From Antedon mediterranea (taxonomy: Eukaryota > Animalia > Echinodermata), in the NCBI RefSeq assembly GCF_964355755.1, contig NC_092673.1:23371648-23435647 (forward strand): 64,000 bases of DNA. The letters are read 5' to 3'. Of the stretch, positions 1 to 64,000 are shown one piece after another. The translations under genes were made by a program, and so were the position numbers. The notes below the pieces were generated by a model. The model worked only from the letters and a program-made list of their open reading frames with translations, had not been told where the DNA came from and searched no databases. The first letter of the stretch is position 1. Each line of letters begins with the position of its first letter.

Positions 1-575
1 ACTACAGCTTTGACCAGATTTACCAATGCTTCTCTGTGTTGTGCTACTATTGCTGCCTCTTCCATGTTTTCTGGGTTCTCTATTACATTTGGATCTATTG
101 TACAGACCTATACTACATCTTTGATCTTACCTATGCTTCTCTGTGTTGTGATACTATTGCTGCCTCTGCCATGTTCTCTATTACATTTGGATCTATTGTA
201 CAGACCTATACTACAGCTTTGACAAGATCTTACCAATGCTTATCTGTGTTGTGCTACTGTTGCTGCCTCTGCTTATGTACTGTGGGTTCTCTATTACATT
301 TGGATCTATTGTACAGACCTATACTACATCTTTGACAAGATCTTACCAATGCTTATCTGTGTTGTGCTACTGTTGCTGCCTCTGCTTATGTACTGTGGGT
401 TCTCTATTACATTTGGATCTATTTTACAGACCTATAATATCACAGTTTTGGCAAGATTTACCAATGCTTCTCTGTGTTGTGCTACTGTTGCTGCCTTTGC
501 TTATGTACTGTGGGTTCTCTATTACATTGGATCTATTGTACAGGCTGATACTACAGCTTTGGCAAGATCTTACCA
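1..575. repeat. Minisatellite, ~113 bp unit, about 5 diverged copies (may extend left of the window)
   Basis: GACAAGATCTTACCAATGC recurs at 221 and 334, with variants near 11, 451 and 561. The unit is not a multiple of 3, which explains the frame-shifting repetitive ORFs here. Confidence 0.9.
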
Positions 576-779
576 CCTTCCACCACCATGTTGTGCATGC
601 GACTATCGATGTCTGTTGTTGTTTTCCAAGTTGATATCAATGTTCTAGTTTCTCTTTTAAGTCTTAGCTGTCCTTGTAGTGGTTCTTGTTTTTACTAGTT
701 GCCAATCATCAGACTATCCGATCATATTGTCTTAACCCTCCTTATTATGCTATAAATGCATCTTGACAAGACTGTGTTA

Positions 780-919
780 AGCTCTGTCTACACTATTAAA
801 CTTTATGCGACAAAAAATGTGATGTGCCCATATATGGACATGATTTCATATCACTACCATATTTGAGCATATCACTACCATATTTTTTGTCAAACTAGTT
901 TGATAATGTAGACAGAGCT
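780..919. mobile_element. 140 bp Tourist/Harbinger-type MITE; related copies at ~8060-8194, ~8214-8350 and ~23505-23665
   Basis: TIR AGCTCTGTCTACA...TGTAGACAGAGCT flanked by TTA on both sides; internal ATATCACTACCATATTT repeats are shared by the other copies. Confidence 0.8.
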
Positions 920-2449
920 TTACATTTAAAAGCATGTCAGTGTAGTACTTGTACTGTAATTGTAATGTTTTGTAACTTTGTTTCCATTGTAAAGCTAACA
1001 GTAATAATCACAGTGATGAATTCTATACAAGACTTGTCAATTTATTCTTTACTGTTTGGTATGATCTGTGTAGAACATTGATAAAAAACATAAATAGAGC
1101 ATCTTTCTCAATCACTCTTACTATTAATTATATAATAATTAACATGCAATTTCCGAACAATATCCACCTTTCAGATCATTTTAATTATCAACCAATATCA
1201 CAAATCACTTTCTATTTAAAATAGAAACTTCTTTTGATTTTATCAAGATAAGTACTCTTCTATGTTTATAAACATGCTTTGTCACATTGTGTATCCATGC
1301 CCAAGGCCTTACAAAAGCCGCTTGTCTGGGTTGTCCCAAAGAAGGCAAATTTTCTATGGAAAAGAAGATCATTGATATCTATGGATCTATGGCAGCTTTT
1401 ATTTTTCAATTTAAAGCACCTTATTTAATGATCAAGGTTTATACAATATTACAACCCTTTGTGGAGTAATAGTGCCCACTGAATTTTCATTTAAATCAAT
1501 TTATAGGGCAAAATTAATCTCAAAGAAAATCTTGTGCTAGGCTGCATACAATTATGAATAAAAATTAAGTTTATGTCTAGGCTTATCATAGCTACAATAA
1601 TTATTTTGACCATTGTCAAAGTTCTAACAAATTAGTAAGCACTGCGCTGAAACCTAAATAAACTGTGTAGGTAATATTCTCAAACATTTGCAGTATTGTA
1701 TCAATGCTATCCCATATCAATCATAATAAACAACCCTGTGGAACATTCAATATCTTACAATTTGTGGAATGGAATCAATTCTATAACAGCGAACATTCTT
1801 ATCCTTACAACATGACCCACCTATTCCAAAATATTAATAAACTTTTCAACTATAACTACAACCTTTTCTTTACACATACGTTACAATTCAAATTTGTACA
1901 ATCCACCAATCATCGTATTACTTACAAAAATAGACACATCTATGTGCAGGCTACTGACCAATCAGAAAAGTGAAAACATTACCTTTAATCCATTAATAGG
2001 TCCACTATCTATGTCCATTCATATATTGTCTTTTATTCACTCTTAAAATTAGTTTTAACTACTTGGAAAAGCTTGAGTTGTAGTTTTCCCATAAAAATAT
2101 TAAATATAACATAATATTCACAAATTTTAAGTTAACTTTTAATATTAATTATTATTATTATTAATGTGTAAAAAATTATATATTAATAATATTTGTTTGA
2201 TATAGAAATAACCAAATATCTGAAGGTTATTTATTATAATAACTTCATTTCTTATTGTTTCTACAATATTTATTTCAGTTTGTATCGAATATCATACATC
2301 ATGCTGCAAAACAGTAAAACATGTTCTGCACAAGAGTGAAGTATCACTTTTGCACTTTTTTTCTCATCTTTACAATTTTACCAATTTACCAAAATTGTAT
2401 CAGTCAATGATAATAAAAACAAGGTAGCTGTAATGCAGTGGAATCTATA

Positions 2450-4328
2450 GGGTAGTAACAAAGTGCGAGGCAGCGAGGCACGCGAGGCAGGGAAGGCATG
2501 CGAGGCAAGTCAGAAATTTATGCGCGGCATCGTTTTACCATCATCAAAAAATGCGAGGCATCATTTTATCATTTCTCAAAATTGCAAGGCAGGAAATCAC
2601 CGAAATTGAAGTAGCCTAGGCCTAGGCCCGCTAGGCTAGTTTCCTTTTGCACCTGCCTTGTATTTTAACCAACTTTATCCTGAATACCACAGCCTATTAG
2701 AATTAGTAGGCCTACTTTAATGAAGAAAAATCACATAAAAGTAACAATAAATCCATTAAATTGGTGATTTTACAGACGTTGTTTTTCTCGCATTTCGCAC
2801 ACTCAATGTTCAATATTTTGGTTTCTATGGAACGCCAAAAGAGCAAAATTAATTAGAGGGCTAAAAACTCTGTGGAATCCATTTATATTTAACGCATTAT
2901 TTGGTGAAAATCAAGTACAATTTCAATAGATTTTGTCACTGTCAGTAAGGAAAAATGTTACTGTTGATAATGTACACGGTTTCGTTACCTTTTAAAGAAT
3001 AAAATAGAAAAATTCATCATAATATCCTTAGTAGGATGTCCTAGGTCTAGACTAGGTAGTGATGTTGATTTAGGATCGATTATTATTCTTTGAAAACAGA
3101 ACAGTATCAGCAGTAACATATTACAACATTTTTATTGACAAATTAACAAATATATTGAAATAAAACGTGTTTTTCACCAATAAATGCATGAGAAATTGAC
3201 GCATTCCACTGAGTTTTAGTCCTCTATTATCGTTGCTCTTTTGGCGCTCCATAGAAACAAAAATATTGAACATTGAATAAGTGAAATTCGCAAACAGTGT
3301 GCGAGAAACACGACTGTAAAATCATTAATTTAAGGATTTATTTGTTACTTTTTATGTGATTCTTTCATTAAAGTACTCATGAGGTATACTTCTAAGGTGT
3401 GGTATATACACGATAAAGTTAGTTATTTATCAAATTTGGAGTAAAAATACAAGCGAAGGAAACTAGCGCCAGGTTTATTAGTACGTACATGGACAACAAT
3501 AAATAAAAATCGTTCGTAATATACCTAGCTTACTAAAACAGGAATAGTGTATCATTATTAAATATTACACCAATTATTATTTTATCAAAATTGATTAGAT
3601 TATTTTCTACATAGGCCTCTTATCTAGGTTAGGGCTAAGCATATTAGCTAAAGTTTAATTTTAGGCCTAGTATTACAAGTCTTTTTTCACACGCGCTCCA
3701 GAATTCTGTTGCAATTTTTTTCTTTGCGGCATGTTATTAGATCGGCATATCAGTTACCTTTTATTCACCGCCAGTTATTGAACTTGTCCTCGCAATCGCT
3801 GTTCACTTTATTTGCGAGAGAGGTACACGTGTTGTTCCTAGAGAATGGAATGTCAAAAAATGTCTTTGGCACGCCGCTCAGAGAGAAGTCTGTGCGTTGC
3901 TGCTGAAACCACGTGCTATAGGAGGGGAATGCACCACAATCCTCTGAGCTGAGGGCTGAATCATTCCGCTACCTGCTAAATAGTAAAGAGGGATTTTCCA
4001 TCTCTCGGGTCTACCGGATCTAGGCGCAGGGGTGTGACAAAATATTATTTTCACTCTGCTATGTTCGAGAGACATGTGAGTAAAATAAAATAAACAACAT
4101 GATGAGTGTATACACGAATCTATTTAGATACGCTTGTATCGATTGATTATTAGGCCTATAATATAGCATAATAGCACGTTAAGATATGCCTCGCACCTTT
4201 TTGAAATTGTAAACTATATGCCTCGCATGCCTTGCACTTTTGGAAATGATAAAATGATGCCTCGCACAAATATTTGGCATGCCGCGCTTGCCTCGCGTGC
4301 CTCGCTGCCTCGCACTTTGTCAACACTC
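2450..4328. mobile_element. Non-autonomous Mutator-like (MULE) DNA transposon, 1879 bp
   Basis: Exact 9 bp TSD GAATCTATA (2441-2449 and 4329-4337); G-starting imperfect TIRs (GGGTAGTAACAAAGTGCGAGGC vs GAGTGTTGACAAAGTGCGAGGC) with many subterminal GCGAGGCA motifs; no transposase ORF. Superfamily inferred from TSD length. Confidence 0.85.
2633..3470. mobile_element. Diverged long-TIR foldback MITE nested in the MULE; same family as 48359-50190
   Basis: About 350 bp imperfect inverted arms (e.g. TTTCTATGGAACGCCAAAAGAGCAA vs TTGCTCTTTTGGCGCTCCATAGAAA); right end AACTAGCGCC matches the 50190 end. Confidence 0.8.
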
Positions 4329-4417
4329 GAATCTATATACTATTTGCTTTAATGTTCTTTAACTAGAAGAGCAATGTTTACATGGAGCCAATGTTCAACA
4401 GTCGCTTGATTGCATTA

Positions 4418-4567
4418 AGCTTGGTTCCCACTAGGGAGCGATGCAAGGACGCAACGCAAGTGTGTTGATCAATGACAAGCAACAGTTAAAAAACCATCGC
4501 TTGTGATTGGTCAATTCACTTGCGTTGCGTTACGTCCGTGTGTTGCACCTCAAGTGGAAATCAAGCA
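4418..4567. mobile_element. Hairpin-like Harbinger-type MITE; related copy at ~25734-25931
   Basis: AGCTTGGTTCCCACT...AGTGGAAATCAAGCA flanked by TTA/TTA; internal inverted ACGCAACGCAAGTG / CACTTGCGTTGCGT. Confidence 0.7.
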
Positions 4568-5187
4568 TTATGTATGAACACTATAAAAGCATAGAATGCT
4601 CAAACCAACCATTGTTGTGTCGGCTTCCTCCAATACCCTGCATTAGTCACAGCAGCTATCACAACGCTGATTAGATTGTGATCATGTGCATATCGTATAA
4701 TTCATTGTACAATTTTGAAGCATTGCGGAATAAACAATCCCTTTTAACATAGAAAATTGGAGAGGTAACTATTGTACCGTGGAAGAAACTGGGATTCTGG
4801 TATTATCCCTAAGCATAAGCATTTTCCAATGTGAAATATGAGTTGTATCTATCAACTCTCACTCCACGAGAAAATTATATCCGACATAAATAAAATTAAA
4901 TTGTTAATGATAGCATACTTTCACTGGACATATGGTACAGTACCTCTTTAGCTTTGTACAGAGTGTCCAATAGTTAAATATTACAAAATGTATTACATGT
5001 TATAACTTACAAAGAAAATTGATAGCGAAAATATAAATGATATGATTAAAACAGAATTATAAAAGTATATACAATCTGAAAGCCAATCTCTTTTATCTAT
5101 ATATTAGAAATGGTATGTGCTCAGTTGTTTGGTTAACATAACATTTTGCCTAAATCTAATAAAATAATAATATTTTGTTTTCATATA

Positions 5188-5337
5188 CAGTAAAACCTTG
5201 GGACACCACTATTCAGGGGACACATACTTTCCAGTGAAACAAACAAGGGGAAACATATGTCCTAACTCTACGGCCAACTCTTATTCAGTGACAAACATTG
5301 GGACCCAAAAAGTGCCCCCCTAATAGGGGTTCTACTG
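5188..5337. mobile_element. pogo/Tigger-like (Tc1-mariner) MITE just downstream of the NOS1AP stop; decayed relatives at ~20355, ~44709-44936, ~46187-46290
   Basis: TA|CAGTAAAACC...GGTTCTACTG|TA termini; shared GGGACAC and TATTCAGGGGACA internal motifs. Confidence 0.65.
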
Positions 5338-5480
5338 TATCTGTAAATAATGAGAACATATAACGTGACAAAGTATTTAAATAGATGTGTGAAAACAGAG
5401 AAACAAGCTGTATAATACCCACTACTCTATGTCACAAGACCGACCTAACAGAATGTGTGTAGTAGATACAAAAAACAGAG

Positions 5481-6476
5481 TTAACTATTAACCGTTTCAA
5501 ACTCTTCAAAAGCGGACGATGGAAGGGGAGGTACTCCGGAATCCTCAGAGTTTTCCGTATTTTCATCGTCGGAGAAACTTATATGGAGCGTGTCAGACAG
5601 GTCCAACTTCTTTTGCGGACTGGCGCTTAAACTCGATTCTGGACTTGCCATTTTGATATTGAAATCGTTCGAGTCAAATGTAAATGCTGGCGACACTGGG
5701 TCATTATTACGCGAATTCATATCGGTTTCAGTTGTAGTGCCCGACGTTAATGAATCACTCTTACTCGGAGATTCCGGTAAAATTGTTGTTATCAATGTCG
5801 ATTCTACCGGTGTACTGATAGAACCGTATCCGTTGTAAATGTGCCGTGACGATTTCTGCGACTGCTTATTTTTCTCATCAAAATCTTGCTTCTCGTAACA
5901 ATCGTGAATGACGGAATTCACCGATCTAACCGTGCCAGTCGGTGTTGAACCTGGCGACATGCTGACTCCAGACGATGTTGAACCGCTTTGTGGAAGTCCA
6001 TAGTTTCTGTGCCTACTATGTTTTCTAGAGTCTAACTGTTCCACAGATATATTAAGCATTTTAAGACTGTCCGATATCGGTTCATTTTGACAAGAGTCAC
6101 TGTGATATACTGGGTACTCGTTGTTGCTATCACTGCCACTGCTGTTCCGCAAACTTTCCAAATGATGTTGTTTGTAGCTGTTTATACTGTCAGTAGCATT
6201 GTGACTACTAACCAGCGTATTCTCAAAGAGTTCTTTAGATCTATCCTGCAGGATTTGTGTGGATGTCACACCATTAGCATTCAACTCTGGTCCAGGGCCT
6301 GCAGGCCGTGGTGTTGTTGGATCTGTTAGCATTGGTATATCGTTTAAGAATGGGTTGCCTGTGCTATGTGATGGTGTGCCGTATACTTGAGCTTCGAGTT
6401 CCTGAATGTGGTTCACCAGCTCTTGTTGATTTTGCAACAGATCTCTGTTTTGTAGCATTACTTGATGTAGTCTTGC
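5481..6476 (-). CDS. NOS1AP: NOS1AP last coding exon ([14 protein letters not shown]...FEEFETVNS*), Ser/Thr-rich low-complexity tail
   Basis: 996 nt containing the 325 aa ORF of the track; AATAG acceptor; continues the conserved coiled coil. Confidence 0.92.
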   Translation of the reverse strand, partial: ARLHQVMLQNRDLLQNQQELVNHIQELEAQVYGTPSHSTGNPFLNDIPMLTDPTTPRPAGPGPELNANGVTSTQILQDRSKELFENTLVSSHNATDSINSYKQHHLESLRNSSGSDSNNEYPVYHSDSCQNEPISDSLKMLNISVEQLDSRKHSRHRNYGLPQSGSTSSGVSMSPGSTPTGTVRSVNSVIHDCYEKQDFDEKNKQSQKSSRHIYNGYGSISTPVESTLITTILPESPSKSDSLTSGTTTETDMNSRNNDPVSPAFTFDSNDFNIKMASPESSLSASPQKKLDLSDTLHISFSDDENTENSEDSGVPPLPSSAFEEFETVNS

Positions 6477-9400
6477 CTATTGAAGAAAAACAAAATGTTT
6501 ATTTTAAATTCAATCAACATTAAATAAATAAACAATTGATAAATAATGGGCAATATATTACTTATGGAATTTACTTCCAGATGCAACACTACTCCTCAGT
6601 ATTGGAGAAGTACCCACTGCTTCCATGGGCTCAAATCCAACCCTAGCCATCAGCACAAACTGAAGGGTCTATAGGTTTGAATACCAGGATGGAATAGGTT
6701 TGAATACCAGGAGGTCATAGGTTTGTGTACCAAATGATAATTATTTGTGTTCTCAATGTACAAGTACAATTGACGTCAGAGTATAGGCCAAAACACCAGA
6801 CCAATTATGTGTATAAATAGTAATATGGCATCTATTCATGATATACAGTAAACAACTGTCTCTCACCTGTGCTTCTATTCTGGCAGCAGATTCGGCATTC
6901 AGTTGATCTTTTATCAGAGACACCTGGGCCACGGCAACTTGCGTCTGGGTCTGTTGATGTTGCACTTGTTGCTGCAATAACTGTTTCTGGTGATACCAGC
7001 TCAATAACGTCCCGGTTTTAGAATCTGGGTCGGTGTCGATCATGTAGGGGGCATTGTGGGAGGTTAAGGTTGAAATGGATAGTTCCGTCTAGAGAGATAG
7101 AAATCAATTAATTAGAATATGATAGTTACCATGTTATAGTACATTTTTTTAGAGGAAATGGATGAATAGAGGTGGGGGTGGGGAATAGATTTAATACAAT
7201 TAAGTTTTGGAAATTTGATTATAGGAGAATAATTTGATTTGTTAACTGAATCATAATTGAAACTAAAACTAATTGTTATTTAACATACTGATGATCAAAG
7301 TAGTTTTTTACCATGTTTTTAAGTATACAAGTGCTTGTTAAAAGACATACTTAAAAGTTAATGTTATTAAGGCCTTGTTTCCCATCAATTTTGACACATG
7401 CATAAAGATTTATTACTTTAAAGGAAGCAGACAATATTATAAACAAGGAAAATCAAAAGGTGACTCATAAACAAGGAAGAAAATAAGCATGATATAAAAA
7501 GAAAAGCATTCAAAAATTGTAATGGAAATAGAATAGGAAACCTGGGCTGTCCAATTAAAAGGTGCTGTGATTTTAAAGTAATAATCACAGGCAAAAAAAT
7601 AAAAAATTAACATTTTATTCCAAGAAACACCTTTGGCTTTGTCCATCAATGTTTAATAATTTCATAAAGTACATACAGTGGAACTTGGTACACTCCTATT
7701 ACAGAGACATGATCCCTATTATATTAAGGAGACACTTGTTAGGTCTCAAAGCTCCTTTAATAGCGGTTCTAGCAACCAACATATTGTCCACCACTTTATG
7801 GCTATTTATACCTGATAACTATCATCTTGCCGTTTGCTAGGATCCATATCTGATATGCGTAGTGTAGCCTGTCGTGATATTGACTCCAATGGTGAATCCG
7901 TCTCACTTTCTTTACCTAGTCCTGTAGAAAGAGAAGTAAACAGACATTTTAATTTCAGAAATTTTGACATTAAAAACTTTGCCAAACAAATTTATACTAC
8001 ATATAGTAGAACCCCTATTCTGGACAAACAAACAAATTGAATCTTTCTAATGAGTGTAAAGTTCTGTCTACACTATAACATTTTATGTGGCAAAAAAATG
8101 TGATGATGTCATATCACTACCATATTTGGCCATATCACTATCATATTTGGGCACAATTTTTTTCTCAAACAAGTTTGATAGAGTAGATAGAGCTTTACCA
8201 GTAAATTGAATTTGGTCACTATCAAACTAGTTTGACAATAAAAGTGTGCCCAAATATAATAGTGATATACCCAATTATGGTAGTGAAATGACATATCATC
8301 ATGTTCATATATGGGCACATCACATAGATTCTATAGTGTGGACAGAGCTTTAGGTTACTATTTTATACAATTGATTTTAACCTGAACTTCTGTTAAATTG
8401 AGAAGTTGTCTGCACAAAAACCCTAAGAAAAACCCTACTTCTAATCAATATTTATTTTTAATATATTTATCTTCATCTGTTTTACTTTTTCAATAAAATA
8501 TATATCATTGCACAATGCAGATGTTTTAAACTTAGTTTCAATTAACTTGTCACGTTGTCTGCCTGTCTCCTCCATTTCCTTTACATCTACTCATCACTGA
8601 TAGTTTTATCAAGATATTCTAATTACAGTTTTTAACATAGAAAGAGACATGTATGTTGAATATATATTAAATATTGTTGTTCTTAATTCTTTCTGTCATG
8701 TACAATCTTGTTTGTTGCGGTTTCTTTATTTGTACTAGTTCCCGCCAGAAGGGGGAACCATTCGTGACAGGGTTTGCGCTAACATTGATTCAAAGGTAAG
8801 ATCCATTTAGCGATGGGCTTAGCATCCAGTAAGTATAGCTAAAATCTCTGCTAAAATTGTGCAATAAATTGTGACACTGGACGGACCAAGGACTTAAACT
8901 ACTAATTTCGCCCCTTCATTTCCCACGCTTGTGCTACCAAATCCTCGGAAATATTCCTCATAAATACTGTACCTCCTCATATTTTTCCACACTTGTGCTA
9001 CCAGGCCCATGTAAATGCGGAACCTCCCCGTATGAAAATATTTAAGAACAGCTTGCAAAGTATATTGAGTAAACAGGTAAAAGAAATAGTTTTACTGCAG
9101 TAGAATAAATTTGACATAGTCTCTTATACATGTGTTCTTCTTTTGAAAAGCATTTATTACAGTTGTTCAGAAACATTAGTGTCACATTATTGTGAGTTCC
9201 TATGCATATTTTCAAGCACAGTTTTAACGTTTTGTAATTTAAGTAAAGAGATATCGTCATTGTACTATATCATCACTTGATATTTAAAGTTTATCCATTT
9301 AAAAGTAGGTTAATGTATTAAGCGGATACAGTAGTACATTTAAATAAAACTACTTGAATTGTGTTGTTTAATTTGATAAATTGATCTGCGGATTAGCAAT

Positions 9401-12400
9401 GAAGACAACGTCCTAAGTGCTGACATTCCTAAGAATGTATGAAGAATAGCTGAATTTACCACTGCATTAGTTCATTAGTAGTGGTGAAGAAAGTGACAGA
9501 AATCAATAATATGTTTTCTTACGTTGACAAGTTTTCATTCTAAAGATCTCGTTAATATATCAACTTTCATTTTTATAGCACATTACTACGTGCAGCTTTA
9601 TCATTTGAAAAGTCTTAATCATAAACTTTGCCAGCGTTTAGACAGGAGAGATGTATAAATAGAATAGGTGCAGAAGATGCACATGGGTATAAATATGATG
9701 TAAATTTAGAAATATACAGAGAATAGAGAGGGCGTTTTGGTCAAAGCATTCAAGGTTTTTGTCTGAGTTTAACTACCATAAACTGTGGTGTTCACTCCTG
9801 TACTGTATGTACATTAACTTAATAATATTTATCATTCTATGTCAACTGCACTAATAACATAATGCACTAGCACTGCAGAGTTCTCTAAGGGTATGTTCAG
9901 ACTCACGGAGTTACGGTGGAGTTAGCTACGCAAGGCGTACGGTAATCCGTGGCGTTAAAAGCCAAGGTGTTCAGACACAACGACCAACATTCCAATGCCT
10001 TGCGTTTTTATTTATATAAATTATAATGTTTACCTTCAAATATACTGATTTGTTCTTACTACTTGTAGAATTGCATTTTAATTCAAAATATTTTAAAACG
10101 TAATTGTTACACAGACAATTATCTGATTAATTGATTTAATTTATGAACATATCATATCACTGACGCCAACTTTACTGTTCTTTAAAATCTGAACCTGAAA
10201 ATACATTTGACATAGCTATTTCGCTGTCGTATCATAGGGTAGTTGCTGTCTGCTAATCGTGGTCGTGTGTTTTCATTGGTTAAGGTTAAAATCACTGAGC
10301 TCCCTAACGCTAATCCGCAGCATGGTTCAGACACAGAAATATGTACGCCACAGACTGAGTCTGAACATACCCTAAATAAAATCAGATTTTTTACTGACAA
10401 ATCTGCAGGATGCTTGCTAAATTGATGATCTGTGCATATAGAGGTCGGTCGGCCAAAATGAGGGGAGAATTTGGACAATTGAAAGGGAAAGTCTAGTACA
10501 TGGTTTAAATGAAACTACTGTATCACCTTATGCAAATAAAAATCAACCTAATATTGTTTTCTACATATTTGGAAACGGAATTTCAAAAGCGTATAAATTT
10601 AATTAAAATGATATTAATAATTTACATGACATTTTTCAGTATGATAAAAACTTTTGATACAAAAACTTAAAATTACTGCAATAAAATCAATGTACTTAAA
10701 GTAAACAGGTCAACAAAGTCTAGTATCTGAAAAAGAATCTTTTTGACATACTTTTCAAGACGATAAAACGTAAATATGCCTATTTAGAAGACAAAATTAC
10801 CTCTGGTTCTTGAGTCGTCGCTGTCGTTACACTCATTTTCTAGCTGAGAATCACCTGCGGACGTTGTTTGATGCAGACTCAATTTGTGACATACTTCAAA
10901 AGCTTGGCCAATTGTTCGAACTATTCGCATAGCTTGGCTCTAAAATGGATACAAAAATGTAGAAAGTTAAATAAGGTAGCATTATATGCTAATCCAATTA
11001 AATTTTTTTAACTTCCTTTCAAATCTTTCTAAAGAAAAAACAAACATATAATCTATATTAAAAATAATCCAACTCACGGATATCTTCCCACTCTTGGATA
11101 TAGTCCCACGCTCTGAGATATTTCTATGCTCATATATATTCTAACTCTTGGGTATATTCTAACTCTTGAATGTAGTCCCACACTTGGATATAGTCCCACG
11201 CTCTGAGATATTTCTATGCTCATATAATTATATTCTAACTCTTGGGTATATTCTAACTCTTGAATGTAGTCCCACACTTGGATATAGTCCCACGCTGGGA
11301 TATATTCCCTCACTCGGATATACTGTAGTCCCACGCTCGGATATAGTTCCACATTTGAATATATTCCCATGCTTCGATATAATCCCACGGTTATCCCCTA
11401 AAAACTTTCCCATTATAACTAGGCTTTAATTGAGTTACAGTCTTAGATACAACAAACACATAAATAAACTGAACAAAATGGTGGATTTCAAAACATATTT
11501 TTTCTCTGAATTAATGGATTATTAGATCAAATCATGTAATACATATGTGAGGCCTTTGCAGAATCAATCATTTTTGTTGCCCTGAGGGCAACCAGTGATT
11601 GTTTCAACCAGTGATTGTTTTGCCCAAATAAAGTCCAAAAAAATATTTTGTTTTGTGAAATACAACAGTATAGTCCAGCCTCGAACCAATTTTTTTAATT
11701 GTTTCACCAAAGGAAATTGAGAGGGAAAATCAAATCAGACAAAGGTTATTATCCTCAGGGCAACGAAAAAAATCTTGATTCTGTGATGCCTGTAAATCAA
11801 GTTTTAGACTATTCTTGATCTTCCAACCCGTCAATGAAGCTTTCGTCAAGCATCATAGCCAAGTGTTTGTAGAGATTGGATTACTTAAAGTTTGTAGATT
11901 CATAAAGGAAATCAATAAGTTATTATAATGCACAATCAATGGTTGTGAATAAGCACAAGTTTGTGGGACATACAATATTATGTCTTTTATTATAAAGTGA
12001 AACCTGTCATTTAATATGATGTTGTACAAGAGACTTGGGTACAGGTCCATCAAAGGCATTTTTAAAGCAAAACTATTTAGGGGGAAAATATTATCTAACC
12101 ATTATTCAACTGGGGTTCTCAACAGACGGCATGCGGACCAATCTGGTTTACCAGTGAATTTCATATGAAGTTGCTGCATTTTATTGTTAAAAATTACATG
12201 AGCTTTTAGGGATTTTCTCATGGACCTTCCCAATTATGGACAAACTACTTGATGATAATGATATGTTCTACAACACATATGGTCCGCAAGATTATCAATA
12301 GAATCAAGCCTGCACTAGAAAACTGTTCGAGTACTCTGATCTAAAAAGTCTAGCACTTTATGTTTGTATAAAATCCACAATTAACATTTAAGCCCAAAGA

Positions 12401-15400
12401 TTTCCAAATACATTCAAGGCAAATGATTTATGGGGATTTTTATCGGTATCTCTTTGATCTACAATTTAGGAGATTAATTCTATGATAGAATGTTTAATAA
12501 AAATATCTCTGTTTTGAGACAAAATGTGGGAAATGTTGCGATTGACATAAATCAACATTAATCATGATTTTTTTCTAAAGTTCAACAAACGGTAATATGG
12601 TACTTGTCATCACACGATTCATGTATTAATAACTTAACAAAATAATGAGTTTAAGCTGACATCCTATTTTCCATCAGTTGTATTTTGAATGCCGTCGCAA
12701 ATGTTTGAATAAATCATCTAAAACAATAAAACACAAACATAAAGAATACATTACAGTACTTATGTATGCAATAAATGTTTTCAAGTGCCATCGTGACTGC
12801 GTCGTAATTTACTGTACCTTTTTAGTTGACTTGAACACGTTGCATTTAAAAACGTTAGTCTGACTATCTCTGGCAATGTAGCTGAAAATGCGCAGTTCCT
12901 GGGAATCATGGGAAACGTAGAAAACTCTGTAAAACAAGAAATAAAGTATTTATTAGAGTAAATAAGGCAAGAGGACATGACTTTTATTATAAATTGTAAC
13001 CCCTAACTGTCATTTGATTGAACAATTGTGGGTCACATGGCATGCAATAGTACACACTATTGAACGGTCATTCAATAGTAGTTTTTAAATTTTTTTTTTG
13101 ATCAGTACGAGCACTTATAAATACAATTATTTCTTATAATGTATCATTTGTAAAATCATACATTTAACATACAGTAGCTAAATGATTTTGAGAAGATGCC
13201 TAATTTGCTGACCTACAGTATACTACGTACTGTTTACATGATAAAAAATATGGAATGAAACGATAACATTAACTTACTAAAGTTGCTTATGATTTTTAGA
13301 TGCCTAAACTATACTACTGTCTCGCATACATAATATATTGCATGATATAAACATTAACTTCTATAAAAGGAGGACTTGTAGTAAAGTTGCTTCCTTAATT
13401 CTGAACTATAGCAGAAAAACAAACTGTACAAAATTACAATTAAATTATAACTAGTTCTATACTACAGTTTCCTATTTTAATTAGCATACGCTAGCGACAA
13501 TGAGCTTATCATGGCGCCATTAGATGCATACTTAATATATTTCAGTGAGTGAGATTCTATAACGCTGTGATGGCAGATTGATTGGTTAATTAATGTACGC
13601 TAATTGCTATCTTATCTAAACGATGCTAAAATGAACAATGGATATGGTATTAATATGTTGATTTCCAAAGTGTCTCACAGCAGTGAGTAACCACAAACAA
13701 CAGAAGAACAGCACTGTAGGCTATTGGTAATTGTCTTGTTGACACCTAGGCAGTAATGCACCTAGGCCTAGATATACGATCTAGGACTAACTCAGGACTT
13801 AAAGGTATACCCAAGGTATATTAGTGCACAATGCTGATAGCAAGGACAAATTATTAACTGTTGAGGAAAAAAAATGGACACAGAGATACACTTATCACTA
13901 CAATACAATGGAAGTTTTTAAGAAACGTTCTGATGGGATCAAACATTAAATTAAATCAGCATCTTATGATGGAACTAATATGGTTTAGGGTTGTTAAAAG
14001 ACTCCTTGCTAAAACACTTATTGTTTTAGACATGCAATCCATATCTCCATATATCAGTGTGAACAGGTTCATAGTCTTAGCTAGTCATAAATTTATATTT
14101 CTATCCAGCTAATGTTTATTAATTTATATTGCTCATTGTTGTCTAGCTTCACCAAGTTTACGACAGTTTTGTAATGCTAATAGAGATAGCAAAATAACAT
14201 GACACCAAATCCTACCACTAATAAAGTGCTCAGAATTTAATTTATTGAATTCAAAAGCAAATAACACTTTAAACGAATAGTGAAATTAATTATACAGTAC
14301 ACCCATAGACCTTCAAATAGGTGATGTATAAAAATGTTTGTTTTTCTATGTTGTCAGAAATTAGAAAGTTTAGTCTTGGAATGTGATGGTGATAGGATAG
14401 GTGACCAATCAAAATACAGCTGAGACAAGTAGTAATTTTCAAAACTAAATCAAAGCATTTAACATCATCCTGTAAAAGGTGGTTACATATTTCAGTATCT
14501 GCCAATAATGCAAAGTGACATTTGTTGAACAAACAAGTTAGTCATTTTCAAAGTAATTTATGGGAAACCCCCAGTAAAAAAACATGATAATTATGGTCAA
14601 ATCAATGACACATGGCCTAAAACGTCCTGCTTCTGGGTTTTCCCAACAAGCCAAAGAAATAAAGACATTTTTGACAAATCATTCTGTCCATCCACGCTCA
14701 GGAAATTGATGTTGTTGAAAATTCTGTTGATATTGTACTTATGTAATTTATGGGAAACCCCCAGTAAAAACATCAAATCAATGATACATGTCCTGAAAAG
14801 CCCTGATTCTGGGTTTTCCCAGTACAAAGCAAAGAAATAAAATAAATCATTCTATCCATCCATGTTCAAAAATTGATGTTGAAAATTCTGTTGATATTGC
14901 ACTTTGTTCTTTTAAACATTTTTTTAGACATTTTCGTTTATACAGACAGATTTTCTTTCTTACCTATATACTGGGTGATGCATGATCATCAATTTACATT
15001 CATCCCAAGTCCATTGCTTCTTCTGAAAATAAAACAAAAGGAGCATTGTAATGTCATAATATATCTCAAAGAAATTAAATTGAGAATGATTGGAATCATT
15101 GGGAATCATTGGAATTATTTTATCCATGGAGAAAATTAGTTCTAAAATGTCAAGATCAAGCATGGACCTATAAATTAGGCCCATGGATCAAGATGTCAGT
15201 CAAGGTATGGTCAGGGTATAAAATTATCAAATTAACATTGTTAATAAATTAGCCATCAATGGAGGTGTCTGTCAAAACAGCAGGACAGCAGTTAATAGGG
15301 TTGTACTGTACTTAATTACAAAGATAATTAAGTCATATAAAATATAATATAATATTTGTAAATTTCTTTTTTTGCTTTAAATTTTGTTTTTATCCTGATA

Positions 15401-18400
15401 AAATGCCAGTAAATACCACATCCATTGTGTCATTGTGAGATACACAGAGGTCTGCGAGTTCACCAGCAAAGCTAAACATAAAGGCCTCACAACACAGTAG
15501 ACCTACATCTGACCTCACATTGTAATATCATGGAGGAATTATAACTCCTCTATGATTGTCCAATGAACTACGGGTAAATTGAATTCAGACATATCCCCCT
15601 TTGATATATCACTTGCTCTGATGAAGGAATAGTATTGCCCAAAAGCTCTGTTAATTTATCTGGATGTTTTACTTTTATCGTTCTGATTTAGTTTTTGCTT
15701 ATTTTATTTTTTTTTATCTCCATTGAGATCCAGCATTGTCATTATTTTAAGTTATTTTTCTTTTGGATTTATATATAATACTATCACTATAGTAATTATA
15801 TTAACAGATGTCGTGAATTAAAACATGTAATAATTATACTTATTATTTTTAATAATAGCAATATAATACCTTTTTCTTCTTTCGTAGTGAAACCTTTATG
15901 CCGTCCACAGAAATACAAATGTTCACTTTCTTTTTCTTTATTGCTTTCGCTTTGAATTCATACTGCAAAAAAAAACAAAACAAAAATAAATAAGTTTACT
16001 GAAACACTGTAGCTTCTTGAAAAAACATTTTTTTTAATAATAAAAATTGATCCATAAAAAAAACAGGGTACAAAAAAAGGAGTGAGAATTTGAACACATG
16101 CATGCACTCAATTCCTCAATTCAATATATATAACAAATAAAATCAGTTTTCCATATAACAATTAAAATGTTTGAAATTTGTCATATTTTTACATTTTCAA
16201 CATTTTTTCCCCAGACAGTTGGGAGGTTTGATAGCCTGTATCTTTAATATTAATATACATTATCAATAGAGAACAACCCAACACCGACATATTATTTGTA
16301 TTTAACTATAAATACATACCATTTCATGTGTACTATTTATTTATTTACGCTATATTAATCGACTTGAAATTATCATTGAAAGAGCCTTGTATGAACTATT
16401 CAACTGAGAGATTATTTAAACAACATGACAGAGGTGATGTTTATGACACCTGCATATACCAAGTGTGTACTTATACTAAATAGTGAATGTGTGAAGGTAT
16501 TGCACTATATTGCATATACCTGTGTAGATATTAATTTGTTCGGTCGGCTTCCTTCTAATGTGACAGGTAAAATTGTGTATTTCGATGAATGCCCATTCGT
16601 TAATTAAGTATGCATCACAAGCTCAGTTGCTTTTGAAGTGTTTAAGCCTATGTACATTTTCTGTGTGAGTAAATAGCTGTGGTATGGTACCTTGGAAGTA
16701 AATTAATTCTACATAGCACATTGTGATCATACATAGAAGTATGTATCACCCTTTTTGTTGTAATAAGTATTAGTAATAATTGTGCCTTGTTAGGAATCTG
16801 GTCAACTGTCACATAATTGTGATCAACAATCTTAATTTTGAACGAAATTGAATGAATTTTCAATAGCAAATATGAACATAAATAACATGTTGCTCCTAAA
16901 CTTGGAAGAGGAAGGAAACATCAACGCATTAATTTTTAGGCTAAACACAATATTTTTCCATAGCATAGCAGAATACGAAAAAAAGGGTCATAACATGGTC
17001 ACAACTACTAATACTTCACACCTCTCAACTCAATAGTAAAAACAATAACATTTCAAATGAATTTGTACTGTGTGTACGATACAGCCATGAATTAGATCAA
17101 TTCATACATATGGTTCATACTATAATAATAAAAATAATCATAAACGGTTGGATAAGTGTACAAAGAAAAACAGAGCATTGTTTATTTTCTATAGATAATG
17201 AGTACAAAAGCTATAATGGTGATCATTATGCTCAAGTGGTTGTCAAAAGGAGCATCGATTTCGATTTGTACATGAGTGAGCAAGCCTTCAATAAGTACAT
17301 TTTAATTCAAATTGAACTGTAAACTGAAGTTGAAAGATCACAATGGATTGTAAGGGCATGATCATCAACGTTTTACCAACAGGTGTCTTTAAATATCAAC
17401 ACAAAAAATGACTATTTTATGCTTATTTTGGAATAGGCAAACACAATACAAATACTCTCCAGAATAGCAAGACCCAATCTAGAATATTACATACACTACC
17501 TCTTTTAAACCAGCTAAAAACGTTGATGAACACAAAGTCTATAAAACGCAAGTGAGTGGCTGAGCTGTTAAGACAGTAGAACCGTAATATAAGTAGCCAT
17601 GTTAATATTGGCAAGGGTTCAAGCCTTACTCGCTCCATGGTTCTGGTGGTAGAAATCTTCTCGAATATTGAGGACTATAAATCGTAGGTCCAATGTACAC
17701 AAAATGCTTGTGTGCATTTTAAAGAACCTAGTACATCTTTTGAGATGAGTAGGGGTTACCCCAGTGTACTATTTCACACAGCCACTGTCATACACAGCCA
17801 CTACTGAAGGTAGTGTAGTCCTTCTAGTAGGCCTTCTAGTTGCAAAATCTTGGAGCTTGGAGGCCACTTGATAGAAGAAAACTAACTATATCATTAATCC
17901 ATATACACAGTATTGAACAGGACTAGAAAACTTGCCTACCACCAACAAAATAATGTCAGGTATGTAGAATTTCACTGCCTTTCGACAATTGTGATTAATT
18001 TCACTATAAAGTGATCTAAAGAAAAATTGAAATTTGTTTTTGTTCACAAAAATAAATAGGCAAGTTGAAAGTTGGACAGATATAAGTTGTATGGGGGTAA
18101 ACAGATTTTAAATATGATAATTTTAAAAAATCATTTTCTACACAACTTATTGAAAAATGCCTATAATACACTACTTAGCGCCATATGAACAATGATTGTA
18201 ATGATAAACACATCACAGAGTAAACACATTGACAGTGTGATATCGTCAGGCCCAGCATGACTTCTTACAAGAAGTTGATTGTTAACTGTTACAGGCATTT
18301 AATGTTTCAACATGGAGAAATACGAATACGAATAGAACTTTATTGCAATCAAACGAAAGATTGAAGTTTCTCCATGGTTTCAACAAGCTAATTTTACACA

Positions 18401-21400
18401 TACAGTGATCTAGCCTAGTCTAGCATAGACTTGTATATGGATATAATAATATAGAATATACTTTACTGTTTACTTTCTTTTATTCATTATGCTCCATGTA
18501 TACATTCTCAAGAAATTAATTTTACTTTATTGTATTAATTGTAATAATTACTCAAACGGTATGACATCGATCCTGCTCTAGGAAAAACTATGATTACAAA
18601 TGGATAACAATCTTCAAGCTGAATCATATAAACTCACATTCACTCACACTTCTTCTTACAAATTTGTCATTTTGGCTTATGAAATCATGTAGAAAATGCC
18701 GAAATCATGTAGAAAATGCCGGACTCCTGAATCCTTTGCAAAAAAACACCAAGCACAGGGCTTGGATATGCGTTGAGTACTAAACAGTGAGTTTTTCATA
18801 CGGTAAGTCAGATCAGGCGTTGCAAAGCCTAGAGAATGAATTGTAATCTGCCAGTGTGAACTAGCCCTAAATTATGTTAAGGTTATGGTTCTTGATCTAC
18901 ATTTAATTTCTTTCTTAACATTTCATTCAAATCAATAACTAGTGCAAGATAGCTTCTGATTGCGGAGATGACGAGAATATTGACAGAAATAACATTCCAT
19001 TTACGTCCTCTGAGAAGCTTTATTATAAGAAATAATACACAGTAGTCAAGCTGGGAATAACACTTAATTGGATGGAAACAAACATTAAATTGAGAATTCA
19101 TATGACAATAAGATGATATCTACCGGCAATCACTGCACTACAAAATTTTGTTCGTTGGGTAATAGGGCATCATTCTTTAAATCACTGCAAAAAACTGTAA
19201 ATCTAATTACAGTATAATAATATAAACCACCCATTCAGGAGACATCCCTGCAAAAGGGACACTTTAAAAATTAGGGACAATTTGTGTTTTAACAATTTCG
19301 ACTACGGTAACCAAAATTATTTCCTAGGATCCTAGGACCATGAAGACCAGCACTAACATGTTCACTTATTTTTTTATGTCTTTAGGCACATGCGGCCAAG
19401 GATTACCAATAGAAAATTAATCACTGTCCTATTAGATAGTTGGTAATCCCCTATTTGTTGCTATTTTGTGAACCAGTTCAGCGGGAACACCGTACTCATC
19501 CCAAATGATGGACTGGGTTCTTTAAAGTACACCAAGGGTTATAATTGTGTACACTGGATCTATGGTTTATAGTTCTTATCCGAGAAGACTTGTTCGACCA
19601 TCAGAACTATGAACAAGCCTCAAACCCTTGCCGATATTGTTGGCTCTTTAGGTACGGTAAACGGCGCCCCTGCCTTAACCGCTTGGCCATCTGACTCGCC
19701 CTAAAGTTACTTCCATGAATGTGACATAGATTGAAGCATTGCATGTAATCTGTAAAGATGATGTTCATTAGATACACTGTAATCATATTTCTTAAATACA
19801 AGGCCCTCCATTCATTAAATACTAATTACATTTTACATCCTCCATTTCACTGTATATTCTCCAGCATAATCAAATTAGCTATCTAGTAAATGACCAAGTG
19901 CTACAAATGAATTTTGGCTCTAAACTGATGGAATTTGTGAAGCATACATGCATTGAGATAATATAACAAGAATACATTTTATATTCCCATCGTCCTACTA
20001 AATCATTACAAATGAAATAGAAGCATTAAGTTTTACATCATAGCATATTATTCCTTGAGGAGTTTACCTCATAAAACGTTTTCTCAACCACTCAGTGGAT
20101 AAGTATCCCAGAGTGCATTTCATTTCCTTCAGCTCAATGCACTGTATTGTTTTAACAGACTAAAAAGATGAGTACAACCATAGAGATATTTACAACGACT
20201 AAAATACTTCCTCCCATGACAATTTGAATTTATAGTAAATATAAATTATTAAAAATGATATTAAACTTAATCTGTAGATTTATTGTTTGCTTTGGTAATA
20301 AAATAATACAGGAAAAATATAATTTAAAATAAAAAAAACAATATGGAATTATATAGTAGAGCTCCTCCCTTGGGACACTCCTATTCAGGGGACAACCCTA
20401 AAACACTTGTACAGTAGGATCTACCTCGTTTAAAGGATATAGATTGAATGCCAGAGAATTCTTGGAAATAATATCAATGTATAATCATCTATAATTGGAT
20501 TTGATATTTCAATTATGGCCAACTTGAACTATGATATTAATAATAAATTATCAAAAAATCTACAGAGACAGTATACATTGCTTGATACCCCAATATTATT
20601 TTTTTACTATATAATAGATAAATTAACTAAGTAAATTTAAAGATATTATTATACTGTAATAGATATCACTTTAATATTTTAATTTGCACTGAGGAAGGGT
20701 TAGTACTACCCAAAAGCTCAGCAATTCAGGGAAATCATTTTGATTTAGGTTTATTGTATCTCCATTGAGAAACAGCCACGTACACACAGTAACTGTAAGT
20801 AATTAATACAGTATATTCATTTATATCATACTCAACTGGTCATTTTCTGGGAAAACCATGTTCACACGAAAGTAAAAAACCCCAGGTAGAACAGTACAGT
20901 ATATTGAAAGTCCCTTCCTCCCACACCCCAAAAAGTTGTGATTGCTAGTCATGCTGCTGATTTTGCTAGTAAAAGTTTGCTAATTTTCGAGAAATTCTGA
21001 GCCCTGCACCCCAACCCCACACACCCCATGGATAGCACAAGGAAATAATTAACTGAATACTTGACATGAGAAAAATGTATTAAAAAACAAGTATTTTCAC
21101 TTTAAATGTTGCAACAGGTTGATTTAATGATCTAAGATTGGACAAGCAAGTTCATGAACAAACAACAAATAGGTTAATATAAGTAGGTTGTTAGGGAAAG
21201 AGTTGAGGAAAGAATATAGGGGTATGTTCAGACTCACAGAGTTACGGTGGAGTTATGTAAGCGGCGTACATATTTTTGTGTCTGAACCAGGCCGCGAATT
21301 AGCGTTAGGAAGCTGTTACTCCGCGCCAGTGGCGTTAATAACTCTAGCGGGACTCGAGAGGGTAGATTTAATAACGCTAATCCAGTGATGCATCAGTAAT

Positions 21401-24400
21401 TTTAACCTTTACCAATGACAAGACACGACCACAATTAACAAAAATTAACAGTAACTTTATATTATGTACTGTACCTGTATACGACAGTGAAATAGCTATG
21501 TCAAATGTATTTCCAGGTTTTCAATTTTAAAAAACCTTAAAGTTGGCGTCAGTGATATGATATTTTCATAAATTAAATCAATTAATAAGATAATTGTCCG
21601 TGTAATAATTACGTTTTAAATTATATTGAATTAAAATGCAATTCTCAAGTAGTAAGAACAAATCAGTATTTGAAGATAACATTATGTAAATAAAAATAAC
21701 AAAAACAATGTAAACTTTCATGCATTATCATGAATGTATACATATACAGTAGTTCTATCTGCTTTGACCTGATCAGAGTGTTTTAAACGCAAGGCATTAG
21801 AATGTTGATCGTTGTGTCTGAACACCTTGGCTTCTAACGCCACGGATTACTGTACGCCTTGCGTAGATAACTCCACGGTAACTCCATGAGTCTGAAAATA
21901 CCCTGAAAGTGACAACATACTTCAACCAATTTTGAAAACATACATTTTTTGTTAAGGTACTAAAAAAGAGACAAGAGCTTTAATTAAAAATATAAAAGAG
22001 AAACATTGTAAATTGAATAGTGATATTTTTTCTTTATATTTATTGTTATGTAGCTCCACATCTATGTTTAAAAATCAGCCACTCATCTGCCTTTAGTTAG
22101 ACTAATGAGAGGAGTATATAATGAATTTTACTAATAATAACCATGTCTTTATCAATTATCTATACTCTAATTACTAATGAAATTATAAATTAAAGCAACG
22201 TTCAATTATTTCACTGTTTAATGATCAATCAATTGATTTAATTATAATTGTGTAAACCATTGGTTAGCAAAGTAAACTACTGCAAATTATTTAACATTTA
22301 AACTAGAATAAACATAAGTGTTTTTTTCAGAATTTATTGGCATGACATCTTCCATGTAACATTTATTTTACTATGGTTAAACTTCTTTATTAATTTTTTT
22401 AATGACTTGATGTTGATGACCTATAGCACAGCTGATATTACTGTTTCAAGGGGTATACAGATTACAATTAATGTACAGTCTATTTCCGTTTCTGTTTAGT
22501 AACAGTTCAAGGCTGAAATTGATTGTTATTAGAATGATGAAAAATTGAATCAAAATTAAATCAATTAAGTTCGTTGATTACGCCTTAATGAGTAAAATGT
22601 TGAAGAAATTTATGACGTTTTGAACAAACTCATTATATTCCTGAATGCCCCTTTTCAAGTTAGAGATGAGCAGAAGTGGTGAGTTGGCCTAACAACACTT
22701 TGTAGAGAAATGAACCATCCTATGAAAATGGAATTGATAGACCAACAAAAGATTTCTCATCGATACAGTTTCATAGTGGTTAGCCAGTTCCCTCACAAAT
22801 TGATAATGATCATTGCTGCTGTGCTCATAACTTTAATACAATTAATAAATATTATTTCTTTCTCATTCATAACCTACAGTAGGAATGTTTGTAGGCACCT
22901 TGGTACTTGACATGTTTTTATAGCTTCATATATGATAAAAATGCAGTTGTTTACAAGTCAACAATTAAAATCCATATTTTCAACATAAATTATTTACCAT
23001 TCAAACAAAACAATACCAAACATTTTTCAGAATCATTGAACTTTTAAACTTTCACCAACACTGCGATTGGCTTAGTTTTTCTTCCTTTATGAGAAGTTTT
23101 ATAAAAATAAAATAAATATAAAATGTAGGAACAAAATTTGATATTTAGTTCATTCTTAAAGAATGTGGATAAAATGTTGAATTGGAATTGTTTACAATTT
23201 CCTTATTGCTGGTCAGTGATGTGTTGAGTGACTCACTTTTGAGCTCAGTCTTGAAATATGCAGAAAATGAAACAAGTTGCAGAGTGAGTTCAACAAAATC
23301 AGTTACGTTTTTGCTAAAATATTTGACCTAATAACAGTTGCTGAATTATTTATATGCTAGCTGTTACAAACCTTCAAATAATATACATAGTATTTGTTGT
23401 GACTAAAAGTGAAAATGATGATGATGACAGTATTTCTGTTGATGAGAATGTGTCTTTAAAGATGATGTCACACAAGCAGTCAAAAAGAGCATCATCATAA
23501 ATTAAGCACTGTCTTCACTATCAAACTAGTCACTGTCTTCACTACACATAAATGTGATGTGCCCAATATGGTAGTGAAATTCTCAAATGTGGTAGTGATA
23601 TGACATCATCATGTCCATATATGGGCACATAACACTTAATATTTGTCACAAGTTTGGCAGAGCTTTAGACAGCGATATTGCTTAATAATAAGGAAAACAT
23701 GTTGGCAAACGTGGCGTGTCATACATATAATTGAACTGTAATATTATAGTTTAGGCCAAAAATGATCTGCTGGTGGTGCTCGTAAAAGAACACAACAACA
23801 ACACATTAAAAGACAAATTGAATAAAGTGTAATTTTCACCCAATGAATATGCTGTTATTGTCTTTCTGAAAGTATGAACCCCAGACATGAAGATGTCTGG
23901 GGTAGCAACACAAGTAATTTGACCAAGTGGCAGTTATTACTATTACAATATTATTATCAGATTTTAAATTGTAAATATATGCAGTACTATTAAAATACAG
24001 CCTTCACAAATATATTTACACAGTACAGTTGTAATCCAGATAAACAGCAATAAAGAACAACAATACAGGGGTCAATTATCACATTGTTTTTGATTGACCA
24101 TAGGTCATCTACAGTGTAGTACTAAATAAAGTCAATAAATGGCATTTTATGACCAGTAGCAGAAGTTGTGGGTTTCTTGCCTGGATTGAATGACCATCTG
24201 CATAAACAGACTGCCTATATTAATTGCTTCCTAAATAGTGGTTTATGACAAACATTTTACGATGTAATTAATTATCAGTTAGTCACAAAAAATAATACAA
24301 GCTGAAATTTAGCTTTTTACTGATAAGATCTAACTTGATCATGAAATCTCTGTTAAGCTTTGTTGATTTATATTTCAGCTGGTGTGTCAACAGTGAAAGG

Positions 24401-27400
24401 CCCAGAATAAGCTATTTAAGCTGATCTTATATTCAACTAAATGTATACATTTGCTAAGACAATGAACTTCCTTCACTTGTGAATTCTGAATTTGTAAAAG
24501 AGAAAATGAGGGAAAAAGGTCTATGTCGGTTTATCCAGGTAAGCTAGGCACGAAATAGACTTCAATATTTTCTCAACAGACGGTAGTATGTCAACCTTAA
24601 TTGTACATACAATATTAAAATGATGAAAAGAGGGCTCCTCAAAATATCCCCCTAGTTGAAATAAATGTTTAATTTCTAAAAGTTCTTTATCTTCCATCAT
24701 GTATCTCACACATAAAATACATAAATCATTATATTAGTAATGAGGATGATCATAAAATAATTTAACCGCCGTAATTTAAAGTCCCTATTGAGTATTGGCT
24801 GTTAACATTTTAATAGTAAGCTTTATTTAAATTCAACGCCAACACAATAACTAGCCTAACTAATTTCATGATATAGTTGGCAATTCACGAGACATCTCAC
24901 CGGAGTTGTAGCGTAATTCATGCTTTGCTTGTTACGGTACAATTTACATATTGTTGGAATCATTTAGACATGCCCGAAATTGCGTTTTCGTGTGCATAAT
25001 GAATTTTTACTCAAGGAATCACTTAGTGGACTATCAAAGGTGATCTTATTTTGATCTTGTAAGGAAAAAAGATTTAAGAAAATTGTCTGACTGCTTGTGA
25101 AAAAGACAGCCGTATTCAGTTGATGATTGCATAAATCATTTAATTATTAGTGTCATCTACTGTAATGAAATTGAAATGAGGCAGTAGTCAAGAAGGAGAA
25201 TCAAAATCAAAATAGACAACATTATTAAGTTATTAACAAATCCTAAAATGATAAAGTTCATTAAAATAAAGAAAATCCTATGTCACAGTTTGTAAAAATT
25301 TTGTTTCTAAAATCTTAAATTTTTAGAAACAAGAATCTTTTATAGAATACTTTCATGTTGTATTCTGAATAGCCAGGCATAACAGACATAGCACCAGTAA
25401 TGCATGATCATGATGTTGTACCTAATTGGCACATTGATGCGGCCATATTTGATAGTCCCTCTGTTTTGTAGCTATTCTACAGTAGTTTAAATTATGCTTA
25501 ATCCTCACATTCTTACAGGTTCATTCAGTGATCCAGAACAGAAGAGATACATGCTGGGGTTCAGTGATTTCCATGTTCTTTAATTGTATCAGGTTACCAG
25601 GTAACCACAACCTGTCCTCTAGAGAGCTATTGGCCTAGACACATAGCATGTAGTAACCCGATTTAAAAAGGTGTATCACCAGATTCTCACCTACAGATAC
25701 TATTTTGCCTTATCATTGTATTAGGCTAGATTAAGCTTGGTTCCACTAGCGACACAACGTAATGCACAACGTATGAAAATGCCCTAATTACGTTTGCCCC
25801 ACCTGCGTGACATTAAACCTGTGATGTTTGCAGCACGGCTTCGTCGTCAGTTCTCACTTTTGATCATGCAATACAGTACTTTGCTTCAATACGTCGCTGT
25901 GTAATGTTGTATCGCAAGTGGGAACAATGCTTTACTGTATGACTGATGAAATATGTCAATAACACAGCATTATGTACACATAAAAATAACAAATTCATAG
26001 TAATTTCAACATTTACATTTTCACACATACTGATTACTAATTTTTAATATCAATAACTTATAACACCACACATTTGCATGTTTACAAAAAAAAAACAGAG
26101 AATGAAAAAAGTGGTTAAAACAACAATAAAAAAACACCCCTTTATTAACATTTGGAAATTTCATTATTTAATTCAGTTCAACCACAGTTCAACATGTTTT
26201 TTCAATGATACAATTTTTTTGTTTATTATCTTCAATAAATAAACCATATTGTCTTTTTTCCATTGTGTTGAACAATGCAATAAGATCATTAACATATCAT
26301 AAAGCTATATTGAACCTGTCAGTGTGGAAATACTATCAACACAGATTACAGGAAACATCTATTTCGAACGGTCGCCAGGAAGACGATCATTTTAAATTGC
26401 CTTCTAATATTAACGTTATCAACACAAAGGACACAACCAATGATGCTTTCAACAACCTTAACGTGACCTTTAACCAACACAAAAATACCTTTAGCCTAGG
26501 ACCTATAGAAGCAAGGTATTGATGTTGGCATATCTTCGGGCAAGCATCGCTTAATGATCGTCAGATTTGTTTCTAATAGCCAAATGATATCACTTCAAAA
26601 ACAAGTTAGTCATCTCCCCAGGGCAAGTGGAATTCACCTGAGACAGGATTTCATCTATTATTGTCCGTAATAAGCGTATCGATAGACTATCCGGTATGAG
26701 AGTGTAAAAATATCTCACCCGACCTTTGTAGTTTAAAATTCATAGAAAGATTAATATATGTCGTTCCAATGTTATACTTATTACATCAATATTTTTCAAA
26801 TCGAATGAATGATTTTAAATATACGAATAAATCATATTGCTGTTGTGAAGGCCATACAGTAGTTACTGTAGGTTGTATGCGATAAACAATCCACATAGCA
26901 TATCTAGTGTTCTCATTGTTATAGCAATGAAACTAATTACTAATCTAAGTTGGAGAGTTCCTTTTAAATGTGAAACAAAGTAAATAGAGAATAACTTTTT
27001 CGCATTGTATTTGAATAGTGCACAGGTGTGGACAACAACTTTGTTGTTGTTTATTGATTTTCCACAAATTAATATATATTTTCTTAATAAATCATTAAAT
27101 ATTTATAAATGTTGATGGTGATCAAAATATGTCTAGAAATAGACTGTTTAAAGTCTATTTCTAAAAAGTAGAGACCGCCATTAATAACCAAACAGAAAAA
27201 AACATTAGATGACTTCTTAATCTCTGTATTAATATTCCCTAACAGCTGCCACCAATCAAAAGAAGACTACCAGAGTACTAAAACCAATCAAAAAAGGGCT
27301 GCTTCTATTGAAAAATAAAAAAAGAAATGGTTTTCGTGGAAACCAGTTTCGGCAGTTGTTTATAAATAAAGATCGCGTTGCAGCTCAATTTTTACCCTGC

Positions 27401-30400
27401 TGCCAAGAAAAAACTGTTTCTCAAAAGAACTGTATTTAAAACCGTATTTTCTGCTTAATAGAAACAGGCCCTTAGTTTGCCAATTGTTATATAATTGCCA
27501 ATTAGAGGTAGAATACAATAACTGTTTTAACAATTAAAAAGTTAATTGGTATGCAATATTTTGACATTTCTATTCAGTGTCTACAACATTGTTTAAATAA
27601 ATTTAATTATTTTTTTTTAGTAACAGAAATAAACTGACGTATTTCATTCATACACAAATCACTGTCCTATATTCATTGAATATAGGCCGAACACAATACA
27701 AAATAATATACAATTAGAATAATGGTATGTTCCACTGTATGCCAATTGTCTACACACTTTTAATTTCTTTAATGTGCTAAAGTGTTTTCATGTACAGTAT
27801 ATTGTATCCGTCTCTTGGTTACCGTTTTCAGCGAGTTCTATGCATTATTTAAATCATTTTGTTGATTCAATTTTCGAAATAACTGAATTTCAATATTAAG
27901 CATTTCGTTCTCTTATTGTAAATGCCATATTTGGTAAATTGATACACATTTTTTAAACATAAAAAAGCAGATGACACTATTTAGTATGTTAAAGAAGAAA
28001 AGAACATGATTAAAACTATTTATATAAAATATTCTTATTTAATATTAAGCAAATTTGTTTTGGGGGGATGGGGACAACCAAACCAAATGAAAATGGGATT
28101 TAAAATTACAATTGTTATATAAAAGTTTATAAACAGACAAATTTGATATGAAATATTATGTTTTTGTCATCACCATATTAAACGAGCCAGGGTAAAGAAC
28201 CAATTTGAATCACCTATTTTCAACTATAGATAATGTCAAAGAATGTTTTCTTTGGAAGGAACAGGTGGTTGGTTGGATTGGTTTACCTGTCATAGTTTAA
28301 CCTTTGCATACCAGCATGTTGAAACGGGCTGAAAGGCAGTAGGTTACCCCCTTTCAGCCAGTTTGGTATTCAAATAATATAAATAAACACTGATCCATAA
28401 AGATAAACAATTAAAGATAAAGTAAAGGAAGATGAGAGAAAATGTCAAGTTCTGGAATTTAAAGTGCATGGAGTGAACTTCTATTTTACTGGCATTCTAA
28501 ATTTCCACTCAGCCAGCACCAAATAACATGATAACAATATTGATAATTTAAGTTTTTCTTTTCAGAAAACTTATTAAGTATATGTGGTATGGGAATCATC
28601 GATATATTTAAAGCTACAGTACAATATATTTTCTTTTTCAAATATTGTACCAAATATTACCAAACAATATAAATGTGTAATTTTTTGTTATTTTAGCAAA
28701 TTTTTTTTATGTTATGCATGAGAATGTAAAGATGCCTAAAATATGAAACTATCAGGAACAACAAGAATTGGTAGGTACAGTATAGCAATGAACATACCGG
28801 AAAATTTTCACATTTGCTTATACGGATTTTTAAGAGCAGAAATGTGAATATTAAATATTAAAATCTAGAAATAAATACCGAATATTCATATATACAAGTA
28901 TAGATTTCACAAAAATGATAATATGATATATCTATCTAGTAATTTTGGTCGTTCTACTTATCATGCGCCAACAGGTAATTTCAGAAATGGCATAAACCTT
29001 TTAAACATAATTAGAGTTACCATTTATGTTGCAAAAAACTATAAAAGCTCTGGACATTTATGAGTAATTTTGTCCAACATCATTGAACCAATTCAGACAA
29101 TATTAGGGGGGAAAAATCATAACACATTTATATCATACAACTAGAAGAATAGGAATATCCTCAAATATAGGATATACGACAGCTATTCATAAAACCAAAA
29201 TCTACCAGATAAAAATGTAATTCTTTTACACTGAAGTAATGTTGGTAGCATAATAGAAAAATTAAAATTATGAAACATGGGGACATATATATAATTATTG
29301 GTAAGTATGATAAATAAAAATGTAATTTGCCCGCACCTGGGCTTTAATATATTCAGATACATTAGAGCATATCCACAAACAGTGTCATCTCAATATGTAT
29401 AGTAGTATATTTTTATAGAATTCTTCATTATATCTTTTGCTTTTATCTACACAGTTAAAAAAACTGGTCGTACCCTGCAAATTGGCCTCTGTCGCTTTAA
29501 ATCTAGGCGTTAACAATTTGTTTAAGGAATGATTACTGAAAAAATTATCCCCAAAACTTTAAGATTTATAAAGTACCCTAGTTATACGTATTTTTCTTTC
29601 AGTTCTTCATTAAACTAAATCTGGGTATCATTGCAACCATTTTGATACTCAACTTAAAAGTCAAATCATTGCATCTACATCAATAATTTAGTAAAGGTAG
29701 AATTCGTAAAAAAAAGTCTTTAACTGCGTATACACTCATATGTAATTGTGTTGCCTAAGCTATGCTTTTAGTTACATAGAAGCAGCAAACTGAGTTAAGC
29801 CCTAGGGACAAGACCAAGTCTATACAGTGATATAGCAGTGACTTTTACATTTAAAGATATGCTTAGATTTTTGGGTGATGTAGGCCCTGTTTCTGCTGCC
29901 AATCCCAAATATACCGTATATATACCGTATATGAAATTCGTGCACCGTTTCCGCTGCACATACTTCGTGGGTGCGCTGTAAAAAAGTTGGCTTTCATTAC
30001 CCAAAATGCATTTCGTGAGACGGAAGTATGGATTGACCTAGAGTCTTGTGTAGTGAGGTTTATACCTGACAAAAACAAAACAATGTAAAACGTCGTAGCA
30101 TTGCTTTCTATTTTAAATCTAATGAGCAGAAGTGGAAACGAATTTACACCGCACACACAATCTAGAAATGTAGAAGGGCATTGACTAGATTTATGCAAAG
30201 AAGACGACGGCGTTTGCCGATAACTTTGGCGTTAAGTCTACCACAAATTCTGCTTTTATTTTGTTTGAGATACTTTTGTAAATCTCGGTATCTCTTCTGT
30301 TGCCATGCAGTCTCCCCCAACCTTCGCTTTTCCCCACAATTGAATTGCAAAAATAGTTATTTCTTCAGTCCACAGTAACATTTTAATCTGTTGCTTGCTT

Positions 30401-33400
30401 ATACACGTGTGTCAATGCAGCAGAAAAACCAAACAAACGCGTCACACTCGTTTTTGACCTTGTGTCATGGGCCAGGTCACATATACGGTATATTTTGAGT
30501 GCAGCAGAAATGGGGTACGAAATATACGGTATATTTTTTAATATACCGTATAATATCCACAAACGATAGGGATATTTATGCGGTATATATAACGCATATA
30601 TATACGGTATATTTTTTATGAGACCCGTTTCTGCTGACAAAAAAAATACCGTAAAGAAAATATACCGTATATATACTTGGCAGCAGAAACGGGGCCCTAG
30701 TGTACTGTACAGTAGTGTTTGCAAGATGTGTACTCACTGTAGTTTCCTAGATAATAGCGAGCTTTCGTTTTAGTACGGTAAACGTGCAGTACGGCCGGTT
30801 TAACCAACCGTGACCGTACTCATTTACTAGGTTCCCGTCATGTCTGTTTCTGTTTCGTTTTGTTCACGGGCGCGACGGGAACATGTGCGCGATGTATCAG
30901 GTACCATCATCAGTTGACTCGACTTTCAGCATCTTACAACATGGCGAACCTACATAGGGTACGAGATGCTCTTGTTGCTGCCTATATATCAGATGTTCTG
31001 GACGAGGAAGAATTCATTATGTTGTATAGTATGAATTCCCCAAGTAATCCTGATTTTCAGTATAAAAGTGATGAATATCAATTCAACTTGGATAAATTCA
31101 ACGATGATGAATGCAACAGCTATTTCAGGTAAGCCGACCATCAGGCTAAATCAGGGTAGCACTTTATTTATCAATTTATAATCTACTACTAGGTAGGGCT
31201 AGATAACGTTAAGGCATTATAAAGCTTAAATACATTTAACATTGGTTACTAACAATTATACTTCCATATACCTTGAAGGTATTGCTTTCTTTTATGTATA
31301 GCCCTAGTAGGCTACTATACTATCTACAGAAGCTACTATTTAGTAATAAATGTTGATTAAATATTAAATTAATATATGATGCCCATAACATGTCCAGTAT
31401 CATGTATGTTATCCATTATGAGATTTAAAATATACTGTGTATTATTATTTCCCTTAGATTCCAGAAAAATGATATCTACCGGCTGAAACATGCTTTGGGG
31501 GTGCCACCAACTGTAATTCTGGAGAATAAGTCGAAAATTGATGGACTTGAGGCTTTGTGCATCACACTCCAAAGGTATGCATATCCTTGTAGATATGGAG
31601 ATCTTATCAAGGACTATGGACGTTCAGTACCACAGCTTTACTTGGCGTTTAAGTGGATGACCAACTACATCTTCGACATCCATAGACATCGGATCTCATC
31701 CTTAGACCAGCCATGGTTATCCCCACAACATTTACAGGAATTTGCTGAGGCAACACACACAAAGGGTGCTGCTTTGAGGAACTGTTGGGGGTTCGTTGAT
31801 GGAACCGTAAGGCCAATATGCCGACCAAATCAGCATCAACAAGTTATGTATAATGGTCACAAAAGAATCCATGCCATGAAATTCCAGTCAGTGACAGCTC
31901 CCAATGGCCTCATAGCTCACCTATATGGACCTGTGGAAGGGAGGAGACATGATGCATTTCTCCTTCGTGAATCGGGTCTGTTGACAGAGCTTGAGGCCAG
32001 ATCACATGATCCACAGGGAAATGTATTGTGCGTGTATGGTGATCCTGCGTACCCATTGCGCCCACAATTGCAAGCACCTTTCCCGACGGTACGGATAACA
32101 CCAGAACAAGTGGCCTTCAACGCGGCAATGTCCAAAGTCAGAATTAGCGTTGAATGGCTATTTGGTGACATTGTAAATATATTTAAATTTACAGACTATA
32201 AGAAGTCTCAGAAAGTGCAATTGAGTGCATGTGGCAAAATGTACATTGTTTCTGGAATACTTACAAATGCACATACATGTGTGTATAAGAACAATACATC
32301 TGCCTATTTTGAACTTGAACCGCCATCGCTGGAAGAATATTTTCAATGAATGTATTTTTTTTCTAAATTATTGTAAATAATTGTGATAGAAGTGATATTG
32401 AATTTATTAAAAATTGTATAAATTATAAAGTAAATAACTGTTTCCATTTAAATTTAAGAAGTTATTCATATAAATATTTTTATTGTAACCATATACATAT
32501 ATACATTCATAAACATCTAACTGTAATACAAGAGAACCTTTAATAGATTAAAAGAAATAAAATGGTTCCAGTTTAAATAAAAATCCTGGAAAACTCTTAA
32601 ACACTTAACTGTATATAACATACCAACACTAAAGATACACCTGCAATAGAACAAATATTTAGTGTATTTTTAAAATGTAAATTATTGTAATTGTGACTAA
32701 AGTGATAGCTGAATTACCGGTATTATGTTAAAACGTCGTAAGGTAAATAAATGTTTCTATTTATTGATATTGAAAAGCATGTATTAATTATATTTTGTTA
32801 ATGCTCATTCATATAGAAACAAAACTTCTTTGATTTAAACTACATATTCTTTGGCATCAATGGTATTCAAAACATTCAAGATAATAATTAATAGATTGAA
32901 AGAAACAATGGTATAAGTATATATAAATAAAGGCATGCATTAATAAACACATAAATATATATAAAAACAACTATAGTAGAAAGTATATTGCACAGATTAG
33001 CACAATAAAAAAATATATCAAGGATCTAGTTTTTCTTTTCCATGGACTTAAGAAATGCCATCATCAGTGTTTGCGTTTGCTGGTTTTGATGTTGCAAGAG
33101 TTGCTGTTGTTGAAGTATTTGCTGCTGCATTTGTTGTTGTTGTTGCAGTTGTTGCTGTTGGAAGGCCTCAAATCGTCTTTCCCTTCCTCTTTCTTCTGCC
33201 CTCCTTCGTTCTTCTTCCTCTTTTTTTCTCTCCATCTCCTCCCTTCGAAGTTGCTGATCTATCTCCATTTTTTTTTGAATGATACCGATTGTGTCATTCC
33301 CACTATTCCTTCTTTTTGGTGTGTTACTTTCAACATCAAGCCTAAAAATAAATTTACAAAAATAAGAACTAAACTAAGGAAGAGGGGGATAAAAAACACT

Positions 33401-36400
33401 TTAATCTACCTCTACATTTTACATAAATTTGGTATTACCTTTTCCGCGTTTCTCCAAATGTTTCACATGCACGTTTTCTCATTTCTGCACCATCAGCCTT
33501 TTTCTTCTCTTCATCTCCTCTTTCCTTTGGTAACATTTCTATATCCTCCTCTTCTTGGATGAATTCTTCAATACTTTCCCTTATTTGCTTTTCCTCATCT
33601 GTCTCCTCCACTGCAATTCCACTGGCTGCCTTTTCTTTGTTATTTTTTCCTTTCACCTTATCCATCAAATTAGATATGCGATCTCGCACTGCCCGCCTGT
33701 CAACTTTGTATTCACGGGCCTTCATTGCATCAGCAACAGCCTGCCATGCCTTTCCCCGCTCAGTTGTGCCCTTCTTGGACTGAAAAGGTCTAGCCAAGAT
33801 TACTTCTCCTATTAGGATTTGATCCTTTTGGTTGTCCCAGATCATGCTGAAATAAATAATAAAATCACATAATTTATGATAGTGTTTTTTAATGTAATAT
33901 TTTTCTCATCAATTCAGTGTAGGAGTTTTTAATCTAATGAAGTAATAAATGAAAATAAATAATATAGCTTGAATGAACTATCCACTTTATACAATTAATC
34001 ATGCTAATATTGATTGACATTGATAACACATTTATTTCAGACTGAAAAAAGCATACTATTATATAATATTATATGTTTTGTGCATACAAAAAAAAAGTTT
34101 ACAATTATAATAATATATTAAAATAAATGTAAAAAAGTGAGCACTATTGAATTATCTAACTAACCGGTTTGTACTCTTTTTTGTCTTAATTTCTTCTGCC
34201 TGTTTTGAAAAAAAAATAAATAAAAAATCAAGATAAAAATAATAAAATGTACACAAGCTTATCTACATATATCTTATATTGTATGACAATAAGATAAATA
34301 CTTTAAGCTACATTGGCAGGGAGTTGTTATAAATCTAATAAAGTAAACAACTCCTTTGTTTTAAGCAAAGCAGGATTGAATTGAAGATAATTTGATTAGC
34401 TAGTTTTTATCAATATTATTGAACTTGTCATTTTCTGTCATCTTTTGAGTAGGGGGTCCTACGTATCTAGACCTCCTATTTGTGCAAGTTGTGTTTATTT
34501 GTAGGACCGTGTAGGGATAGCCTAAATGCCAGCAGCTAGGGTATCGCAGCTAGGCCCTAGGCTAGTTAGTTCGATTAGGCCACTGGTTTGCCCTCTATTA
34601 TACTACTACTAGCCTAGGCTAGCTAGGCCCTAGGCCGAATCTCTAAGCCAATTTTTTTATTTTATATTTGGCATCACTGATCTAGAGCACTACATTAATG
34701 AACATTCATTTAATATGCTATAGCCTAGTCTATGTTTGATTACATAAAGCTAAAATAACGACTGATTAAACTGCTTTACCTTTGACGATACTGCTTCCAT
34801 CGTGTCCTTCGTATTAAAATACACAGCTGAATGTTCGTTTCAGACAGGACGCTATTTCTTCTCACTACCGTTCTGAAATTTAGCGCTACGGCGAGTCTTA
34901 AATTTCTGCGCATGCGTAGATCACATTTCGGTTCAAATTACCGTACTGAACTACTTCCGTACTAAAACGAAAGCTCGCTATTAACATTTTTCAAAGCTTC
35001 TTGATTAGTAATCACACAAAACTGACACCACCTGTAGCAGTAGATGCTATATCAGTTGGAGGTGCTCCACTGTCCTTACCAGACCAAAAATAGCAGCTAC
35101 TGCCACTTACTATAGTATAATAAACTGACAATGGCTTAAACCTATACAAGGTTATTTAACAAGCCATGATTTCAACCCATCTTGTCTTTAAATAGAAGTT
35201 TATAATTTTGTTTACTACCCGATAACTAATATCAAATACATTTTTTACAGTACTCAGTAGTCAAATATTTTTATTTATTTTTTTGTATTACTTAATATGT
35301 AATTTTTGTATTGTTCTTTTTGTATTTTAGCCCTTGGTGTCGTTCTGTTTGTATTTCAGAAAAATGCTAATAAAATGCATAATAAAATAGCAATATATTT
35401 TACATTTGACTGATAGCATTTCTGATTATGTACAAATCATAAGAGGAAAGTAAATTAAATTTTACCTGAAGGAGACAGAGTTTATACTACACCCCAAAGA
35501 ATGGGATTTTATTTCTTTAATAGTCTTCACATTTTGATATAGGTATTAATGAAACAGGTGCAGTACTTTCATTTTGTAATGAAATGTAATGGAAGTGCAC
35601 AACAAGATTTAAAATAATATGCATGTGTTCATAATACATTATTTCCCATTCACAATGAGGCCTAAGGCACAATAATTCTTTATGGAGAACAATTGGGATT
35701 TTCCCTAAACATCAATGAGTCATACAGCAGGGTGTGGTAAACACGTTTATGTGAACTGCCTATTACAATCATCACTGACCCAATGTCACGTGACCTTACA
35801 ATGAGAAATGTGACATCATTTCAAAGATGAGTTTTATCAGGTGAACATATTTTCCTCTTTCCACCCAGGTGTATAAAATGGGTACCGGACATCAAGACAC
35901 AACTTTGCGCTGATTACTAGCTGCATTATTGTGGAAGTATTGTGTCCATACTTGTTTGATCCAAAAAAATGACCATGCCTATTGAGAGCTTGTGTATATA
36001 GGCACAATAAGAGTGACCTATTATATGATCATTATTATGATTATTTTTCAGTAAATAAAAATTGAAAGAATCATCAAATTTGTCATCAAATCCTTGTTAT
36101 TTGACCTCATTTTTACCTACGGTAGATGGATCAAAATAATTTATTTTCCAGTGGATAACTTGATTGACAATTACGATATTGAAAACGCATCATGCTGATC
36201 TTGACAGTATGTATGTAATCCTTCAGATTAGATAGAATATTCTATTCATTAAATTATATATGAATTAAAGTCATAATTAAAAGTGGTATTTTCGTCACCA
36301 GAAACTGAATTATATCATAGGGATATTATAGTTCAATATATTAATATCTCTATGCTTATATTTAGTTGAACATTTCACAAGATATCGAAATTTTAAATAA

Positions 36401-39400
36401 ATAAATATATAACCATTCTGATAAGTTCATACCCTTGTTATTTAATCAAAATTGCTTGATTATAAATAAATATTATTTTTAAGTACTGTAGTCGATGTTG
36501 ACCTCAAGTCAAGTGAAAGGAAAAAAGCCACTTGAGTACAGTTTAAGAATGTACTAACATTGGAGTCTGAGTAATCGATGGCATACAAAGATGACTGCAG
36601 ACAATGTTGCGGTTGACTAGGCAAATGATAGTTCAACTGAAGGTGTTGATGAGGCAGGTAAATAACAAAAGCAGAATTATATGAAACCAACCAGAGAAAA
36701 CTATGTCTGTGGCCAGACAGTAAGTTGTTGTTTAAATGTTCATGTTTGATTTGTTCAGAGTATCACAACATATCAGCTTGCATTCCTAATAGACTATTCC
36801 GATTTTGGTTTCTAATTAAATCCATTATAAGAAAATTAAGATATCAGACAATTTTGTCAGCCAGAAAATTGTTGAAATAATACATTATAAGGCTACAGTA
36901 CATTCACACTTGATCCCTTTCACAAAAAAGTAGGCGCTGTCTAATTATATGAAGTGTACATGTACCTTAGTTTTTTAAAAGTGTGAATGTACCTTTGGTT
37001 TTTTTAAATTTCCATAATTAATAGTCATTTGATTATTTGATGTAAACATCATTTGATGTCAGTTAAACTGAGTTATTGAACATCATTTAGACATATTCTT
37101 AGAAAAAATGTTCCAGATGACACACTGATGAATAATGTTGTATTGTTGATTAATTACTAATTTTGTTTGTTTTATAAAACAAATTGAATGTTTTGTACAC
37201 TAAATTAATAAACAAGAGGAGAAACCTTTTAATTATGTCATTGCATTGTGTATGTGTGTTTGCAACTGGTGTGTTCTTTACCATGTACTGAAGCAGTTGA
37301 GTTTCTTTTTTGATGAAATATTTTCTTGTACCTTTATCGAGATTTTGTGGCATTAAACGATGACGTATTATATTTTGAAGAATTTTTTTTTTATGATGGA
37401 TTAGATTCTAGTTCAAATAATCTGAGTCAATTTTTTAAAATTTGATATTTGGTTGAATTTGCAGTCATTTTCAATCTAAAAATATTTTTTATTTCATTTT
37501 GACATCTAAACAACAAACCGATGAGTTCATTTTCCTCTGTAATTGATTTCTACAGTTCAATGAGAGAACATCGGTTACACATAAACATCATATCATGTTA
37601 GCTGCGTTGACGGCTTTGCGATCAGTATCCAGATTTGCTATTTGCCTCAACGAGGCCTCAATCTAACATTTGTTAACAGGTAAATAAAAAGTATCGGCTT
37701 GGGAGGAGCATTTGCCAGGCCATTAATATTTCACCGCAGCTATGCTTGATTGCCTCGATAAATAACATGCACATTATGGCGGCTGTGTTACATAAAATTC
37801 CACCGACTTCAATAACTGTATATATTATATCTCTATATTTTTCTTCTTATTCATTAATTTAAGTGTATAATGTACAGTACGTTAACTTTTACGTAAAATT
37901 GTCTATAAAATAAATAAAATAGATATACTGTAAATAAAAACAAAAATAATAAAAAGACTTTTAAGAACCAATATTTTTTTTGTTTTCCTTTTATTGGTTA
38001 TAATAAAAAAAAAAAAACATTTATAATGCATCATATATCCAATAAAATTACTCATAGGCGCAGTACAAACATTGGCACAAATAGTGCCGACATTCAAAGA
38101 AATATTTAATATCTAAAGTATGTAGTTATCCTAAAACCCAATAACATAAAAAATATTATAACTAATATTTTTATAATTAATTGCATTTTATTTTAAATGC
38201 AGAGTCAGAAAGTGGCAATCAGAAACACCTGTTATTGAGAAAAAAACATCTAATAATAAACATCTAATAATAAACATTACCATGGTTACTGACGAAGCAT
38301 AATTTTCGTTTTAAAATAATATTTATTACCGCACTTTTTGCTTTTATTATACTTTCTCCATACTCTTTAAAAAAAAAAAATTAATATTTGATTTACTGTA
38401 ACTCTAAAAAGAACTTATAACAGATGATACTGTATTTCACAAAAAAATTGGGTCTTTACCAATACAGGATAAAAGAAATTCCTTAATTTTCTACATGATT
38501 ACCCAATGAAATGGATTGTTTAATCATCCACAGAGAAAATTAACTATGAAAAGTTTTTGAATTTGCAGAATAATTTGGTACAAGTAATTATAATTAGGTA
38601 AATTTGTTGCTACAGGAATAGAGAGGATAGCAATGAATAGAGATGAATGTTTGGTTTAACCAAGTGAAAGGGATAAAACTTGCTGTAAACATTTTAAACT
38701 GGAATTCAATTTTCATAGAAATATTTATTTTAATTCAACTTTAATATACTGTATAAATTTTAAAAATAGGTTATATTAACCTTAACCTAGGTTTAATAAA
38801 CTCTTTAAGAGCTTGTATGTACCCAGAAATTATTATAATGAAATAGTTATTATTGTTTTTGAGATGAGAAAATAATATGTAAGAAAAGAAATAGTTACTG
38901 GTACTCAATGGCGATATTTGTGTTATAGTACCTCTCAATTATCAAAATACAGTACATTAATAACTTGTAAAATATCAAAAGTTTAAATAAATAAAGTAAC
39001 TGAATAATATTTTGCCAAATTACATTAGAAACAGAATTTTAATAGTCAGTAAAGTACAAACAATATATAATTCGTTTCTATACAATTATAGGTTTAAAAA
39101 CAAAAAACCAAAAACAATGATCTTATCGCCAAATATATATTTTTTGTTTACTAAACTATTTTATGGTATCAAGATTAAATTATGTGTTAAATAATTGTTG
39201 TTTTGCACTCTCTGTACTATAGCAACCAATACTGTACAATGAATAAATATATTTCTGTGGGATTGAATGCTATCTAATGATAAAATAATATTGGTTGTCA
39301 TGGGTACATCTTTTCATACATGATTATAATGTATTAAAAAGGGAACAAAAAACACAATATAGAATTTAATTAACATCAGATACAGATGTGCTAGAACTTG

Positions 39401-42400
39401 CTTTGATCCAATCTAACAGGTTTTTTTAGTTTATTTGATTAAAATATTTATAGTATTTTTTGTTTAATTTTTTACTGAAACTTCTGTATGCAGCTATTTC
39501 CTGAAAGCCTAGTGGTCAAAGAGAATTTATAAAGGGATATAATGAACATTCAAATATTAATTAATCCCTTCACAATTATCGGTCCTAGAGCAATATAAAT
39601 TTAAACATACTGGAACTAGTAATGCTGTTTCATGTGCAATGTTGAGAGTGAAAAAAGTAGATATCTATTCACATTTGAATACTGTATACCATAAGCCACC
39701 GCAGTCTGATAATAGCAGAACTTTTTTTAAAATCTGTAATTTGGTAGACTTTCACAGATTTTCTAATCTTACTATTTTAACGCATTACCTACTGTACGTG
39801 AATAAAATGTTTTAACGCAGTTTTTAAATTGATGTGTGTATGACAGTATAAACAGCGACATTTCCTTCAAAATATAAATGAAGATGAAATAATCCGATAG
39901 TATTGAAATTGGTCCACAGGGATTGTACAGCAATGAATATTTGATGACAACAATAATTTACGTCGTTACTCTATCCCGTTACTTTTACAAGTACATAATG
40001 ATGATGGATGTAAAACACCAACTAAACAACTATGCATTATTATGGTCAGTTGCCGCAAAATCCATCAGTGAAATATAAAATTTAAACTGCTAACATATCT
40101 AGCAAATAAAACTACACATTACATGCCAAGCTAGCATCAGACTTTACATGTACCTAATATGTTACGATCTACCAAGCCAAAAACAGTTATCCAGTGGCGT
40201 AACAGATGAGCGCTCACTGGATAGGGGCCCCGGAGCTCAAGGGGCCCCTGAGCAGTGCCTAGTACTGGTACTGGTTCAAATAACCGTCTCACAAGCCTAG
40301 TGAGACAATGTTGTCACCAAACAGGTATGATTGAATCTGATGCATTTTCTTTAGAAAGATTCTAAGCAAAAACAGTCAGACTAGACAACATTAAAAGCAT
40401 TAAAAAGACAAGCTAACATATTCGACAACCAAATCCATTCTGCATTGAATTAAGCACTTACGATTTTATGCAAATATTTATAACAGTTTTGTATTCCCCC
40501 TATGGTTACGTTGTAAGCTAAATATGCCATTATCGTTACTAGTGATTGTCTAAACAGCGCTATTTGCGATTAGGAAGTTAATGTGTACAGTAGGTATACA
40601 ATTACACATTTTTTTTAGATTTCTATGTAACTTGATTCAGCCCCTATTCCATTTATCATGTAGTAAGAGATTTATTTTTTTTAAATTTTACATATTGTTT
40701 AGTTATAAACCAGACAGTATGTTTGCTATACATTTCTTCCAGCCAATCTAAGGGTGCGTATATAACACGCTATTACACACATATTCAACATGCTTATGAG
40801 ATGTGTGTTGTATATTGAAGAGATTCCGTGTGATATTTTAATTGCGAAAAAGGCTAAAGATGTGTTAAAATTTAGGGTGTTGTATAAACACAGCATAATT
40901 AAAACATAGGATGGATTCACATTGGAATGCATCTACAGTATATCAGAATAGCAGGCACAAAATAGTTCCCAAAACGGATTGGCAATACAGTAAAACGATT
41001 TCACCAATGTTTCTTTAATAGCCAATCACCTACATTCCAGGTCTAAATTAAGGTATGACTTTCATGATAACATATTGCAATATAACACTTTGTGGTCATT
41101 TGTGAACATAGGCTACAGTATTTATACACAAATTATACATAGATGGAATATAGGCTTGCAATATAAAATGTAGCAAAACACATCATTTGTCATACAAGGT
41201 AGAAAAGATACAGAACATAGAAAAGATGTGTGGACAGGCGAAACTAGATAGATAAACTAGAAATAACAATCGCTGAAGCAGGTGATTTTCACAATGTTAT
41301 CTCTAAAGAAGTATTATCCAATCAGATAAAATTGATGACACACTTGAGTGGCACTATTTCAACAGAAGCTCATTAGGCTATGAATGATGGAATAGATTGA
41401 ATGTTTACAGCGGTTCTCTATCAAATTAAAGATTCAATGTTTACCATGCATGGCACTATCTCATTAAAATGTTTACCGTGTACGGCACTGTTAAATCAAA
41501 GATGCTTTAATACTGTAAAGATTTCTGTGACTCGTTAACAATACACAATGTTTACAGTCCGCAAATTCATCTACTAACACCATAGAAATATTATAAGGAA
41601 ACTATATGAGAATAATAATGTGAGTACAGTATTGTATACAATCACAGATTGGCAGTTTGGGATGGCTGATCAGGGAGGTATAAAAATATACCTCCATGGG
41701 CTGATGTGGGTGCGAATGAGCTAAACCTAAATTTCATAAATGGTTTTTTAAGGCCTATTGTACCTTCTACAACCCATCCTCAAATACATTAATGCCATCC
41801 AAAAATGTATCTATTGTAGCCACTTGTGGACTGTAAAGCACTCTATAAATTAACCAACCTAGGAGGAAAATTCTTTAAACAAATATTTGCTTTGAAAATA
41901 AAATGTTTTTTAAAAAACCACAAAGACGAAAAATCAGTTGATCCTATTCAGGTATTTATTGATGACAAGTGTGTTATGTCTGCTAAGCCAGGGATGGCTA
42001 TTTTGTTATGCCTGATACGGCATGTCGAAGCCTGGCCTTTGAAAGGTAAGAATAATTAAAACTACGAGTATCTCGTAGACAAATCAAAATACATATCAGG
42101 TGCAATAGACTGTAACGGATCAGCAATCAAATATCAAGTCATAAATATTGGCCAATGACCCTTGGAAAACTGTGTTCTATAGCTACTGATGCCTTACAAT
42201 CAGGTACATACTGCATTTAGAGTGGCAATGTTTTATGTGTGCTGGATACTCAATATCATAGTTCTAGAAACAAAACTGTTTCTAATTTCTGTAATGTTGA
42301 TATAAAGTTTGCAGTACACCGACACCATGTGTATTAGTTCTGAAAAGAACTGTTGAGTTTCTTGACGTTTCGATAAATATGCTTTGATCAATGCGTATCT

Positions 42401-45400
42401 CACTCCTGAGGAAAATTATATTTAATTATTCACATTGGTATCAATTGAGTATTTGCTACAGTATTCAAAAGGTTCTTTGTAGAAAAACCTGTATTCAACG
42501 TGAGGGAGTGTGGTTGGCAGAATAGTTCATATTGCTCAGGGAGGCTCAAGGAACTTTACCTTTTCATATCATACCTCTCCCTCTGGTTTATCCAGGTAAG
42601 CTAGGCACGGAATAGACATAACATTTGAAATTTCAGTTTGAATTTATTGTTGTTTCGCACACTTTATCTTTAGACATAATCCTCCTGCCCTGCAATGTTG
42701 TTTGAAGGTTGGAATAGCAAAGACCAATAATAAATATGTTTTTGGCACTTTAGCAGATGATTATCCAGACATTTATTTCTACAAGTAGCTTATAAAAAAA
42801 CACTCACTTCACATTCTGTGCAGGTGGAGTGTGATTAAGGAGAAAATGAATACACTTGTTATCTGTAGGACTGAGAGGTTTTTCAAAGGTGAAATCATGA
42901 ATGCTTGAAGAAGGGATAACATATTGCTGTTATTCTTGTTTAAAAGATAACAAATACTGCTTTAAAACAGATAATTTTTAATCAAAATCATTTCATGTTT
43001 ACATCAGGTATAATGCTTTTATTGAATTAAAATAATATGTTTGTGTAAACAGTAATTTTGGCACATAGCTTGCTATTGCCTCAAATAATATGATCTATGG
43101 AATGCCAGCTGTGCAAAAACAAAACGATTGTTAGATTTCTTTGCATCTTTACCCTCCTGTTATTGGCGAATTTATTTTGCTGTTGGTTGGGTTTGAAAAT
43201 AAAATAAAAATGGGCAGGATTTTGAATGAATTCTGCAAGTATGTCCTATTTTTTCCTTAAATCTTGAATTTATACTGTATAAATAATGTTTAAATTAAAT
43301 CATTAATTAATGAAGTAAATCTAAATCTTTTTACTGTAAAGCCTTCTTATAATTAGGCACAATTGAAACATCATCAAATCAGCTTGCAACATGAAATGAC
43401 AGTTTGAAAGGCAATGAGTTCCACCATAGAAATTATTAGGGATCCTGTATTCTAAGCCTTTAAACTCTGGATTACAGAGAAGCTAACGACAACAATTACT
43501 GTGGCATTGAGGCCTAAGTGTGTGTGGCTGAATGTGCAATAAAATAAAACAAAGATTCTATTATGTATTATTAAAGGTTATGCACAAGTTGTTAAGAATC
43601 TGGTATGCAATGGTTAATGCTTTAATCAACTTTAATATAGCAAGGCTTGATTTCCTAAATTGTTCTACCAAATAATCCAAAGGTAGTTTGATTTGAAGTA
43701 GGCCTAATACATGTAGATACAGTATAAAGTGCCAATAGTTCAGACATATCGGTGCTTTTATCGTACTTATGCAGAGTAGGTCTGAACCAGGAAAAGATTA
43801 GTGTAACACACCCTACTAGTTCATACCTAAACCGAACATTATATCTTACATTTTGTACCTACTGTAGGCAGTATTATTGAGGAAAGTGTTGCTACTTGTT
43901 ACTATTTTTAACATGCTCACTGTCTAGCCCACAAGGGATAAAGGAATAATAGTGGTTTGTTGTGCAGTAAGTAATAAATCCATGCATACTGCTACTAAAG
44001 GTACCTGTACATTTGCAAATTACAAAAACAATGTATAAATAATTATGTATAGAAAAGTACCAGTAAGTTATATTGAAGGACACTGAAATATTGACAAAAT
44101 GTTTTCTTTATATTCAAATTATCATGGATGTATAATCATACAATATGTTCACTCAGCACTCGGTTATCTTGGATATTAAGGCCTTTCACCAAGCTTCACT
44201 TTTTTTTTACTGTACGATGCATTAACTATATTAAGTACAGTACAATACTATTGTATTGTATAGTATGTCATGTACACCAACAAACTTTTTTTTTGGTATA
44301 TAGTTTAGCAATACCCTACAAAATACAGTGGCAGATAAAAACTTTTAGATTTGTGCTCCCACAGAGATAACATTTTATACTGTATATTTGTTTAATCTTT
44401 GAATGAAAATACATCATTGCACTGATCACTTTTAATTAGTTGCCAGATTCAAGATGGAGTAGCAATTATGACAAGGGCTACTGAATGATACCATTTTAAT
44501 AAATCATACAGTAATCAAGAAACATGATTAAATTCTTCTTTAAAAGATTGCATTAATCTATTCTATAAATTGTCTGTTCAGAAGAAAAGTGATTTGTTTT
44601 ACTTACGAAATTACAATCAAGACATTTAATTAAAAAAAGAATTACAACTCTGAACTCTGTAAAAGGTCCTTATAAAATTAAAATAAGCCCACAATGCATT
44701 TAAATATACAGTTCTAACCCCTTATTTGGGTATTCTAACCCCTTATTTGGGTATTCTAACCCCTTATTTGGGTATTCTAACCCCTTATTTAATACATTAG
44801 AATCCTCCTAATTGGGACACCCTGTGAAAGAAATGAGGAAAAGTATATGTTTTAACATTATGGTCAACCTCTATTCAAGGAACAAGGGGACACTTTTTGG
44901 GTCACAAAATTGTCCCCTTAATAGAGGTTCCACTGTCTCTAAGAATTTTGAGAATCTACATCAGTCAATAAGATGTTATTATTGCCTTTTAATTACCAAA
45001 CTATATTTACTAGAGAGAGTGGAACACAATAGTTTGGCATCCAATAATATGTTATAAATTATATATTGTGGTCTAGACATGTGGTGTTAATGAGTGTAGA
45101 TTTACTGTACTGAGTGTGATCACCCTATAATTTATGTTAAAAAAAAAACCCACAAGGAATTGCATTCCCAGGGATATAAAGATTATTCAGAAATTGTTTG
45201 AATACCAAAAAAAAATAATAAAGCATTTCACAACATAGGACCATTTTATGACATCATAATCATAATTTTTAATTCAGTATCCTTCCTACTTTTACATCGT
45301 CAGTAAAACTATTAATTATATATTTTGTTGCACTCTCCATTCTCTACAGAATGCTCCAGTGAGCAGATTGTTGCAATTGAATACCATGTCCATAATTAAT

Positions 45401-47967
45401 TAATTAACAGGCAACATACAGTAGTGTCAGTCTTTTGGCAACTTTTTTTTCAATTTTTTTTATGTTGTTACAAAACGTAAACGTATATATTTAAATACTT
45501 TATATCTTCATTTCATCCTTTCAGCGAGCATCTTGTGAATGCTAGGATGCTTCAATGCGACAAGCTTTTTGACAAAAATAATTTAAAATCAGAAAAAAAA
45601 AAAAATAAATCACAATTATTTTCTCCCTTGCCTACAGTAATGAGATAACATGATGCGCTGGAATTACATTTCACAAGTTAAATTGATCGAGAACCTTTCG
45701 AAAAACAATCAATAACAAAATATTCTGTATGGCAGTATAGGTTGGAGTGCTGCACTGTAGAGGTATGGAGTTTTCTTGATGACCAGTTTGCAATCTACAT
45801 TAGTTAAAGTTAAAATGCGGGCTGATACAGTAAATCTTTTGAGTGTAAAACAAATGGTCAAACATTAAGGTCTAGGTCGGAGTTGGTAACCATGGTATAA
45901 CACTGTATGAACACAGTGCAAAAATCCGATTTGTAGGATGACATTAATTGAGTTGCGTATATATAAAAAAATAACTCTTAATAGCTCCATAGTTAAAAGC
46001 ATCAAAACGACGCAACGCTTAATACAGGATATATTTGAAAAGTCCACAGCGTATTGAGAAAGTTTGTGACATTTTTTTATAAGGCACAATAGAAATGGTT
46101 TATATGTATGTATGCGATAAATAATGGGCTATTGTCGGTTTATACAGGTAAGCTAGACACGAAATAGACAACTTTAATACAAACCACAGTAGAACTCCTT
46201 TCTTGGAACACCTGCAATATTTAAGGGACACTTTCAAGTGAATCAAATTTGGTTTGGTCCCAAATGTTTCCCTTAATCCTGGGGTCTCTATACTATACTG
46301 TAAAAATGAACAATGTATCAGTATATCTAAAAAAACAAAAACATTAAAAAACGTACTCTTATTCTTCTCATGGCCGACACAATTTCAACTCTACTGTTTG
46401 GGCGTGGCACATCAAGTGTTCCAATATACTAAAAAAGAAAATTGAAATCGGATTAAATCTGATTAATATATAATTCTATTTTTGTATTTTTTTTTTTTTT
46501 TGTTATCAGTAACAAATTCCAGAAAAATGCCCAGAAATATTCAACAAAAACATTTGAATCTATAAAAGGTTAATAATACAGTATGATGTACAGGTACATT
46601 ATTGTATGAATAATTTTATGAATTATACAATATTAAATGCATAGATTAAATTAGCGAGTGAACCAGGGCATTTAGCAGTGAACCAGGGCATTTAGGAGTG
46701 AACCAGGGCATTTAGGAGTGAACCAGGGCATTTAGGAGTGAACCAGGGCATTTAGGAGTGAACCAGGGCATTTAGGAGTGAACCAGGGCATTTAGGAGTG
46801 AACCAGGGCATTTAGGAGTGAACCAGGGCATTTAGGAGTGAACCAGGGCATTTAGGAGTGAACCAGGGCATTTAGGAGTGAACCAGGGCATTTAGGAGTG
46901 AACCAGGGCATTTAGGAGTGAACCAGGGCATTTAGGAGTGAACCAGGGCATTGAGGCATTCTTCTGTCCCAATGTTGTTGAATAAGCTGTTTTTACTAGC
47001 TATATGCTCAGTTAACCACAAAGAAAGACTTCAACTTAGACCTTTTTAAATTCAATATTAAGTCTACACAAAGCAACAAGTCAATAAAATGTTTATAAAA
47101 ATCAGATAAAAGGCTACGTAAGGTATTCTCATTAGGACAAACACAATCTAACTTTATATTTACAGCATAGCAAATATATTTAAAATTATATTCATATTGT
47201 TTATTACTGGCATTGAAATATTTTATTCTTTTCTAAATATAATTTCTAGTTTAAATGCAAGGTTCAAATTGATTACAGTACAGTAAATTAAAATACTGTA
47301 GGACCAGAATTTAAAAAACATTGGTAGACCAGCAAAAGATGCCATAACATTTGTTTAAAATATTAACTCCTCAAACCAGGGAAGGGTTGTAGGCAGGACC
47401 TGAAACATTTCCCAGGGCCTAGAATTCAGCAAAGTTGCAATGGGGTCTGAAAGCGAAGCGCTCAAGGCAGCATATTTGTTGAGGAAAATAAATTAATGTA
47501 ATGATAGATCTCATGACAAATATTGACTTCCTAAATGCAATCAGAACAAACAATTTTATCAAATCTATGTTTCTCTGTAATAAAAAAGGTTTGTCCAAAG
47601 CATAAAAATTCCCCCCTGCCTACTGTACGAGCCTGGACAACCTACCTCCTCTTGTACCCAAATTAATTTTAATGGACACGTAGTTTTAAACAGATTTCTC
47701 AAGAATACAGCATTTTGTATAATACTGTACATTACCTATACACGGAATATAATATAAGAAATTGTTTATGACTCATGGGATACATAATACCTTCTTGTAT
47801 GTTATTTTATGATGTATTTAAATAAAATTTAAAATGCTTAGCGTTCATTTTTAATAAATTACCTTCGCTTGGAAATGAATACCATGTTGAAACGCTTCGT
47901 CATTATGCAACGGGATTCTGGAATCGTACGTGTCTTCCACCAAATTGTATTTATTCCTTTTAGGCAT
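5481..47967 (-). CDS. NOS1AP: NOS1AP/CAPON homologue (PTB/PID domain adaptor with coiled coil), 9 coding exons, about 634 aa: complement(join(5481..6476,6867..7088,7812..7921,10801..10939,12818..12926,14964..15022,15870..15962,46357..46428,47863..47967))
   Basis: All introns GT-AG with compatible phases, total 1905 nt. Translation [65 protein letters not shown]... and [32 protein letters not shown] closely resemble vertebrate NOS1AP as I recall it. Confidence 0.95.
6867..7088 (-). CDS. NOS1AP: NOS1AP coding exon 8 (coiled coil HQKQLLQQQ...AARIEAQ)
   Basis: 222 nt, CTCTAG acceptor, CAG|GTGAG donor; conserved QTQVAVAQV motif. Confidence 0.92.
7812..7921 (-). CDS. NOS1AP: NOS1AP coding exon 7, linker ([18 protein letters not shown]...DDSYQ)
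   Basis: 110 nt open frame, CTACAG acceptor, CAG|GTATAA donor; its phase 1/0 bridges exons 6 and 8 exactly. No homology support. Confidence 0.75.
9889..10372. mobile_element. 484 bp Tourist/Harbinger-type MITE
   Basis: Perfect TIR GGGTATGTTCAGACTCA with TAA TSD on both sides. Confidence 0.9.
10801..10939 (-). CDS. NOS1AP: NOS1AP coding exon 6 ([22 protein letters not shown]...)
   Basis: 139 nt, TTTTAG acceptor, G|GTAATT donor; PTB C-terminal helix GQAFEVCHK. Confidence 0.95.
11078..11390. repeat. Irregular ~20 bp minisatellite (GGATATAGTCCCACRCT type)
   Basis: About 15 degenerate units with a duplicated block of roughly 100 bp. Confidence 0.8.
11550..11791. mobile_element. Small MITE with ~40 bp imperfect TIRs
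   Basis: AGGC..CAGAATCAA..TTTTTGTTGCCCTGAGG mirrored by CCTCAGGGCAACGAAAAA..TTGATTCTG..GCCT; TSD unclear. Confidence 0.6.
12818..12926 (-). CDS. NOS1AP: NOS1AP coding exon 5 ([36 protein letters not shown])
   Basis: 109 nt, TTTACAG acceptor, AAG|GTACAG donor; core PTB motif. Confidence 0.95.
14553..14905. repeat. Tandem duplication, ~190 bp x2
   Basis: GTAATTTATGGGAAACCCCCAGTAAAAA at 14553 and 14743; GAAAATTCTGTTGATATTG repeated downstream in both. Confidence 0.85.
14964..15022 (-). CDS. NOS1AP: NOS1AP coding exon 4 ([20 protein letters not shown])
   Basis: 59 nt, TTTCAG acceptor, AG|GTAAG donor. Confidence 0.95.
15613..15652 (+). ncRNA. Decayed minimal type I hammerhead ribozyme motif (Penelope-like/retrozyme remnant)
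   Basis: CTGATGA-stem II-C[A]AAA-GCTC; the G of the GAAA box is replaced by A, so probably inactive. Confidence 0.5.
15870..15962 (-). CDS. NOS1AP: NOS1AP coding exon 3 ([31 protein letters not shown])
   Basis: 93 nt, TTTTGCAG acceptor, GT donor, phase 0/0. Confidence 0.95.
17547..17800 (+). mobile_element. tRNA-headed SINE with Deu-domain-like body
   Basis: A box TGGCTGAGCTG, B box GGTTCAAGCC, then GACTATAAATCGTAGGTCC...TTAAAGAACC...GAGTAGGGGTTACCCCAGTGT, resembling the DeuSINE central domain as I recall it. Confidence 0.7.
19447..19701 (-). mobile_element. Second copy of the tRNA-headed Deu-like SINE, opposite orientation
   Basis: Reverse strand reads TGGCCAAGCGG...GGCAAGGGTTTGAGGC...ACTATAAACCATAGATCC...TTAAAGAACCCAG, alignable to the 17547 copy. 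Confidence 0.7.
20681..20726 (+). ncRNA. Second decayed minimal hammerhead ribozyme motif
   Basis: TTGCA-CTGAGGA-A-GGGT(TAGTACT)ACCC-AAAA-GCTC-AGCAA; followed by TCTCCATTGAGA as in the 15613 copy. Confidence 0.55.
21220..21903. mobile_element. Longer (684 bp) copy of the GGGTATGTTCAGACTCA MITE, inverted relative to 9889-10372
   Basis: Same TIRs; the interior is the reverse complement of the first copy plus extra segments; TSD degenerate (TAG/TGA). Confidence 0.9.
28612..29496. mobile_element. Possible Kolobok-type non-autonomous element
   Basis: TTAA|AGCTACAG...CTGTCGCT|TTAA; the TIR is short, so support is weak. Confidence 0.35.
29883..30696. mobile_element. Non-autonomous TIR element (~814 bp), probably Harbinger-related
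   Basis: TIR GGCCCYGTTTCTGCTGCCAA; many subterminal ATATACCGTAT/ATACGGTATAT repeats; TSD not clean. Confidence 0.8.
30941..32349 (+). CDS. Harbinger/HARBI1-like DDE transposase (DDE_Tnp_4 type), join(30941..31128,31458..32349), 359 aa
   Basis: AG|GTAAG donor and CCCTTAG acceptor in matching phase; motifs GFVDGT, YNGHKR, YGDPAY and RISVEWLFG give an intact D-D-E triad. Confidence 0.95.
33026..34800 (-). CDS. Harbinger partner protein with Myb/SANT(trihelix)-like domain and charged/Gln-rich tail, complement(join(33026..33341,33439..33846,34165..34199,34780..34800)), 259 aa
   Basis: Four exons with GT-AG introns in compatible phase (780 nt); W-spaced pattern [10 protein letters not shown]...[11 protein letters not shown]...AVRDRISNL. 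The two small 5' exons are less certain than the two large ones. Confidence 0.85.
35855..36045 (+). mobile_element. Probable truncated SINE remnant
   Basis: CCACCCAGGTGTATAAAATGGGTACCGG resembles conserved invertebrate SINE central domains; ends in an (ATT)-rich tail. Confidence 0.4.
44712..44790. repeat. 21 bp minisatellite x ~3.8 (TTCTAACCCCTTATTTGGGTA)
   Basis: Perfect tandem copies. Confidence 0.95.
46357..46428 (-). CDS. NOS1AP: NOS1AP coding exon 2 ([24 protein letters not shown])
   Basis: 72 nt, AG acceptor and GTACGT donor; PTB domain start. Confidence 0.95.
46651..46952. repeat. 20 bp minisatellite x15 (GAGTGAACCAGGGCATTTAG)
   Basis: AACCAGGGCA every 20 bp from 46661 to 46941, nearly perfect. 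Confidence 0.98.
47863..47967 (-). CDS. NOS1AP: NOS1AP coding exon 1 ([10 protein letters not shown]...[10 protein letters not shown])
   Basis: ATG at 47967-47965, donor AAG|GTAATT; a probable upstream acceptor TTTTGCAG near 48063 implies a further non-coding 5' exon. Confidence 0.95.
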
Positions 47968-48358
47968 GTTTATGTTCTTCTACTTTCAATCTCAAAATAG
48001 TTTTGTTTAATCAAGTCTAAAATCAGTCTTTAATAAAGATAATTCCATTCTTCAAAAAAAACCTGCAAAACAATTCAAAGTTAATGTGTACTACATGTAA
48101 ATTGAAAAATCAAATTGTAGACAATTATTTATTATAATACATTTGTTGAATAGGCTTTCTTTTGGATGGCAACTCAACTTGTCAGCCATTGATAATGAGT
48201 AAAAGCATACCAGAAGATAGATAATTAAGAGGGTTAGGTTTTTAATATTTAGGAACAAGTTTTATATTTAGGTACGGGTTTTAGGAATGCAATTTTACCG
48301 TACCTTTAACGGAAGTGCGTGCCCTCTATAATTACCGTACCTTTACGGTACCATATTT

Positions 48359-50190
48359 GGCGCTAGTTCCGTTTCGCACCTGTTGTTTATTTCGACTCAA
48401 AATTGGTTAAGTAACTTTATCGTGAGTACCACACCTTAGAATTAGGCCTCAAAAATACTTTTACGAAGGAGATCATACAAAAAGTGACAAATAAAAATCC
48501 TTTAAATTGATTAATTTACAGACGTGTTTCTCGCACATTGGTTCGTGAATTTACTCCATGTTCAATGTTGTTGTTTCTATGAAGCGCCAAAAGAGCAATC
48601 ATAATAGAGGGCTAAAAACTCAGTAAATTGTGTATATTTAATGCATTTATTGGTGAAAATTATGTTCAATTTTATCATATTTTGTCAATGTCAATGCAAC
48701 AAATATATTACTGTTGATACTGTACATGGTTTTCGCAGGAACTTTTAGGAATGAAAATCGACAAATTCATCATCATATTACATGACAGTATGTAGTGTAG
48801 GGGTGTACCTGATCTAAATAATATTCCTCTTAGTCTTACGCCCGTATTCTTAAACCGGACTTTAGTCGTAGTTCAAAGTTCGACTTGAAAAAGTCGTAGT
48901 TCGAGCTATTACTTCAAATTCGATTAAAAAATGAAGTAGTCGAAGTTTGCAGTTTGACTTAATGAAGTCGAGCTTTTAGTCGAGTTGCACACGTCTGGGT
49001 AACAAAGGCTAAACATTAGCCAATGACAAGAGAGTATTTGAGGAGCAGATGAAATTTTGGGCATTGATATCACTTTCCATTTTCTTACAAAACTTTTTAC
49101 GCATCAGGACTATATACATGAAAAATAATTTTAATCGTTAATTATTAGAACAAGATCACAGTATTAATTTAACAGTGAAGTACTTTTGATTAACAACAAA
49201 CAAAATCTTCAAAATATATTTAGGAACCATGGCGGTACGGTAACTTTCATATTTTCTAGGCCTCCAACAAAGTATGATCGCGACGAACCACGCACTTCCT
49301 AGCGTGACAAGAAAGCGCTAGGCCCCCTAAACATTCCATCGCGTGGTGAATTGCCGCATCTCCCATTGTCGCTATGGCGTGACGTAGTTCAAGTCGGACT
49401 TGCGCGAAGAAAATAATGTAATTTGTATACAGTTGTAAATAAAGATGATTTTCATTATTATAACTTACACCAATGTATATTTAATTAAGCTAATATAAAT
49501 ATAGATATTTCATTCTTCAATATCTGGCCAATATAACAACTCAAAGACTATTACGTTTTTTATAAACATCGTTTAAAACCATTTAGTTGACCATTGAGCC
49601 TGCCCCCTCCAGGACTAAAAAAATCGATCAAAATCCGTCTCGATTTAGTCAAGGTTGGCCTGATTTAGTCGGTGATTTAGTTGAAGTTCGGTTTATGAAT
49701 TAAAATGACGTCATTTTTTTAGTTTTAGCTTGAACTACGACTAAAGTCCGGTTTAAGAATACGGGCGTTAGTATTACTCTAGGCCTAGGGTTGGTTGCTA
49801 TTTGAAAACAGCAAATTATTAGCAGTAAAATGTTACAGCATTTTTATTGACAAAATATATTAAAATTTAACGTGTATTTCAATAATAAATGCATTAAAAG
49901 AAGACGCATTCCATTGAGATTTTAACCATCTATTGTTGTTGCTCTTTTGGCGCTCCATATAGACACGAAAATATTGAACTTCGAGTATGCTAAATTCGCA
50001 AACGGTATGCGAGAAACATGTCTGTAAAATCATCAATTAAAGGATTTATTTGTTACTTTTTATGCGATTCTTCTTCATAAAAGTACTTATGAGGCCCAAT
50101 TTTCAGGTGTGGTATTCACAACAAGTTGCTTAACAATTTGGAGTCAAAAGGAAGTCAAAATAAAAACAGGTGCAAAACGGAACTAGCGCC
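48359..50190. mobile_element. Merlin-like long-TIR foldback MITE carrying a nested insertion
   Basis: Termini GGCGCTAGTTCCG...CGGAACTAGCGCC, exact 8 bp TSD CCATATTT, ~370 bp imperfect arms. Merlin assignment inferred from GG termini plus 8 bp TSD. Confidence 0.85.
48839..49767. mobile_element. 929 bp Harbinger-type MITE nested in the Merlin-like element
   Basis: Perfect 38 bp TIR CGCCCGTATTCTTAAACCGGACTTTAGTCGTAGTTCAA with TTA TSD. Confidence 0.92.
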
Positions 50191-50679
50191 CCATATTTTT
50201 AGCCACAGCGGTTTTTTTTTAAACTCACTATTTATTCACTGGTCTTTACCCATCATTGCCTAAACGGATATTTTTATTAGGTTTAGAGGTCCAGAGACCA
50301 GATCATCTCAGCGAATAGCAAAGGCAAAAGTATCTCTAAGCGAGCGCTGGGCAGTTGCATTCCGGTGCCAGAACTGTACAGAGTTTTATATCTATTGCCA
50401 CCAAAATTAGTGTCATTGGTCGAAAAAACATTTTAAGAAATCGGTAAATGAATAAGAATAAGAGTATAGGCCTAACAGTAGTAAGCTAATATACACGTAG
50501 CCGGTAAGGCTTCTCTGATTGAGAGTAGGCCTACACTTTCACCTCCTTGCTGGAGTCTGCACTGACTGAGCAGTGCTGGGCTAGCCTCTGGTCTCTGTTA
50601 TGTCAAAAGTGTACATCAAGTATCCGGTGCGGTGGTGGTGGTAAACAATCTAATCTGTCATTTAAAAGTATCAACTTAC

Positions 50680-50874
50680 CTTTTATTAAAAGCTAACTCT
50701 CCAAGGGTTAAAAACGCAATTATATAGTTAAAAACCCCCAAATAGTTTCAGTTATCACAATATCAGGTGAGAATTGAGCAACAAACAACAGACCAACTAC
50801 AATGTTTAGTACCGTCTTACACCAACATCTAACCGATAAATGGTCACGGTGTAAAAAATCGTGATCCATTCATG
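50680..50874 (-). promoter_or_regulatory. Candidate NOS1AP non-coding first exon / promoter-proximal region
   Basis: Strong minus-strand donor AAAAG|GTAAGT at 50680, upstream of an otherwise unpaired acceptor near 48063; no transcript evidence. Confidence 0.35.
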
Positions 50875-51030
50875 CAGCAGGCGCTTGTGTCAAGCTAGCC
50901 AACAATAAGCCAGCCAACAATAAGCCAGCCCACTTTTATTTTTTCCAGCCAACAATAACTATGAAACGCCGTTTGTGCATTCTTTACATTTTTATTGTTA
51001 CTTATGGCTTTTATGGTATTAGGAATTAAA

Positions 51031-54000
51031 TATTTGTGAGAAAAACGGCGGATTGTTCCTGGGATTCACTTGGTGGGATTATACTAGGGTACCCCCTTAG
51101 TCGTCCAGTATAAGTTAGAGTGGGACCACTGGTCCCGTTTACTCAGCCCTCATCATTAAAATTTGAGTGTAACTCAATTACGATTTTTAAAATATAGTTA
51201 AATTTGAAACTGTATTTGTGAGAAAATGGCGGATTGTTCCTGGGAGTCACTTGGTGGGATTATACTAGGGTACCCCCTTAGTCGTCCAGTATAAGTTAGA
51301 GTGCGACCACTGGTCCTGTTTACTCAGCCCTCATCTTTAAAATTTGAGTCTAACTCAATTACAATTTTTAAAATATAGTTAAATTTGAAACTGTATTCGT
51401 GAGAAAATGGCGGATTGTTCCTGGGAGTCACTTGGTGGGATTATACTAGGGTAGCTCCTTAGTCATACAGTATAAGTTAGAGTGGGACCACTGGTACCGT
51501 TTACTCAGCCCTCACCTTTTAAATTTGAGTGTAACTCATTTACGATTTAAAAAATATAGTGAAATTTGATACTGTATTTATGAGAAAATGGCGGATTGTT
51601 CCTGGGAGTCACTTGGTGGGATTATACTAGGGTACCTCCTTAGTTGTCCAGTATAAGTTAGAGTGGGACCACTGGTCCCGTTTACTCAGCCCTCATCTTT
51701 AAAATTTGAGTGTAACTCATTTACGATTTTTAAAATATAGTGAAATTTGATACTGTATTTGTGAGAAAACAGCGGATTGTTCCTGAGAGTCACTTGGTAG
51801 GATTATACTAGGGTACCCCCTTAGTCGTCCAGTATAAGTTAGAGTGGGACCACTGGTCCCGTTTACTCAGCCCTCATCTTTAAAATTTGAGTGTAACTCA
51901 TTTACGATTTTTAAAATATAGTGAAATTTGAAACTGTATTTGTGAGAAAACGGCGGATTGTTCCATAGAGTCACTTGGTGGGATTATACTAGGGTGCATC
52001 CTTAGTCGTCGAGTATAAGTTAGAGTGGGACCACTGGTCCCGTTTACTCAGCCCTCATCTTTTAAATTTGAGTGTAACTCATTTACGATTTTAAAAATAT
52101 AGTGAAATTAGATACTGTATTTGTGAGAAAACGGCGGATTGTTCCTGGGAGTCACATGGTGGGATTATACTAAGGTACGTCCTTAGTCGTCCAGTATAAG
52201 TTAGAGTGCGACCACTGGTTCCGTTTACTCAGTCCTCATCTTTTAAATTTGAGTGTAACTCAATTACGGTAAAAAAATTTTAAAATATAGTGAAAATTGA
52301 TACTGTATTTGTGAGAAAATGGCGGATTGTTCCTGGGAGTCACTTGGTGGGATTATACTAGGGTACCTCCTTAGTTGTCCAGTAGAAGTTAGAGTGGGAC
52401 CACTGGTCCCGTTTACTCAGCCTTCATCTTTTAAATATGAATGTAACTCATTTACGATTTAAAAAATATAGTGAAATTAGATACTGTATTTGTGAGAAAA
52501 CGGCGGATTGTTCCTGGGAGTCACATGGTGGGATTATACTAAGGTACGTCCTTAGCCGTCCAGTATAAGTTAGAGTGCGACCACTGGTTCCGTTTACTCA
52601 GCCCTCATCTTTTAAATTTGAGTGTAACTCAATTACGGTAAAAAATTTTTAAAATATAGTGAAAATTGATACTGTATTTGTGAGAAAATGGCGGATTGTT
52701 CCTGGGAGTCACTTGGTGGGATTATACTAGGGTACCTCCTTAGTTGTCCAGTAGAAATTAGAGTGGGACCACTGGTCCCGTTTACTCAGCCCTCATCTTT
52801 TAAATATGAATGTAACTCATTTACGATTTAAAAAATATAGTGAAATTTGATACTGTATTTGTGAGAAAATGGCGGATTATTCATGGGAGTCACTTGGTGG
52901 GATTATACTAGGGTACCTCCTTAGTTGTCCAGTATAAGTTAGAGTGGGACCACTGGTTCCGTTTACTCAGCCCTCATCTTTAAAATTTGAGTGTAACTCA
53001 TTTACGATTTTTAAAATATAGTGAAATTTGATACTGTATTTGTGAGAAAACGGCGGATTGTTCCTGAGAGTCACTTGGTGGGATTATACTAGGGTACCCC
53101 CTTAGTCGTCCAGTATAAGTTAGAGTGGGACCACTGATCCCGTTTACTCAGCCCTCATCTTTTAAATTTGAGTTTAACTCATTTACGATTTTTAAAATAT
53201 AGTGAAATTTGATACTGTATTTGTGAGAAAACGGCGGATTGTTCCTGAGAGTCACTTGGTGGGATTATACTAGGGTGCATCCTTAGTCGTCCAGTATAAG
53301 TTAGAGTGGGACCACTTGTCCTGTTTACTCAGCCCTCATCTTTTAAATTTGAGTGTAACTCATTTACGATTTTAAAAATATAGTGAAATTAGATACTGTA
53401 TTTGTGAGAAAACGGCGGATTGTTCCTGGGAGTCACATGGTGGGATTATACTAAGGTACGTCCTTAGTCGTCCAGTATAAGTTAGAGTGCGACCACTGGT
53501 TCCATTTACTCAGCCCTCATCTTTTAAATTTGAGTCTAACTCAATTACAATTTTTAAAATATAGTTAAATTTGAAACTGTATTCGTGAGAAAATGGCGGA
53601 TTGTTCCTGGGAGTCACTTGGTGGGATTATACTAGGGTAGCTCCTTAGACGTACAGTATAAGTTAGAGTGGGACCACTGGTACCGTTTACTCAGCCCTCA
53701 CCTTTTAAATTTGAGTGTAACTCATTTACGATTTAAAAAATATAGTGAAATTTGATACTGTATTTATGAGAAAATGGCGGATTGTTCCTGGGAGTCACTT
53801 GGTGGGATTATACTAGGGTACCTCCTTAGTTGTCCAGTATAAGTTAGAGTGGGACCACTGGTCCCGTTTACTCAGCCCTCATCTTTAAAATTTGAGTGTA
53901 ACTCATTTACGATTTTTAAAATATAGTGAAATTTGATACTGTATTTGTGAGAAAACAGCGGATTTTTCCTGAGAGTCACTTGGTAGGATTATACTAGGGT

Positions 54001-56126
54001 ACCCCCTTAGTCGTCCAGTATAAGTTAGAGTGGGACCACTGGTCCCGTTTACTCAGCCCTCATCTTTTAAATTTGAGTGTAACTCATTTACGATTTTTAA
54101 AATATAGTGAAATTTGAAACTGTATTTGTGAGAAAACGGCGGATTGTTCCATAGAGTCACTTGGTGGGATTATACTAGGGTGCATCCTTAGTCGTCGAGT
54201 ATAAGTTAGAGTGGGACCACTGGTCCCGTTTACTCAGCCCTCATCTTTTAAATTTGAGTGTAACTCATTTACGATTTTAAAAATATAGTGAAATTAGATA
54301 CTGTATTTGTGAGAAAACGGCGGATTGTTCCTGGGAGTCACATGGTGGGATTATACTAAGGTACGTCCTTAGTCGTCCAGTATAAGTTAGAGTGCGACCA
54401 CTGGTTCCGTTTACTCAGTCCTCATCTTTTAAATTTGAGTGTAACTCAATTACGGTAAAAAAATTTTAAAATATAGTGAAAATTGATACTGTATTTGTGA
54501 GAAAATGGCGGATTGTTCCTGGGAGTCACTTGGTGGGATTATACTAGGGTACCTCCTTAGTTGTCCAGTAGAAGTTAGAGTGGGACCACTGGTCCCGTTT
54601 ACTCAGCCTTCATCTTTTAAATATGAATGTAACTCATTTACGATTTAAAAAATATAGTGAAATTAGATACTGTATTTGTGAGAAAACGGCGGATTGTTCC
54701 TGGGAGTCACATGGTGGGATTATACTAAAGGTACGTCCTTAGCCGTCCAGTATAAGTTAGAGTGCGACCACTGGTTCCGTTTACTCAGCCCTCATCTTTT
54801 AAATTTGAGTGTAACTCAATTACGGTAAAAAATTTTTAAAATATAGTGAAAATTGATACTGTATTTGTGAGAAAATGGCGGATTGTTCCTGGGAGTCACT
54901 TGGTGGGATTATACTAGGGTACCTCCTTAGTTGTCCAGTAGAAGTTAGAGTGGGACCACTGGTCCCGTTTACTCAGCCCTCATCTTTTAAATATGAATGT
55001 AACTCATTTACGATTTAAAAAATATAGTGAAATTTGATACTGTATTTGTGAGAAAATGGCGGATTGTTCATGGGAGTCACTTGGTGGGATTATACTAGGG
55101 TACCTCCTTAGTTGTCCAGTATAAGTTAGAGTGGGACCACTGGTCCCGTTTACTCAGCCCTCATCTTTAAAATTTGAGTGTAACTCATTTACGATTTTTA
55201 AAATATAGTGACATTTGATACTGTATTTGTGAGAAAACGGCGGATTGTTCCTGAGAGTCACTTGGTGGGATTATACTAGGGTACCCCCTTAGTCGTCCAG
55301 TATAAGTTAGAGTGGGATCACTGATCCCGTTTACTCAGCCCTCATCTTTTAAATTTGAGTTTAACTCATTTACGATTTTTAAAATATAGTGAAATTTGAT
55401 ACTGTATTTGTGAGAAAACGGCGGATTGTTCCTGGGAGTCACTTGGTGGGATTATACTAGGGTGCATCCTTAGTCGTCCAGTATAAGTTAGAGTGGGACC
55501 ACTTGTCCTGTTTACTCAGCCCTCATCTTTTAAATTTGAGTGTAACTCATTTACGATTTTAAAAATATAGTGAAATTAGATACTGTATTTGTGAGAAAAC
55601 GGCGGCGGATTGTTCCTGGGAGTCACATGGTGGGATTATACTAAGGTACGTCCTTAGTCGTCCAGTATAAGTTAGAGTGCGACCACTGGTTCCATTTACT
55701 CAGCCCTCATCTTTTAAATTTGAGTGTAACTCAATTACGGTAAAAAAATTTAAAATATAGTGAAAATTGATACTGTATTTGTGAGAAAATGGCGGATTGT
55801 TCCTAGGAGTCACTTGGTGGGATTATACTAGGGTACCTCCTTAGTTCTCCAGTAGAAGTTAGAGTTGGACCACTGGTCCCGTTTACTCAGCCCTCATCTT
55901 TAACGTTTGAGTGTAACTCAATTACGATTAATATTTTAAAATATAGTGAAATTTGATACTGTATTTGTGAGAAAATGGCGGATTGTTCCCGAGAGTCACT
56001 TGGTGGGATTATACTAGCGTACCTCCTTAGTTGTCCAGTTTAAGTTAGAGTGGGACCACTGGTCCCGTTTACTCAGCCCTTATCTTTAAAATTTGAGTGT
56101 AACTCAATTACGATTAATATTTTAAA
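51031..56126 (+). repeat. Left arm satellite array, ~181 bp monomer x28
   Basis: TATTTGTGAGAAAA starts at 51031, 51213, 51394 and onward; some monomers are 185-188 bp. Confidence 0.98.
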
Positions 56127-59100
56127 GATGAGGGCTGAGTAAACGGGACCAGTGGTCCCACTCTAACTTATACAGGATGACTAAAGAGGTACTCTAGTAT
56201 AATCCCACCAAGTGACTCTCAGGAACAATACGCTGTTTTCTCACAAATACAGTATCAAATTTCACTATATTTTAAAAATCGTAAATGAGTTACACTCAAA
56301 TTTTAAAGATGAGGGCTGAGTAAACGGGACCAGTGGTCCCACTCTAACTTATACTGGACGACTAAGGGTGTACCCTAGTATAATCCCACCAAGTGACTCT
56401 CAGGAACAATCCGCCGTTTTCTCACAAATACAGTTTCAAATTTCACTATATTTTAAAAATCGTAAATGAGTTACACTCAAATTTTAAAGATGAGGGCTGA
56501 GTAAACGGGACCAGTGGTCCCACTCTAACTTATACTGGACAACTAAGAGGGTACCCTAGTATAATCCCACCAAGTGACTCCCAGGAACAATCCGCCATTT
56601 TCTCACAAATACAGTATCAAATTTCACTATATTTTAAAAATTTTATCGTAATTGAGTTACACTCAAATTTAAAAGATGAGGGCTGAGTAAACGGGACCAG
56701 TGGTCGCACTCTAACTTATACTGGACGACTAAGGACGTACCTTAGTATAACCCCACCATGTGACTCCGAGGAACAATCCGCCGTTTTCTTACAAATACAG
56801 TATCAAATTTCACTATATTTTTAAAATCGTAAATGAGTTACACTCAAATTTAAAAGATGAGGGCTTAGTAAACGGGACCAGTGGTCCCACTCTAACTTAT
56901 ACTGGACGACTAGGGAGGCACCGTAGTATAATCCCACCAAGTGACTCTCAGGAACAATCCGCCGTTTTCTCACAAATACAGTATCAAATTTCACTATATT
57001 TTAAAATATTAATCGTAATTGAGTTACACTCAAACGTTAAAGATGACGGCTGAGTAAACCGGACCAGTGGTCCCACTCTAACTGATACTGGACGACTAAG
57101 GGGGTAACCTAGTATAATCCCACTAAGTGACTCCCAGGAACAATCCGCCATTTTCTCACAAATACAGTATCAAATTTCACTATATTTTAAAATATTAATC
57201 GTAATTGAGTTACACTCAAACGTTAAAGATGAGGGCTGAGTAAACGGGACCAGTGGTCCCACTCTAACTTATACTGGAAAACTGAGGAGGTACCCTAGTA
57301 TAATCCCACCAAGTGACTCCCAGGAACAATCCGCCATTTTCTCACAAATACAGTATCAATTTTCACTATATTTTAAAAATGTTATCGTAATTGAGTTACA
57401 CTCAAATTAAAAGATGAGGGCTGAGTAAACGGGACCAGTGGTCGCACTCTAACTTATACTGGACGACTAAGGACGTACCTTAGTATAACCCCACCATGTG
57501 ACTCCGAGGAACAATCCGCCGTTTTCTCACAAATACAGTATCAAATTTCACTATATTTTGAAATATTAATCGTAATTGAGTTACACTCAAACGTTAAAGA
57601 TGAGGGCTGAGTAAACGGGACCAGTGGTCCCACTCTAACTTCTACTGGACAACTAAGGAGGTACCCTAGTATAATCCCACAAAGTGACTCCCAGGAACAA
57701 TCCGCCATTTTCTCACAAATACAGTATCAATTTTCACTATATTTTAAAATTTTTTATCGTAATTGAGTTACACTCAAATTTAAAAGATGAGGGCTGAGTA
57801 AACGAAACCAGTGGTCGCACTCTAACTTATACTGGACAACTAAGGACGTACCTTAGTATAATCCCACCATGTGACTCCCAGGAACAATCCGCCGTTTTCT
57901 CACAAATACAGTATCTAATTTCACTATATTTTTAAAATCGTAATTGAGTTACACTCAAATGTTAAAGATGAGGGCTGAGTAAACGGGACCAGTAGTCCCA
58001 CTCTAACTTATACTGGACAACTAAGGAGGTACCCTAGTATAATCCCACCAAGTGACTCTCATGAACAATCCGCCGTTTTCTCACAAATACAGTATCACAT
58101 TTCACTATATTTTAAAGATCATAAATGAGTTAAACTCAAATTTTAAAGATGAGGGCTGAGTAAACGGGACCAGTGGTCCCACTCTAATTTATACTGGACA
58201 ACTAAGTAGGTACCCTAGTATAATCCCACCAAGTGACTCCCAGGAACAATCCGCCGTTTTCTCACAAATACAGTTTCAAATTTCACTATATTTTAAAAAT
58301 CGTAAATGAGTTACACTCAAATTTTAAAGATGAGGGCTGAGTAAACGGGACCAGTGGTCCCACTCTAACTTATACTGGACGACTAAGGGGGTACCCTAGT
58401 ATAATCCCACCAAGTGACTCCCAGGAACAATCCGCCATTTTTTCACAAATACAGTATCAAATTTCACTATATTTTAAAAATCGTAAATGAGTTACACTCA
58501 AATTTTAAAGATGAGGGCTGAGTAAACCGGACCAGTGGTCCCACTCTAACTTATACTGGACGACTAAGGGGGTAACCTAGTATAATCCCACCAAGTGACT
58601 CCCAGGAACAATCCGCCATTTTCTCACAAATACAGTATCAAATTTCACTATATTTTTTTAATCGTAAATGAGTTACACTCAAATTTAAAAGATGAGGGCT
58701 GAGTAAACAGTACCAGTGGTCCCACTCTAACTTATACTGTACGACTAAGGAGGTACCCTAGTATAATCCCACCAAGTGACTCCCAGGAACAATCCGCCAT
58801 TTTCTCACAAATACAGTATCAAATTTCACTATATTTTAAAAATCGTAAATGAGTTACACTCAAATTTTAAAGATGAGGGCTGAGTAAACCGGACCAGTGG
58901 TCCCACTCTAACTTATACTGGACGACTAAGGACGTACCCTAGTATAATCCCACCAAGTGACTCTCAGGAACAATCCGCCGTTTTCTCACAAATACAGTTT
59001 CAAATTTCACTATATTTTAAAAATTGTAAATGAGTTACACTCAAATTTTAAAGATGAGGGCTGAGTAAATGGGACCAGTGGTCCCACTCTAACTTATACT

Positions 59101-61920
59101 GGACGACTAAGGGGGTAACCTAGTATAATCCCACCAAGTGACTCCCAGGAACAATCCGCCATTTTCTCACAAATACAGTATCAAATTTCACTATATTTTA
59201 AAAATTGTAAATGAGTTACACTCAAATTTTAAAGATGAGGGCTGAGTAAATGGGACCAGTGGTCCCACTCTAACTTATACTGGACGACTAAGGGGGTACC
59301 CTAGTATAATCCCACCAAGTGACTCCCAGGAACAATCCGCCATTTTTCACAAATACAGTATCAAATTTCACTATATTTTAAAAATCGTAAATGAGTTACA
59401 CTCAAATGTTAAAGATGAGGGCTGAGTAAACCGGACCAGTGGTCCCACTCTAACTTATACTGGACGACTAAGGGGGTAACCTAGTATAATCCCACCAAGT
59501 GACTCCCAGGAACAATCCGCCATTTTCTCACAAATACAGTATCAAATTTCACTATATTTTAAAATATTAATCGTAATTGAGTTACACTCAAACGTTAAAG
59601 ATGAGGGCTGAGTAAACGGGACCAGTGGTCCCACTCTAACTTATACTGGACAACTAAGGAGGTACCCTAGTATAATCCTACCAAGTGACTCCCAGGAACA
59701 ATCCGCCATTTTCTCACAAATACAGTATCAAATTTCACTATATTTTAAAAATCGTAAATGAGTTACACTCAAATTTTAAAGATGAGAGCTGAGTAAACCG
59801 GACCAGTGGTCCCACTCTAACTTATACTGGACGACTAAGGGAGTAACCTAGTATAATCCCACCAAGTGACTCCCAGGAACAATCCGCCATTTTCTCACAA
59901 ATACAGTATCAAATTTCACTATATTTTAAAATATTAATCGTAATTGAGTTACACTCAAACGTTAAAGATGAGGGCTGAGTAAACGGGACCAGTGGTCCCA
60001 CTCTAACTTATACTGGACAACTAAGGAGGTACCCTAGTATAATCCCACCAAGTGACTCCCAGGAACAATCCGCCATTTTCTCACAAATACAGTATCAAAT
60101 TTCACTATATTTTAAAAATCGTAAATGAGTTACACTCAAATTTTAAAGATGAGGGCTGAGTAAACCGGACCAGTGGTCCCACTCTAACTTATACTGGACG
60201 ACTAAGGGGGTAACCTAGTATAATCCCACCAAGTGACTCCCAGGAACAATCCGCCATTTTCTCACAAATACAGTATCAAATTTCACTTTATTTTTTTAAT
60301 CGTAAATGAGTTACACTCAAATTTAAAAGATGAGGGCTGAGTAAACAGTACCAGTGGTCCCACTCTAACTTATACTGTACGACTAAGGAGGTACCCTAGT
60401 ATAATCCCACCAAGTGACTCTCAGGAACAATCCGCCGTTTTCTCACAAATACAGTTTCAAATTTCACTATATTTTAAAAATTGTAAATGAGTTACACTCA
60501 AATTTTAAAGATGAGGGCTGAGTAAATGGGACCAGTGGTCCCACTCTAACTTATACTGGACGACTAAGGGGGTACCCTAGTATAATCCCACCAAGTGACT
60601 CCCAGGAACAATCCGCCATTTTTTCACAAATACAGTATCAAATTTCACTATATTTTAAAAATCGTAAATGAGTTACACTCAAATGTTAAAGATGAGGGCT
60701 GAGTAAACCGGACCAGTGGTCCCACTCTAACTTATACTGGACGACTAAGGGGGTAACCTAGTATAATCCCACCAAGTGACTCCCAGGAACAATCCGCCAT
60801 TTTCTCACAAATACAGTATCAAATTTCACTATATTTTAAAATATTAATCGTAATTGAGTTACACTCAAACGTTAAAGATGAGGGCTGAGTAAACGGGACC
60901 AGTGGTCCCACTCTAACTTATACTGGACAACTAAGGAGGTACCCTAGTATAATCCTACCAAGTGACTCCCAGGAACAATCCGCCATTTTCTCACAAATAC
61001 AGTATCAAATTTCACTATATTTTAAAAATCGTAAATGAGTTACACTCAAATTTTAAAGATGAGAGCTGAGTAAACCGGACCAGTGGTCCCACTCTAACTT
61101 ATACTGGACGACTAAGGGAGTAACCTAGTATAATCCCACCAAGTGACTCCCAGGAACAATCCGCCATTTTCTCACAAATACAGTATCAAATTTCACTATA
61201 TTTTAAAATATTAATCGTAATTGAGTTACACTCAAACGTTAAAGATGAGGGCTGAGTAAACGGGACCAGTGGTCCCACTCTAACTTATACTGGACAACTA
61301 AGGAGGTACCCTAGTATAATCCCACCAAGTGACTCCAAGGAACAATCCGCCATTTTCTCACAAATACAGTATCAATTTTCACTCTATTTAAAAAATTTTA
61401 TCGTAATTGAGTTACACTCAAATTTAAAAGATGAGGGCTGAGTAAACGGGACCAGTGGTCGCACTCTAACTTATACTGGACGACTAATGGGGTACCCTAA
61501 TATAATCCCACCAAGTGAATCCCAGGAACAATCCGCCATTTTCTCACAAATACAGTATCAATTTTCACTATATTTTAAAAATTTTATCGTAATTGAGTTA
61601 CACTCAAATTTAAAAGATGAGGGCTGAGTAAACGGAACCAGTGGTCGCACTCTAACTTATACTGAACGACTAAGGGGGTACCCTAGTATAATCCCACCAA
61701 GTGACTCCCAGGAACAATCCGCCATTTTCTCACAAATACAGTTTCAAATTTAACTATATTTTAAAAATCGTAATTGAGTTACACTCAAATTTTAAAGATG
61801 AGGGCTGAGTAAACGGGACCAGTGGTCCCACTCTAACTTATACTGGACGACTAAGGGGGTACCCTAGTATAATCCCACCAAGTGAATCCCAGGAACAATC
61901 CGCCGTTTTTCTCACAAATA
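56119..61920 (-). repeat. Right arm satellite array, same monomer reverse-complemented, x32
   Basis: TTTTCTCACAAATA recurs every ~181 bp up to 61920. Confidence 0.98.
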
Positions 61921-62434
61921 TTTAATTCCTAATACCATAAAAGCCATAAGTAACAATGAAAATGTAAAGAATGCACAAACGGCGTTTCATAGTTATTGTT
62001 GGCTGGAAAAAATAAAAGTGGGCTGGCTTATTGTTGGCTGGCTTATTGTTGGCTAGCTTGACACAAGCCAGCAGGCAGCAGTTTTCAAAGTTTATACTAT
62101 AGCGCCCTCAATATTATTGTTTGTCCCATTTTTCTGCTGGTGGTGGTAGTGTTTTGAAACTGACACAAAACCAGGCAGTCTCATGCTAAATTAAAATCCT
62201 GATCTTTATGTTAAGTTTTCAAATGTATTATAATTATATATAGCAAACGACGTTTTCAGGTAAATATTTATGTACAATTTTCACTAATAAACTATTACTT
62301 ATTAGTAGGCTAATGGAGATGGCAATAGGCTAGGCGCCGGCTCTACTTGTTGGTTGAGGCCTAGGGCCTAGGCTAGGCCTAGCTAGGCTAGAGGCCTACT
62401 CAGATCAGAATCATGCTCTACTACTAGGCTATAA

Positions 62435-62562
62435 GGCGGTGTCAGATGAAATCGGTCGCGTTTGAAATCGGTCGCGATAAAATCAACTTCCGGTATTTTG
62501 TATGGCGCGCCGCTAGAGCTATACGTTTAATGATATCGGTCGCGTTTGAAATCGGTCGCACT
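62435..62562 (+). mobile_element. Probable left end of another DNA transposon (subterminal repeats); other end not in the window
   Basis: TGAAATCGGTCGC-type motif four times (about 62447, 62463, 62531, 62547). Confidence 0.45.
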
Positions 62563-64000
62563 AGGCCCTAGGCCTAGATACATTTTTAATGAAAACGCTA
62601 ATTATGTTTTTAGTTAATTTTGAATATAGAATTTCTAATACTATTAACATTTTTTTTACCTCGATCGTTATTATTTTTTTAGTACAGTAAATATAAATAT
62701 TTATTTCATTATTTATAAATAATTTGTGTTTTCATTTTATCTTACAGACAGGTGTCAATGAATAATTGTAATGTGTTTAGAAAATCGTTTTAAAAAGTGT
62801 TTAAGTTTTTTAAAAGATTAGCATGCCACTGTTTTAAAAATGTTGAAATAATTTATTGCGTATCACAGTTAATTACGAAACTAGTTCTATACCTGCAAGT
62901 GGATACCAGCCACGAGGTTTATGCAATAAAGGAAGATGATGTATGACGATGATTTTTACGTTTGATATCCGCCACTCTTACGTGAGCATGGTTTTAGGAT
63001 AATACTAATATTAATAAAATAATATGCCGTTATAAATCAATCTACCGGGCCTATACAGTAGGACTATGCTGTACAATAGGCCTAGATGTGAGAATAATAA
63101 TGGATGGATAATAAAGGTGGGCACGATTCTCAAAGAGGTAATCTTGCACTGATATTTAAACATTTAGATTTACGAACGGCGTACGGATGTGAGATACTTG
63201 GTACTAAATTATTTACATTAAGTGATCATTATAAATGAAGAAATAAAAGATATTAAAATTAAAAACTATAGTATCGCCGACGTATATACGTATTATATAC
63301 ATTATTTCAAAATGGAACTAGGTTTCACAAAAGCACGTGCAGGCCTATTGATGTTTCAACCGTATGGTTATTAGTAATAGGCCTAGTATACGTCATCTTT
63401 ACATGGCCATGGACAACGATACGTGTTTTGTCCATGATTTGACACACTAGTGCGTGTTTTTTTTAAAAGGGAATCCCCGTCAGCAAAATAACGTGCAGTT
63501 AACGTCAGCACGATCATATCCACGATATGGCATATTTCGGGGTTTATTTCAGTAACTCGCCTTTAAACGATCCGCATATAATAATCATTTTTTACTAGAA
63601 AATATTTTAGGCCTAAACATTAGTAATAAAAATATACACGTCGTGATTTGCCTCAACAATAATCATTATATACTTAATATTATCCTACATAACGTACAGA
63701 CATAAATAAAATAGAAATTAAAATAAGGTGATCCAATAATAGTAAATTTTTAACGACATCGATATTATCTGCCACAAAAATGGATATGCTGGCTTTACGG
63801 GCTATAAATTTAACAATTAATGTTTTTAAATAAATTGTTCTCTTTTACGTAATTGTTTGCATAATAAAAGACACAGACGTATATTCTCTATATATATTAA
63901 TAACAGTACATAATAAAATAGAGGTAAATTATTATATGCCTAATAAAATATTTAAACGTGTTTAGAAATGTCCATTTTGAAAAGACACAGTCCTTCTTCT

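Follow-up and report, generated by a model that had tools for sequence, protein, structure and literature searches.

The window analysed here is a stretch of 64,000 nucleotides from Antedon mediterranea. It contains the first coding exon of NOS1AP/CAPON (47863-47967, minus strand, ATG at 47967), and 2.9 kb upstream of this start codon, outside the gene's coding exons, lies a large repetitive element at 50883-62068. The last exon of NOS1AP is 100% identical to P0001 of Antedon mediterranea. A putative splice acceptor near 48063 suggests that NOS1AP has an untranslated exon further up. The first-pass annotation had described an insertion into genic DNA. This holds in that the element is just upstream of the NOS1AP ATG, but it does not sit between coding exons.

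The ends of the element are exact. When 13 symmetric boundary shifts were tried, the 12-mers at the tips were reverse-complementary only from shift 0 inwards. Directly outside, an exact 8-bp target site duplication (TSD), CAGCAGGC, is found at 50875-50882 and 62069-62076 (both plus strand), as had been claimed. A 6-bp TSD, with the ends one base further out, would give the same empty site, but it leaves mismatched tips, and the 8-bp reading is therefore preferred.

Each end starts with an end-specific outer domain of the terminal inverted repeat (TIR), 148 bp long, at 50883-51030 (plus) and 61921-62068 (minus). The two copies are 99.3% identical, the one mismatch being at element position 111. 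Mirror identity of the arms reaches beyond this domain, with 2 mismatches in the first 400 bp and 7 in the first 480 bp. At the tip itself, a 13-mer forms an imperfect palindrome (50883-50895, plus; mirrored at 62056-62068, minus), which folds with a 5-bp stem and a 3-base loop, the hairpin noted earlier. Both ends begin with GC. Within the window, the palindrome is exact at the two element ends only. Two more matches occur at 2 mismatches, where 1.3 are expected by chance. A 27-base match of 85% to the element end is also present at 14131-14156 (E 0.025).

The palindrome is followed by short subterminal repeats. The 12-bp motif AGCCAACAATAA occurs exactly three times per end, starting at 50897, 50912 and 50947 on the left (50897-50958, plus strand) and at 61993, 62028 and 62043 on the right (within 61921-62068, minus strand). 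The spacer between the first two left repeats is 3 bp. By analogy with the Muta1 element of Aedes aegypti, the palindrome is a likely candidate for a transposase recognition motif. The 12-bp repeats are likewise likely candidates for transposase-binding sites, a function carried over from PMC5499845. With up to 2 mismatches allowed, the motif is absent from both satellite arrays, and an origin of the 181-bp unit by amplification of a transposase-binding repeat was therefore rejected. An Rfam search with the left end and the first monomers found nothing at E values of up to 1.

Between the TIRs there are two opposed arrays of a 181-bp unit. TRF reports 27.9 copies at 51031-56115 and 31.7 copies at 56119-61920, and segmentation by markers counts 28 and 32, the same numbers as in the first-pass annotation. 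The left arm (51031-56126, plus strand) consists of 28 monomers, 181-189 bp in length and ending with a partial one, and their mean pairwise distance is 7.0%. The right arm (56119-61920, minus strand) has 32 in the opposite orientation, of which the innermost is partial and also the most diverged (9.8%). The arms are 5.2 kb and 5.9 kb long. These array lengths rest on the assembly, since the filled 11 kb is spanned by no contig or read seen among those matched.

There is no middle domain. The arms join directly at an 8-bp microhomology, ATTTTAAA, at 56119-56126, which is common to the forward and reverse monomer. Stop-free frames in the element reach at most 100 aa, in agreement with the earlier description of an element without coding sequence, and a transposase is absent among these frames. 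The first-pass annotation called the 181-bp unit nucleosome-length, but nucleosome positioning finds no support here: the autocorrelation of AA/TT/TA is without a peak at 10 bp.

The same site also exists without the element. Three informative runs, X2, X3 and X4, come from one sample, which may be the assembled animal. Contigs of two of the three cross the site with a single CAGCAGGC, the empty site that had been anticipated. In the X3 contig (992 bases), record 139-721 falls on 50300-50882 and record 714-992 on 62069-62349, so these segments overlap by exactly the 8 target bases. The X4 contig (1884 bases) has the same pattern, with 317-899 and 33-324. The contig records for left and right flank were paired by length and depth. 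In X2 the contigs break at the site: the left one stops exactly at 50882, and the right one has 22 letters unlike the TIR ahead of 62069. This is the pattern that would be expected of a fork between two alleles, and the extra depth in X2, about 144 versus 267, would fit a filled junction at half depth. Compared to the empty allele, the flanks of the element have at least 2 substitutions and 3 small indels in about 860 bp. As the reads also contain this site without the element, the insertion is real and likely a recent jump.

It is highly improbable that the assembly erroneously stitched two satellite arrays into a unique locus and that only the empty site is real. The contigs of two of the three runs do hold the empty form only, and none examined crosses the filled element. 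A mis-join, however, would not leave TIR tips that are exact and flanked by a perfect 8-bp duplication. The X2 contig halts on the final base of the target, which is what a filled junction in the reads would produce. In addition, the right flank of the window differs from the empty X3/X4 contig and therefore belongs to another allele, and the duplicates inside the arms, described below, are non-identical.

The ends of this element are found many times over. At 50993-50995, the depth of the element end is 108.3, 107.6 and 108.6 times that of the flank (three of three runs, one sample). At about 108 times single-copy depth, the end belongs to a multi-copy family; such depth sums are not equal to copy numbers. 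The monomer depth is 72-95 times the end depth, a ratio inflated by contig overlaps. X3 and X4 each have one loose end with a sister terminus, which may begin with GG. Among the matches listed (24 and 18), none is a loose end at the terminus studied here. In run X1 (organism A, share 0.08), the TIR and the monomer are present with about 92% identity, without any flank and at low depth, which makes this a hint only. The terminus pattern has 0 loci in metagenome contigs, and the monomer pattern has 0 in metagenome contigs and 0 in prokaryote genome contigs. The 16-base terminus does occur at 5 loci in viral contigs, but the element-like continuation is at most 2 bases in each, and these were taken as chance. 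A literature search found nothing on this crinoid family.

The arms grew by duplications internal to each arm. Self-alignment of the left arm finds a tandem duplication of 12 monomers, 51409-53594 and 53595-55790 (together 51409-55790, plus strand), with 17 substitutions in 2186 aligned bases. Over the first 11 monomers there are 10 substitutions in 2005 bases, half of them private. The right arm has a duplication offset by 7 monomers, with a 717-bp exact match at offset 1277. The longest exact matches are 660 and 717 bp within arms, versus 165 bp between arms. An origin as a perfect palindrome, with one arm copied from the other, was considered and rejected: only the outer 400-480 bp mirror each other, and of the 28 mirror pairs of monomers, one is less than 1% apart.

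It could be argued from this that a short foldback inserted first and reached 11 kb through later growth of its arms at this site, in which case the satellite was not transported as a long unit. The recent duplications in both arms are consistent with such growth, as are exact matches that are longer within arms than between them. The other half of the left-duplicate differences are variants that occur in further monomers too, a sign of ongoing exchange. This history is nevertheless doubtful, on account of the diversity of the monomers. Types more than 1.2% apart number 17 in the left arm and 17-22 in the right, at a median distance of 6-7%, and at cut-offs of 1.2-3% there are at least 12-17 types per arm. 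Because the TIRs differ at only 1 of 148 positions, most of this diversity predates the insertion, and it would be hard for it to arise afterwards. The few differences between the flanks and the empty allele, though a lower bound, point the same way. Finally, the monomer depth makes long arrays at each end look normal for the family, unless free arrays supply most of the monomers.

The element is most probably a gene-less foldback DNA transposon from a multi-copy crinoid family, present in the assembly and absent from the second allele; a transposase of the Mutator kind (MULE/Rehavkus-type) likely acts on it in trans and carries the satellite arms as cargo. The earlier view of a non-autonomous foldback is borne out by long inverted arms in which a terminal domain is combined with tandem repeats, by the empty allele and by the multi-copy ends. 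An ancestral element would have had short repeat-bearing arms, and its middle, presumably with a transposase, may have been lost by the microhomology join at 56119-56126. Unequal exchange or slippage would have lengthened each arm, which would be why the arms are about 93% alike and not a perfect palindrome. With the terminal palindrome and the 12-bp repeats as its binding sites, a Mutator-type transposase from another locus would then cut at the tips of the element and paste most of the array as one unit, leaving the 8-bp duplication. The empty allele may be the ancestral site or the product of precise excision.

MULE TIRs exceed 100 bp and often combine a G/C-rich start with subterminal repeats of 9-15 bp (PMC5225508, PMC13359780); arthropod MULE ends mostly begin with G/C bases (PMC13359780). 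The 148-bp outer TIR, the 12-bp repeats and the GC start agree with this, and these features are not exclusive to MULEs. An autonomous Mutator/MULE copy encodes a DDE transposase of the MULE type. The 8-bp TSD is within the Mutator/MULE range of 8-11 bp (PMC6446971), and foldbacks are mostly Mutator-related (PMC4079207). Repbase places non-autonomous elements by equal TSD length and by alignment of positions 1-11 (PMC4455052); with Muta1, the sole MULE terminus compared, there is no such agreement, as the terminal sequence differs (PMC5499845). The first-pass annotation knew of no superfamily with this terminus. The layout does have a precedent in Muta1, although the sequence is different (PMC5225508, PMC5499845). 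The list of 8-bp superfamilies given at that time (hAT, P, Merlin, Zisupton) omitted Mutator, where Muta1 has a TSD of 8 or 9 bp.

An 8-bp TSD is not diagnostic of a superfamily. The same mobile element might thus be moved by Merlin, hAT, P/Galileo or Zisupton, which is unlikely but does deserve some weight. Zisupton has an 8-bp TSD, which fits the length found here, and a SWIM/SAP-domain protein. The termini of hAT and P (Galileo) start with CA or TA, whereas both ends here start with GC. The P superfamily includes the foldback Galileo (PMC4079207). Merlin has TSDs of 8 or 9 bp and TIRs of up to 462 bp, often with tandem repeats inside, but Merlin ends begin with GG (PMC8101967). The sister terminus in the X3 and X4 loose ends may begin this way; the element itself does not. 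The combination of a palindrome, a 12-bp repeat with a 3-bp spacer and a TIR of about 145 bp is the one described for Muta1.

The first-pass annotation saw the element as a vehicle for satellite; carriage of satellite by foldbacks has been published (PMC4079207, PMC12581902) and is not a new mechanism. The published spread of satellite DNA in this way is mostly known from fixed copies in assemblies. The Antedon element is an unusually clean case: its ends are exact, its 60 monomers surround no middle domain, and the same sample also has an empty allele. It extends to crinoids a satellite-armed foldback pattern known from beetles and flies. If the whole array does move, a single jump puts 11 kb of satellite beside a gene, and an animal with both the filled and the empty allele permits allele-specific expression and chromatin tests.

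A broader reading is offered tentatively, and may well turn out to be wrong. Most of the Antedon 181-bp satellite might reside in about fifty quasi-palindromes that have no middle, measure about 10 kb or more, are mobile at present and move as whole units, with transposition setting the satellite's distribution. This would be a lineage expansion from a short-armed ancestor, a second organism having the older end variant and far fewer monomers per end. Heterozygous insertions like the one by NOS1AP would then allow an allele-against-allele test of the effect of a satellite block on the neighbouring gene.

Foldbacks are not new to echinoderms. The TU elements of Strongylocentrotus purpuratus have long modular inverted repeats with short tandem repeats at the outside and are flanked by an 8-bp TSD, but their arms are much shorter than those here, and they have a middle segment.

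Muta1, a MULE and type 2 foldback, is close in the layout of its ends (PMC5225508, PMC5499845). It has a TIR of about 145 bp and a TSD of 8 or 9 bp, compared to 148 bp and 8 bp here; both elements have an imperfect terminal palindrome starting with G, 10 bp long in Muta1. Both also have 12-bp subterminal repeats, with spacers of 3-4 bp in Muta1 and 3 bp here, but Muta1 has 9 of these against 3, and the terminal and repeat sequences differ. Its palindrome and repeats were shown to matter for binding and excision, and it has many non-autonomous derivatives, is enriched near genes and excises precisely. As described, Muta1 is without 181-bp satellite arms, and the Antedon element is without a transposase.

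Tetris of Drosophila virilis is a non-autonomous foldback in which, as here, a unique flanking domain is followed by tandem repeats (PMC4079207). Its repeats are about 220 bp in both arms, its TSD is 8-10 bp, Mutator has been suggested for it, and it is a satellite source. Its arms do not exceed 1,735 bp, contain few repeats and have inner and middle domains, whereas the 5.2 kb and 5.9 kb arms here meet directly.

The arms themselves resemble, by description, those of Rehavkus-1_TC, Rehavkus-3_TC and TfSat06 in Tribolium, where TIRs are likewise followed by long inverted satellite arrays (PMC12581902, PMC10218199). The unit of Rehavkus-1_TC is 164 bp, Rehavkus-3_TC termini have up to 50 repeats, and those of TfSat06 elements are sometimes over 11 kb. 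The Rehavkus transposase has a PHD finger. The Rehavkus TSD is 9 bp (PMC6446971), compared to 8 bp here. The satellite-ended Tribolium foldbacks have been proposed as a vehicle for satellite spread (PMC12581902, PMC10218199); compared to them, the Antedon element is without a central region, lives in an echinoderm and is seen together with its empty allele.

The element at 50883-62068 is a genuine foldback transposon whose arms are satellite arrays; it carries no gene and is polymorphic. It is 11,186 bp long, and CAGCAGGC flanks it directly on either side as an 8-bp target-site duplication (TSD). Its ends are mutually reverse-complementary starting at base one, and the outer 148 bp, the terminal inverted repeats (TIRs), differ at a single site. 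This is as described in the first-pass annotation, which had claimed an 8-bp TSD and 148-bp TIRs with one mismatch. The mirror match of the two ends continues inward, with 2 mismatches to about 400 bp and 7 by 480 bp, until an indel interrupts it.

Between the TIRs lie two arms, both built from a 181-bp unit but oriented against each other. TRF gives 27.9 and 31.7 copies. Segmentation gives 28 forward monomers on the left (51031-56126) and 32 reverse monomers on the right (56119-61920), each 180-189 bp, with the innermost ones partial; these are the numbers originally claimed. The absence of coding sequence, also claimed, holds up, with a longest stop-free frame of 100 amino acids. A query of Rfam with the left end and first monomers gave no match.

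The annotation had proposed looking for an empty site with a single 8-bp target, and this exists. The left junction is present, whole or in part, in five sequencing runs, four from one sample of organism B and one from organism A. Contigs were aligned for four of the five runs at the left junction and for three at the right, and left and right records were paired by length and depth. Three organism B runs matter here (X2, X3 and X4), all from the one sample, possibly the assembled animal itself. In X3, a 992-base contig matches 50300-50882 with its bases 139-721 and 62069-62349 with its bases 714-992. A 1884-base contig from X4 crosses the same empty site (317-899 for the left flank, 33-324 for the right). 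In both contigs the left and right matches overlap by 8 bases, which means a single target copy and no element.

X2 behaves differently. Its left contig stops exactly at 50882, and its right contig has 22 non-TIR letters before 62069. Breaks of this kind are what a fork separating two alleles produces, and the surplus depth of about 144 versus 267 would be compatible with a filled junction at half depth. Relative to the window, the empty contigs have 2 substitutions and two small indels in the right flank, and the X2 left flank has a 3-base insertion; two alleles are therefore present. No contig among those aligned to the junctions crosses all 11 kb of the filled site. The allele lacking the element could be the ancestral site or the result of precise excision. 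For Muta1 in yeast, excision is reported as precise in over 90% of events (PMC5499845).

Only the outermost of 28 mirror pairs of monomers is less than 1% apart, hence the arms are no mirror images. Mean monomer distance is 7.0% within the left arm, 6.0% within the right and 6.8% between them, where the longest exact match is 165 bp. Each arm has its own duplication: 12 monomers on the left (17 substitutions in 2186 bases; over 11 monomers, 10 in 2005 bases, 5 of them private), and one at a 7-monomer offset on the right, with a 717-bp exact match. Collapsing near-identical monomers leaves 17 types on the left and 17-22 on the right at a 1.2% cut-off, or 12-17 at 3%. This diversity is far above the differences between TIRs or allele flanks, so the bulk of the array likely arrived together with the insertion. 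At 56119-56126 a forward and a reverse monomer overlap in 8 shared bases, with nothing else between the arms.

Summed end depth at 50993-50995 is 108.3x (X2), 107.6x (X3) and 108.6x (X4) flank depth. With flank depth taken as diploid, this would correspond to roughly 50 two-ended copies, an approximate number since summed depth does not equal copy number. There are at least two end variants (X3 depths 444 and 164). X3 and X4 each also have one contig in which a sister terminus, with a similar imperfect palindrome and without the 12-bp repeats, is joined almost directly to the end's inner part (break at 50998). At the lowest column listed, the monomers reach 7,800-10,200x flank depth, which amounts to 72-95 per end; contig overlaps inflate these values by an estimated two- to threefold. 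They are thus compatible with most monomers being carried in elements of this type, though some may sit in free arrays. In organism A, run X1 has the minor end variant plus monomer (50905-51183, about 92% identity) without the flank. Monomer depth there is 4-9 times end depth, a low share that weakly hints at long arms being lineage-specific. Elsewhere in the window, 14131-14156 (-) is a 27-base, 85% match to the terminus (E 0.025), a relic or chance.

The neighbouring gene is NOS1AP. Its last exon, 5481-6476 (-), is 100% identical to an Antedon mediterranea NOS1AP/CAPON-like protein, the best of 9 hits; the next-best are from other echinoderms, a hemichordate and amphioxus. The first coding exon is 47967-47863 (-), with its ATG side toward the element, which thus lies 2.9 kb upstream of the start codon. 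Near 48063, a possible splice acceptor suggests an untranslated exon further upstream, so that, judging by sequence, the element may sit in a 5'-UTR intron.

The window holds other repeats. A PIF/Harbinger-type element in a NOS1AP intron (30752-34983; inverted ends 54 nt, 81%) has DDE_Tnp_4 (31429-32349, +) and Myb/SANT-like (33435-33905, -) frames and may be intact. Inverted copies of one repeat, about 90% alike (9883-10349 and 21263-21909), bracket three NOS1AP coding exons (15938, 12919, 10942); no TSD is evident at their outer ends, and they are probably two separate MITE copies. Nested inverted-repeat elements (48353-50196; arms 48353-48392/50157-50196 and 48835-48892/49714-49771) lie between the first NOS1AP coding exon and the foldback, with a related copy at about 2700-3400. 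The first coding intron of NOS1AP holds a 20-bp minisatellite (46651-46956, 15.2 copies, 98% matches). Immediately right of the foldback is a high-copy repeat (62340-62800; depth up to about 3,000x flank at 62457-62485) that contains runs rich in TAGGCC and multiple occurrences of a CG-rich motif. There is also a 113-bp tandem repeat (94-575, about 3.6 copies) and a degenerate 18-bp-based array (11078-11388).

As to origin, the middle of a foldback ancestor would have been deleted when its opposed arms joined at a microhomology, and unequal exchange would then have lengthened the arms. A transposase acting in trans would recognise the terminal palindrome (the outermost 13 bp) and the 12-bp repeats, three per TIR, and cut and paste the entire element. 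Repair of the staggered cut would give the 8-bp duplication. The 12-bp motif was not found inside the arrays, whose 181-bp units therefore look like cargo and not additional binding sites of that kind. Mutator-type mobilisation is likely but unproven.

The best model for the ends is Muta1, described with a 145-bp TIR, an imperfect palindrome of 10 bp at the terminus, 12-bp repeats separated by 3-4 bp and an 8- or 9-bp TSD (PMC5225508). The end design is alike but the sequences differ, so this is a likeness of design, not membership. According to Table S1 of that paper, 10 of 14 families have subterminal repeats. In Muta1 the palindromic pattern is reported to influence binding, and more repeats to give more excision (PMC5499845). 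Merlin termini are described as beginning with GG (PMC8101967), and the Rehavkus TSD is given as 9 bp (PMC6446971).

Tm1, a further Mutator foldback, is reported to have short motifs in tandem and TSDs of 8-10 bp (PMC3169594). In Tetris, each arm is described as combining a flanking domain and ~220-bp repeats; its TSDs are 8-10 bp, and a Mutator origin has been suggested for it (PMC4079207). For Tribolium, Rehavkus-3_TC is reported with up to 50 repeats in inverted termini, TfSat06 with inverted termini, some over 11 kb, and transposition is proposed as the route of spread (PMC12581902, PMC10218199). The literature searched on Antedon and crinoid satellites and foldbacks yielded no description of this family. 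Satellite-armed foldbacks are an already known kind, of which the Antedon element is one more member. What sets it apart is that it lacks a middle, that the join can be seen and that it is heterozygous beside a gene; the Tribolium copies may include middle-less ones.
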